Shown piece after piece: positions 1 through 64,000 of a DNA stretch of 64,000 nucleotides. The stretch is from Macrostomum hystrix. Taxonomy: Eukaryota > Animalia > Platyhelminthes. Position 1 is the first letter of the stretch. Every line of letters starts with the position of its first letter. Below the pieces are notes generated by a model. The model searched no databases, was not told the origin of the DNA, and saw only the letters and a list, made by a program, of their open reading frames with translations. Location: positions 124,001 through 188,000 of the forward strand of contig CATNEN010000028.1 of the NCBI GenBank assembly GCA_950097015.1, given 5' to 3'. Position numbers and translations under genes: made by a program.

Positions 1-2
1 CT

Positions 3-1134
3 TCAGTGGTGCGTGACCGTCAAGGTATGCGACTCGAAGCCAGGCTCCGGCTCCGGTCGAAACGGCGCCTCGACGAAGACCCGACCGTCGCTGCGCAGTC
101 GGGCCGACATGCGGGTCAGGTCGAGGCCGGCTGGCAGGTCGAATTCGTCGCGAAACTCCCTGAAGGAGGTCTTGCCGGCACTGCGAGCCTGCCGCTGAGC
201 GTGGATGACCAGGCGACTGCCCGAGTCCGTTGTGGCCACGCGCAGGTCATTGGCGGTGAATTCACCGCGACCTAGGTCCAGCTCCAGCTGGTAGATGTTG
301 ATTCGCTTGAGTGCCGAGTGCTGATTCTGATGCAGCTGCTGCTGTTGCTGCTGAGAAGCTGATTGCTGCGTCTGTCGCTGAGCGCCACCACCTGAAGCCG
401 GAACTGCCGAGCTGCTCTTGCCGGTCGGTAGCAGCGGCGCGGACAGCATCAGCTGGCCGTTCACCACCACGGAGCGCAGCTGGCTGGTGTCCACGCCGTC
501 AGGCAGTGCGAACTGTTCGTCGAACGAGACGCTCGTCCGTTTCCCGGCACCTGCGTCTGATAGGCTAGCCCGGCCGGACACCTGGCAATGAAACACGTGA
601 CACGTCTTTTTGGCCAGAGCTTTGAATGCTGTAAATGGAGTCTTCACAGTAAGAGACCGTCTTTACGCCTGTTGCCTTGTAAGGCTAGGAGGTTGTAGCA
701 TTGCGGTTAGAGCGTCAAACTTACGACTCGAAGGTGGGGGTTCGATTCCCGACTCCACTGGAAAAAATAGTGCCTAATTAATGTCACCCAGCAGTAGCGA
801 AAAAAGATAAACAGTAGCGAATTTATTCTGCTTTCTAATTAGAAAATCTGTTGAACGAAACGAAAAACGGTTTTTGCGGGGAGTTGTCTCTCGAAATCTC
901 ACGAATTCCGCTCACCTGAACTGTCCTGTCGCCAATAAGGCTGATGCGCAGGTCGTCAGGCCCGTAGCCGTGGACGTCGAAAACTGCCCGGTAGAGCAGT
1001 GACCCGTCTGGCTGCTTCTCTACGTGGCCCCGGACCGCTCCGGCGCCGCTGTTGACTTGCGGATGCGACGTCGCACTGCCGTCCGCGGTTCGTTTACCGT
1101 CGCCTTCGAGGCGTCGAAAGAAATCGTTGATCAT
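3..1134 (-). CDS. Small heat-shock protein with two alpha-crystallin domains (p40/Tsp36-like); exons 916..1134 and 3..581
   Basis: Exon 1 YRAVFDVHGYGPDDLRISL..TVQ ends at CAG|gtgagc (916). Exon 2 starts at ccag|GTG TCC GGC (581) and completes ACD1 (SFDEQFALPDGVD..LMLSAP), then a Gln-rich linker and ACD2 (LELDL..FTANDLRV..FREFRDEFDLPAGLD..DGRVFVEAP). Stop at 3-5. Confidence 0.85.
688..762 (+). mobile_element. tRNA-derived SINE head / pseudo-tRNA in the sHSP intron
   Basis: A-box-like TAGCATTGCGGTTAGAG and B-box GGTTCGATTCC, with poor acceptor-stem pairing. The 3' half (GAAGGTNGGGG..TTCGATTCCCGACTNCANTGG) recurs on the minus strand at 47041-47112. Confidence 0.6.
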
Positions 1135-1289
1135 GGCCAGATGGAACAGCTGCCCAGAAGTTGTGCTGACGGCAGCCTTTGAACTTTTTAAAGAGTTTTT
1201 AATCTGTGCCTTTATTAGATTCTGCGAGTTAGGACTTAGGAGTCAATTAAGGCAGCTGACAATGAGATAATCTGGTTGTGAAAGTTTGG

Positions 1290-1790
1290 GAGTCAGGAGC
1301 GGAAGTTGAGAGTCAGGAGCGGAAGTTGAGAGGGTCAGGAGCGGAAGTTGAGAGTCAGGAGCGGAAGTTGAGAGTCAGCAGCGGAAGTTGAGAGTCAGGA
1401 GCGGAAGTTGAGAGTCAGCAGCGGAAGTTAAGAGTCAGGAGCAGAAGTTGAGAGTCAGGAGCGGAAGTTGAGAGTCAGGAGCGGAAGTTGAGAGTCAGGA
1501 GCGGAAGTTGAGAGGGTCAGGAGCGGAAGTTGAGAGTCAGGAGCGGAAGTTGAGAGTCAGGAGCGGAAGTTGAGAGTCAGGAGCGGAAGTTGAGAGTCAG
1601 GAGCAGAAGTTGAGAGTCAGCAGCGGAAGTTGAGAGGGTCAGGAGCGGAAGTTGAGAGTCAGGAGCGGAAGTTGAGAGTCAGGAGCGGAAGTTGAGAGTC
1701 AGGAGAGGTAGCAGAGAGTCAGAGAGACATTTGTGAGTCAGGAGATAAAGCTAAGAGTCAGCAGAGATATGTAAGAGCCAGGAGAAGTAG
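1290..1790. repeat. 20-bp minisatellite (GAGTCAGGAGCGGAAGTTGA), about 20 copies plus degenerate tail
   Basis: Directly visible tandem array upstream of the sHSP start codon. Confidence 0.95.
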
Positions 1791-2879
1791 TTGAAAGTGT
1801 GATGAGTTTTTTTCAAAAAAAATCAGAAAAAGAAACCTACAACACGATCTCTGGAAGCGCAGCCTTTCTCTAGGAGACAATCGCAAGCTTCCAGTCCTTC
1901 TCTCTGTTTTTTTGCTGCACTTTCTCCAAGATACTTGATTTTGGCAAAGCCTTGCAGGAGGCGGTCTAACTACTGCGCCGCACAGGCCTGCCGAGCCAAA
2001 GTCAAACTTGCCAAATAAAGTGAGGGATGAACGACCTCGCTTAGAAGAAAGCGGAGAACGATGGGCTTAGATGAGGAATTAAGGTAGTCAGGCTGGGAGG
2101 CTGGGAAGTGTACAGTTAGTTGGAAGCCGCCGAAACGATATGTAGGAATTGCGTCCGCTGAAACAGCGCTTCCCGCAGTTATCCGCATGGCAGCGCACCG
2201 CGTACAGCCCCGATGGCTAACGAACCCGGGCCGCCTCCCCTCCGACAGCTGAAAACGGTTCGGGCGCGTCCTGCAGCTTGTTACTACACGTCGTCCATTG
2301 GTTGGGGGGGGATAAATGCCCCAGGATAAGCGGCCGCGAAAAACTTTGCCTGATCGTCGACGCGAAGTCCAATACGGAAAAACTGCAAAAAAGCGAAGGG
2401 GGTTTTCTCTTCCCCTGCTCCTTAGCCCGATATGTACAGCCTCTATATTTCTCCACCTATCTAGGATTTTCGCTGGCATTCGTACAGACGTTTGATAAGC
2501 ATTATCTCTCGGACCAGTGTGGTCAATCCATAGCATTAACTCTATGAATAGATATCATTTTACCGTAGAATTAGTTTCCTCTGAATTAATGAATGTGCCT
2601 CTCCTACCAACCCATATTTCTGCTTCCAGAGCCACTCCGTCCGGTCGGTTGGCAAGCGCGCAATTTGTAGCAATTTCGCTATATTTTGCTGAGAAAATAA
2701 CTTCAATCAGTGTTGCACCTCCTGACCATATTATTGCATATTTTCTGCGAGACTTCTTAATTTAAATATTAATTACTTTTTACGCGCTTCTGATGCCTTT
2801 GAACTCAATGATTTTATTTTTTCAACGCATTCTATATTATACGAGTAGGTACTGATTTACGAGTAATTTCGCGTTTGTG

Positions 2880-5155
2880 CTTGGGATTATCGAAGAGCCT
2901 TTGGGATTAAAGAAGAGCCTTTGGGATTAATGAAGAGTCTCTGGTATTAAAGAAGAGACTTTGGGATTGAAGAAGAGACTTTGGGATTAAAGAAGAGACT
3001 TTGGGATTGAAGAAGAGCCTTTGGGATTAAAGAAGAGACTTTGGGATTATCGAAGAGCCTTTGGGATTAAAGAAGAGCCTTTGGGATTAATGAAGAGTCT
3101 CTGGTATTAAAGAAGAGACTTTGGGATTGAAGAAGAGACTTTGGGATTAAAGAAGAGACTTTGGGATTGAAGAAGAGCCTTTGGGATTAAAGAAGAGACT
3201 TTGGGATTAAAGAAGAGACTTTGGGATTAAAGAAGAGCCTTTGGGATTAAAGAAGAGACTTTGGGATTGAAGAAGAGCCTTTGGGATTAAAGAAGAGACT
3301 TTGGGATTAAAGAAGAGACTTTGGGATTAAAGAAGAGACTTTGGGATTGAAGAAGAGACTTTGGGATTGAAGAAGAGCCTTTGGGATTAAAGAAGAGACT
3401 TTGGGATTGAAGAAGAGACTTTGGGATTAAAGAAGAGCCTTTGGGATTAAAGAAGAGACTTTGGGATTGAAGAAGAGCCTTTGGGATTAAAGAAGAGACT
3501 TTGGGATTAAAGAAGAGACTTTGGGATTAAAGAAGAGACTTTGGGATTAAAGAAGAGACTTTGGGATTAAAGAAGAGACTTTGGGATTAAAGAAGAGACT
3601 TTGGGATTGAAGAAGAGCCTTTGGGATTAAAGAAGAGACTTTGGGATTAAAGAAGAGACTTTGGGATTAAAGAAGAGACTTTGAGATTTAAGAAGAGCCT
3701 TTGGGATTAAAGAAGAGACTTTGGGATTGAAGAAGAGACTTTGGGATTGAAGAAGAGACTTTGGGATTGAAGAAGAGACTTTGGGATTGAAGAAGCGCCT
3801 TTGGGATTAAAGAATTGAGACTTTGGGATTAAAGAAGAGACTTTGGGATTGAAGAAGAGACTTTGGGATTAAAGAAGAGACTTTGGGATTGAAGAAGAGC
3901 CTTTGGGATTAAAGAAGAGACTTTGGGATTAAAGAAGAGACTTTGGGATTGAAGAAGAGCCTTTGGGATTAAAGAAGAGACTTTGGGATTAAAGAAGAGA
4001 CTTTGGGATTAAAGAAGAGACTTTGAGATTTAAGAAGAGCCTTTGGGATTAAAGAAGAGACTTTGGGATTGAAGAAGAGACTTTGGGATTGAAGAAGAGA
4101 CTTTGGGATTGAAGAAGAGCCTTTGGGATTAAAGAAGAGACTTTGGGATTAAAGAAGAGACTTTGGGATTAAAGAAGAGCCTTTGGGATTAAAGAAGAGA
4201 CTTTGGGATTAAAGAAGAGCCTTTGGGATTAAAGAAGAGACTTTAGGATTGAAGAAGAGACTCTGGGATTAAAGAAGTCTCTGGTATTAAAGAAGAGACT
4301 TTGGGATTAAAGAAGAGACTCTGGGATTAAAGAAGAGAGTTTGGGATTAAAGAAAAGACTTTAGGATTAAAGAAGAGACTTTGGGATTAAAGAAGAGACT
4401 TTGGGATTAATGAAGAGACTTTAGGATTAATGAAGAGACTTTGGGATTAAAGAATTGAGACTTTGGGATTGAAGAAGAGCCTTTGGGATTGAAGAAGAGA
4501 CTTTGGGATTAAGGAAGAGACTTTGGGATTAAGGAAGAGACTTTGGGATTGAAGAAGAGACTTTGGGGTTAAAGAAGAGCCTTTGGGATTAAAGAAGAGA
4601 CTTTGGGATTAAAGAATTGAGACTTTGGGATTAAAGAAGAGACTTTGGGATTAATGAAGAGACTTTAGGATTAATGAAGAGACTTTGGGATTAAAGAAGA
4701 GACTTTGGGATTGAAGAAGAGACTTTGGGATTAAAGAAGAGACTTTGGGATTAAAGAAGAGACTTTGGGATTGAAGAAGAGCCTTTGGGATTGAAGAAGA
4801 GACTTTGGGATTGAATAAGAGACTTTGGGATTAAAGAAGAGACTTTGGGATTAAAGAAGAGACTATGGGATTGAAGAAGAGCCTTTGGGATTAAAGAAGA
4901 GACTTTGGGATTAAAGAAGAGACTTTGGGATTAAAGAAGAGACTTTGGGATTGAAGAAGAGACTTTGGGATTAAAGAAGAGACTTTGGGATTGAAGAAGA
5001 GCCTTTGGGATTAAAGAATTGAGACTTTGGGATTGAAGAAGAGACTTTGGGATTGAAGAAGAGCCTTTGGGATTAAAGAAGAGACTTTGGGATTGAAGAA
5101 GAGCCTTTGGGATTGAAGAAGAGCCTTTGGGATTGAAGAAGAGACTTTTGGATCA
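2880..5155. repeat. 20-bp minisatellite (CTTTGGGATTAAAGAAGAGA), about 110 copies
   Basis: Directly visible 2.3-kb tandem array with A/G and A/C variants, between the sHSP gene and the ERG 3' end. Confidence 0.97.
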
Positions 5156-5348
5156 AAAGAGTGATTTCGATATTAAAGGATTGGTTTAGGATCGAGGGAG
5201 AAGGACTTAAATTGAAGGAGCGACAATTTGAGGTTGTCTGAATACCGCCCATATGAATAGTACGAGTTACATGTTGCCAGCTTTGTAATGAGTGATTTCA
5301 CAGTTAAAGTCGAACGACCCTATTGAGATTATTGAACTCGTTGGCTTC

Positions 5349-8300
5349 CTAATGCGAGATCCGCCGCATCTCTCGTAAGCGACCGCCGACATCCGGCTGA
5401 TCGTCTCTGTCACTCTCGTCAGTGCCATCCGCGGTGTCAGAGTGACCAACAGTGGCCGGCTGCCGGCGCTGTTCCTCTCCGCCGCCAAGCAGCAGCAGCA
5501 CTGTGCTCAGGTCGGTCTCAAGCTTGGCCTCCAGCCTGTCCAGGTGCTCCTCTAGTGAGGCCACCTTGGCGTAGAGCAGCTCAAGAGCGGCGGCCGACTC
5601 GCAGGTTGTCGAATCGGGCGGTGGTTGTGGCATTGTCGATGACTTCACAGCGGCCGTCGATGTAATCACGGTTGACGCTTGTGTGTCCTGACTGGCTTGG
5701 CTGGCTGAACGGACCGTCTCCGCCGTTTGATGATGCGGCTGCTGCGGGTTTGTCAGTGTCTGATGCCAAACATTCAGCATCTGATGCCAAACATTCAGCA
5801 TCCGATGTCAAACATTCAGCATATCTGTTGTCAAACATTCAGCATCTGATGCCAAACATTCAGCATCCGATGTCAAACATTCAGCATCTGTTGTCAAACA
5901 TTCAGCGACAGATGCCAAACATTTAGCATCTGGTGTCAAGCATTCAGTGTCTGATGTCAACCAAGCGACAACTGACCTGCCCAAACATCATGCTCTGCAG
6001 AGTGCTGACAGCCCTGTGCGCCAGTCCTCCACCCGAGCTCCCTTGGTCAGCTGCGCCGCCAGCGTCGCCGAAGTCAAAGTTCGCCGGTGTCACGTCGCGA
6101 CCCGCCTTAGCCGGCGAGAATTCCAAAATTCCGCCGCCGCTGACCGACCAGCCGGTCGCTGAAGCTGAAGACGGCGGTGCCAGGAGGAATCTACCGGCGA
6201 CGGCGGAGGCTGCGTCGCTGGTGGCGGCGGTGCCGACGGCTGCGGCTGCAGAAGCGGCGACGGGCTCCGTGGAGTCGCGCAGATTAGCCCAGCTTTTTCG
6301 TTGCCGTCCAACTGGCTTCGTGTTAGTCGCAGACTGTGACGGAGGCGGAGGCGGAGGGGCTGGTACAGCTGGCTTCAGTGACGAAGTTCCAGACATGCCG
6401 AAGAGGAGGCGGCTGCCTTGGCTTCGCGCGGCCTCCGCCATCATTCGAGCTACCGCGGACACGGGCGACTGGGGCGCCGATTTGCCGCAGCTGCCACTTC
6501 GGCCAGAGGAGGCATCCTGGTGGAGGGGCTGATGGGCCGACGCGTCCAACGAGCGCTCTGGATGATTAGACGGGAAAATGTGTCCCTCAGGAAGAGACTG
6601 CGTCACCTGAGAGAGAGATGCATCACTCAGGGAGAGACTGTGTCACTCCGGGAGAGACTGTGTCACTCTGGGAGAGACTGTGTCACTCTGGGAGAGACTG
6701 TGTCACTCCGGGAGAGACTGTGTCACTCCGGGAGAGACTGTGTCACTCTGGGAGAGACTGTGTCACTCCGGGAGAGACTGTGTCACTCCGGGAGAGACTG
6801 TGTCACTCAGAGAATTGCCACTGACAAAACCGTTGCAAGATCGCTGCTCACTTCTCGGCGTTGTTGGTCCAGAAAGCGACAGCTCCTCGTCTCTTAAATC
6901 GAAGGTGATCTCCAGGTTGCGAACAAAGTTCTCAGCAAAGCCCGGGTACATTTCTAGCGTCTCCAGCAGGTCGTCCCGCTGGATCTTGTGCAGATCGCAG
7001 TAGGTTAATGCGCGCACGTTGCAGCGTGACTTGCCGACGGTCTCGTGGGCGCAGGGAAGCTCTCCGAAGGTGTCATCCTTGCCCAGGATGGCAAGCACAG
7101 TGTCCTCCTTCAAGATCTCGATGCTGCCTCTGGTTTGGCAAGTTAGAAGCTAAGTATTAGAAAACCAAGCTTTTGGCAAAACTAATTACTAACAAAGTCC
7201 TCGCTAATCAATCTACAAAACAAAGACCTCGCCAAACAGTCTAAAATGTACTAACTGAACTCAAGGAGAAACACGTAAAATGCTGAAGCCGCAGAGAACC
7301 CGGTCAAGAGATCAGACACTGACCTGGCAACAAAGTAGAGCGCGCTGAGAATGTCGCCGCGGTGCACCAGGATGTCTCCTGGAGGCACGTGCGTCGACTT
7401 AAACTTCATCGACAGGGTGCGCAGACACCCTGGACTGGCCTCGCGGAAGGCTGGACAGTTTCGGAGCAGATTTCGGTTCAGGTGAAGGCAGATGTCCGCC
7501 TGCAGGCACTCGGGGAAGCCCTTCAGGACGAGGTTCATGTCGATGCCGTTGGTGTAGGACCAAGCGTGCTGGAAGTACTCCTCGAGGCGCTGCCGCAGCG
7601 GGTTGGGGATCTGGTGGAAGCGGATGAACTCCCGCACCCGCAGCATCTGGGTGTGGTAGCGTGCCGTGCCGCTGTACAACCGCTGAATGATCGCCGAGAC
7701 GTTACCGAAGATGCTGGCGTACATGAGGCTGCCGATGAGCATCACGCAGATGCTGAACACTTTCTCCATGTTAGTGTTCGGCGACACATTGCCAAAGCCA
7801 ACAGACGTCAGGCTGGAGAATGTGAAGTAGAGTGCTGTGATGTACTTGGACTTCAGAGATGGGCCTGAACCGCTGTCATTCGTTCTGTAGTGCTGCTGAG
7901 TCTGCAGAATTGAGGGACGGTTGAAAGCATGCTGTGGTGGGTGCTGAAATCCACATATTTTGGAAAATACTCGGTCCCGACAAAGTTTCGAATGGCTTTA
8001 GGAGCCACTATCGAATTGGAACCGCACGATTTAGGCATTTTAACAAAAAAAATGTGAACGCACTGCATTAGCTCTTCTATGCCAGCTCTGCTTCAGAAAT
8101 TTACGATCGATAATAAAATATAAAATGATCAAAGATATAAAGTCGTTAGTCTACGAGTACTACCCTTCTTTAGTCTAAGTCGAAATAATCGTAGTTTCGT
8201 AATTAGAGTTGATCGTAGTTGATAGTAATAAGTCTAAACTAAATCTAACCCGCTTCGAGAAATCGGACAAGCAGACCTGCTCAGCCAGCTGATCCAGCCA

Positions 8301-11300
8301 TCCGATTGGCTGCGGCAAATTTGGCCGCTCAATATTGCCGATGGCGTACCAGATGCAAGCCAGCCAATGAGCGATTAGCGCGAATGTGGCCATGAGGAGC
8401 AGCAGAACTGCGGCGCCGTACTCCGAGTAGCGATCTAACTTGCGTGCCACGCGGACCAGTCGGAGCAGGCGGGCAGTTTTCAACAGGCCAATCAGAGTGG
8501 TCGGCTAGAGTGAAAATGGCCGAGAGGTATTCGCGTGGATTTCTTATTTTAACTTTTTTCGTTTCCCATAAGCACGACTGCACAAGTTTATGTCCTTGAA
8601 GCATGTGAAAACCTTGTTTTTTTACTCGTATTTTAATAGGGATACTCTTAGAGGCTACTAACAGTATCATGAATAGCATTTTTGTCGTTTTTGATGAAAA
8701 TTGGATTTCTTCTCAAACAGGACTGTGGACAGGTGACAGTTACTAGTTTTTTTCCATCGTGGAGTATGAGATATATGAAATAGTGTTTCGATTCTCTCTG
8801 CAGTACCGTACTTTAATATTTTTACGAAATCAACCCTTTATTTAGACGCAATCAGTGTACAGTACTTTTTCTGTGCACTTTATTCGACTTCGACCACAAT
8901 TTTTTTTCCAAGGTCTTTTAGTTCAGTTTGCGTCAGTCGACTAAAAGTGCAAAAAGTATGCAACAATCTTGAATCGCAGATATTGGCTAGTGGCTAGCAA
9001 AGTTTTCCGTCTCGCTTTTTTAATTCATCGCCACAAAAAACTTCACTTCTGTTCCCACAGGTATTTGTAGTGTACACTTGTTTACGAATCATGCACTATT
9101 AGCGGTTCTGGCTTCATTTAATTTCGACGAAAAGTCCTGACTGACACTGGAAAGAATTCCATCGCAATGATCAGTGTTCATTTCGTTATGATCTTTGGTA
9201 GAGAACACTAGAAATAGTCTAGAACGGCACAAACCTCATCTGTCTCCGAGCCCCACAGGAGCAGATCAAACGGAATAGCCGCAACCACGTCAATAAGGAA
9301 CCAGCCTTTGAAGTAGTGCACGGCGATACGGCCAGGGTGCGAGACGACCTCGTCATTTTTATTCACATAAGTGGTGCGAAAGTTGATCAGAATGTCCACA
9401 ATGAACATTACGTCTACGATTATGTCAATTATGGTTAGAGGATTTGTGTAGTCCAGGCTGTGATGGTAGCGCTGAAATTGTTGTATCACAATGATGCGCG
9501 TTGCCTTAAATACCCATGCACGAATAAAACTTGCGCATGCTGCTTAGTAGGAATCATGAAACTCGCGCATAAACCGATCACATGCAACACGCACACATCT
9601 GTGTCACACTTTAGAGACACATTGGACACTCGTTCATCAAACAAAAGTATACTTACGAGAGACAAATCGTTGTGTTAACTCATTAATGGAGGACATGTAC
9701 AGAAACATATCGGTGACACTCATTAATGGAGGACATGTACAGAAACATATCGGTGACACTCATTAATGGAGGACATGTACAGAAACATATCGGTGACACT
9801 CATTAATGGAGGACATGTACAGAAACATATCGGTGACACTCATTAATGGAGGACATGTACAGAAACATATCGGTGACACTCATTAATGGAGGACATGTAC
9901 AGAAACATATCGGTGACACTCATTAATGGAGGACATGTACAGAAACATATCGGTGACACTCATTAATGGAGGACATGTACAGAAACATATCGGTGACACT
10001 CATTAATGGAGGACATGTACAGAAACATATCGGTGACACTCATTAATGGAGGACATGTACAGAAACATATCGGTGACACTCATTAATGGAGGACATGTAC
10101 AGAAACATATCGGTGACACTCATTAATGGAGGACATGTACAGAAACATATCGGTGACACTCATTAATGGAGGACATGTACAGAAACATATCGGTGACACT
10201 CATTAATGGAGGACATGTACAGAAACATATCGGTGACACTCATTAATGGAGGACATGTACAGAAACATATCGGTGACACTCATTAATGGAGGACATGTAC
10301 AGAAACATATCGGTGACACTCATTAATGGAGGACATGTACAGAAACATATCGGTGACACTCATTAATGGAGGACATGTACAGAAACATATCGATGACACT
10401 CATTCAATGGAAAACATGTACAGAAACATATCGGTGACAATCATTCAATGGAACACATGTACCAGAAACACATCTGTGACGCTCATTCAATGGAACACAT
10501 GTACCAGAAACACATCTATGACGCTTATTCAACGGAACACATGTACCAGAAACACATCTGTGACGCTCATTCAATGGAACACATGTACCAGAAACACATC
10601 TATGACGCTTATTCAACGTGTAACACGCGGTGTTTGGCGGTGTGAAACCAGATTCTACGAAGGCCCCGTGAGGCCGTGCTTGTTGTATTTATGTCAGTTG
10701 CGATTACGTAATCAGCGATGTACAGTAATGAACGATGTTAAACGAACGAACAGCAAATACGATAGAATGATTCAGCAAATTATTAGAAAGATTGTTAACA
10801 TTCAAAAACTGCCTCAAAGGCTAGGAATAAAAACCGTTACATTTCTCCCCCGCGAAACAATAGACGATCTGAATCGCAAAATTGAAAACGCAGAACCAGT
10901 TAAAAAAACACATTCACAGTCTCTAAACAGTCTCTGATCAGTCTCTGAACAGTCCATCGCTCTCCGCTCATTCACCGCTCACACCGAAGAAGTCCGGAGG
11001 TCGCCTCTCCCGCTCCGGGTACCGCCGCTCGGCCTGGCGGGTCTCAGACGCGACCTCGTGGGACACCGGCTGCTGGCGGAGCTGCTCGGTGTCAGGCAGG
11101 GCTACAAACCGCCTTCGCAGCCGGTTCACGTGCACCCAGCGGACCGGTCGGTTGCCGAAGGCGCGGCGGATGCACACCGAGTGGCCGCGCTGCTCGAGCA
11201 CCGTCCAGCCAGGCTCCCAGTAGGGCGCGAGCTTCGAGCGCCGCATCTCGATGCTGAGCAGCACCTCGGCGCCTTGCGGGAACTGCGGCAGGTCCGCCGC

Positions 11301-14300
11301 TTTCTTGTCGTGAGCCGCCTTCTGTTGCTGCCCGGCGACCACCAGATTCTCCTCGATGAACTCGCGGATCCGGGCCAGTCGCCGCTCCAGCAGCGCTGAG
11401 TAGGTGCCGATGTCGAACTGCCGCTCGCTGCTCTGCACCTTCGGCGGGAGTTGCGGGTCGCGGCCGGTCATCACCGTCAGCGGTGCCACCTTGGTTGAGC
11501 TGTGGACCCTGGAGTTGTAGGACAGGACCACTAACGGCAGCTGCTCCTCCCAGCTGGACTCGGTCTCGGCGAACAGCCTCAGCAGCTGCAGCAGTGACTT
11601 GTTGCCGCGCTCCACTAGTCCGTTTCCCTGCGGATGATACGGCGTGGTGCGCGTTTTCCTGATGCCCAGCGCTTGCAGCGTCTCCTGGAACAGCTCGCTC
11701 TCGAAGTTCGCGCCTTGATCCGAGTGGATGACGGACGGGACTCCAAACAGGGAGAAGACCTTCACTGCAGCATCCACGATGGTTTTGGCGGTCTGATCTG
11801 GCATCGGCACGGCGGTCAGGAACTTGGAAAACTGATCCTGCATCACCAGCAGGTAGCTGTTGCCTCGATCTGATGTCGGCACCTTCAGTACGTCGACCGC
11901 CACCGTCTGCCAGGGCTTGCCGATCGGCATCTCACCGAGTGGGGCTGCGGGCCGGTGCTGCGCTTTTTTCAGCTGGCAGGTCTGGCACTCCTGACAGAAA
12001 CTCACCGCGTCGCTCTGCAGCCCAGGCCAGTACGCGGTCTGCTTCAGAGTGTCGGCCATTTTCTCCGGTCCGAAATGGCCGCCGATGCCCTCGTGGAAGT
12101 CAGTCAGGAACTGACGCTGCAGCAACTCCGGGATCACAGGGACCTCTCTCGGCCCCGCAGCATCATTGAAAACCCGGCAGAGAAGACCGTCTTGAATTCG
12201 TAACTTCCGCCAGATACGGCTGAGGTGTCGCAGTCTGCTGTCGGACCATCTTGGCCGAGTCCCGCTGTCGTTCTGCAGGGCCTCGATGACCAGCTGGAGC
12301 TTCGGATCAGCCCTCTGCGCCTGTCGCAACTCCCGGTTGGACACCTGCGGCTGCAGCTCCGTTGCCGACGACGCTCCGATCGTTTCGCAGTGGCCCTCGT
12401 GCATCCTCGACAGGCCGTCCGCCTCCACGTTGTCGACGCCCTTGGTGTACTTGATGGTAAAGGCGAATTCCTGCAGCAGCAACCGCCAGCGCCCGAGCCG
12501 GCCGTGGCTGTCGACCCGCTGGGAATTCAGAAACGTGAGTGGGCAGTGGTCGGTAAAGACCGTGAAATGCCGACCGAGCAGGTAGTGGCGGTAAGTCTTC
12601 AGCGCGTGCAGGATCGCCAGGCACTCCTTCTCGACGGTTGAATAGCCCTTCTCCGGAGCCGTGAGTGCTCTGCTGCAGTACTCTATCACCTGGTCGCCTT
12701 GCTTGAGCACGATTCCGACTCCGGTGTTGCTGGCATCCGTGTAGAGCTGAAAGTCCTTGGAAAAATCCGGGTGGCCGATGATCGGCGGCTGCTGAAGGGC
12801 CTCTTTGAGCCGTCGAAATGCCGTGCCGCACTCGTCAGTCCACTCGAACTTCTCCGTCTTGCTGGTCAGTCTGTGCAGCGGTCCGGCGATATCGGAGAAA
12901 CTCGGCACGTACTTCCTGTACTGGTTGCAAAGGCCTAGGAACTGCCGCACCTGCGTTGGGGACTGCGGCTCCGGCCACTCTTGGATGGCGTGCACCTTCT
13001 CGGGACTCACAGTGGCACCCTTGGCAGAGAACACGGTGCCGAGAAACGTGACCTCCGGCAGACCCAGCTGGCACTTGCTGCCCCTGACTGTGAGCCCGGC
13101 GCCTCTGATCTTCTCGAACACTTCTCGCAGGTGCTGTAGATGCTCGGCCTTTGACTTGGAGAAGCACAGCGTGTCATCCATGTAGGTGAAGGTTTGCTCG
13201 GCGCCTTTGAACACGCGGTTCATCAGGATGGTGAATGAGCTCGGGCCGCCGCAGACGCCCTGCGGCATCCTCTTGAACTGATAAAGCGGCATGCCGGGCC
13301 CAGGGCTGAAAGCTGTCTTCTGCCTGTCTTCCGGCTTCATCGGGATTTGGAAGTAGCCGCCGTTCAGGTCAATCACCGAGAAGATCTCGTTGCCAGCTAG
13401 CTTGTCCTTGACAAAGTCCATCTGCGGAATGCCCTGCGCCGACCGCACCGTCTTCTTGTTCAGCTCGCGGTAGTCGATCGTCAGCCGCAGGTCTCCGTTC
13501 TTCTTCCGCACGTACACCGGGGGCGCCACGTACGGGCTGTCCGACTCCTCGATGATGTCGTTGTCCAGCAGCTCCTGAATGAGCTTGTTAACCTCAGGTT
13601 CCCAGTGCACCGGCAGCTTTCTTGGAGGAATCCGCACCGGAACATCGTCGATCAGGGGGATGCTGTGCTCGTGGCGATCTGTCAGTCCCGGCCGCCTGGA
13701 GAAGATGTCGCTGAACTCGTGCACCAGGGCTCGGATGTCCGGGTCCTTTACGACAGGCAGGTCGACCTCTTTCGTGCTGAAATCCGGCACGAGCTTCTCT
13801 TCGAGGTCCTCCAGCTGGCTGTCTGCGTCGAGATGGCTCACGCCGTCCATCACGCACGAGCTCTTTGGTGGTGCCTCTGCGCTGTCGCTGAAGTCCAGGC
13901 ACATGTTGCTGGCCTTGATGAAGTCCAGCCCGATGATGACGGCAGCCACCAGGCCTTCCGACACGTAGAACGGGTGCTGCCGCTCGATGCTGCCGAGCGA
14001 CACCGCCAGGCTGGCCACCTGCCGCACCGGCACCGCCTGCTGGTTGACTGCCCGCAGTTCCAGGTGGACGCTTTCCAACTGAACTCGCTGCATTCTCTGA
14101 AGGACCTGCTTGTCCACGATTGATACCTGGCTACCCGAGTCGATCAGCGCCATGACGTCCGCACCTCCGATCTTGCACTGCAGCTTGGATGTTGCCGGGT
14201 TCGGTCTGATAACGACTGCTGCTGCGCTGCTGCCTACTGTGCCTGCGCCGCCCCCCTCTGCGCCCCGGAACAATCCACTCACGCTGGGGCCCGCGCTCAG

Positions 14301-17300
14301 AACTGGCCAGGGTTGCGGGCTCCGCCCCGGCCGTTGCCGTTTCCCGACGGCTTCTTGCAGTTTCTGGCGAGGTGGCCGCGTTGGTTGCAGTTCCAGCAGG
14401 TTACCTCGCGCTGTCTCCTCGCACTGCGAACCGCGCAGGAGTCGGAAGCCTCCGAGCCCAGCTTCGCTGCCAGGTCTTGGACCGTCGCCTGCAGTGAGCT
14501 GACCGCGGCCCTCAGATCTGCGGTCTCGGTGCTGCCGCAAGTAGTTCCGGCTGCCGCCGCGAGGGGCGGCCGGCTTCCATCCGTGGTGGCAGAAGGCAGC
14601 TCCAGTAGCAGTTGTGCCCGCGCAAGGGCGTCGCTTACCGTCTTGACTGACGCGTCGGCTCTGATTTGCCTGCTGACATCCGCTGGCAGTCCGCGGATGA
14701 AGTGATGGGTCAGCATGGTGTCTGTGGCGTTCTTGTTGCTAACGCCAGCGTCCTTGAGCAGCTGCTTCAGGTGATAGAGAAACAGACGAGGAGGCTCCCC
14801 AGGCAGCAGCTTCCGGCTCTCAAATGCCTCCAGCGCTAAGAAGTGCTGGCTTTCTGGGTGAAATGCCTCGGTCAGTGCATGGGTAACCTGACTGTAGTCG
14901 CTCTTATCCTTGTCACCGAGCTCAAGGAAGACCGCCAGAGCCCCACCATCCAGAAACGTTGGCAGATGCAAGTGCTTATCATTTGTCCACTTGTTGGCTG
15001 CCGCACACAGCTCAAACCGCTGCAGCCACTCCTTAAAGTTTCCAGAGCTAAAAGTTCTCGGAATCGCGCGATGACTGCCCTCTGCCATTCTGAGCTCTGC
15101 TACCACTTGTAACACGCGGTGTTTGGCGGTGTGAAACCAGATTCTACGAAGGCCCCGTGAGGCCGTGCTTGTTGTATTTATGTCAGTTGCGATTACGTAA
15201 TCAGCGATGTACAGTAATGAACGATGTTAAACGAACGAACAGCAAATACGATAGAATGATTCAGCAAATTATTAGAAAGATTGTTAACATTCAAAAACTG
15301 CCTCAAAGGCTAGGAATAAAAACCATTACAAACGGAACACATGTACCAGAAACACATCTGTGACGCTCATTCAACGGAACACATTTACCAGAAACACATC
15401 TGTGACGCTCATTCAATGGAACACATGTACCAGAAACACATCTATGACGCTCATTCAACGGAACACATGTACCAGAAACACATCTGTGACGCTCATTCAA
15501 CGGAACACATGTACCTGACACACATGAGTGTTTTCTCCGTGACTTAAATTAACTATGACTTAGTGCAATGTGTACCGACCTTCTTACGCTTGCCCTCGTC
15601 GTTAAGCAGAAAGGCAGCTACATAAGGAGTGAAAATCGCCGTGTAGATGACCAGCACAAGGATGAACCAGTCCCATACAGCCTTGAATGGCGAATAGTGC
15701 AGTATAGTGCAGCTGTGCACACTAGGTGACTGCAGCTTGTACTCTGGCAGAGCTTCCGAGCCCAGCGACAACATCTGGAACGCCAGGTATTCAGCCTCAC
15801 ATAAAATATGAAACGAACATTCCAAATTCACATCAACCGACATGCTTTCAAGATAGACACATCAGCTGTCATGCCGTTTATGATATCAATTATTTGATAT
15901 CTCGTGACGCATGCAATTGCATATGAACAGAAGAATTAAAGTCAATTTAGCGCTCCGCAGACTCAACACCAATTGCTTTTGAGAAGTTTCAAATCAAGAG
16001 AAAAGAGACAGTCAATCAAGGCAGTTTTGTCCTGCAGGCACTGAGAACTTACGCGATCAAATTCATTTTCGTAGTCGATTTCGTTCTGCCAAATCTGATA
16101 TTCGTTTGATCGTTCCAGTTATATGCATATCTTTTTGGATCTGAACAAGATGGAGCTTGATTTGAGCTTGATATAAACTCTGGGAAATAACCAAGTTGCC
16201 AAGTTTGGCAACACAGTTTTTTACTATGTTCCGATTGGCTATTCGAGTCGAAATAGCCTCAGCCATCCCAGTGCAAAACTCACATGAGCCACCCGCTCAG
16301 TGACATTGTGACGCAAAGGAGTTGCTGTAGGCGAGAAGCTGACGCTCTGATGTCTATGGCTAAAAGTGCCCACAGCGGAGCCCGAATTTGCGGGCACAAA
16401 TAGGCGCCCGGACTCCATCGATTTCGCTTCAAAGCTGTGCCGTCTCGAGCGAAAAATGTTTTCCACTTCACCTGCAAAATCAGCGATTGGTGGCGATACA
16501 GTCATAGCCAGCCATTGCTAATCATTCATCACTTTGTCATGGTACTCACCTGCGTCATCGAATCTCGCCGACAAGTCTAAACCTTCGAAGCTGGGGCTCA
16601 GCGATAGCAGGCTCTCCGCGCACTGATCATTCGGCATCAGCGGGATCAAGCCTCCGCCGTTTCCGCCACCGCCGTTGCCGCCGCCGGCCCCTCCACCGAC
16701 TCTACCCAGTGCACTGCCGACCGATCCAAAAATAGCCTCATTGGCGCCTCCAAGAATGGGCACCGTCGTGGCTACGTCTGAGGACGCCGCCATCGTTGAG
16801 AAGAAGCCGCCGCTACCGCTGCCACCAGTGATTCCGTCAGTGCCGAACGAGTCGTCCCGACGGAGATGCATCCCGGCTAGAGCCGCGCGAACCATGCCGC
16901 GGAAGGTGTCGCCAAGGCCCAGACTCCCTGGGAGAATGGGCATCGAGTTTTGATGATGGCAACTGTCACTATACACACTGGCACAATGTCCTTATCTTGC
17001 TGGCTTCAAAGCGGCAACTGCAGAAGCTTCGAAGGAGAGCTTTTGCTCCATCGGTCAGAGCTTTGGTGTATGCTTGAGCCAAGGACACTGCTACATTTTA
17101 TATTATGGCAGCCTTGGTAGTTTTACATAACACTGTACATTCAAAACTATGTCCGTTGCAAATATGCCGTATGTTTGTTTCTGATTTCCTTGTTTGGATT
17201 AGTTTTTTTTGTTTGGTAGTGCCATATGTTAGTACAGTATGTACTTTAGTTTCTTGTGTCTGCTTCATTGCGGCAGCCCGCCCTCTGCTGTTGTCTATGG

Positions 17301-20300
17301 TCATATTCCATAGATATGCACTGCGGGCGGGCCGTGAAATGCGTTTCACGCCCGCTGACTACAACACCAATATTGATGGGCTGCAGAGGGCTGAAACGAG
17401 GTAAAACGTTGAGGCGCGTAGCGTTTCACCTGATTTCAGCCCGAGTATATTGCAACGTCCTGTGTTGTTTAGTAGTCCTTGGCTTGAGCAAGACACTAAT
17501 AATAATAATAAGACACTTAATTTCCCTAGTGCTTTAGTTTATCTAGCTCTAGAATGGCTACCAGCATAAGCTGGGGTAGAGATTCGAGTGGGTGTTGCGC
17601 CCCAGTCCACGGACTGAACAGCTGTGCTTACGGAAATACCGCGCAATAACTATTCAAAGCCAATTGGGCTTGGTGTAGTTGTTATCTGTAAAGCTGACAG
17701 GTTCGTGCGATTGTGAAAGAGGTTTGATGGAATCTGGCATGTCATGGGACTATCATAGAAAGATGTGAATCTCACATCATATTAGCAGAATTACAGAATG
17801 CGCATGATCCAAGTAAGAAAGCTGCCAAACTTTTTGATGTTTTCTTAAAAATAGACGAGCTGGAAGCACATTAATTTTAAAGTTTCCGAACTGCCAGGTC
17901 CTTACCTGTGCCCGTCTATTATTTTGTAGGTGTCCCCATCTAATCCTAGCTTTTTCTTTTCCTCCCCCTGTCATCTTCGCTGACAGCGTCGCTGTCCTCA
18001 GCATCGATTAATAACCCTCCCTGTGCCTGTCATTAACTTATTTTGAACTTCTCAACAACTTCCAAACATTTTTCCTGGCCCAAACCTCCCTCTGTGAATA
18101 TTACTCACGTGCGTGACATAGACATTGACAAAATGTTGAGTCTCATTTATCACTTCCTGATACGGGCACTGATTTAGCAAGTCAAATCAAGCAACTAGAA
18201 AATTTCCCAATCTCTTAGAAGAAAATATAATAAGAAGAGAAATCCAGAATTTTGTGACATTTCATTCTTTTTGTTTTGGGCTTGGGTGCCGTTTCGTGGA
18301 TTTGTCAAGCTTCACGTTTCGTATGACGTTTCGAGCTTTTGAGATGTTTTGACGATTGTGTGATGTTTCGAGTTTTTGAGATGTTTTATAGGATTGCGTG
18401 GCGTTTCGAGTTTTTGAGACGTTTTGACGATTGCGTGACGTTTCGAGTTTTTGAGACGTTTTAATGATTGCGTGGCGTTTCGAGTTTTTGAGACGTTTTA
18501 ACGATTGCGTGACGTTTCGAGTTTTTTTAGACGTTTTTTATGATTGCGTGACGTTTCGAGGTTTTGAGACGTTTTTTATGATTGCGTGACGTTTCGAGGT
18601 TTTGAGACGTTTTGACGATTGCGTGACGCTTCAAGTTTTTGAGACGTTTTGACGATTGTGCGACGTTTCGAGCTTTTGAGAAGTTTTGACGATTGTGTGA
18701 CGTTTCGTTTTTTCTGTCGTTTCGTGTTTGTGTGACGTTTAGAGTTTTTGTGTGACTTTTTTAGGACGTCTCGAAATTCTTGGATGCTTCGCATCTTGTT
18801 TCGTTCTCTAGCCCTATTTTCAAACTTGTTGCAGCTTAGAAAAAGTTTTAAATCCTTGGCTTTTATGGGCTCAGAAAATTAAAAAGCACTCATTAAATCT
18901 GAAATTTCTCTACAGAGCCAAGCTCAGTAAGCATAGCACTCGTTGTCTCAGGAGTGTCAACGCTAGTTGGTGCTAACGTACTCAATTCCCTACCCTGGAC
19001 GAAGACTAAGCAGGGGTCTGCGCGGAATGAGAGAGAGAAATGGAGAAAAAACTGCCAAATATCCTAGTCCGTATTTCATTTCCCCAGCCTTCAAGCTGAT
19101 TTTGAGGGCTCGGGGCGGAGTTGCTGTGGGTTGCTAGGAAGGGCGAAAATCGCATTTCGCTGCTGGCCACGCAGCGGAGAAAGCTATGGGATATTTCGGA
19201 CTGGAGCAGTGTGGGAAATTTATCCCCGCACTGTTGTGGAGATTCGTCATTTGATTTTCCTGCTTACACCAGAAGTAAACAATATTCAGACAAATGCTAG
19301 TTCCATTGTGATTGAATCTTCAGTACACTCACTCGACTTTCGACTTTTTGTCGGTTTTAAATTATTTTTTGTGCTATTCGTTTAGAGGATCGATCGACTT
19401 GACTTTTCAATTTAAATTAGAATGAACGAGTTGTACTCAAATATATATTAGTAGTAAGCCTCTGCAGCTCCATATGTTAGGGGTCTTAAGGTGTCCTGAG
19501 CAAGATACTTAATTCCCCATTGCTTCGGTTCACCTAGCTGGGTTTGGCAATTCACCAGTCCGTGGACTGAAAAGCAGTTGTACATAGCTTTTTAGAGGCG
19601 CCCGCAATAGCAGCGGCTGTGCAATTGGCTGCTCATCTCGTTCAACTTGTTTGAGTGTAGCTTCTGTTCATATTTTATTTTCTTGTACCACTACCGTTGA
19701 CTTAGTTTGCCATTTTATCATGGAATATAATCATCCAGATAGCTATGGAGTTGCTTTATCATTTTTTAAGAAAACAATTGCAATGGGCTTTTGCACAAGC
19801 TCAACAGAGAAAAAGGAAACAGAATAGGAAACTATTAGGAAAGAGTCTAGCTTGTGACTGCAGAAAATTAGTTCTCCTTTGTCTACTCTCCTGCGGCGAA
19901 GCAACAATAGCTGCTGTTTCAGGTTTGCCGAGTCCCGTGGTACTTTTTGAGCACCAGTAATTTAGACAAAATGCATCTGACATGCCTTTAGGTTGCTCTA
20001 AACTTAAAGGTAGTAAAAAGGATGGAAAAATAAAAAAGCAAAAGGACCTGCTCACTGCCGTGGTTGAATGATCTTCCTTCAATCTGGGCAACTGCGGATC
20101 TTAATCTAGACTCTTGAAGAAGTTGGGACAATCAGTCACTTGGTCAGATGATGGATCACAGATTTCTTCCACTGTCTTTGTAACTCAAGTGAATCTTTGA
20201 TCGTTATCTTCAGTTCGTGTCTCATCGCTCAGGAAGCTCAAAATTAAAAAGGAACATCATGTACTTTTATTCCCTCTCCAAAGAGAATGAATGCCCCCAC

Positions 20301-22617
20301 CCAAGGCCGAATCTTACTCAAGCTTGTCTCCAACAGACATTCGGATATTTGGAATCTGAGAATTGGAAATTTGAGGCGCCTTATGAGGGGATAAAGCAGA
20401 AAGACTTTGCTAAACATATTGTTTGAGACGCGGAGTTTTAGGCACTCTATGCATATTTCATGACATTTTTGACATCGCTGGTGCCGCTGACAGGTTTTTA
20501 GCTGCAGTATTGTCTGTCAAGTGTCCTTGAGGAATCCGACTGTTCATTTCTAGCACAATGAGACGACATTCTGGAAAATCTATTGCCAACCTGATTAAAA
20601 AATTAGCTTGGCCATGCTTCAACTACAAAGTTGAGGGTCCGACACTCACAATAATGTCCCTGAGCACGAAGCCGAGATAAAGTGGCATGCATTTTCGGCG
20701 GAATGAGTTCTGGTGTGCTGTATTTTACCTTTTGTTTTATTTTAGCTTCTTTTGAACTGATTATTACACTTTTAGCTTCAAACTGGCAGCTAAAATGAGT
20801 TGGGAGTGAATCTTGGTGCACTTCTTAGTGTTTGAAATGCTTCTTAAGTAAAGTAGCAGCTAGTAACACCAATATCTCTCACAAAAGCTGAATTGTCATT
20901 CCGTTCAGTCAATCGCAGTTCTCTCCATTTTTGTCTTCTGTCTGTCTTGGAATTGAGTGAAAAGTTGCTGCCTCTGAAACGTCATTTTCTTGTTCAGAAG
21001 TTTATAGAGAAATATAGAGGAAGATTTTCCGCTCCGCTAAGCATAGCCCGTGTCCTTCCCAGCCCTGTCCTAGCAACCCCATCTAATTTCACCTCATCAG
21101 ATCCCAATGCTGGAAAGAGATGTCAGGAGTGTTCGGAGCCTTCTCATGCTGCTGCTGCTGCTGCTGCTGCTGCTACCGAAAAATGGCCAGCAAGGGTGGG
21201 CACAAGTTCTCCCAGGAGGAGAAGGCTGGGCAGAAGGTCGGGCAGGGGGGACGGTGGCGCGTGCGGAGATAAACGAGAGACTTCGAGTCGCAGCCGGGGG
21301 TGCAGGCACAATCTACTTGTCCTTCTCTGAGGCACCCGCGAGCTTCACCGCCCGGCCTTCTCCCTCTAAGCCAAGCCCGGCGCCTGCCCTTTCCAGCTCA
21401 TTTGCAATCACGCGATCTTCGACATGAGAGAAGTGGACAAGCCAGCCAGGCCTCTAATATAAACTGTATTAAATTAAAGAGCTCCCTGCACGCAATGGCC
21501 GAGAATTGGAGTGCCCACCTCTTCTGCATGGAGTATTGCAGAAATGACATGTCTTCTGTTGCTTTTGCTAGATAAACAGCGATATTTACAGATAGGGGCC
21601 TGCTGCCGGACTCGCTGAATTACCGGACCATGTCATTCTAGCCCGAAATTCATCTCTTAGTGAATAGCAGAATCAGCTGCCAACATTTGGTAGGATTTGC
21701 TTTAGGATTCGCATTCCATTCTAATCCTTCTCTTGGTAGTTATAGATTAGCAATCCATTCTAATCCTTCTCTTCGTAGTTATAGATTAGCAATCCATTCT
21801 AATCCTTCTCTTGGTAGTTATAGATTAGCAATCCATTCTAATCCTTCTCTTGGTAGTTATAGATTAGCAATCCATTCTAATCCTTCTCTTGGTAGTTATA
21901 GATTCGCAATCCATTCTAATCCTTCTCTTGGTGGTTATAGATTCGCAATCCATTCTAATCCTTCTCTTGGTAGTTATAGATTAGCAATCCATTCTAATCC
22001 TTCTCTTGGTAGTTATAGATTAGCAATCCATTCTAATCCTTCTCTTGGTAGTTATAGATTAGCAATCCATTCTAATCCTTCTCTTGGTAGTTATAGATTA
22101 GCAATCCATTCTAATCCTTCTCTTGGTAGTTATAGATTAGCAATCCATTCTAATCCTTCTCTTGGTAGTTATAGATTAGCAATCCATTCTAATCCTTCTC
22201 TTGGTAGTTATAGATTAGCAATCCATTCTAATCCTTCTCCTGGAAGCTATTGATTAGCAATCCATTCTAATCCTTCTCCTGGAAGTTATAGATTAGCAAT
22301 TCATGTTGCACAAGTGCTGCCCATTTGCTTGTGGACATTGGATTTCTACTCGAAGAAACCCGAACTGACCTCAAAGGGCAAGTCAATCAGCTTCTTTGCC
22401 GCACCTCGAACCAACTCGTGCCAATTAATCCCCTGGAGCCAGAAAATTCTTGGGATCCAAACGTATGATTGGAGTAAATTACCTGCCTGATTAGAAATCA
22501 CTTTCTAAATTCATCTTCGGGACGCAAAATGCGTGCTAATGAACTTGCTCAGAAAAACTGGAGTTCAACGATAGATAGATAGATAGTTGGATTGATAGAT
22601 AGTTGATAGTTAGATAT

Positions 22618-22685
<68 letters not shown>

Positions 22686-22686
22686 T

Positions 22687-22785
<99 letters not shown>

Positions 22786-22810
22786 TTAGATAGATATATA
22801 GATAGATAGT

Positions 22811-22865
<55 letters not shown>

Positions 22866-24981
22866 TTGATAGATAGATAGATAGATAGATAGATATATAG
22901 ATAGATAGATAGATAGATAGATAGATTTGTACCTCTTCTCTCGGGCTGACTCAGCGCTCCAAAGTACGATGACACACCCTCCGGGGAGAACGTGAGAATG
23001 TAGAACATCACTTCGCCAGCTTCGTTTCTCACTGGCGCAACCATCGTGTTGGAGACAAATCTGGTGCCTATGAAATGGTGAGAAGTGACGTTTGTGCATT
23101 CTTCAATAGTAGTGGCGTTACAAATTTACACATGGAAAAGCAACAGCAGCTTTATCAGCCATTTTGCCGCCCGTTTTTGTACTAAGGGGGGGAGTTTTCA
23201 CCCTTTAGAAATTTTTTGGCAGCGCCTGAATGCTAAACGCGTTGGGTGGTGACTGATTGGTTGACAGACTAGGCGATGGTGTCCTGTGGTTGAGCGGCAC
23301 CTAATATTTAGGCTTGATCAGTGAAATCGGAGAAATTCGCGTCAGGGTGTCCATAGTGGCCTAGTTCCACCTGTTGTAGCCCTTGAAGGTCCAGCAGTCC
23401 GTCTAGATCAGGGGTAGGCAAACTTATTTGCTGGCGTGCCAAAGAGAGAACCTAAAAGACGACAGCGGGCCGCATTGACTGTATAAATATGAGATAGGGG
23501 AGAGATGAGACACGGGAGAGATGAGACTCGGGAGAGATGAGACACAGGAGAGATTAGACACGGGAGAGATAAGACACGAGAGAGATGAAACAGGACACTG
23601 TAGATGTCAGAAGGGGCAACGGGCCGGATTTGGGAGCTTCGAGGGCCGCATCTGGCCCACGGGCCGGAGTTTGCCGACCCCTGGTCTAGATAAAGGACCA
23701 CCGAAGACTGAGATAATGCAGGCACATTCGGGTGACGATAAAATTTGAAGGCCTGGCAAGGCGCAATGCTAATTCGTGTATAGGGGTGTATGTAATACAC
23801 TAACGCTTATGGGAAAAATCCGACCTTCGGCCAGAATCATTAATTATATCGACGTCTGAAGGGCTGGCGACTTGATTCTTGCTTCAAAAGATGCGCAAGA
23901 AAAAGTTGGCCCGTGTTCTTTCTTTTGGTGTGCTTGCGTTGCTCCGTTCGGGTGCAGCACAAAAAAATTCAGGGGGGGGGAATTCTCCCTCCCCTTGGAA
24001 GTTCTACTATTAAAGAGGAGGCTTGAAGACCTGCGCTTGACGATCGCCTGAAGCGGTCGATCGAATATCAACAGGATTCATCAATGGTCAAGCAGTTTGT
24101 GAACTGCTCTTCTTCAATCTTAAAGGCCCACGGATTTTACATCGAATAGCATTTTGCTTTTCAATCGCTCACCGTCCTTTTTGTACAGAAGTATCTGGAC
24201 CTGCCTCTCGTCGCGGCATCCCAGCGCGTCCCTGAGATCGCTAATTGATTTCACGGTGGTGAGGGGGCCGTGCAGAAAGTCCATGCTCGCAGGCTGCTGC
24301 ATGACGTCGGCGCGAGTGTAGCCCACCAAATCGCAGAAGCCGTCGTTGCAGAAGATGACGGGCCGGTGGTCGAGGCTGCCGTTCGCAATGCAGAACTTGC
24401 GATCTTGGGTATGTAGTGATGGTAAGTTTCAACCTTCTGGTGTTATAACCTGTCTAATTTTTTGGCTCATTATTGACTTCAAGAAGTGTTGCGGAAAGGG
24501 TATCACTTCATGATACTTTACGCCTCTCGCACCAGCGGTCCCTGAGCTCGATTCCGCGGCGATGCCACATTCATTTGGGGCGCAGCCACGGAGAGAAAGC
24601 TTGGGGGCTTGTCGTGCAATTTACGCCCTTGAAGGCCAACCTCCAAGGCACAGTGGGAGTTTACACTGCCTGACAATGAGAAAGTCAGGGCAGATGTACA
24701 CACCTGTGTGCGTGTGTGCTCAGGAGTCAGCGGAGTGAGCAGGATTGCTTATTTGCAGGCTGCGGGTCTAGTGTCACCAAATAATTTGCCATCGCCCGCA
24801 GCCCTCCTGCAATTATTTAACTCGCAGAACTTTGGAAGCAGAGAGTTTTTTTCATTATTTTTATTTTAAGCCGAGAGATCAGGAAATAACAAAGATATAA
24901 CTCACTCTGTCCATCGAACTTGCGAATCAAAGTGTCCAGGAAGGTGTTCTGAGGCGCTATGTGTCCTCTTCTGACTGGCAT
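5349..24981 (-). CDS. KCNH2: ERG-subfamily (KCNH2/6/7-like) voltage-gated K+ channel, about 1296 aa. Predicted exons: 24906-24981, 24173-24403, 22933-23067, 22370-22482, 21317-21453, 16550-16977, 16284-16471, 15580-15774, 9235-9471, 8277-8504, 7324-7901, 6826-7129, 5977-6606, 5349-5759
   Basis: PAS-cap [25 protein letters not shown] (76-bp exon 1, 231-bp exon 2), PAS domain, [28 protein letters not shown]4 [30 protein letters not shown]-type filter SVGFGN, C-linker/CNBHD and C-terminal coiled coil. All junctions are GT-AG and the exons total 3891 nt in frame. Exons 4-5 and the 6826 donor rest only on frame and splice consensus. Confidence 0.93.
5760..5960 (-). repeat. 21-bp minisatellite (GATGCTGAATGTTTGGCATCA) filling the last ERG intron
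   Basis: About 9 degenerate copies; the last unit supplies the acceptor AG. Confidence 0.9.
6595..6812 (-). repeat. 20-bp minisatellite (GTGACACAGTCTCTCCCGGA) filling predicted ERG intron 6607-6825
   Basis: About 10 copies; a degenerate copy continues into the downstream exon (GTGACGCAGTCTCTTCCTGAG). Confidence 0.9.
9681..10618. repeat. 40/41-bp minisatellite in ERG intron 8, left part
   Basis: 18 near-identical 40-bp units (CATTAATGGAGGACATGTACAGAAACATATCGGTGACACT) grading into 41-bp variants. The array is interrupted by the LTR element and resumes at 15335-15520. Confidence 0.95.
10968..14345 (-). CDS. pol: Pol polyprotein (PR-RT-RNaseH-IN), reached by -1 frameshift from gag
   Basis: Protease LIDSGSQ, RT YMDD, RNaseH YTDAS, integrase HHCC (HEGIGGH..CQECQTC), DDE core (AVDVL..HSDQG..VERGN) and GPY/F-like APYW. 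Domain order is Ty3/Gypsy; no stops. Confidence 0.97.
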   Translation of the reverse strand, partial: GKRQRPGRSPQPWPVLSAGPSVSGLFRGAEGGGAGTVGSSAAAVVIRPNPATSKLQCKIGGADVMALIDSGSQVSIVDKQVLQRMQRVQLESVHLELRAVNQQAVPVRQVASLAVSLGSIERQHPFYVSEGLVAAVIIGLDFIKASNMCLDFSDSAEAPPKSSCVMDGVSHLDADSQLEDLEEKLVPDFSTKEVDLPVVKDPDIRALVHEFSDIFSRRPGLTDRHEHSIPLIDDVPVRIPPRKLPVHWEPEVNKLIQELLDNDIIEESDSPYVAPPVYVRKKNGDLRLTIDYRELNKKTVRSAQGIPQMDFVKDKLAGNEIFSVIDLNGGYFQIPMKPEDRQKTAFSPGPGMPLYQFKRMPQGVCGGPSSFTILMNRVFKGAEQTFTYMDDTLCFSKSKAEHLQHLREVFEKIRGAGLTVRGSKCQLGLPEVTFLGTVFSAKGATVSPEKVHAIQEWPEPQSPTQVRQFLGLCNQYRKYVPSFSDIAGPLHRLTSKTEKFEWTDECGTAFRRLKEALQQPPIIGHPDFSKDFQLYTDASNTGVGIVLKQGDQVIEYCSRALTAPEKGYSTVEKECLAILHALKTYRHYLLGRHFTVFTDHCPLTFLNSQRVDSHGRLGRWRLLLQEFAFTIKYTKGVDNVEADGLSRMHEGHCETIGASSATELQPQVSNRELRQAQRADPKLQLVIEALQNDSGTRPRWSDSRLRHLSRIWRKLRIQDGLLCRVFNDAAGPREVPVIPELLQRQFLTDFHEGIGGHFGPEKMADTLKQTAYWPGLQSDAVSFCQECQTCQLKKAQHRPAAPLGEMPIGKPWQTVAVDVLKVPTSDRGNSYLLVMQDQFSKFLTAVPMPDQTAKTIVDAAVKVFSLFGVPSVIHSDQGANFESELFQETLQALGIRKTRTTPYHPQGNGLVERGNKSLLQLLRLFAETESSWEEQLPLVVLSYNSRVHSSTKVAPLTVMTGRDPQLPPKVQSSERQFDIGTYSALLERRLARIREFIEENLVVAGQQQKAAHDKKAADLPQFPQGAEVLLSIEMRRSKLAPYWEPGWTVLEQRGHSVCIRRAFGNRPVRWVHVNRLRRRFVALPDTEQLRQQPVSHEVASETRQAERRYPERERRPPDFFGVSGE
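14297..15088 (-). CDS. gag: Gag with CCHC zinc knuckle
   Basis: ATG at 15088 just after the PBS; [22 protein letters not shown] capsid-like start; [14 protein letters not shown] knuckle. Confidence 0.93.
   Translation of the reverse strand: MAEGSHRAIPRTFSSGNFKEWLQRFELCAAANKWTNDKHLHLPTFLDGGALAVFLELGDKDKSDYSQVTHALTEAFHPESQHFLALEAFESRKLLPGEPPRLFLYHLKQLLKDAGVSNKNATDTMLTHHFIRGLPADVSRQIRADASVKTVSDALARAQLLLELPSATTDGSRPPLAAAAGTTCGSTETADLRAAVSSLQATVQDLAAKLGSEASDSCAVRSARRQREVTCWNCNQRGHLARNCKKPSGNGNGRGGARNPGQF
15335..15520. repeat. Right part of the 41-bp minisatellite split by the LTR element
   Basis: Same GGAACACATGTACCAGAAACACATCTGTGACGCTCATTCAAC unit as 10400-10618. Confidence 0.93.
18305..18770. 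repeat. About 40-bp degenerate minisatellite (GACGTTTCGAGTTTTTGAGACGTTTTGACGATTGCGT-like) in an ERG intron
   Basis: About 10 degenerate tandem units. Confidence 0.85.
21706..22303. repeat. 39-bp minisatellite (TTAGCAATCCATTCTAATCCTTCTCTTGGTAGTTATAGA)
   Basis: About 15 copies; explains spurious ORF 21660..22253. Confidence 0.95.
22570..22926. repeat. (GATA)n microsatellite directly after the ERG exon 3 donor
   Basis: About 85 GATA units with interruptions. Confidence 0.98.
23409..23683. mobile_element. Non-autonomous hAT (Charlie-type) MITE, 275 bp
   Basis: TIRs CAGGGGTAGGCAAAC / GTTTGCCGACCCCTG (14/15). Perfect 8-bp TSD GTCTAGAT (23401-23408, 23684-23691) fits the NTCTAGAN preference of Charlie elements. 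GGGCCG subterminal motifs and an internal 16-bp repeat. Confidence 0.92.
24490..24822 (+). mobile_element. Dispersed repeat family (SINE-like); other copies at about 49215-49670 and a fragment at 59100-59210
   Basis: Shared blocks CCTGAGCTCGATT..GCCACATTCATTTGG..GGCCAACCTCCAAGGCACAGTG..GAGAAAGTCAGGGCAGATGT..GCCCTCCTGCAATTATT. The 49215 copy begins with A-box-like TGGCAGAGCGGTTAAGCG. Confidence 0.65.
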
Positions 24982-25992
24982 ATTTTGCTTACAAAAGTGC
25001 GGCAGAAAGATAAAAACTTTCTAAGAACTGAAATATTTGAATTTACTGCCTTTACTTATAGGTAGACATCTTTCTTGTTTGAATTCGACAAAAAGTTCAT
25101 ATCTGTGATTGACTGTAGTTAAACAAAATTAATTTTCCCAGATCGTCTGGGTCTGCTGATTTATAGAAAATGGCTAGATTTTAGCCTTAGATTTTTTAAT
25201 AAGTACGCAGCAAGTCGCAAATCCTACATTTATTTAAAGGAAGCTTAACATATGTCAAGTTCGTTGGGCTTGTTGTACGTTCCCGTCTGCTGTACAAAGC
25301 TGGCCAGGGAAGTACAGCATTGGCGCAGAGCTAGGGAACGCGCGGCAGAAGAGAAGAGAGAGAGCTTGTGATGCCATTGGAAGGCAGATACAAGTTATTG
25401 GATAGCATATTTATCAAAGCAAAAACTCTAACCATAGAACTATGTCGTATACGTAGCATTTATTTTGTAGATATTTATAATAATAATAAAGTTACATCGG
25501 AGTTAATCAACATAGCTCGCGTAGAAGAGCATACAATGTGATATTTCAATACACGCAGCGTTTCCAGATGCCGCACATTCAAATTGCATGACGGAATTAG
25601 ACTTTTTTGTGAAGCGTAATTCATTATTTTATTTGCACTTAGCATTGTCGTAACAGCCAGGAAATGGCAGGTAGAAATCTGAAATAGAAAGCTAATTATT
25701 GTAGGCAGGAAATACGTGGCAGGGGTACTCACTTTATTACCAGCGGCCGTGTGACTTTTTTCTATTTTGCTTTTCACACACGGGAGTCGATCAATAGGCA
25801 AAAAGCAAGCGGTACAGGGCCAGGTATGGACATTTTTGCGAGTAGCATGGCATTAGCTAGAGATGGCGTTGGGATGAGAAAGAGACAGAACAATGGTCGG
25901 CAACTAAAATGGTAAAATATAAAGCAGACGATTTCCATTGATTGAGGCGTGAGCAGCTGTATGCTAGGAAATATCAATAGAAGGCAATAGCA

Positions 25993-26514
25993 ATGCTAGG
26001 AAAGCGCAAAGTACAACTGAACGGGTTTGCTACCGTGCAAAGCGGCTATTACCTCGGCCACTGCGGCGTTTGCGCTAGCGTCGCTAGGGAAGCGAAGGAT
26101 GTGCGATTCGACGCATCATCGGCTGTAACGGAGCTTCTGGCGCGCGGTGAAGGTCGCAAAGCCTACATAACAGTGACGCACAAGGGCCTGAAACTACACC
26201 TGACCGGTACAGGGGAGAATCAGCTCTCTACACCTGAGAGGATCGCTTACTACTGTGCAGCGGCCGGCGGCCAGGAACGCATCTTTGCCTGGGTCGACCA
26301 GCTCGCGTCCTCGTCGACCACGTCAACTCGGCAGTTTGTTTGCCACGCTGTTGCGTTTCACCGAGCAGAGCAGGCAGTGGAAATGGTGGCGCTGACGCGG
26401 CACTTCTTGGCGGCCGCCTATCGCGACTGGCGCGACGTTCGGCGACGACTGGCTGACAAGTCGGAAGCGGGCAGCTTGACATCAGCTGCAGCCTCAATTA
26501 GGGGCACTCTATAG
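25993..26514 (+). CDS. Single-exon PTB/PID-domain protein, FAM43-like
   Basis: YYLGHC..ITVTHKGLKL..RIAYYCAA..RIFAWV..FVCHAVAF..AEQAVEM..AAAYRDWRDVRRR follows the PTB fold pattern of FAM43-type proteins (recognised by eye). Confidence 0.7.
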   Translation: MLGKRKVQLNGFATVQSGYYLGHCGVCASVAREAKDVRFDASSAVTELLARGEGRKAYITVTHKGLKLHLTGTGENQLSTPERIAYYCAAAGGQERIFAWVDQLASSSTTSTRQFVCHAVAFHRAEQAVEMVALTRHFLAAAYRDWRDVRRRLADKSEAGSLTSAAASIRGTL

Positions 26515-27619
26515 ATGAAGTTAATAAACATATCGCTTCTTACACGATGCATCCCGGAGTATACTAAAAAATACAGTATTCATCAAATTTAAATGAATTT
26601 TATGCCTGAAGTTTCGTCTCTTGCCTAAAAAGATAGTTTTGCTATCACAGATGCTTTTAGCAACAAATTTTAGTATAGTATATGCAACTGAGAGTAATGA
26701 GCGAGCGCAATGTGTCATTCTCGCTCTGAAACTTTTGAAACTTAGATTTCGATGGCAAATTGTATGAAGACAATTTAAAAGCAAGAAGAATAAAAAATTT
26801 TTATATTATATACTAAAAATGAAATGGTTGCTTGGTTACTTTATATATACTAAATCGTAATGTCTAAAAAAGGAAATTATTTTGCAGATAGACCGCGGTC
26901 CGAGCATTTGCCGAAAAGGACCGAAACGAACCATTTTTTGTTATTTATTTATTTTTTATGCACTGCAAAATATTTTTTAGGATAATATTTTTTCCCGTAC
27001 TGGCTCGCTAGGGCTTCAATGCTCTGGCAGTTGGACAGATCCCTAAAGTTTTCAGTTCCCCGAAGGCCCTCTTTGAGCTTCGCACTGTACGTGATCCTGT
27101 ACGTGTTCTTGACATTCCTGCTCCAGTTGATGTGGCTCTTCGCGTTGGTCGGTCTAAACGCAGAAGCGGATGAAGCGGTGGTCGGAAATGCAATCCGCCT
27201 CGTCCCAGCCCGACAACGCAGACAGAATTGCCGGAGTGGCAATAGTCATTGTGGTGTCAATGACGTCAGCTCAACGAGTACCATTGTTGAACCTCACCTC
27301 AATTTGGTTGAGTGCGTGTGAAGATGAGGAGCTCAAACTTCCCGACAAACGAGCAGCGTGCGAGTCCGTGAGATTTGCTACTCCAATAATTACATCCTTG
27401 CCCTAGCCCCCGACTCCTGGCACCAGCCGCACCATATACAGGAGGGCCTTATACAGTGAGACTGCGGTTGGCCTGCACTGCATCTATGAATCTATGAGCA
27501 GTTATCTATGAATAGTAACTCACAATTTCTGTCCTTTATAGCCTAGCTCACACTCTATCATTCTGGTCTATCTTATTCTCTAAATCTTGTTGCCGAACTT
27601 GACGGCTAAAGTGCTTCCA

Positions 27620-28195
27620 TTGCGCATGAACGCACAGTCAGGAGCAGGCACTGCAAATACCCTCAGGCGATCTGGGACACCGCGTTCGGCACGCACAGGG
27701 CATGTGTCAGCATGGTGCAACAGATAGGCTGCCAGACGATGAGATCCAAACCAGCTATCGAGAACCAGCAGAGAGAAGGAGGTAGCCAAGATCAGCATGT
27801 ACCGGCATGACTCAACCAGAACTTTCTCGTTCAATGAGAGCCCATCAACATCGCAAGCCTATTCCAAACTTATCATTCATAATTCTGCTGGAATGTATAG
27901 AAAGAAAGTAACAGACATACTGTACTCGTTAACTCTTGATTCTATATCGTGCACTTTTGGCTGGCATGTACGACCGTATCGACGGAAAAAACGCGTCCTT
28001 GGAACAACACCAGCTCATCGTCAACGCTGAGTTTCTTTTCTGGCATGTATATGGACGCTCCTGCGGATCTCAGACACGAAGGTGATAAAAGGGTCTCGTC
28101 TTTGCTAATGCAGGATCGATACGATAGATTTAAATTTGGTACAGTCATAGAAGCGTAACAGGCTGATTATCTGCTGGAACCTGTCTCTGAACAAA
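27620..28195 (-). pseudogene. Decayed piggyBac transposase fragment
   Basis: Conserved blocks in shifting frames: RDRFQQIISLLRFYD; YMPEKKLSVDDELVLFQGR (first catalytic Asp); YMPAKSARYRIK; LVLDSWFGSHRLAAYLL..VRAERGVPDRL (second Asp). Stops and frameshifts present; no TTAA-bounded TIRs found. Confidence 0.78.
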
Positions 28196-28501
28196 CAGAT
28201 GATCTGCTAGAAAAACGGAGTAGTTGTGTAGTTTAATGGGTTCGAACTACAATTTTTTGCAAAGGGTTGGCTCAACCGGGCTGTTTCGTTCTGTTTGTCA
28301 CTTGTAAAAATAACAAATAACAACAAATGTGCATAAAATCCAATACCAATTTATAGTTTTTACATATTGTTAGGACAGAATTCTAGCTATCGCGTGGGTC
28401 TTAATTACTGACTGGTCAGGTTCATTAAGTCGTATATTTTAGTAGAAGCAATCGAAAAGCTATCAGAATTATAAATTTGCTTTAATGCGCAATGCGGAGT
28501 A

Positions 28502-28573
28502 GGGGATGTAGCTCAGAGGTAGAGCGTTCGCTTCGCATGTGAAAGGTCTCGGGTTCGAACCCCGACTTCTCCA
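28502..28573 (+). tRNA. tRNA-Ala(CGC)
   Basis: 72-nt cloverleaf GGGGATGTAGCTCAG..TT-CGC-AT..GGTTCGAACCC..CTCCA with G3:U70, one U6-U67 mismatch in the acceptor stem, and TTTT terminator shortly downstream. Confidence 0.92.
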
Positions 28574-31500
28574 ATGATATTTTGCATATTATAGAACGTA
28601 CCTTTTACTTACATCGCAAAGCAGAAAGTCATTCAATCATCTTTAAAATCATGCACACTATTTTAAATGGTGGGATTCATAATTTTTAGACTAGCAAACA
28701 TTTCTATCTGAAACTAAGAACCAGTTAAATATAACATATACCTGACATCATGACATGCAATTACTAGATGAAAATCCATACACATTCGAATGTGAATCAA
28801 GCTGAATAAATACAGATATGATCAGTAATTGTTCAGTGATGATATGAGTAAGCTTGAATGTAACAGTTTCTTGGAACACTTGACATATTCATGATCTAAG
28901 CCAGCGTCCTCGATCTACTATTAACGTCTGCCGATATGTAGAGAAAAAATAAAAAAGTGCAGAACAAATGGTGTCGCAAACAAGATACCTCTCCTTCATT
29001 TCAATAGTCTTTAGGTCAGAAAGCGCATAACTTACACTTATAATTTGCACTTATAACAAGCGCAAGCGATCACAGAAATAAAATAATAAGACTAACACAG
29101 TTGAAGTGACACACATATTCAGTAAAAACGAAAAAAAGCTTTCATATTTCCGGCATGCTACAAAACAAAATACACTTAAACAAATTTAAAGTTACCACAC
29201 AGTAAGATATTTATTCATGCACGGATAAAAATGCACAGTTATATTTCATAAATTTTTGTTTACTCTTATCTGTTTATCAATAAAACTTAATACATTGTTT
29301 CCTTTATTTTTAGTGACTTTGGATATTTGTAATTTGAGTTAAATTTTTGGATTTGAGACAGGTACACTTTGGTGGCCGCTATTAGAATCTAGGCAGCAGG
29401 TGGTTATTACAGAAAATGTGCACTTATTAACTCTTGTGGTATTATACTTTTTATAATATTTATATTTGTGTCTTATTTAGTGACTTACTGTGCACTGTAC
29501 GCGGGACACTGTTAACATCGTCATTAGCAAGTCAAGTCTGGGCTAATCATTTTCCCCTTCTAGCTGTCAAGCTGTGGAAGAAGTTCTGGAGTCTATTGAG
29601 ACATTAATCTGACTCATGGCTGCAGGAATTGAAAAGTGTGAGTGGCAGGCAGAATGCCAGGCAGTTGACCCCTTCTAAATGTATTGTTAGGCCTACACTA
29701 GCAATTTAGGCTACTGGAACTATTGTTCTAAAATAGATTTTTAGTTACTGCAGAATTTATATGCATGCTAGTATTAGCACGTTTTATTGCCTAGTCAAAC
29801 CGGGTGCCATTAAATTTGTCAACTTTTTATTCATCTTCTCCTCTTGGCAATGCCCACTTCATCAACTAGTAAATTCATCATCTGTTTACCATTTTTTACA
29901 GTCAAACTTGAAAATCCATCAACTATAATTAAAATTGTGTCATTAATTTCTGTACATCTGCTTCTGTTCATGTATGCATAACAGTAGAATAATTTTGTTA
30001 GTCTGCATAAGTCTAGCAGTTCCTAGCCTATATCTATATAAAAAAAGAGGAATATGATACTATTACTGGATAAGACAATCAGTAAAGCAAACAAGGCTGA
30101 TTTATAGCTTTATTCAGAGTTCCTTTCTTTTCCCAATTTTGGTATTTCATTTCATTTTAACTACACTAGTTCTTATGATATGATTATTATACTTTATAGA
30201 TATTTTTTTTACTAAGACTAATAAATGTTCCTAGATTACTACAACATTATTTGTCAATCCATGTTTCATTATATTGCCTATCCATTACTTGCCTGAAAAC
30301 ACAGTAAACTCTACAACTCAGTTCACAATTACCATTAAAAAAATTTACCCAGATCTAGTCAAACCAACCTTAAAAAGTGTAACTAAGTGAAGAACATTTT
30401 AAAACTTATACATTATTTTCTGGGCTATAGGGCTATCATTCTGCTTATACTGTTCAGGCCTCCTTTTAATATATCCTATGTTGTGGTTATACAAAATAGC
30501 ATGAACTGAATTTTGCAATCTTATTTTTAGATGCACCTTTGTTGCTATTAAAGATTATCCTTACCTTAGATTTGTATACATGTAATTGTTTGTAAATGTT
30601 GTCACAACATGTCACAACCTTATTAGAATAAATAACTGCTTAAGAGAAGCATTTAATTTTCGCTCTAATTGACAGAATATTATTTGTAACATTAGCATAG
30701 CTAATTATAAAATTAATATCCTAGAAGCCTTTCTATAGCAGCAACATTAGTTGAGTTTTGCAACAAAGTTGAAATACAACAAAAAACCTACACCCCACAC
30801 TCTGAAATCATTTCATACAAAAATCAAGTATTGCCTACTACAAATCTGCTACCTGATCTGGTACCTGATTTGCAAGGCAAGAATAATTAGATTGCAGTAG
30901 GGTTTGGATCCAGAAATTACTAAAAATTGTCTAAAAATCTATCAAAATGACCATCCCACACTGCATAATGCAAAATAAAGTGACTAAACAAACTAAGCTT
31001 TCTACTTATTGTTCTGTTGTAAGAAAAAATCATGTAGCCTCGATCTATATTTGTATATACTCTGTTACAAAATAAACTTGTCTACTGTGTCTCTAACTTA
31101 CCATAACCTCCCATAGCTACTATCCTATAGTTTCCACCTCTAAAATTGTGTAATTTACACACATGTACAGATACATGTGTTATGTTTGATGCATTATCAC
31201 TTATTTTTAGGTATTTTTTTTCTTTGTTTTAATCTACCACAGATTTCTGTCCGGAACAATTAACATTAGATTTGTAAACACTGATAATAATTAAACACTA
31301 GTAAACAAACTGTTAGCAAGTGGCACTTATTAACTTCTTGATTGTTAGGCAGTGTACTTGCACTTGGCTTAGTGTCATTTAATAGTATTTTCTTGCTAAG
31401 CATTATATATATTCACAATGGTAATGTATTTTGCTCTATTGGTTCCTAAAGTCTAAAAAACTCACTTTATATGATTAAATAAGGCCATTTTTGTATTATT

Positions 31501-31656
31501 ATTTCCATGTATGAATTCGGCTGCTGTGTCATGGCAATAAGTAATTAGTAATTAGAATGGGACAAAAGTTAATCCAAATTGTGCTAAAAAATAATCATTA
31601 ATTAAAAAAGAAATCCTTTTGCTTCCTAACTTTATCTGCTTCGGTCTGTCTTCCAG

Positions 31657-34600
31657 TCGAAGGCTTCTTCATCAAACTCTTCAAAGCGGCGCTGCCTTCA
31701 TTCCGTTGGGCCATGCGGTCCGAATCTCATCAGGCAGACCATCGATGAATTGTCTGCTGCCAGCTTTGAAGAGCCTCCCGACTCGCCCTCCGACATGGAG
31801 CTGGCTTCGTTCAGAATGATTCCTGACATTGACGATTTGAATAACAATCAGCACTCGGAAACTAAGGTTGAAGAGGAGGAGGAAACGGCTGCTCAAAATC
31901 ATCTAAAACCCCGGCCCCTGATTGGAACGTGGTTGATGCCAGACGTTGGCCAATATTTTAATTTTCCGAGAAAGTGTGAAAAAGAAAAGGCTTTTGGAGG
32001 CAACAGTGATAGGGCTTGTGGCCCGGACACTTTATTCAAGTGGCGCTTACAAGGCCTTACATTCGAGGATGCTGTGCAGGTGAGGAACTGCTAGTCTGTG
32101 ATAGTGCAGGTGAGGAACTGCTAGTCTGTGATAGTGCAGGTGAGGAACTGCTAGTCTGTGATAGTGCAGGTGAGGAACTGCTAGTCTGTGATAGTGCAGG
32201 TGAGGAACTGCTAGCCTGTGATAGTGCAGGTGAGGAACTGCTAGCCTGTGATAGTGCAGGTGAGGAACTGCTAGTCTGTGATAGTGCAGGTGAGGAACTG
32301 CTAGTCTGTGATAGTGCAGGTGAGGAACTGCTAGTCTGTGATAGTGCAGGTGAGGAACTGCTAGCCTGTGATAGTGCAGGTGAGGAACTGCTAGCCTGTG
32401 ATAGTGCAGGTGAGGAACTGCTAGCCTGTGATAGTGCAGGTGAGGAACTGCTAGCCTGTGATAGTGCAGGTGAGGAACTGCTAGTCTGTGATAGTGCAGG
32501 TGAGGAACTGCTAGTCTGTGATAGTGCAGGTGAGGAACTGCTAGTCTGTGATAGTGCAGGTGAGGAACTGCTAGCCTGTGATAGTGCAGGTGAGGAACTG
32601 CTAGCCTGTGATAGTGCAGGTGAGGAACTGCTAGTCTGTGATAGTGCAGGTGAGGAACTGCTAGTCTGTGATAGTGCAGGTGAGGAACTGCTAGTCTGTG
32701 ATAGTGCAGGTGAGGAACTGCTAGCCTGTGATAGTGCAGGTGAGGAACTGCTAGCCTGTGATAGTGCAGGTGAGGAACTGCTAGCCTGTGATAGTGCAGG
32801 TGAGGAACTGCTAGCCTGTGATAGTGCTGGTGTATTCTGAACTGCTAGCCTGTGATAGTGCTGGTGTATTCTGAACTGCTAGCCTGTGATAGTGCTGTTG
32901 TATTCTGAACTGCCAGCCTGTGATAGTGCTGGTGTATTCTGAACTGCTGTGAACGTATTGTTGAATCTCGCTCGCTCTGACAGGAGAGTCACCGACGACC
33001 CTTTGGCGGCGTGCTGTGCCACTACCGCAGCTGGAGATTTCCCGACAGGCAAAGAAGTTCCACAGCTGGTGCTGCTGTGTACCCAGATGGGCCACCTAGC
33101 AACCATTCTACTCGCGACTCGGAGGTAGTAGCAGAGGCAGCAGCAGTGTCTCCCGCGCCTTCGTCGACTCCTGCTGGCGGTCCAGCTCAATCAGACTGCT
33201 CAGAAGGTTTGTCGCGTGCTACTGATGACTGTGGCCAGTTCAGTTTGGCAGCATTCCTGTGCGCGCCAGGCCAGCAGAGCGAGGAGCCTAGCCTTTGCTT
33301 GATCAGCGACGAAGATTTGGACGCTGAACTCGGGCGCGAGGAACAGGCGACCAGAATGCAACAGCGGTCTGAATCGCCTATTAGATTTACTGCAACTGCT
33401 TCTGGGGCTGCAGATTCTCAGCCGAGTCAGCAGCGAGACCAGCCTCGGTGTCAACAATCACGATCTGAGTCGCCTCAACAGCCGGCTCAGCCACATCAAC
33501 AGCCCGCTGAGCCACCTCAACAGGCGGCTCAGCCGCCTCAACAGCCGGCTCAGCCACCTCAACAGCAATCACAGCTACGGCAGCAGCAATCACAGCCACA
33601 GAACCGGCAATTACAGCTTCAGCAACAGCAATCACAGCCTCAGCAGCAGCAGTCACGGCCACAGCAGCAGCAATCACAGCTACAGCAGGAGCAATCACAG
33701 CAACAGCAATCACAGCTACAGCAGCAGCAATCACAGCAACAGCAATCACAGCTACAGCAACAGCAATCACAGCTACAGCAGCAGCAATCACAGCAACAGC
33801 AATCACAGCTACGGCAGCAGCAATCACAGCAACAGCAATCACAGCTACAGCAGCAGCAATCACAGCAACAGCAATCACAGCTACAGCAACAGCAATCACA
33901 GCTACGGCAGCAGCAATCACAGCTACAGCAACAGCAATCACAGCCACAGCCGCAGCAATCACAGCTACGGCAGCAGCAATCACAGCCACAGCAGCAGCAA
34001 TCACGGCCACAGCAGCAGCAATCACAGCTACAGCAGCAGCGATCACAGCCATGGCAGCAAACACAGCTACAGCAACAGCAATCACAGCCACAGACGCATC
34101 AATCACGGCCACAACAGCAGCAATCACAGCTACAGCAGCTGCAATCACAGCCATGGCAGCAGCCATCACAGCTACAGCAGCTGCTATCACAGCCATGGCA
34201 GCAGCCATCACAGCTACAGCAGCTGCAATCACAGCCACAGCAATCACAGCCGCAGCAGCAGCCATCACAGCTGTTGCTGCACCAGCGACCACAGACAATG
34301 GAACAGGTAGTGCAGCGTCTAACACTAGCGAAGCAGCAGCAAGGGCTGGAGCAGGGGAGGCAGCTGGTACAGTTGCCTAGGGCACAGGAGCAGCAACAGC
34401 AGCAGCATATTCTGCTTCAACACTCAGATGCGGATGGCGGCTCTCAGCAACAGCTAGGATGCGGGCCCAATCCGATTTATGTCTGTCTAGCCTGCAACGA
34501 GACTCTTCAGGATTCCGTCGCCGCCACAGAACACTCGTCACCGTCCAATCTCATGCACTACTGTCTGGCACTGCCAGAGCCCAGTTCCAGTTTGGCTGAT

Positions 34601-35413
34601 TACAAATTGACTTGCCACACCTGCGATTTCGGCTTTAACAGCGGCCTGTCTATCGGCCCGCTTGCCGCCTTGGTTATTCACTGCCTGTCCGAGCATCGGG
34701 CTGCTATCTCTGGGCCGCTGCTCAACTTGCATCACACAGCCTCAGGTCAGCGTTGGCGACTTAGCGGCAACCGCAACACTCGCTGCCAGCTGTATAAGAA
34801 GGCCTGCGACACCTGGCTAGCCAACGTGCCAGCGCTCAATGTCTACGACTTTGTCCTGGCGCCATCAGCCTCCTCAAATCATAATCTGCGCTCGCCATTC
34901 GCGTTAGCCTTTGTTCTAATTTGTCGTTTCTGTCGCAGAATCAGCATACCGACCGCTTGGAGCTTGCCGCAGTGCCCGGAGCTCATATCCACACTGCGGC
35001 CGCACCCCAGCGGTCATCCCTGCCAACTAGTGATGGTTGCTGTGCGGTTGCTAGGCTCGCCTACGGCTAATAGACAATTCGGCTGTGCAGTTGCCAACTG
35101 TCCAATTCGGTCAGCTAGCCCACAGGCCTGCGCCATTCATCAGCTGGCTCTCCACGGTGTGTCCAGCTCTCTTCGCTGCGCTAAGTGCAGTTTTCACTCG
35201 GATTCCGTGTCCACCGGCCTACTGCATTATCGACTGTGCCGCAGCACGGCCCGACAGTATCTCATAGCCTGTGTTAGCCTGGCTCACTCGGTGCCTAACA
35301 ACTGCCTGCAGCAACAGCCTCAGCCTCAGCCTCTGATGCTATCTAGCCAATGCCTGCTGAGCCTAATGCCTGATGGCAACACTGTCGGACTGCGGTTCCT
35401 CTTTGATCGCTGA
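31657..35413 (+). CDS. Uncharacterised Gln-rich protein with multiple degenerate C2H2-like zinc-finger motifs; exons 31657-32079 and 32984-35413 (start codon not located)
   Basis: Phase-0 GT-AG intron 32080-32983 joins two open frames (..TFEDAVQ|ESHRRPFGG..). Long polyQ/QS tract, then CLAC, CHTC..HCLSEH, CRFC, CAVANC..HQLALH and CAKC..HYRLC. Confidence 0.72.
32074..32950 (+). repeat. 30-bp minisatellite (GTGCAGGTGAGGAACTGCTAGYCTGTGATA) x25 plus about 4 variant units
   Basis: The first unit overlaps the exon end and donor site. Confidence 0.97.
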
Positions 35414-35559
35414 ACTATTTCTAATCTGCTCCGACTGTGTAACAAATAATTAGCTAGCTTTGCAGATCTTTAGCTTCCTACGAGTGTTATGTGCTATATG
35501 TACAAATGGCATTACAAATGCATTATTTGAGGGGTTTGTTGAGAAGACACTTGCGGGTA

Positions 35560-35970
35560 ATCACAGGTGAGACACTGCTTATCACAGGTGAGGCACTGCT
35601 AGGCTATCACAGGTGAAACATTGCTAGGTATCACAGGTTAAACATTGCTAGGGTATCACAGGTGAAACATTGCTAGTGAATCACAGGTGAAACAATTCTT
35701 AGGGTATCATAGATGGGACACTGTAATGGTATCACAGGTGAAACACTGCTTGGGAATCACAGGTAAAACATTGCTAGGCTATCACAGGTGAAACATTGCT
35801 AGGGTATCATAGGTGAGACACTGTAATGGTATCATAGGTGAAACAATTCCTAGGGTATCATAGGTAAGACACCGTAATGGTATCACAGGTGAAACAATTC
35901 CTAGGGTATCATAGGTGAGACACTGCTTGGGGATCACAGGTGAAACATTGCTAGGGTATCACAGGTGAAC
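35560..35970 (+). repeat. About 24-bp minisatellite (TATCACAGGTGAAACATTGCTAGGG-like) in the presumed 3' UTR
   Basis: About 16 degenerate units, most containing CAG|GTGA. Confidence 0.9.
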
Positions 35971-36440
35971 CACTTCAATTATTTCACAAGTAAGCGTATT
36001 TATTTTTACAAATCCCATACTGCTGCAAAATGCCATAAGAAAACCTAATATAATTCATTGCTTCCCGGCATTAACTTGTTAATAAAATAATCAAACAACC
36101 TTTTTGGTTGTAATATTTTAAGCCATTTTTTATTAAACAGTCAGTAAAAGTCCTCTCTCTTCTGTCCTCTTCCATAGACTACATGGCGGTAAGTTTATTT
36201 GTTAATAACGCTTTTTTACGCGCGTACACTCGCATTATAATTTGTTTATATATATGGCAGGTGTTCTATGGTTAAAAAATCTATTACTTCAATCGCTAAA
36301 TATTTAAGCCCTTTCTTCCCTTTTTTGTTAGTAAACAATTTGCATTTTTGCTCTCTGTTTTTTGCTGATCTTGCTAGTTTTATGTATTTTTTTGCATGTT
36401 GCTTGAAACTAACTTTGAGTTTGCGTGATGCTTTCCAAAT

Positions 36441-38404
36441 ATGCTAGATTACAGTCACCTTCCCACCCACAAGATAAGCTTTGATCAACTATGCTAGATT
36501 ACAGTCACCTTCCCACCCACAAGATAAGCTTTGATCAACTATGCTAGATTACAGTCACCTTCCCACCCACAAGATAAGCTTTGATCAACTATGCTAGATT
36601 ACAGTCACCTTCCCACCCACAAGATAAGCTTTGATCAACTGTGCTGGATTACAGTCACCTTCCCACCCACAAGATAAGCTTTGATCAACTATGCTAGATT
36701 ACAGTCACCTTCCCACCCACAAGATAAGCTTTGATCAACTATGCTAGATTACAGTCACCTTCCCACCCACAAGATAAGCTTTGATCAACTATGCTAGATT
36801 ACAGTCACCTTCCCACCCACAAGATAAGCTTTGATCAACTGTGCTAGATTACAGTCACCTTCCCACCCACAAGATAAGCTTTGATCAACTGTGCTAGATT
36901 ACAGTCACCTTCCCACCCACAAGATAAGCTTTGATCAACTGTGCTAGATTACAGTCACCTTCCCACCCACAAGATAAGCTTTGATCAACTATGCTAGATT
37001 ACAGTCACCTTCCCACCCACAAGATAAGCTTTGATCAACTGTGCTAGATTACAGTCACCTTCCCACCCACAAGATAAGCTTTGATCAACTATGCTAGATT
37101 ACAGTCACCTTCCCACCCACAAGATAAGCTTTGATCAACTATGCTAGATTACAGTCACCTTCCCACCCACAAGATAAGCTTTGATCAACTATGCTAGATT
37201 ACAGTCACCTTCCCACCCACAAGATAAGCTTTGATCAACTATGCTAGATTACAGTCACCTTCCCACCCACAAGATAAGCTTTGATCAACTGTGCTAGATT
37301 ACAGTCACCTTCCCACCCACAAGATAAGCTTTGATCAACTATGCTAGATTACAGTCACCTTCCCACCCACAAGATAAGCTTTGATCAACTATGCTAGATT
37401 ACAGTCACCTTCCCACCCACAAGATAAGCTTTGATCAACTATGCTAGATTACTGTCACCTTCCCACCCACAAGATAAGCTTTGATCAACTATGCTAGATT
37501 ACAGTCACCTTCCCACCCACAAGATAAGCTTTGATCAACTATGCTAGATTACAGTCACCTTCCCACCCACAAGATAAGCTTTGATCAACTATGCTAGATT
37601 ACAGTCACCTTCCCACCCACAAGATAAGCTTTGATCAACTGTGCTAGATTACAGTCACCTTCCCACCCACAAGATAAGCTTTGATCAACTGTGCTAGATT
37701 ACAGTCACCTTCCCACCCACAAGATAAGCTTTGATCAACTGTGCTAGATTACAGTCACCTTCCCACCCACAAGATAAGCTTTGATCAACTGTGCTAGATT
37801 ACAGTCACCTTCCCACCCACAAGATAAGCTTTGATCAACTATGCTAGATTACAGTCACCTTCCCACCCACAAGATAAGCTTTGATCAACTGTGCTAGATT
37901 ACAGTCACCTTCCCACCCACAAGATAAGCTTTGATCAACTATGCTAGATTACAGTCACCTTCCCACCCACAAGATAAGCTTTGATCAACTATGCTAGATT
38001 ACAGTCACCTTCCCACCCACAAGATAAGCTTTGATCAACTATGCTAGATTACAGTCACCTTCCCACCCACAAGATAAGCTTTGATCAACTATGCTAGATT
38101 ACAGTCACCTTCCCACCCACAAGATAAGCTTTGATCAACTGTGCTAGATTACAGTCACCTTCCCACCCACAAGATAAGCTTTGATCAACTATGCTAGATT
38201 ACAGTCACCTTCCCACCCACAAGATAAGCTTTGATCAACTATGCTAGATTACAGTCACCTTCCCACCCACAAGATAAGCTTTGATCAACTATGCTAGATT
38301 ACAGTCACCTTCCCACCCACAAGATAAGCTTTGATCAACTATGCTAGATTACAGTCACCTTCCCACCCACAAGATAAGCTTTGATCAACTTTGCTAGATT
38401 ACAG
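36441..38404. repeat. 50-bp satellite (ATGCTAGATTACAGTCACCTTCCCACCCACAAGATAAGCTTTGATCAACT) x39
   Basis: Nearly identical units with one A/G variant position. Confidence 0.98.
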
Positions 38405-38611
38405 TACCCTACAATCCTCCTACAGGCTGAGAGATATGTGAGGTAGAGAATGGATTGAGGGAGATATGAGGTAGAGAATGGGCTCTATAGGGCTCTATAG
38501 AGATGGATTCAATGGATTCGTTATATTGGACTTCTTCGATCATGAAGTGCCTGATCTTGTTTAAATTTCTACCTGTAACTTGCAGCTAAGCAGCCCTACC
38601 ATAGCCTAACA

Positions 38612-39060
38612 ATGGACGATCTATCCGAGGAGAACACTTTCAGCGTGGACGAGGTGTCCCAGATCATCAAGGAGGGTGTTGAGACTTGCATTGGTAGCAG
38701 CCAGTTTCAGCAGAACAAGGTCAACCAGTGGACATCCAGCATCATTGAGCACTGCCTGAACCAACTCACTAAATTGGGTGCGATTATGACAATGTTTTGG
38801 TTACAGCATACCCAGTTTCACTGACCCACCCCTTTCACACTTTGATTCGCCCCATCACCATGCCGCCTCCTGGACAATGCCATCCCACAGGTAAGCCGTT
38901 CAAATACGTGGCCAACTGTGTGATCATGCAGAAGAATGGCGCCGGCCTGCACACCGCCTCCTCCTGCTTCTGGGACAACCAGACCGACGGCTCCTGCACC
39001 ATCAAGTGGGAGAACAAGACAATGCACGTCATTGTCACCGTATTCGGTCTGGCCATTTAA
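38612..39060 (+). CDS. DYNLT1: Dynein light chain Tctex-type; exons 38612-38777 and 38891-39060 (111 aa)
   Basis: [41 protein letters not shown]|[52 protein letters not shown]; phase-1 GT-AG intron. Confidence 0.95.
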
Positions 39061-40137
39061 AGGGCCATTGTGAGCCAGGGACTTTATCCACTCACTTTAA
39101 TAGCTTTGACTGTGAATCCTGACCTACAAAATTCCATTTTGATAACGACAACACTTATTGTTACTTTTATATTTACTTTTTTAATCTCTTATAATTTAAA
39201 GATAATTTTGCAAAAAGTAAAGTTAAAGCAAATTGATGGCAGAAATAAAAAAAAATTTTCTACAAGGAAAAATTATCATGGCAGTCCAATTCTAATGCTC
39301 TGTTTATCATTTTATTTTTGTATTATTTAAATTCGTGCTAACTTATGGTAGATTACCACACAAGAAAAGTAAGCAAATAAGTAAATATTTACTTTCCTCC
39401 ATTCTGATAAAGCGAATTGAAAGTAACATGCATAAACAAGCACATTGTTGGATGCTGTCAATGTTTTACAGAGGATGCCGACTTCTGGGCAGATGTTTTC
39501 GCTTGCTCGATTCCGTCCGATCCATTTTAAAAGGCCACAATTTCTAGTACTCGTGCCTCCTACCAGTTCCCCTATCTGTAAGTGCCTTTATCTCTTATTC
39601 CTCCTTGATAATTAGTTTATTTGTTTTTATATTCAAAACCTTTGTATCAGAAAAATTCCTGACGTTTTTGACTGCTTAACAATACTTAACAAAAGTTTGG
39701 ATACTTCATTTTGTTTCTCAATGTTGATTTTTATCGCGTAATACAAGTTTAACTACTCAATTAAGGTCTTCATCAGTAGTAGAGCAGCTGCTTTGTACCT
39801 GATTGTGTGTTTTAAACCGTAGAAATTTTATATTTACGAACCAACGATAAAACGCGGAATAATACTAATAGACTTTATGACTTTCTATTAATTACAATTT
39901 TGAAAGGCCTTACACTTACATTTTTATTCAATTGTCATTTTCTCTTGTCTTTTAGGTCCCTATTGCTTCCATTCACCAAGCATAAAAATAGGGGCCTTGG
40001 GTAACGATTTGGGTGTCCACTGGCTGTAAGTGAATTCCTGTATTTTTGCCTTCTGTTTCCAGCCGGCTGCCACTAAATCCCAGTACAAGCACTCCCAGGA
40101 GGAGGCTAAATTCCTCGACCTGCCACCGGACTCGGCG

Positions 40138-42187
40138 ATGACCGAGAAGCAACCGCCGGCAGCTGCTCTGTCGAACAGGCTGAGTGGCGTTGGCGGAGGC
40201 GGTGGGGATGGCTTCCTGTGGTACGTGTACCCGGTGCTGCACACCTGCCTGCTGGCTCTGCTCTGCATCGTACTGGAGAGTGTCCAAATCCTACCTGGCT
40301 ACGCTGGCTCCTATCGTCGGTCGGCAAGTATTTTATTCGACTGGCTGGCCCACATGGCCCTAGCCGGTCAGAGCTGGTCCCTGGCTGCCAACCTGACGCC
40401 CGGCAGGTGCTTCGTACTGGAGAGCTCAGTGTACGCCTGCGTGTTGGCTACAGTGATGGATGCGGATCACTTCCTGGCTGCTGGCAGCATTAATCCCTGG
40501 GTGAGCTGACTGAGAACAGCTCGTAGGACCCACTCTGCCTCCTAATAGCAATCTTTTGTTTGCAGCAATTTCTGGGGCAATAAAAATGCATTTTTTTATT
40601 ATAAACTCATCAAACTTTATGATCAGTTGGATGACTTTATGATCAGTTGGATGACTTTATGATCAGTTGGATGACTTTATGATCAGTTGGATGACTTTAT
40701 GATCAGTTGGATGACTTTATGATCAGTTGGATGACTTTATGATCAGTTGGATGACTTTATGATCAGTTTGATGACTTTATGGTCAGTTGGATGACTTTAT
40801 GATCAGTTTGATGACTTTATGATCAGTTTGATGACTTTATGATCAGTTGGATGACTTTATGATCAGTTGGATGACTTTATGATCAGTTGGATGACTTTAT
40901 GATCAGTTGGATGACTTTATGATCAGTTGGATGACTTTATGATCAGTTGGATGACTTTATGGCCAGTTGGATGACTTTATGATCAGTTGGATGACTTTAT
41001 GATCAGTTGGATGACTTTATAGTCAGTTGGATGACTTTATAGTCAGTTGGATGACTTTATGGTCAGTTGGATGACTTTATGATCAGTTGGATGACTTTAT
41101 GATCAGTTGGATGACTTTATGATCAGTTGGATGACTTTATGATCAGTTTGATGACTTTCTGGTCAGTTGGATGACTTTATGGTCAGTTGGATGACTTTAT
41201 GGTCAGTTGGATGACTTTATGGTCAGTTGGATGACTTTATGATCAGTTTGATGACTTTATGATCAGTTGGATGACTTTATAGTCAGTTGGATGACTTTAT
41301 AGTCAGTTGGATGACTTTATGGTCAGTTGGATGACTTTATGATCAGTTTGATGACTTTCTAGTCAGTTGGATGACTTTATGGTCAGTTGGATGACTTTAT
41401 GGCCAGTTGGATGACTTTATGATCAGTTGGATGACTTTATGATCAGTTGGATGACTTTCTAGTCAGTTGGATGACTTTATGATCAGTTGGGTGACTTTAT
41501 AGTCAGTTGGATGACTTTATGGTCAGTTGGATGACTTTATGATCAGTTGGATGACTTTATGATCAGTTGGATGACTTTATGATCAGTTGGATGACTTTAT
41601 GATCAGTTGGATGACTTTATGATCAGTTGGATGACTTTATGATCAGTTGGATGACTTTATAGTCAGTTGGGAGACTTTATAGTCAGTTGGGAGACTGATC
41701 AGTTGGATGACTGAATGACTAACTCAATAGTTTATTTTGTTATTGTGTAAGATAATGCAATCAGTGGAATATATAATGATAAATATATTAACAAACAATG
41801 CCCAATCATCGGCATCTCACACAGCGTGTTCTCAACTGCTCGAACTGTCCACGCGGAATCCTGCACAACACCCTGCTTCTGCCCATCATTGTGGCCCTAT
41901 TCCTGGCCTATGAGCGCGGTCATCAGCGCTATCGGGGCAAGCCGGCCGCTGTGCCGGGTCTAGCCTGGCTAACTCTAGTTGCCTGGGGCAGTCATCAGCT
42001 GCGCGACGCCAGACGTCGCGGCCTCCTATTGTGGCCCTTCCAATCAACGCCGCCATTGGGATTTCACGAATATTTGGCGGCTACTCTGGGCCTGGCCTGG
42101 CTGGTTAAGCTGCTGCTAGCCTGGCTGCGGTATGATGTGCGCAGCATCACTATCAGGCCACCGCCTGATGAGCTGCAGCTGGTCTGA
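40138..42187 (+). CDS. TMEM267: TMEM267-like membrane protein; exons 40138-40500 and 41825-42187
   Basis: LATVMDADHFLAAGS|..RGILHNTLLLP..WGSHQLRDARRRGLLLWPF..TPPL matches the TMEM267 motifs (DVDHFF.AGS, LH, SHHIRDG.R.GLW). Phase-0 GT-AG intron; the 5' end may extend upstream. Confidence 0.82.
40615..41710. repeat. 20-bp minisatellite (GATCAGTTGGATGACTTTAT), about 54 copies, filling the TMEM267 intron
   Basis: Directly visible. Confidence 0.97.
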
Positions 42188-43721
42188 CCTGCCTGACTCT
42201 GATCTAGATAACTTCCTAGATTGAGGATCTGTGACCTGGGAGATCCTTAGGATCTTGGAAATCTCGGAGATCCGTGAACTGGGAAATCTTTGGGATCTGA
42301 GAAATCTTAGAAATCGGTAGAATCTTAGGGATTCTGGAAAAAATGATATGGGATTGGTGACAGGCTAGATTGAGGATCTGGGAAATCTTAGGGATCTTCG
42401 AAGTCTAAATGTGTGACCCTTTGTATATCGAAAAACCCTGGGAAATCTTATGAATCTGGAAAAAATGGAATTCCTTACGCGTACTCTCCGTGCGTACTCT
42501 CCGTGCGTACTCTCCGTGCGTACTCTCCGCGCGTACTCTCCGCGCGTACTCTCCGTTATTAATAGATTTTGCTGTTACTATGCTCGTAGTTCTGCTTATA
42601 TTATTTTTATTTTTGTATTATGTCTCGCATCTACTAGTACTTAAGCAATGAATTCATTCACTGCTATGCCATTCAAATCATGCGTGTGGCAATCTGCGCT
42701 TCTGTGGTTCTGGGTTGAGTCGTTTTTCTGTTCAGATGGGATATTTGTGTCCATTTTTATTTACTTGCGCTTTGCAGATATCCGCATGCCGTTTCACTTA
42801 AAAACTATTTTTAATGCTACTTTGTTATTCACTTATTCCATGACTCATCATGTGAAATGAATCAACTATTTATATTTTAACTTTTTGTTAGAATATCCAG
42901 TTTGTATTTGACCTCCTTCCCTCATACTTATCCGGCGAGTTTTCTGCATCTTCCGGATTGCGAGTTTTTATTAAGTACCAATCATACTTTTGACTGGATA
43001 ATATGAAAATATATAATAATGATGCATTTGAGTTCTCATGTGTGCTTGCTATGCAGGGTGCATGCGCTGCCAAAAGTTGCTATCCAGAAGTTTATAATTT
43101 GTCTTCGTGTTTCTACTTTTAAGTTGTACTAATTTCAATATTTGTGAAATTGGGCTTTTCTTCTCATACCACAACAAGTTAATTTAAAGTGCCTTCATAC
43201 TTCCCGACTAGCTGACAAAGTAAACGAAATGTGCTGTAACACAGTTTCCACATTTTTTAGTTAGTATTGTTATTGCATGAACTTATATCTGTATAAAGCT
43301 ATTTATGGTATAAACTCGTGGCATTAAACCGGATTTCAGAATGCACAATTCATAATTAATAATAAAATACAACCAACATCAGGTTGGTCTGGCATCTGTC
43401 AGGCATAGACAGAGTAAAAGCATACCTATAGTCATTGTTGCCTAATTGAGGCCTCAGCGTGATTATCTCTAAGATCTCTAAGAAATTGAGTGAATGCAAC
43501 TGCAGACCTTTTAAAAATACATTAAATTTTATGTGTTTAAATGTTTATAGTTAAATAAATGAATTTCATGAACAGACTATTCATAACTTTAATTAATAAA
43601 AAGACTACTAAAATTTGATTTAACGACACAACATTTTGCGCGAATCCAAATGAATTCTGCATGCCGTCTATATCTTCCCTAGATACTAAAATTAAAAATT
43701 ATCTAAATTTTATCTTGTCCA

Positions 43722-44580
43722 CTATACTAAAAATGAAATGGTTGGTTGCTTGTTTTATATACTAAAAATGAAAATCTTGCTTGTTTGCAATCGACTATCT
43801 CCCGAACGGCTCAACCGATTTTCACAATTCCTTCACCAAAAGATCACAAATGGGCCTGAATCGGTACACGTATTTTTATTAGGCCTAAGCTTAATTCCAT
43901 TGCTAAAGAGATTAAATATTGGAAAAACTGTTTTAAATAGGCTTTTCTAATGCATTCTTGTTTTCAGCTTGTGCACAGTGAGGCTTCAGTGCCAATTTTT
44001 ATGATTGCATCAGAGCCTGTTTTGATAACGCACTGATACCGAAGGGAAGCTACCCAGAGGGCAGAGGGTTGCGAACGCCGGCTAGTATATATACTAAAAA
44101 TGCAAATCTTGCTTGCTTGCTTGTTTGCAATCAACTATCTCCCGAACAGCTCAACCGATTTTTATTCTTTTTCTTCTATCCAACTATACTAAATCTCTAA
44201 AGTCTTCTAATATACTATAAATGAAAATCTTGTATGTTTGCAATCAACTAGCTCTCGAATGGCTCAACTTATTTTAATAATTCCTTCACCAAAAGATCAC
44301 AGATGGGCCCGAATCGGTACACGTATTTTTATTAAGCTTAATTCCATTGCCAAGGGGATTAAATATAGGAAAAACTGTTTTAAATAGACTTTTCTAATGC
44401 ATTCTTGTTTTCAGCTTGTGCACAGTGAGGCTCCAGTGCCAATTTTAATGATTGCACCTGAGGCAGTTTTGTTAAGCAAGCATACTGATAAGAAAATAGT
44501 TGCGTCAACCCCACTGGCGAGATAATTCAAGGGAGGCTACCCAGAGGGTAGCAAAAGCTGGCTAGGCCCCTAGGCCTAGT
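43722..44580 (+). mobile_element. Tandem non-autonomous Helitron-like elements (two long copies plus a partial one)
   Basis: Repeated TATACTAAAAATG..CTTGTTTGCAATC.ACTA.CTC.CGAA.GGCTCAAC head and shared body. 3' ends GC-rich then CTAGT (44082-44086; about 44562-44580). Head fragment also at about 26805-26860. The Helitron assignment is by resemblance only. Confidence 0.55.
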
Positions 44581-46899
44581 AACAATCTAATTTATTTATT
44601 TCTGCACTGTTAATTACAACAAAAATAATAACACAAATACATCATGACCAATGACTCCAACTGCTTATAGCTTTAACTTGGATGGCCTTAGGCCTAGGGT
44701 AATGTATCATCAACCAAACAAGAATGTGTATTTTTTTAACTTCAAACCTAAGCTACAGATTTTCTATTTAAGATATCATGATAAATCAAAAGCCAAGTTA
44801 TAGAAAACAGTTACATCTTTCTAAAAAGTATCTGCTTTTGCTATTTCGTCAAATAGAAAAAAAGTTATTCCTGCTTTTTATCTAAAACCGAACAATGATT
44901 TTCATGTATCTTCAAACCAAACAGAGAATTTGATGTTTGCTTTTACAATTTGAGTGAGTGGTTTAATCTTATTTTAAGGAGTGAACTATCATGAATTATG
45001 TCATCTGAAAGCATTTTTCATGCTCTATAAATAACTACATTTATGGTCATTTAATTGGCAAGCAACCATATACAATCTTCATCTAAAGTACATACTGAAA
45101 AAATGTTGTTAAAAAGTATGCTTTTGCTATAAAAATTTCTACTGAAACAACAATATCTTTCTTTCCTCTTAATGCTTCATTACACATCATGCCGAGCAGC
45201 TTGTAGATAATTTCTTCAACTTTCAAATTAGTTGTTCTGTGAAACACAATAGCTTGTTTCTGTCTTGCACAAGACCAAGAAAGGAGTCAAAATTCTTGTT
45301 CAGTTTTGAAGATACACTGTTCGGTTGATGATACATTACCCTATGGTTATGCCTAAAGTTTATTAGCTGCTTTGCTTAATGTCAGTTTTTATTAAACTAA
45401 AACAATAAATATGTTTGTATTATTAGTCTTTATTAGACCCACTAGACATTTTTATTAGACTAGCCTATATAATACCGTGCATTTATCCACCATATTAGTA
45501 TTAATTAAGTGCAGGTTAAGTAAAATTTACTTGGTATAATCACATTTTTGCTCATCATTGCTCATCATTGCTAATCACTCATCATTTTGTTCAACAATTA
45601 ATATTCTAAATCATAAAAGCACTTCATTTAAAAAAGCACTATTTTTTTAAAGCAAAGGGCAATTAGAATTAGGCAGCTTTTTATAATCAAATTGTGATTT
45701 AAACTAGGTAAAAGCCTTACCATTACAAAGACAGCAATGCTTCAGCTGTGGTAACCTCGAGTTTTGTCTTATGTTGCCAGCTGAAGAGGTCTAACAATAG
45801 TAGCAAACACTTACCAGTAGTCCACCATACTAAGTTACTAAGTAAGCTAATTTACAATTTCTTCATTAGGCAAAGGTAAATTAACACTTATGGTTATGGT
45901 AAATATGATATAACCATTATAATTAAATAGGCAATTTTCTAGTTTTGTATGTTTAATTATTTTCTGTTTGAAACTGTATCTTTACATGGCACAGTCATGC
46001 TAAAGTGACATGGCATGACATTTAGTCTATAGAATAAAGGTCTGGGGATGATAAAAGCAAAGGCAAGGGCAATGGGAAAGGATTAGCTACAAATATCAAA
46101 ACTGGCTAGTAGATGTTCAGTGCCTACGACAATTGTGCTGCCTGCAGACTTGCTCAATCCAAACAACCTCTGCAACCTTGAGTGTACTATATGTGAGAGA
46201 TGGCAGCACTGACCATTGACAAGGAGAGTACCATAAACTGACTTGTTAAATATAGGCTACTGGCAAATGCCCGTTAGTGTGAAACCTGCCCTACCCACCT
46301 GGCCATGCATTACCAATGTCAAGAAAGTGGCCATTTTGTTGACCCTAGGCTTGCACCGAATATAGGGTCTAGGCCTCCATTTGCAAGCAGTCGAATTGTG
46401 CTTAACTTGATTCTGTTGCCCATTTCGTGCTGTGCCATGTAAACACGAGATCTCAAATAAAAAATGTGCAAAACTAGGAAATTGTCAAGAAATTGCTTAG
46501 CTGTTGCTGGTGGAGCTTGAAAGCTCCATGAGTACAACATTCTTCTCCAAATTTTGCACCTTCAGGTGCAACTGTAAACTTTTTTGTTAATTCAGAGATG
46601 ATCACAGGTTTCTTTTTCATTTGTAGTGGCTAGTAATTGTTTCTGTCTTTTGTCTCATCGATTCATTGGTTCCTTGGTTCAATGGTTCATTGCCTGAAAG
46701 CTCTCACTTAAAGACTAGGGATCTATGAGTAGATAAAGTGTCTCATCTAACTGCCCAAAACTGTCTAGTCTGTTTAGGTTGGGTGTAAAATAGTAATAAA
46801 AATAAAATCAACAAAAATTAAATATTTTCTCCAAATAGGCCAGATGTGCAGCTGACAGCACAGCCTCAGCTTGGTGTCTCTATGCATCATGGATCTGAA

Positions 46900-47112
46900 G
46901 GCTGGATGTGGCTGTTCAGTCCATTGACTGGGGGATGCCACACCCACCCTCAATTACCCCAGCTGATGCTGGTACCCATTCAACAGCTGGGTGAACAGAA
47001 GTAATTCAGAGTTAAGTGTCTTGCTAAATGACAAACTGTTCCACTGCAGTCGGGAATCGAACCCCCGACCTTCAAGTTGTGTTTCTAATGCTCTAAACCC
47101 TAGGCTGCCACC
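46900..47112 (-). mobile_element. tRNA-derived SINE with CORE-like body
   Basis: Head matches the 688-762 copy, followed by GCAAGACACTTAACTCT and CACCCAGCTGTTGAATGGGTACC. Related body fragments at about 17570-17640 and 19490-19600. Confidence 0.6.
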
Positions 47113-47394
47113 CCTTACATATGTAAGATATATCCTGTAAAAAACTTACAGGTTTATGCACATCAGAACTAATACGACATTGCTGGCTTCATATAGTTAA
47201 TTAAATTTTCAGATATTTTAATATATTTGACAAAAGCTTTATTAGTTTTCAACTATGTATTACAGCCTCTATTTATTAAGTTAATCTGTTGTAGTTAACA
47301 GGGTATTCAGCTTTTATTTTCAATCTTAGCTTTGTTTATTTATTAATGATTTCATTATTTGAGGAAACGAAACTATCTTTGTTAACTTTGTCAG

Positions 47395-50300
47395 TCGCAG
47401 CCCTTTGAAGCAGCGGCTTTTGCTGCCGCCAATCACGATGATGATGACGATGACGTCGCCAATAATGACGAGCTTGAACGGTTGGCTAGGCGAAGATCGC
47501 AGGCGATGCCTATGGATCCGCTGCAGAGAATGTCTGCCAGGTAATAAGCGCAGATTTTTGTTTTTGTTTTTTAATCCTCAGTTCAATCACCAGATAAACT
47601 GATCCTCATTTGGCTCCTTGTTTGACCAGTCACTATAATTTCACACCGCTTCCAGAGAGCTGACCGACCACTATGAGAGCTGCATCAAGCTGTCAGTTGA
47701 GGGCAAAATATCGTCTAAGAACGCCTTCGCGCTGCATCTCATCGACTATCTTCAAGGCATGGTGAAGGGCATCGACAACTTCCAGCTGGCCAGCAGCTCC
47801 CTAGACGCGGGCGCCAAGATCTACGCTGGCCGAGTTGATGCTGTCCACCGCGAGGCTTACAAAGTCATGGGCGGTCTGGGTCGGACCGACGCGCCTACGA
47901 CTGCCGGTGACTCCGATGACGAGGGCGAAGATCGCGCTGCTGGTAATGATCGAGGATTTTCATCTGCCCCAGTTGGCTCAAGTTCAAATGCAGACTAGTT
48001 TGCCTGACATTATATCCTACCCTATCCTTCCAGATACTCACACACCCCATATATATATACCCCCATTTAACACCTTCACATTGAACCCGCCATCCCATTG
48101 AACACCTTCACAATTAAACTACCATCCCATTGAACACCTTCACAATGAAACTACCATCCCATTGAACACCTTCACAATTAAACTACCATCCCATTGAAAA
48201 CCTTCACAATGAAACTACCATCCCATTGAACACCTTCACAATGAAACTACCATCCCATTGAACACCTTCACAATGAAACTACCATCCCATTGAACACCTT
48301 CACAATGAAACTACCATCCCATTGAACACCTTCACAATGAAACTACCATCCCATTGAACACCTTCACAACCCGACATCCCTATTGGCTGTAAATAGTGAC
48401 ACCCATGCTACTCTCACCGCGCAGCCGATAACGCCGGTGATGACGATGCCATCGCTGCTGCTCGCGCCGCCGCCGCAGCGAAGCGTCGCCAGCGAAAGCG
48501 CAAGGCCGTGATCGCAACCAGCCTGGTTCGCATTCGCCTAAAACCGGCCAGCCTTCGTTTCGACGTTGATCCGCTATTTCATCAGCAGGCGGCTGCCTAC
48601 GACAATGGCGGCACGGGCGAGATGCGCCTTAACAACGTGTGCGTCATTGACAACGACTGCGAGATCATGCTAGACTCCGAGGCGGCACTCAACCTTGGCA
48701 ACCGCAAAGTGCTAGCTATCTCCAACGTGGCCAGGTCAGACCCGAATGTTGGTCTTCCCGTGCCGGCTACTCGCGCCATAGCAACCGTTGCTAAGTCAAC
48801 AAACTACTCCATGTGTTCGCACTATGCTGATTTAACATTGGGCGCCACCGCTGGCAACAATGCAGTGAAAAATGAAAACAATGAAACGCAAATTCAAGAT
48901 TTTCTAGCTGTCATTTCGACAGCTGAGACAATGGACAATGACGGCGCTGATAATCAAGACGATGCCGATTGTACGCCTTGCCCTGAAGCTTTTCATAACG
49001 ACGACCACGACGACGACAACATTGCCGACGGAGAGGCGCACGAAGATGGCGCCGAAGTTGCAGACGCCACTGCCGATTGTAATCCAGAGGCTGAGGATGA
49101 AACCATTCAGCCAGCCAGGGCCACTGTGTGAGTGCCTCTCTTTTCTGCTTAAGTGACATAAGTGCTTCCCTATCAGGAAAAATACAGTATCTAGGTGCTG
49201 TTCTCTATCATCTGAGTACCTCAGTGAGTGGCAGAGCGGTTAAGCGTTTACCTCATTACGTTTGCATTTACCGATGCTGAAAGGGTATCATTTCATGCCA
49301 CTTTCCATGCTTTATTTGTAATTTCGAAATTAGAAGTATAATAACTTGCTTAGCCGGAGATATCGTTGACATTTGTCTAGTGCTACTGGGTTACGAGTGA
49401 CTGAATTTATTAGGGGGATGAGTGGCAGATCCGTGCATCTGGCACCAAGATCCCTGAGCTCGATTTCGCGGCGAGGCCACATTCATTTGGGAAGGCTTGG
49501 GTAGATTGTCGTGCAATTGACGCACTTGAGGGCCAACCTCCAAGGCACAGTGAGCGTGTACACTATGAGAAAGTCAGGGCAGATGTGCACACCTGTGTAA
49601 GCGTGTGCCTGCGCTCGGTGTCCGTGGGTGTGTCTGTGCCATTGTCCTCAGCCCTCCTGCAATTATTATTCTTTACCTGTGTTTCACTTACAGTTTCTAG
49701 ATGCAATTTCTTGAATCTGACTACTTTGATAGCCAAGATGTATTTTTATAGCCCATTATAAGTTTATTAGTCATTGACTAGTGTTAGGGCTTTCAATGCC
49801 ATTGTTAATACATTTGTTTATCTTATAAATTTTCTAATAAAATCATAAATTCAGTTGCTCAGCCAGTTTTGTTCAAGCTCTCCGCGACTTACTCTGTGGC
49901 GACGAATCCGAATGGGACAATGGCGTTGGCGGCGGCGGCTTCGGCCCGGCCTGCATGCGTCTCGGCATGTGGGCCGGCCCGGCGCATTGGAGTCGCAAAT
50001 GTCGCCTAACAACAGTCGGCGCCGCCAGCGCTGTGGTTGGTACTTCTAGCACTGCGGCAGCTGCCGCAGGTTCTGTTGAACACGCCGATGCTTCTGTGGC
50101 CGACGGTCCGACTCCGGCTAAGCGGCAGCGCAGGTCCGCAGCCGCCTCGGCTGCCCAGGCTCAGGCTGAGCTGTTGCTAGGCGCCGAGCGGCACAACTGG
50201 CTGAAACAGCTGGCCAGACCGCAGCGCTCCGACAATAAGCTGACGGACTGCGCTGTCAATGCCAATATGAACCGCTGTCTGGACCTGCCCGAGCCTTCAG

Positions 50301-52358
50301 TGCCTCTCTCAGCTAATATCAACTCGACTATCGGAGCGGCCTCCTCCAAGGCCTTTGTTAGGGCAGGCCTGCTTAGCCTGACTGTTGATAGTCGGCATGT
50401 TGTGCGATTTAGCGCAGATGGTGAGTGTACTATGCGCTTAGCAATAAGATCAATGGATAGTTTAGCAATCTAATCAATCAATAGTTTAGCAATCTAATCG
50501 ATGAATAGATTAGCAATCCAATCAATCAATAGTTTAGCAATCTAATCGATGAATAGATTAGCAATCCAATCAATCAATAGTTTAGCAATCCAATCAATCA
50601 ATAGTTTAGCAATCCAATCAATCAATAGATTAGCAATCCAATCAATCAATAGGTTAGCAATCTAATCAATGGGCAGATTAGCAGTACATTTATTATATTA
50701 GCAATCCATTTATAAGATTAGCAATCCATTTAGATCGATCATTGTTTGATTATTCCGAAATCGCCAGACGTCGGCAAACACGCCGATGACGATGACGAGG
50801 ACTTGGAGGCAGAGGACGCTAACAACAAGAATCGAGATAGAAGCGCTTACGTGACGGACGATTTCAACAATCACGGCTTCGATGACGACCACACCCGAAC
50901 ATTCGCCAATTTTCGCACAGTCGTTGATCCAGATTCCACTGACAATCCTGAGGCTGCCGTTGATAATGACGATGATGACAATGACGACATTACGATGAGG
51001 CCAGAGGAGGCAGAACTAGACCTGTCCGACCAGCAGCGGCTGTGGCAGCAGCAGGGCGGAGGCTTCATGGATAAGCTGTCCCAGGCACCCGGCTATCTAG
51101 TCCGGCCAATGCACATCGAATATGCCAAGACTGCCAAGCGGATCAATGTTAAACGGCTGAAGGCTAGCATCTGGCGCCTGCTGGCTGAGGTAACTAGAGG
51201 CCTACTGACGTCCAGTCCCTCTGAAGCTGAACGATTCTCCGCAGCCATCCTTGATCTCCAGTAACCCTGCACCACCATCCTTGACCTCCAGTGACCCTCC
51301 TACACTACCATCCTTGACCTCCAGTGACCCTCCTACACCACCATCCTTGACCTCCAGTGACCCTCCTACACCACCATCCTTGACCTCCAGTGACCCTACA
51401 CCACCATCCTTGACCTCCAGTGACCCTACACCACCATCCTTGACCTCCAGTGACCCTACACTACCATCCTTGACCTCCAGTAACCCTACACCACCATCCT
51501 TGACCTCCAGTGACCCTCCTACACTACCACTCTTGGCCTCCAGTGACCCTACACCCTCATCCTTGGCCTCCAGTGACCCTCCTACACCACCACTCTTGGC
51601 CTCCAGTGACCCTACACCCTCATCCTTGGCCTCCAGTGACCCTTCACCATCATCCTTGGCCTCCAGTGACCCTACACCACCATCCTTGACCTCCAGTGAC
51701 CCTACACCACCATCCTTGACCTCCAGTGACCCTACACCAGCATCTTCAATCACGTGTATCCGCAGAATGACGATATCGGATCCGAAAACCAGCCGCAGCA
51801 GCAGCAGCAGCAACAACCAGGCAGCAGTCAGGAAACTATTGCTGACGCGGTCGCCGAAGCCGCTAAAGATCAATGGAAGCCGGAGGAGCCAGCTTCGTTT
51901 GCCGGCATGCTGGCCAAGCTGCCACGTCAGATGGGCGGAGCCGCAGCCGCTGAGGACCTGTCTGTATCCATCGTGTTCACCTGTCTGCTCTACCTGGCCA
52001 ACGAGAAGGTTGGACTAGATTGATGTCTTGACAAACTCAAAATTAGCTTAGTCTAGTTCCAATATATTTCCATTAAAAACTCCATCGCCACATCCTCCTC
52101 AACTCGCAGAGGCTCGATCTCAGGTCGTCCGCAGATCTGGTGGACATCTTAGTCAGCCCGAAGGCGCCAGAAGATCCTGAAGTGCTGGCCTCTCAAGGCC
52201 TCAAGCTGCTAACTGGCCAAATGAAGAAGAAACTGATCAAAAAGTGCAAGAAGCTGAAGCGCAAGGAGCAGGGAGGGGCGGATGATGCGGCCGGTAAGCG
52301 GCAGTTCACCTTGCAGGAGCTCTGGGGCTCCAGCGATGACGAAGAGGCCGATGCTTAG
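47395..52358 (+). CDS. NCAPH: Condensin I kleisin subunit CAP-H/Barren; exons 47395-47540, 47656-47942, 48425-49127, 49855-50420, 50768-51189, 51766-52008, 52110-52358 (no ATG in first visible exon)
   Basis: NNDELERLARRRS; LTDHYESCIKLSVEGKISSKNAFALHLIDY; FQLASSSLDAGAKIYAGRVDAVH; FDVDPLF; MWAGPAHW; IEYAKTAKRINVKRLKASIW; LSVSIVFTCLLYLANEK|RLDL. All introns GT-AG and frame-consistent. Confidence 0.93.
48060..48385. repeat. 32-bp minisatellite (ATTGAACACCTTCACAATGAAACTACCATCCC) in an NCAPH intron
   Basis: About 9 copies. Confidence 0.93.
50455..50730. repeat. Degenerate about 24-bp minisatellite (TTAGCAATCYAATCAATCAATAG) in an NCAPH intron
   Basis: Visible tandem units starting shortly after the donor. 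Confidence 0.88.
51250..51740. repeat. 30/33-bp minisatellite (CCTTGACCTCCAGTGACCCT(CCT)ACACCACCAT) in an NCAPH intron
   Basis: About 15 copies; explains spurious ORFs 51202..51873 and 51251..52018. Confidence 0.93.
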
Positions 52359-52659
52359 CGAAGCATCGATTAAAAAACAATTGGAAACGAAAGAAGCGCG
52401 TTTTTTAACGCTCGATGTTTTTTCCCGTTTTTTGTCACGGATTTTTTCTTCTCAGAAAATTTGCCTTTTTTTACGTTTCTTCCGTTGCGTTATATTTGTT
52501 TTATTTTAGTTTTGCGCTTGCCTGCAATGGCATTTATTATATAATTCCTGGTTCTGTTCGGTGGAATGTTTATTAGTTAGTTTTTAATAAGTATCTCATT
52601 TAAATAGCCCGAAGTAAAGTTTTTGCCTTTTTAAGAATGTGAGTACCTGGGTTGTAGTT

Positions 52660-53620
52660 TCTATGTGCCATATCCTAGAATCTAATATCCTATACTAGAG
52701 GTTCTGTGTGCCATATCCTAGAATCTAATATCCTATACTAGAGGTTGTGTGCCATATCCTAGAATCTAATTTCCTATACTAGAGGTTCTGTGTGCCATAT
52801 CCTAGAATCCAATTTCCTATACTAGAGTTTCTGTGTGCCATATCCTAGAATCTAATTTCCTATACTAGAGTTTCTGTGTGCCATATCCTAGAATCCAATT
52901 TCCTATACTAGAGGTTCTGTGTGCCATATCCTAGAATCCAATTTCCTATACTAGAGGTTCTGTGTGCCATATCCTAGAATCCAATTTCCTATACTAGAGG
53001 TTCTGTGTGCCATATCCTAGAATCCAATTTCCTATACTAGAGGTTCTGTGTGCCATATACTAGAATCCAATTTCCTATACTAGAGGTTCTGTGTGCCATA
53101 TCCTAGAATCTAATTTCCTATACTAGAGTTTCTGTGTGCCATTTCCTAGAATCCAATTTCCTATACTAGAGGTTCTGTGTGCCATATCCTAGAATCCAAT
53201 TTCCTATACTAGAGGTTCTGTGTGCCATATCCTAAAATCCAATTTCCTATACTAGAGGTTCTGTGTGCCATATCCTAAAATCCAATTTCCTATACTAGAG
53301 GTTCTGTGTGCCATATCCTAGAATCCAATTTCCTATACTAGAGTTTCTGTGTGCCATATCCTAGAATCCAATTTCCTATACTAGAGTTTCTGTGTGCCAT
53401 ATCCTAGAATCCAATTTCCTATACTAGAGTTTCTGTGTGCCATATCCTAGAATCCAATTTCCTATACTAGAGTTTCTGTGTGCCATATCCTAGAATCCAA
53501 TTTCCTATACTAGAGTTTCTGTGTGCCATATCCTAGAATCCAATTTCCTATACTAGAGGTTCTGTGTGCCATATCCTAGAATCCAATTTCCTACACTAGA
53601 GGTTCTGTGTGCCATTTCTC
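52660..53620. repeat. 43-bp minisatellite (GAGGTTCTGTGTGCCATATCCTAGAATCCAATTTCCTATACTA), about 22 copies
   Basis: Directly visible, downstream of the NCAPH stop. Confidence 0.96.
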
Positions 53621-54793
53621 AGGAAACGATTAGTGCTCATGTCAGCTGGTATTTCCGAGAATCTTGGATCGACGAGTCCATCAACCGCCCATATTTTTTT
53701 CAGAAGGCAGGAAAATTTTTCGACTTAAGTGGTGTTTTTGCTTTGTAGTTTTCATGCGTCGTAGTGCATATCTACAGCATTTTTGTCTCGTTGCAGACTC
53801 TGCACGTACTAGTATTAGATATTTCTTTGTAAAACTCGGCTTTGTTCTGCTTTGATAGACTAGGCAACTTTATTTGTTTATATAAGCAATTTTTTCTGTG
53901 TCTAGAATTAAAGCGGCCACTGATGAAAAAGAATTTGCGCCCCGATTGCCACTAAAAGTTGTTGCCATTGCTCAAATGTGTACATTTTTATTCAAGCTGT
54001 GAGGCAAAAAATGCATTTCATTTTAAACGCATTGGCACAAGTGTCCTCAGCTAGTGTACATTCCCCTGCAAGTAGCGATTGTAGCTCGCACCGGCCTATT
54101 TGTCAAGTTTTGTTGAAATACTTTATTTCAATTTCTTTTTTTTTCTTAAATTTATTTTCTAGCTAAATAGAACACTGTTAGGTGTTTTTTGTTATCAAAA
54201 AAGATATCAAACTCCAGTTACTACCATAGAAATAGCATTTAAAGTAGTTTATTGTTGTACTGTGTTTTTGGCGCACATTTTTGCTAGTTCACCCAACTAC
54301 TTGAAGTAGTAGAAAAAGTCTACTTTGTGTTGCTATTTTTCCTATTAAAGTTGCAAAGTTGGCTACCTTTTTTAGGTGCAGCCCAATAATAAGTTGTACT
54401 TTTGGCAGTTTGATCTGATTTCTGTGTCTAAGTGTCACCTTGGATTTGTTTGGCATTCGATGGTTAGTTTTTTTCGAATATGAAGAACTTTTAGGTATCC
54501 CATCAGGTAATGCCGAAATCTGTGTTTAGGCGTCAATGAAAGCGCATTTTTTCTATAAAAATATAAATTGTTACTCACGGACTGGATAATTTATTGAGAA
54601 TCGCTCTTCATGCGCACCTTGGGTTAATTGGGTTGATGGGTCACCAACGTCCCCGAGTTCGAATCTGCAGCTGGACCACCTTGATTAGGGTGTGCTCAGA
54701 GGTCAGCAGATGTTAGGCCATTGTCTGTAGCCCCGTCAATAATTACTATTCAATTATAAAAACTACTGTCCCGTTAATACTACTTTCAGCGGC

Positions 54794-56944
54794 ATGGATC
54801 AGTTTCGAGCTTCGCTTTCAACAAATGAGCTGCATTATCTAGCCAGCCACAACACTAAGCCCTACCGCCTATTCAAACAGGACAGACTGTTTGCCGAGAA
54901 AGCAGGTAAGACAGTTGAGCGCCAGCTGAAAGCGGAATGGGCCTCGTTGGACCTGTCTGCCAAGCTGTTCTATTGCCAACGGGCCGACTGTTTCCCGGAC
55001 AGGAAGAAGCTAGAATTCATTAGGCAATGCCGGTTTCACCCGGCCACCATTTCATCAACTGCCACCAACTACGATCTGGACTTTGAACAGCAACCAACTG
55101 AGGTAAGGCTGAATTATCTTCACAGATCCTCTGGCTGAATAGTCTTCCCAGACCTCAGGATTAACAGTCCTCACATATCCTCATTCTGATCAATCTTCCC
55201 AGATCCTCATTCTGATCAATCTTCCCAGATCTTCATTCTGAACAATCTTCCCAGATCCTCATTCTGAACAGTCTTTCTAGATCCTCATTCTGAACAGTCT
55301 TCCCGGATCCTCATTCTGAACAGTCTTCCCAGATCCTCAGGATGAAAAGACTTCACAGATCCTCATTCTGAATAGTCTTCCCAGATCCTCAGAATGAAAA
55401 GTCTTCCCAGATCCTCATTATGAACAGTCTCCCCATATCCTCAGGCTAATCAGTATTCCCAGATTCCATTCTGAGCATACTTCCCAGATCCTCAGGCTGA
55501 GTAATCCTGAGGCCTAGACCTATCTCTTCTTATTCTTATGTTGGGAACAATTTTACAGCAGCAGCAGCACAAGCAGCAACCAACAGGGCTATCTTCATCA
55601 GCAGCGGCCAGCAGAGCTCCTAGCATTGCTACATCTTCAGCGGCTACGACTGCCACAGCTTCTGCCGGCCCAGCCGTTGCTGCGGCCACTCCAGCGGGCA
55701 TTGCTCGCTATCAGCCTATTCGTCCGCGCCTCCTGCCGCCATTCCAGACTCTGCTGCCTCGCCGCGTTCGCCAAGAGCCTCCAGCTGCCGCGGCTGGCAG
55801 TCCGGCAGCCAGCAATTCGATTGACGACTCCGTGCAGCTTGTTGGCATCGAGTATCCGTCACTGGCTAAGCGGCCTCGCATCCAGGCTTCCGTCCCTCCG
55901 AGCCTTGCGACGCCAACGCCATCGTCGCTTTCGCTGTCAGTTTCGTCGGCTTCAACTCCGTCGTCTGGCGGCTCAGCTGGCTTTTCGAATCGGCCACAGG
56001 CGCCTCAGCAGTTGCAGCCAATCGCATTGTCTCTGCCACTGCCGCAGCCGTCGCCTACAGCGGATTACATCAGAGGCGTTCAGTATGGCAGCGCCTATGC
56101 CAATCCGACGGCTGCGATCGAGATTTCGCCTCCGCAGCATCAGCAGCGGCAGCAGCAAGCGTCAGAAAGCGCCGCCGCTGCATACAATTCTTATTGGCAG
56201 TTTTACTATTCGGCCTATTGCTCCAGTCAGCAGCCGCCACCGCCGCCTCCAGTCTACCACAGTCAGCTGCGATATCAGCCCAGCTTTCAGCTGCCGCAAT
56301 ATCAGTATCAGCAGCAGCAGCAGCGTCAGGTGGCCTACGCCAATCCAGCCTCTTATTTCGTAGGTCGACGCGATGCTTCTTCGCAGTTTCCTTCCTTGAC
56401 GTCTCCGCCACCGCCGCCGCCGCCCCAGCCTCAGGCGCCGCCTCCTCTGCAGTCGTCGATGTCGTCCTGCTACTCGCCGGACATATTTCTATTCGACGAG
56501 CAGCTTCATCACCAGGTGTCAACGATGTCACCGTCGGCCTCGGCCCTAGTGACTGAGCACTACCACCAGCACCAGCATCAGCAGCAGCAGCAGTCTTTCG
56601 CTTTTAGTTCAGGCATTTACGGCAGCACTTGCGATAATTATTTTATTGGCTGCGGCTACGGCTACGCCGACGCCAGCGGAGGCAACGGCTACAATTGCGT
56701 CGGTGGGGTCGGCGACGTCGCCGGCTGTTTAGATGCCGGATCACTCATTGACGCCGCTGAAACCAGCGACTGCCGTCTGTCAACGCCAGAATGTCCGACT
56801 GCGGCCAGCGACTGCCAGGATGTGAAGCTGGAGGAGGGAAGCGATGACACAGACAGCGAGGATGATGACAATGAAGACGATGAGCTAGACGGAGAGGATG
56901 AGGACGTTCAGAAAGAGATTGTCGGTAATCGTCTCAGTAGTTGA
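54794..56944 (+). CDS. Protein with divergent N-terminal HMG-box-like domain, Pro/Gln/Ser-rich body and acidic tail; exons 54794-55102 and 55559-56944
   Basis: KPYRLFKQDR..LKAEWASLDLSAKLFYCQRA resembles HMG-box helices. Phase-0 GAG|gtaagg ... ttttacag|CAG joins the two ORFs in frame. Confidence 0.55.
55130..55500. repeat. About 26-bp degenerate minisatellite (TCTTCCCAGATCCTCATTCTGAACAG) filling the intron
   Basis: About 13 degenerate units. Confidence 0.88.
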
Positions 56945-58029
56945 AATCGCCAAATATGAGAATAAGGACTGGAAGGCTGGTGATGCTGTTTCTGAAGTGT
57001 TTCTGATTATTTTCCGACAAATCGTCTAGCCAAACCATATTCTGTTTTGTTCTCTATACAGTCTGTTATATACTCGTAATACTATTTTCTGTGTCGCTCA
57101 GCCGTATGCCTCATTTGTGCATTAAATACCGTCATTGAATTTTTGCATTTTTCTAGCTTTTTGTTCTTTCTACGTTTTCAAATTAGACAGTTTTACAAAG
57201 AAGGTGGCAAATACTTTCTAAACTTGCTCAAGGTTGCCTTCTAAAATAGCATTAATATTTTTTTCTATATATTTTTTCACCTGCTAGGCTTCATAATATT
57301 CCGTTCTGTTGGCTATGCTTGTTTTGTTTTGCGTTTTCGTTACTCATATTGTGCGATAGGCACTATTTTTTTTCACTTTTCGCTATCAACACTGCTCACC
57401 TATAACAATTCTTTCTCTTTTAAAGAGAAAGATCAGAACAGACACTTTCAATCAGAATCCAACACTGTCCATCAGAATCCAACACTGTCCATCAGAATCC
57501 AACACACACTGTCAATCAGAATCCAGTAGACACTTTCAGTTTGTCTCTAGTTTCTTCCAGATAATCTCACGGGTTGTTTGCCTCATTTTTTGCCAGAATG
57601 TGCTTTTGATGTCGGTAGTATTTGTTTTGTATTGTACCTCTGTGTGCTCTTTAGAAAGTCCCACACCTATCATGCGCCAGCCTTTCATTTCGAGTGTGTA
57701 CTTTTAATGAATAATATGGTGTACTTACATGCATATGTTGATTACTGATGTCCCAGTTATGTGTCGCAGTGGTTTTTCGTATTTGGCCATGAAAAGCATG
57801 TTGCTTTCTCAGTTTTCACACATTCTCAGTTTTATCTTTTGGTGAGGTGCTACACAACTTTTTCATATTATGGAAAAGCTAGCAAAACTATTAAATCTCT
57901 TTTTACGTAGCTTTATTATCAAAAAATGTTCCTTACACATTTTTCTAATCCTTCACAATCTTTCAGTTGCAGAAATATATATTTCAAATATAATCATTGT
58001 TTTTTAAACTAAAGTTTTTATGTTTAAAA

Positions 58030-58310
58030 ATGCATCAACAGCTGACACTGCAGTGTTACAGTTAAGTCCTCCAATTCCATCAACAGCTGACATCCCATTT
58101 TCATTAACAGCTGACATTCCAATTCCATCAACAGCTGACATCTGAATTCCATCAACAGCTGACATCCCAATTTCATCAACAGCTGACATCCCCATTCCAC
58201 CAACAGCTGACATCCCCATTCCACCAACAGTTGACATCCCCATTCCACCAACAGCTGACATTCCCATTCCACCAACAACTGACATCTGAATTCCACCAAC
58301 AGCTGATACA
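58030..58310. repeat. 24-bp minisatellite (CAACAGCTGACATCCCCATTCCAC)
   Basis: About 10 units upstream of METTL26. Confidence 0.9.
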
Positions 58311-58452
58311 TTTCAACTTGATTTATACTAGCTTTGTCTACCCTGGACCCCTTGTTGTATTGCAGCCACTATTAGCTAACTTATTAGCTGTTACCTGGCG
58401 AGTTCTGTCATTTTCTACTAGAAGCAGCAGCGGCAGAGGCAGAGTTAGAAAA

Positions 58453-59055
58453 ATGATTGCGCCAGCAGCGGAGCGCAACAAGGAGGCAATCCTGGCCATC
58501 ATGCGGCAGTATATACCCTCTGGCACTTGTCGCCTATTAGAGATTGCCTCTGGCACTGGGCAGCACTGCGCCCACCTGGCAGCTAACCTGGCAAATCGCG
58601 GCCTTCAACTTCAACCCTCCGACATTGATGACAGCAGTTTTGCCAGCATCGAGGCGCACTGCTCCGGCCTGCCCAATATCCGCCTGCCGCCGCTGCAGCT
58701 GGACATTGCTAAGACACCCTGCCAGATGCCGCCGTTCGGCCAGCCAGACATAGTGTTCTGCGCCAACATGATCCACATCAGCTCCACAGCTGCTGTTGAA
58801 GGCCTGTTTGTCAACTCTGGCAGACTGTTGGCCAGCGGCGGCCGCCTCATCACCTACGGTCCCTACGCCATCGATGGACAGATTTATCCGCAGAGCAATA
58901 TTGACTTTGACCAGTCGCTGCGATCCCGCAATCCGGACTGGGGCCTGAGAGACACAGCCTACCTTGCTGGCCTGGCTGAGACTCGGGGACTGAGGCTGGC
59001 TAATAGGCATCAGATGCCCGCCAATAACTGGATGCTTGTTTTCGACAGGCTGTGA
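58453..59055 (+). CDS. METTL26: Methyltransferase-like 26 (DUF938), single coding exon, 200 aa
   Basis: APAAERNKEAIL; LEIASGTGQH; QPSD; NMIHIS; LITYGPY; SNIDFDQSLRSRNPDWGLRD; MPANNWMLVF. Confidence 0.93.
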   Translation: MIAPAAERNKEAILAIMRQYIPSGTCRLLEIASGTGQHCAHLAANLANRGLQLQPSDIDDSSFASIEAHCSGLPNIRLPPLQLDIAKTPCQMPPFGQPDIVFCANMIHISSTAAVEGLFVNSGRLLASGGRLITYGPYAIDGQIYPQSNIDFDQSLRSRNPDWGLRDTAYLAGLAETRGLRLANRHQMPANNWMLVFDRL

Positions 59056-59337
59056 CATGAAACAGTCTACTAATTAGACAATCATCACTACTTGTATCAG
59101 TAGCTAGGGGTGCAGTGGTAAAGCTCAGAGGTCACATTAGTTTGCGCCGATGAGGCTTTAAAGCTTGTGCTGCAATTTAGACCCACGAGAGGCCAACCTC
59201 CAAAAGCATTAATAGTAGAAAGAGGACGCTATTTTCCCTTGGGAAAAAATCGCGGGGATACTTTAAATACCCGCTGCAATGACCGCTTATCGTATCGTGA
59301 AATTGATAAAAAAACTTATTTCATGGCTCAAAGCACG

Positions 59338-60489
59338 TTACAAGTAGATAGAACACTTAACCCCGTTTTTCTCTAGGACAATCGTGGGTTCTCTGGCCAC
59401 CATGTCGCTTGCCTGCAATGTCTCATCCTGCTCTGCAGTGATCCGCTTAGCGGGAGTTGCCTCTTCTAGCGTGCTGGTGCTTCCGTGCAAGCCAGAAGTC
59501 ATGGACGTTGACAGTAGACGCTTTTGATCCAGTGACACTCGCTTGGTGTACCGGATCACGTTCTCCAGTCTCTTGTGCCCCGAGACGGCCTGAATTTGCT
59601 CCGCACTGAAGCCTTGCTCCGACAGGGTAGTGATTGTAGTAACACGAATGCAGTGATTGGTGTACGACCGACCGAGACCAGCTTCCTGGGAGAGAACTTT
59701 CATAAATCCGGCGAGCGTGTTCTTACCCAAGACCTCCTTCTTGCAGAACCAGTCGCCGCCCGTCCAGTTGGTCCTCTGTCTTGGGAACAGGTTCGGGTTG
59801 TCGCTAGTAAGCTCTCTAGGTAGAGAGTAAATGCCTCAACGGGGCATGCGGCCTTATTGCTCACGGGAAAGATACCGATTTCCTTCCTGGTGCTGGCACT
59901 CTTGGCGGAAACATTCTTCTCCTTCTTCTCCTTCACTAAATCGATATATTCGACATGTCCGTCGCGTCGCTTCACTATAACGTCATTTTTGATCAAAGCT
60001 CGGATCCACTCCCGACCTCTAAATCCAAAGTGGAACACGATGAGAAACAGCACCTCATACTGGAGCCTCTTCGGATCTGCTCTGGTGAAGTACGCGTGCA
60101 GCTTAGACATGTCCTCACTGTCTATTGCCGGATATCCGGCCTCACCGTAAACAACAGACGTCGGTTGCTTCAGCGAGTACGTTACGGCAGCTTTGAAGGT
60201 CTTATCCAGCTCAAAAAAATCCGATCCTGGTCTGCTTCTCGGTAGATCGCACAGCGCAATCGTTCTCCAATTTCGAAATCTCTTGTACGTCGCTCTCGCT
60301 TAACTCCGGATAATCTGACAATCCCAGCATAAACTGCTCGACGAAGCTTGCGTCGAGAGTCACGAGTCCGGTGAATTGAGATATCGCAGTATCTCCGGAG
60401 CGGTTGACCGATTCATCAGTGACGAAGCGCAATTCATCAGTGGACAAGCCCACAATCTCGCCTTCCACTATTCCGTCGTAGTTGATCAT
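59338..60489 (-). pseudogene. Crypton-type tyrosine recombinase copy 1 (internal deletion plus frameshift)
   Basis: FGFRGREW (catalytic R), CPVEAF.LYL, NLFPR..VLGKNTLAGFM, YTNHCIR, SGHK, IRY. The frame breaks near 60225 (segment missing after STEKQT) and near 59805. Confidence 0.85.
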
Positions 60490-61130
60490 GGCTCAGTGGA
60501 AGTTTGAAGGAAAGAAATTCCTGAGCTAGCCTTAGTTTTCCTTTCCCTCCTCAACTTGTTCAGACTTCGTGCAGTTGTAGTCTATGGCATAGCTTATCAC
60601 GCACCAAGAGGGAGAGAAAGAAATGAGAGAGATACTGAAAATAGAATAAAGGTCCGCTGAGTGGTGGAAAGGAGAGAGAAACAAGGCTCAGCGTATTTGA
60701 CTTTCTAGTAAAATAGTCGACGGCGCCCTCTGATTTTCCATTAACGCCCTTAAAGCATGGGTACTAATGGTATATTGACAGTTATTGTACTCATTCTAAG
60801 CCAGGAACGCCTAGTCTATGGTTTAAAGTGCTATAATTCCAGGACCGAAATGAAAGCAGTTTGAACTATAGACTAAACAGAACTAAACAGTGTATTTAAG
60901 TGCAACAAAAATAACTATTATTGTCACATTCTTTCTCTTATTATTTCTCGTTGTGTAATTTTGTGATTATCAAACGCCAACTTTTCAACATCTACCATAG
61001 ACTATGGTGGAACTGCGAGTTTATTTTTCATATCAACGAGAAATCAGCTTCAATGGTTAAGCAATGAACAGTTTACAGTTTTTAGTTGTTTATAGTTGCA
61101 ATTCTCAATGACGCAGATGTCTCTAACCAT

Positions 61131-62603
61131 TCAAGTGCAGCCAGAGAAATGACAATCCGTGAAGATAGTTGAGACGTTCTGCCTACTAAGTGTAATGTTC
61201 TGGTTACTCACGTCCATCGTGCTTGACGATCCAGCGTTAGATGGCTGATCAGTCCTAACCAATTCTGTGTTCGTACGAGAATCACTTGATTGCAAAGCTT
61301 CCCCCACAGTCGTAGCCATGTCTCGCAGCGTGTGGTCACGTTTCCTCGATAGATACCGCCGAACTGTCGACTCAGATTGATGTCCCGTGATATTCATGAT
61401 GTCGGACAGAGTATAGCCAGCTTCGTGTAGATCAGCCGTCCTAGTTACTCGAATGCAATGGTTCGTATACTTTTTGCTGAGCTCACACAGGGTGCTTAAT
61501 CGAGTCATGAACGATCCTAACCAATTGATCCCACGAACCTGCTTAGTTGAAAACTGCAGCTGTCCTTCTTTATTTGCCATCGGTCTTGGAAAAAACGAAT
61601 TGTCCTTGGTTTCGTTGGGCAGGACTTGAAGGTAGGTCTCAATGAGTTCATACTGACCGCCATAGATTCTCGCTTGCTTTGGGTTGAAACCTTTGGCCTT
61701 GACTGGATTGGCACTCTGGTTCTTGGTTCTGAGGTTAGGTAGCTCGTAATACTTCTTGCCGTCGCCGTCTTCTTTTTCTACGAGTATGTCTCTCTGACGA
61801 AGGTGTTGGAGGTGCTCTTGACCGCGCTCTCCCAAGACATACAATAAAGTGTAAATCACTTCATCCTGTAGTCGTTCTCCAGTCGAGCGATCAAAGTAAC
61901 TGGACAACTTGGTTAGATCGGCGCGCTCTATCGGTTCGTAACGCTTCACGCTCCCGCCTTTAGAATGAAAATCCCGCACCTTAACTCGAAGCATGCGATT
62001 GGCAGTAGCAAATTTAGGATCATCGACGATGTTGAGTTCACGCTTGATAATGAAGTGAAAAAATCGCTGGATGCCGGCCCGAATGCAGACCAAGCTAGAT
62101 GGCGAGTACGACTCTCCATTCGGTTTAGAAAGCCGAAAGTAGTAGAACCGCAGGTGCTCGTTGAGGCTACTGGGCTCCATTGTTTTGAGACTTTCAACAG
62201 GATGACCCAAGTCACTCATGTAGCTGGCAAACTCTTTGCCATAAAGGAACATTTGCTCCTTGGTCGATCTTGGTAGAGAATCCACCTCGGCCTTGTCCAT
62301 GACATCAGTAGCAACAGAAGCTCCATCCTCTTCACATTCCGGCAGATCGACACCAAGCAGTTCATCGTCAGATCGTGAATGATCGGTAATGAAGTTAATA
62401 AAGTCCTCCAGCTGATTGTCATCTCGGTGATTGTCACTGCTCAGCTCCGCAATGAATGAGTATTCGCTGGATGAAACGCCATCGAGACTATCAACCGGCA
62501 GATGAGACCAATTGATAAGATGCGTAGCGGTCATGTTTAAGGCAGGCAAGCGAAGACGGCTTAAAATGAAAAACGGAGAAGTCTTCGCTGTAACTTCGAA
62601 CAT
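61131..62603 (-). CDS. Intact Crypton-type (DUF3504/lambda-integrase fold) tyrosine recombinase, 490 aa
   Basis: KPNGESYSPSSLVCIRAGIQRF; GERGQE (R), TKN (K), YTNHCIR (HxxR), TGH, RRY (Y); C-terminal FTDCHFSGCT. Single uninterrupted ORF. Confidence 0.9.
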   Translation of the reverse strand: MFEVTAKTSPFFILSRLRLPALNMTATHLINWSHLPVDSLDGVSSSEYSFIAELSSDNHRDDNQLEDFINFITDHSRSDDELLGVDLPECEEDGASVATDVMDKAEVDSLPRSTKEQMFLYGKEFASYMSDLGHPVESLKTMEPSSLNEHLRFYYFRLSKPNGESYSPSSLVCIRAGIQRFFHFIIKRELNIVDDPKFATANRMLRVKVRDFHSKGGSVKRYEPIERADLTKLSSYFDRSTGERLQDEVIYTLLYVLGERGQEHLQHLRQRDILVEKEDGDGKKYYELPNLRTKNQSANPVKAKGFNPKQARIYGGQYELIETYLQVLPNETKDNSFFPRPMANKEGQLQFSTKQVRGINWLGSFMTRLSTLCELSKKYTNHCIRVTRTADLHEAGYTLSDIMNITGHQSESTVRRYLSRKRDHTLRDMATTVGEALQSSDSRTNTELVRTDQPSNAGSSSTMDVSNQNITLSRQNVSTIFTDCHFSGCT

Positions 62604-62727
62604 TTAAGACCAAAGTTTCTGACGAATTACCATAGATGGTATCTAAATTTAGTCATGCATTATCAACCGTTTGATAATGAAAGATTATTAAACGCCTATT
62701 TTGTGTAGAAATCATGAGACAATAATA

Positions 62728-62827
62728 TTGTGTCTATGGTTTTAGGCTTTGATAATGCTCAAATGACACTCGTGGCTTCGCCACTCGTGACTTTGAGCAT
62801 TATCAAAGCCTAAAACCATAGACACAA
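62728..62827. repeat. 100-bp palindrome with perfect 36-bp arms
   Basis: 62728-62763 TTGTGTCTATGGTTTTAGGCTTTGATAATGCTCAAA is the exact reverse complement of 62792-62827; 28-bp spacer TGACACTCGTGGCTTCGCCACTCGTGAC. Confidence 0.97.
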
Positions 62828-63074
62828 CTAACCATTATATACTGTATAACGAAGCAACAAAAAGACTTTTTTCTAGCCAAACTACAGACAATTGCTAGGA
62901 TTATATGGGAAACATATTTAGTTTGTCTCAATAATAGGCAGTGCATTAAGCGTTTCACAAACTCACTTAAACTGAATTTCGATTTTAGCTCGATCAATGA
63001 TGATAGACTTGACACCGTGGTCAGTAATAGAATAGTAATCTCCAGAAGCGACAGGCTCACTTACATGCATGCCT

Positions 63075-63560
63075 GGATTAGCCTCAGCTACAGGAGACGT
63101 ACCCTGTAAAACATTAGAAGCGAATCTAGCCACCTTTGCAGACGGACCGATGTATCGTTCTATGGCAGCTGAACTGTGTCCAGTAATTTTCGCGATTTCG
63201 GGCCTGGACTTGCCCTCGTCACGCAGCGTTGTGACGCAAGTCTTTGAGCGACTGATTGCTGTACTTCCTACTTTTTGGCTCCGGCAGACTCACCGTGACG
63301 GTGCGCACAACTGAATCGATAGTGTGGCGTCCTAGTACCTGATTCTGATACCACTTCCCAGTTCGAAAAGATGCAGGATTCCGGTACCAGGCCAAAAAGA
63401 GTTGCGGCTTTGTGCATTCGGCCGGGCGGAGGCTGACGTAGCGCTTGTACAAGCAAACAAGACAGCGATTGTGTCCTGGTGTATGATACACCGTGTTCCC
63501 TTGAACGGGGCTTTGCCCCGACACTCCCGAAGGCTGCACCGCATTCGGCGCGGCTCAAGA
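63075..63560 (-). pseudogene. Crypton-type tyrosine recombinase copy 3 (C-terminal fragment, frameshifted)
   Basis: RCLVCLYKRYVSLRP..LFL..WYQNQVLGRHTI..KYSNQSLK, then after a frameshift near 63240 TCVTTLRDEG..EIAKITGHSSAAIERY. Confidence 0.8.
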
Positions 63561-63659
63561 GAAAGCTACAAAAATAAGCAATTCGGATTTTATATAAGAT
63601 CACGGTAGTTTAATGCGCATTCTATGGTAAAAAGTCCTCGGCCACACTTAATGGTCCTC

Positions 63660-63795
63660 GGCTCGCTTCGCATACATGCTCGCATAATTCTATACGCAGT
63701 TGCAATCGGCACTTGCAGGATGGCTGCTGCGGCATTTAGTGTTGCCCATTGCACTATAATAGCAGACACCAAGCGTTGCCTGTCGACTGAGGATA
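63660..63795 (-). pseudogene. Possible Tc1/IS630-like transposase N-terminal HTH fragment
   Basis: SSVDRQRLVSAII..ATLNAAAAILQVPIATAYRIMR resembles Tc1-type HTH starts; short and unconfirmed. Confidence 0.35.
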
Positions 63796-64000
63796 TTGGT
63801 GGAGGGAATTTGAAAAACAGCAACAAGAAATAGCAAAGATAAGAAAGAATCGAAAGAAAACCAAACAGGCAGATCAAAGTTTAATCATTTTGGTTGTCTC
63901 TAGTCTATGGTTGAAAGGGTGAATTTTTTCTGAGTGTCTGAATTCATTCTCGCTTTGAATGCCCCTTTCTCGTTTTGGTTGTCCAAACGTCTATGTTCTC

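What the first reader, a model, noticed from the sequence alone, without database searches (positions are those of the whole stretch)
59338..63911. Three divergent Crypton-type tyrosine recombinase genes in tandem, punctuated by a shared CCATAGAC/GTCTATGG motif
Three clearly different YR genes (two decayed, one intact) lie in the same orientation within 4.6 kb. The motif recurs at 60578 (TAGTCTATGG), 60812 (TAGTCTATGGT), 60994 (palindromic ACCATAGACTATGGT), 62629 (ACCATAGATGGT), 62732/62816 (palindrome arms) and 63901 (TAGTCTATGGT), at the boundaries between the genes and not within them. Cryptons are established YR DNA transposons thought to move via circles without TSDs. Inference: unrelated YR elements share a recombination site and integrate into one another's ends, building a cassette-like array reminiscent of an integron in an animal genome. 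I recall similar words at the ends of Crypton-type repeats, but could not verify this.
Basis: partly seen in the sequence, partly recalled or inferred. Interest (0 to 1): 0.8.

Follow-up and report, generated by a model that had tools for sequence, protein, structure and literature searches.

The report
Nested Crypton transposons with end hairpins
Three tyrosine-recombinase ("Crypton") jumping genes lie head to tail in a flatworm genome, one of them inserted in the tail of another; the repeated word GTCTATGG sits inside their ends and hairpins and is not the seam, and the intact copy shows an end structure that gives animal Cryptons a testable docking site.

Summary
Three different tyrosine-recombinase (YR) genes lie on the minus strand: one intact (490 aa, Cre-like fold, full catalytic set) and two decayed. 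GTCTATGG/CCATAGAC occurs 6 times in 4.6 kb (about 0.23 expected), only in non-coding DNA.

The integron reading does not hold. These are three multi-copy Crypton-type transposons, each with its own YR gene and no cargo. Element 2 (60920-62837) is inserted, co-oriented, in the 3' part of element 3. A relative's contig joins 60907-60919 directly to 62834 onward (an empty site), and the insert is flanked by an 8/10 direct repeat, TAATGGTTAG/TAATAGTTAT. That repeat is the seam. The motif lies 75-95 nt inside the ends and at the base of a 100-nt hairpin.

The new part is the end anatomy: short direct repeat, hairpin with a GCGNAGC mini-hairpin apex and tandem G.A mismatches, inverted repeat, YR gene, inverted repeat. 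It recurs in seven families (Macrostomum lignano and environmental assemblies). In the four families with both ends defined, joining the ends makes one long palindrome. The papers I read report no terminal repeats for animal Cryptons.

Other agents of this scan noted the same motif, hairpins and co-oriented arrays elsewhere in this genome. Mobility through circles and YR binding to these sites are inferred, not shown.

The parts
59321..60718 (-). Element 1: a decayed Crypton copy holding the gene 1 remnants (59338-60489). The left (3') edge is at 59321. The 5' side breaks off at 60718 inside a TAGTC|TATGGT motif.
   Evidence: The single-copy contig ends at 59350 and the repeat contig starts at 59321, with depth 419-727 against 72 for single-copy DNA. 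Other copies read TATGGTAGTGGGTGGG after 60718 (loose ends). YR homology comes from tblastn and Pfam PF00589 at 32.7 bits. The nearest full-length relative found is P0044, 47% identical.
60719..60782 (.). A 64-nt unassigned repeat fragment between element 1 and the 3' end of element 3.
   Evidence: Many contigs of other copies start or stop at 60722-60730 and 60773-60780. Depth in the 60722-60915 bin is 2214 in X1 and 1313 in X12.
60783..60919 (-). The 3' terminal piece of element 3, cut off from the rest by the insertion of element 2. It ends in an IR-R-like terminus (reverse complement of 60783-60795: GAATGAGTACAAT). It also holds a decayed foldback at 60812-60875 with TAGTCTATGG / CTATAGACTA at its outer ends.
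   Evidence: The terminus resembles that of element 2 (AGAATGTGACAAT). A contig of organism C joins AAAAAAACTGTT, which matches 60907-60919 at 11 of 13, directly to 62834 onward (loose end at 62834). The foldback is inverted repeat I2.
60911..60920 (-). Direct repeat, copy at the 3' junction of element 2 (minus strand TAATAGTTAT).
   Evidence: It is 8/10 identical to 62828-62837 (read). The position agrees with the empty-site contig.
60920..62837 (-). Element 2: a complete Crypton-type transposon of 1918 nt with an intact YR gene.
   Evidence: L001, a 99.3% identical copy, diverges at 60919/60920. Contigs of three runs start exactly at 60920. Depth is about 444 against 72 for single-copy DNA. 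A deletion derivative joins 61230 to 62460. The empty site is seen at 60919|62834.
60920..60936 (-). IR-R, the 3' terminal inverted repeat (plus strand ATTGTCACATTCTTTCT).
   Evidence: It pairs with 62707-62727 (I5, 86% over 21 nt). Both ends are aligned.
60966..61008 (.). 3' subterminal sites: ATTATCAAACG (60966-60976) and the palindrome ACCATAGACTATGGT (60994-61008).
   Evidence: The same two words, in the same order read inward, occur at the 5' end. They lie inside the copy shared with L001.
61131..62603 (-). Gene 2: an intact 490-aa tyrosine recombinase.
   Evidence: AlphaFold2 model with mean pLDDT 74 and a core above 90. The best structural matches are Cre recombinase over both domains, E 4e-9, TM 0.65-0.69 by target. 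R260, K294, H382, R385 and Y417 are invariant or nearly so in 28 relatives. Relatives include M. lignano 'Tyr recombinase domain-containing' proteins.
62629..62678 (.). 5' subterminal sites: ACCATAGATGGT (62629-62640; ACCATAGACGGT in L001) and the palindromic pair around CGTTTGATAAT (62657-62679).
62707..62726 (-). IR-L, the internal partner of IR-R, directly 3' of the hairpin in gene orientation.
   Evidence: (I5). The same layout is seen in six other families.
62728..62827 (-). The 5' hairpin of element 2. It has 36-nt perfect arms whose bases are GTCTATGG / CCATAGAC. On the gene's sense strand the apex reads GTCACGAGTGGCGAAGCCACGAGTG. That is a GCGAAGC mini-hairpin between two CACGAGTG words, which pair with a tandem G.A mismatch.
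   Evidence: I1. The DNA fold is -47 kcal/mol, z -17. It is 80% identical to M. lignano L003:9609-9719 in the same position and polarity, with three compensatory arm changes. The mini-hairpin consensus GCGNAGC/GCGNNAGC is from PMC13037366.
62828..62837 (-). Direct repeat, copy at the 5' end of element 2 (minus strand TAATGGTTAG).
   Evidence: Homology with L003 stops about 10 nt beyond the hairpin. The empty-site contig begins its match at 62834.
62838..63671 (-). The body of element 3: a 3' non-coding part (62838-62962), the gene 3 C-terminal fragment (62963-63539), and a half hairpin (63617-63671). The half hairpin starts at TTCTATGGT and is cut right at its GCTTCGC apex.
   Evidence: Pfam DUF3504. 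Translation. Other copies complete the hairpin after 63671, and a deletion derivative joins 63031 to 63557. GCGAAGC lies on the minus strand at 63665.
63676..63975 (.). Another moderately repeated sequence, carrying TAGTCTATGGT at 63901-63911. It is unresolved because it lies at the window edge.
   Evidence: Depth is 1067-2149 in X1, and seven contigs start at 63676. The 95-aa ORF at 63590-63877 has no family match.

Best explanation
This locus is a small pile-up of three Crypton-type (CryptonA-like, DUF3504/QRICH1-related) tyrosine-recombinase DNA transposons from three families, just downstream of a DUF938 host gene in a Macrostomum-like flatworm.

Shown. Each element is multi-copy with its own deletion derivatives. 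Element 2 is complete and inserted, in the same orientation, into the 3' non-coding part of element 3. It is flanked by an imperfect 10-bp direct repeat, and a paralogous empty site exists. Its anatomy is: direct repeat, 100-nt hairpin, inverted repeat IR-L, 5' subterminal sites, YR gene, 3' subterminal sites, inverted repeat IR-R, direct repeat. The same anatomy recurs in seven families.

Inferred. The element leaves as a circle. In the circle IR-R meets the hairpin and IR-L, making one palindrome of about 140-170 nt whose centre is the GCGNAGC mini-hairpin. The recombinase exchanges strands in the short asymmetric stretch between IR-R and the 5' arm of the hairpin (TAATGGTTAG in element 2), with a target that shares microhomology. 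GTCTATGG(T) and ATTATCAAACG are recombinase or accessory binding words inside the ends and the hairpin stem. They are not the crossover point. Resident elements carry the same words and AT-rich TAAT-like targets, and the crossover region is asymmetric. Circles therefore tend to land in or beside resident ends in a fixed orientation, which builds co-oriented arrays that then decay.
For: YR identity.

Multi-copy state and boundaries. The repeat contigs start at 60920, depth is about 6 times single copy, and deletion derivatives join 59411 to 60430, 61230 to 62460, and 63031 to 63557.

Empty site and direct repeat: (loose end at 62834 reading AAAAAAACTGTT, matching 60907-60919) and the sequence.

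Inverted repeats of 17-23 nt bounding units of 1.81-1.87 kb in six families. Three P0015 copies diverge exactly after ...ATATACAAT.

A hairpin just 5' of IR-L in seven families, z -7 to -21. Each has a GCGNAGC or GCGNNAGC apex flanked by GA/GA 2x2 loops.

L024 and L025 share the hairpin and diverge 10 nt upstream of it and right after the 3' IR. This gives a CAATG terminal direct repeat.

Joining the ends extends the hairpin stem through IR-R and IR-L in four families.

The motif is subterminal and symmetric at both ends. TCTATG lies 36-45 nt from the hairpin centre in four families.

Co-oriented neighbours elsewhere: a second YR gene start 160 nt after the first element in L026, and a 3'-end-like remnant just upstream of the element in L024.
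Against: No circle junction, excision footprint or transcript was observed, and no RNA run is on record.

The empty site rests on one contig of a related organism with only 12 unmatched letters.

The X1 contig of element 2 stops at 62728, at the first base of the hairpin arm, not at 62757 as a palindrome alone would cause. So at least some copies differ at or in the hairpin. L001 and an organism-B contig diverge at 62672-62675, so a second 5'-end variant exists.

Elements 1 and 3 show no clear inverted repeats in this window, and the 5' side of element 1 is unresolved.

The exact apex also occurs in 18 metagenome contigs, in hairpins with unrelated arms and no YR gene nearby. Hairpins therefore also live on their own.

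Apex polarity is not universal. It is flipped in L032/L033 and L035.

L004 has 250 nt upstream of its gene and no clear hairpin.

The 8/10 direct repeat is only modestly significant (about 0.01-0.02 after allowing for register).
Confidence: 0.7

Rival explanations
1. This is an integron-like cassette array in which unrelated YR units are joined at a shared CCATAG/CTATGG crossover site.
For: The motif is strongly enriched and confined to intergenic DNA. The units are co-oriented. Hairpins with motif-bearing bases recall attC sites. In other copies of element 1 the break at 60718 lies inside an intact TAGTCTATGGT.
Against: The mapped seam of element 2 is a TAAT(G/A)GTTA(G/T) repeat, not the motif. 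The motif copies lie 75-95 nt inside the ends and are carried along in other copies. Element 2 is nested in element 3 and was not added at one end of an array. There is no cargo gene, no platform integrase and no attI. Every unit encodes its own YR, and two of them are dead.
Confidence: 0.07
2. This is a passive transposon graveyard. The three copies are neighbours only because the genome is repeat-rich and this intergenic spot tolerates insertions. There is no end-directed targeting.
For: Two of the three are decayed. Other short repeats are interleaved at 60719-60782 and 63676-63975. Three genes on one strand has a 1 in 4 chance. The window also holds a Ty3-type retroelement.
Against: Co-oriented YR neighbours also occur in unrelated assemblies (L026; L024). 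Other agents report several more such arrays in this genome (leads only). Element 2 landed 137 nt from the 3' end of element 3, at a site resembling its own junction sequence.
Confidence: 0.15
3. The hairpin is not part of the Crypton. It is an independent foldback/MITE family that the Cryptons use as a landing site, or that lands beside them.
For: Eighteen metagenome contigs carry the exact apex in hairpins without a YR gene. The X1 contig of element 2 ends at the hairpin's first base. The hairpin's own outer ends read ATTGTGTC...GACACAA, like element termini.
Against: In the window the hairpin is absent together with element 2 from the empty site. L024 and L025 share the hairpin and diverge only upstream of it. 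The hairpin lies directly 5' of IR-L in seven families, with arms that differ between families but an apex design that is kept. The joined ends continue its stem. Solo hairpins can be non-autonomous derivatives.
Confidence: 0.15
4. These are host genes (domesticated DUF3504/QRICH1-like paralogues) duplicated in tandem, not transposons.
For: DUF3504 and QRICH1 matches. Domesticated Crypton-derived genes exist in animals (PMC3212892).
Against: The three are only about 38% identical or less. Each is multi-copy with deletion derivatives and sharp repeat edges. Gene 2 keeps the full catalytic set, which domesticated copies usually lose (PMC3212892). The genes are intronless and bounded by inverted repeats.
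Confidence: 0.02

Closest known systems
CryptonA / CryptonI animal Cryptons (Kojima and Jurka 2011, PMC3212892)
   Same: A single intronless ORF encoding a YR with no C-terminal extra domain. It is related to DUF3504/QRICH1. It is multi-copy, with internally deleted non-autonomous derivatives that keep a few hundred bases of each end.
   Different: That paper found no terminal repeats, direct or inverted, in animal Cryptons. Here the elements have 17-23-nt inverted repeats, a 5' hairpin and short flanking direct repeats. Placement in the CryptonA tree with reference sequences was not done.
CryptonF / CryptonS of fungi and stramenopiles (PMC3212892)
   Same: Short (4-6 bp) terminal direct repeats are taken as the crossover microhomology. 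CryptonS elements mostly share TATGG termini, a word contained in GTCTATGG.
   Different: Here TATGG is not terminal where the seam could be mapped. The proteins belong to a different group, with no GCR1_C domain or C48 peptidase.
Glomhoppers, fungal DUF3504 CryptonA elements (PMC13465315)
   Same: An intact catalytic set in a DUF3504-type YR. Many truncated copies in repeat-rich DNA.
   Different: No flanking repeats could be detected for Glomhoppers. No hairpin is described.
Integron attC sites and the integron integrase
   Same: A YR paired with an imperfect, strand-asymmetric hairpin of about 60-140 nt. Co-oriented units.
   Different: There is no cargo, no attI and no platform gene. The hairpin belongs to a self-encoding transposon. 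Use of the hairpin as folded single-stranded DNA is untested.
Cre-loxP type core sites
   Same: The protein has the two-domain Cre fold. The joined ends give inverted binding arms around a short asymmetric spacer.
   Different: The palindrome is far longer (140-170 nt) and has a structured centre. The spacer is about 10 nt, not 8. No biochemistry has been done.
Mini-hairpin DNA GCGNAGC/GCGNNAGC at single-strand phage origins and N4 promoters (PMC13037366)
   Same: Every hairpin apex fits this consensus: GCGAAGC, GCGTAGC, GCGCAGC or GCGATAGC.
   Different: It has not been reported in a eukaryotic transposon in the papers searched. A role in priming or recognition here is conjecture.

Membership tests
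Tyrosine recombinase superfamily (Cre/Int) | Two-domain fold: a core-binding domain plus a catalytic domain | tested here: met
   The AlphaFold2 model of gene 2 has a core pLDDT above 90. Foldseek gives Cre chains over about 350 columns, E 4e-9, TM 0.65-0.69 by target.
Tyrosine recombinase superfamily (Cre/Int) | Catalytic R-K-H-x-x-R-(H/W)-Y set | tested here: met
   In gene 2, R260, K294, H382 and R385 are invariant and R416-Y417 nearly invariant across 28 relatives, and the GH at 407-408 is present. Gene 3 has Q and K in place of the H and R of HxxR.
Tyrosine recombinase superfamily (Cre/Int) | Pfam Phage_integrase (PF00589) at the gathering score | tested here: inconclusive
   Gene 2 scores 24.5 bits against a cut-off of 27.1. 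The gene 1 C-terminal piece scores 32.7 bits, above the cut-off.
Crypton DNA transposons (CryptonA-like) | The YR is the only enzyme: no reverse transcriptase and no DDE transposase | tested here: met
   Element 2 is 1918 nt with one long ORF. Relatives are 1.81-1.87 kb between the inverted repeats with one gene.
Crypton DNA transposons (CryptonA-like) | DUF3504/QRICH1-type YR sequence | tested here: met
   Gene 3 matches PF12012 at 31.9 bits, above the 29.7 cut-off. Gene 2 matches PF25561 at 24 bits, below its cut-off. Many relatives carry PF12012, PF25561 and PF00589.
Crypton DNA transposons (CryptonA-like) | Dispersed multi-copy element with signs of mobility | tested here: met
   Depth is about 6 times single copy. 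Repeat edges are sharp. A 99% copy has a different flank. Deletion derivatives exist, and one paralogous empty site was seen.
Crypton DNA transposons (CryptonA-like) | Short terminal direct repeats from microhomology, no fixed target duplication | tested here: inconclusive
   The window has an 8/10 repeat of 10 nt. L024/L025 have CAATG, L003 has TAAT and L026 has AATAATA. There are few independent insertions per family.
Crypton DNA transposons (CryptonA-like) | Lack of terminal inverted repeats (as described in PMC3212892 and PMC13465315) | tested here: not met
   Inverted repeats of 17-23 nt occur in six families. This is a difference in description, not in enzyme.
Crypton DNA transposons (CryptonA-like) | Placement inside the CryptonA clade with reference Crypton sequences | not tested
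   No Repbase or Dfam reference set was on hand.
Crypton DNA transposons (CryptonA-like) | Circular intermediate | not testable with these tools
   Only contigs could be laid. No junction joint was listed.
Integron | One platform integrase gene with an adjacent attI site and promoter | tested here: not met
   Each unit has its own YR gene. No distinct platform was found.
Integron | Cassettes made of a promoterless cargo ORF plus attC | tested here: not met
   There are no cargo ORFs. The intergenic ORFs have no family match.
Integron | Hairpin site recombined as folded single-stranded DNA | not testable with these tools
   A strand-asymmetric hairpin exists, but how it is used is unknown.
   A hairpin lies adjacent to IR-L in seven YR families. 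Solo hairpins also exist.

The most novel reading that the evidence does not exclude
The conserved hairpin is the working recombination or priming site of animal Cryptons and is used in a folded, strand-specific form. The GCGNAGC mini-hairpin and tandem G.A pairs exist on one strand only. By analogy with integron attC and CTX-phage attP, the recombinase would then act on a cruciform or single-stranded intermediate. It could invert the hairpin, which would explain the flip and flop forms seen in the P0018 family. It would also mobilise solo hairpins as non-autonomous partners. Co-oriented Crypton arrays would be the by-product of circles recombining with resident ends.
Probability: 0.25. Interest if true: 0.85.

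Novelty: new variant of a known kind. Interest (0 to 1): 0.62.

Why it matters
How Cryptons move has never been shown. For animal Cryptons the literature I could read reports no terminal repeats at all, so there has been no defined DNA substrate to test.

This locus and its relatives supply three things. The first is an intact 490-aa Cre-like recombinase. The second is exact element ends. The third is a conserved cis structure: inverted repeats, a hairpin with a mini-hairpin apex, and subterminal GTCTATGGT and ATTATCAAACG words. In the four families where both ends could be defined, joining the ends closes this structure into one palindrome.

That turns the open question of the Crypton recombination site into a direct binding and cleavage experiment. 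It also offers a simple reason why these elements pile up head to tail in flatworm genomes. It further warns annotators that such arrays are nested transposons and not integron-like gene-capture loci.

Tried and rejected
1. Self-comparison of 59200-64000 against the whole window found no other copies of any local repeat. Boundaries therefore had to come from other data.

2. I rejected it. No joint from about 61000 to about 62637 appears in four runs. The terminal bins are not deeper than the body. L001 carries the flanks at the same identity.

3. Rfam gave only sub-threshold matches of the perfect hairpin to palindromic miRNA families, which is not meaningful.

4. The exact 490-aa protein is not on record in the contig index. 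The UniRef-only M. lignano relatives have no contigs, so more M. lignano insertions could not be compared.

5. No inverted repeats were found for elements 1 and 3.

6. ORFs at 63590-63877, 62803-63060 and 60532-60684 have no family match. My first guess of a Tc1-like HTH for 63590-63877 was not supported.

7. The apex sequence is not in any paper searched. No listed paper ties Cryptons to a terminal hairpin.

8. My early claim that the GNA apex is always on the gene's sense strand was dropped. L032/L033 and L035 are flipped.

9. The TAGTC repeat at 60714 and 60812, read as a target duplication of a 93-nt insert, could be neither confirmed nor excluded.

Full report
What is in the sequence.

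The stretch 59321-63911 holds three minus-strand tyrosine-recombinase (YR) genes.
- Gene 2 (61131-62603) is an intact 490-aa ORF.
- Gene 1 (59338-60489) is in three pieces and is 38% identical to gene 2. Other copies have an extra base after 59812 and at least 239 nt at 60223 that this copy lacks.
- Gene 3 (about 62963-63539) is only the C-terminal third. It matches DUF3504 above the Pfam cut-off, has a frameshift near 63230, and reads N-Q-S-L-K where gene 2 has N-H-C-I-R.

The word GTCTATGG/CCATAGAC occurs 9 times in the window, against 1.44 expected. Six of these lie in this 4.6 kb, all in its 1389 non-coding bases. The rate outside predicts 0.23, Poisson P about 2e-7.

What the genes are.

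- The closest named relatives of gene 2 are Macrostomum lignano 'Tyr recombinase domain-containing' proteins at 50% identity. Many relatives carry PF12012 (DUF3504), PF25561 (QRICH1) and PF00589.
- A 28-sequence alignment keeps R260, K294, H382, R385 and Y417.
- The AlphaFold2 model has a core pLDDT above 90. Its best structural matches are Cre recombinase over both domains, E 4e-9, TM 0.65-0.69 by target.
- These are therefore Crypton-type YRs of the DUF3504 (CryptonA-like) kind described by Kojima and Jurka (PMC3212892). I did not place them in a tree with reference Cryptons.

They are multi-copy transposons, not host genes.

- I laid contigs of four public runs on 58200-64000. The flanking DUF938 host gene has depth 72 in run X1. 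Element 1 has 419-727 and element 2 about 444.
- The single-copy contig ends at 59350 and a repeat contig starts at 59321.
- Contigs of three runs start exactly at 60920.
- A 99.3%-identical copy from another run (L001) leaves the window's sequence at 60919/60920.
- Internally deleted derivatives exist for all three: 59411 joined to 60430, 61230 to 62460, and 63031 to 63557.

Where the seams are.

Element 2 has imperfect inverted repeats at 60920-60936 and 62707-62726 (I5). Directly beyond the second one lies a 100-nt hairpin with 36-nt perfect arms, 62728-62827 (I1). Its DNA fold is -47 kcal/mol, z -17.

One contig of organism C carries the letters AAAAAAACTGTT and then matches the window from 62834 rightwards. 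Those letters match 60907-60919 (AAAAATAACTATT) at 11 of 13. That is a paralogous empty site lacking 60920-62833. So the hairpin belongs to the inserted unit.

The insert is flanked by TAATAGTTAT (reverse complement of 60911-60920) and TAATGGTTAG (reverse complement of 62828-62837), 8 of 10 identical. So element 2 is 60920-62837, 1918 nt.

The DNA it split is 62838-62962 on one side and 60783-60919 on the other. The first follows the stop codon of gene 3. The second ends at 60783 in GAATGAGTACAAT, which closely resembles element 2's own terminus AGAATGTGACAAT. Element 2 is therefore nested, co-oriented, in the 3' part of element 3, 137 nt from that element's end.

The motif copies of element 2 lie inside these seams and are present in L001 too.
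- ACCATAGACTATGGT is at 60994-61008, 75 nt inside.
- ACCATAGATGGT is at 62629-62640, 95 nt inside IR-L.

Both ends carry the same series when read inward: inverted repeat, then ATTATCAAACG, then the CTATGGT palindrome. The motif is thus a subterminal site and forms the base of the hairpin stem. It is not the joint.

A conserved end anatomy.

In M. lignano (L003) the YR gene lies between 23-nt inverted repeats at 9723-9745 and 11547-11569 (I9). Directly 5' of them is a hairpin 80% identical to the window's. That is more conserved than the coding DNA. It has the same apex on the gene's sense strand and three compensatory changes in the arms.

More distant relatives from environmental assemblies show the same plan.
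- Inverted repeats of 17-23 nt bound 1.81-1.87 kb in the P0012, P0011, P0015 and P0044 families. Most begin TATT or ATTGT (P0012's begins CATTGC).
- Three P0015 copies diverge exactly after ...ATATACAAT.
- A strong hairpin lies just 5' of the first inverted repeat in the P0012, P0011, P0015, P0018 and P0019 families, z -7 to -21.
- Two P0012 contigs share the hairpin. They part 10 nt upstream of it and right after the 3' inverted repeat, leaving CAATG at both ends.

The arms differ between families but the apex design is kept. It is GCGAAGC, GCGTAGC, GCGCAGC or GCGATAGC on a short GC stem, flanked on both sides by GA opposite GA. These loops fit the 'mini-hairpin DNA' consensus GCGNAGC/GCGNNAGC, which melts at 70-76 C and occurs at single-strand phage origins (PMC13037366). 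TCTATG lies 36-45 nt from the hairpin centre in four families.

When the 3' end is joined to the 5' end in silico, the 3' inverted repeat pairs with the 5' one. The hairpin stem is extended in all four families tested, and a short asymmetric stretch is left at the joint.

Kojima and Jurka found no terminal repeats in animal Cryptons (PMC3212892). A 2026 paper on fungal CryptonA elements found none either (PMC13465315). No listed paper links Cryptons to a terminal hairpin.

How it most likely works.

Inferred, not shown:
- The element excises as a circle.
- The joined ends form the long palindrome that the Cre-like enzyme recognises.
- Strand exchange takes place in the roughly 10-nt asymmetric stretch next to the hairpin base, with targets that share microhomology.
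- The GTCTATGGT and ATTATCAAACG words are binding sites.

Resident copies offer the same words and similar AT-rich targets. The asymmetric crossover region fixes orientation. New insertions therefore tend to fall in or beside resident ends on the same strand.

Supporting this, an unrelated assembly (L026) has a second, diverged YR gene start 160 nt after the first element on the same strand. L024 has a 3'-end-like remnant just upstream of its element. Other agents of this scan describe several more co-oriented arrays and the same motif in this genome. I treat those as leads.

What does not fit or stays open.

- The X1 contig of element 2 ends at 62728 and not at 62757. L001 and an organism-B contig diverge at 62672-62675. 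So 5' ends vary among copies.
- The exact 23-nt apex of the window's hairpin occurs in 18 metagenome contigs, inside hairpins with unrelated arms and no YR gene. These may be non-autonomous derivatives or an independent family.
- In the P0018 family one copy's 3' arm is the exact reverse complement of another copy's 5' arm, so the hairpin exists in flip and flop forms. L035 is also flipped.
- L004 shows no clear hairpin.
- Element 1 breaks off at 60718, inside what is an intact TAGTCTATGGT in other copies. This is the one place where a break does coincide with the motif. I could not resolve what happened there.
- No RNA evidence is available.

Verdict.

The Crypton identification is confirmed. 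'Elements integrate into one another's ends' is supported for element 2 in element 3. 'The motif is the shared recombination site' and 'integron-like' are not supported.

The value of the locus lies in the defined end anatomy of an intact animal Crypton. This agrees with what other agents of this scan noted on other DNA of the same genome.

Noticed in passing
L031:1-150 versus L032/L033 (P0018 family): The hairpin exists in two configurations. The arm next to the gene in L032/L033 is the exact reverse complement of the 5' arm of L031, with TC/TT where L031's 3' arm has GA/GA. L034 matches L031. So the imperfect palindrome has been inverted between copies (flip and flop).
   Followed up: partly
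L005-L022 (18 metagenome contigs): The exact apex CACGAGTGGCGAAGCCACGAGTG sits at the centre of 115-200-nt hairpins with unrelated arms. The contigs are mostly non-coding and hold no YR gene. CACGAGTG also recurs in direct orientation within some arms.
   Followed up: partly
L026:1958-2321: A second, diverged YR gene start (LLDLNNVPGGQISG against LLDFNSIPGGMISG of P0011) lies 160 nt after the first element's 3' inverted repeat on the same strand. This is a head-to-tail pair in an unrelated sample.
   Followed up: partly
window 62672-62675: L001 starts here, and an organism-B contig of 1910 nt runs on for 393 nt unlike the window. So a second 5'-end variant of element 2 exists.
   Followed up: no
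window 60722-60915 and 63632-63825: These are the two deepest bins (about 2200 in X1, 30 times single copy). Other copies of the 60812-60875 foldback carry an extra palindromic centre, CCATCAAATGATTTGATGG, that this copy lacks.
   Followed up: partly
window 10968-15115, minus strand: A Ty3/gypsy-type retroelement: a 1190-aa pol ORF (protease, RT, RNase H, integrase) and an upstream ORF with a CCHC zinc knuckle.
   Followed up: partly
window 58231-59055, plus strand: A DUF938 / methyltransferase-like host gene (E 1.6e-63) ends 266 nt before element 1. Just upstream, 58004-58311 encodes short tandem peptide repeats on both strands.
   Followed up: no
window 33011-35413 and 55538-56944, plus strand: Long ORFs of 800 and 468 aa with no Pfam family.
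   Followed up: no
L035:618-640: TACAAT lies directly 5' of the hairpin and pairs with the ATTGTA that follows it. That is what a circle junction or a head-to-tail tandem would look like. The 3' end of this element is not in the contig.
   Followed up: no
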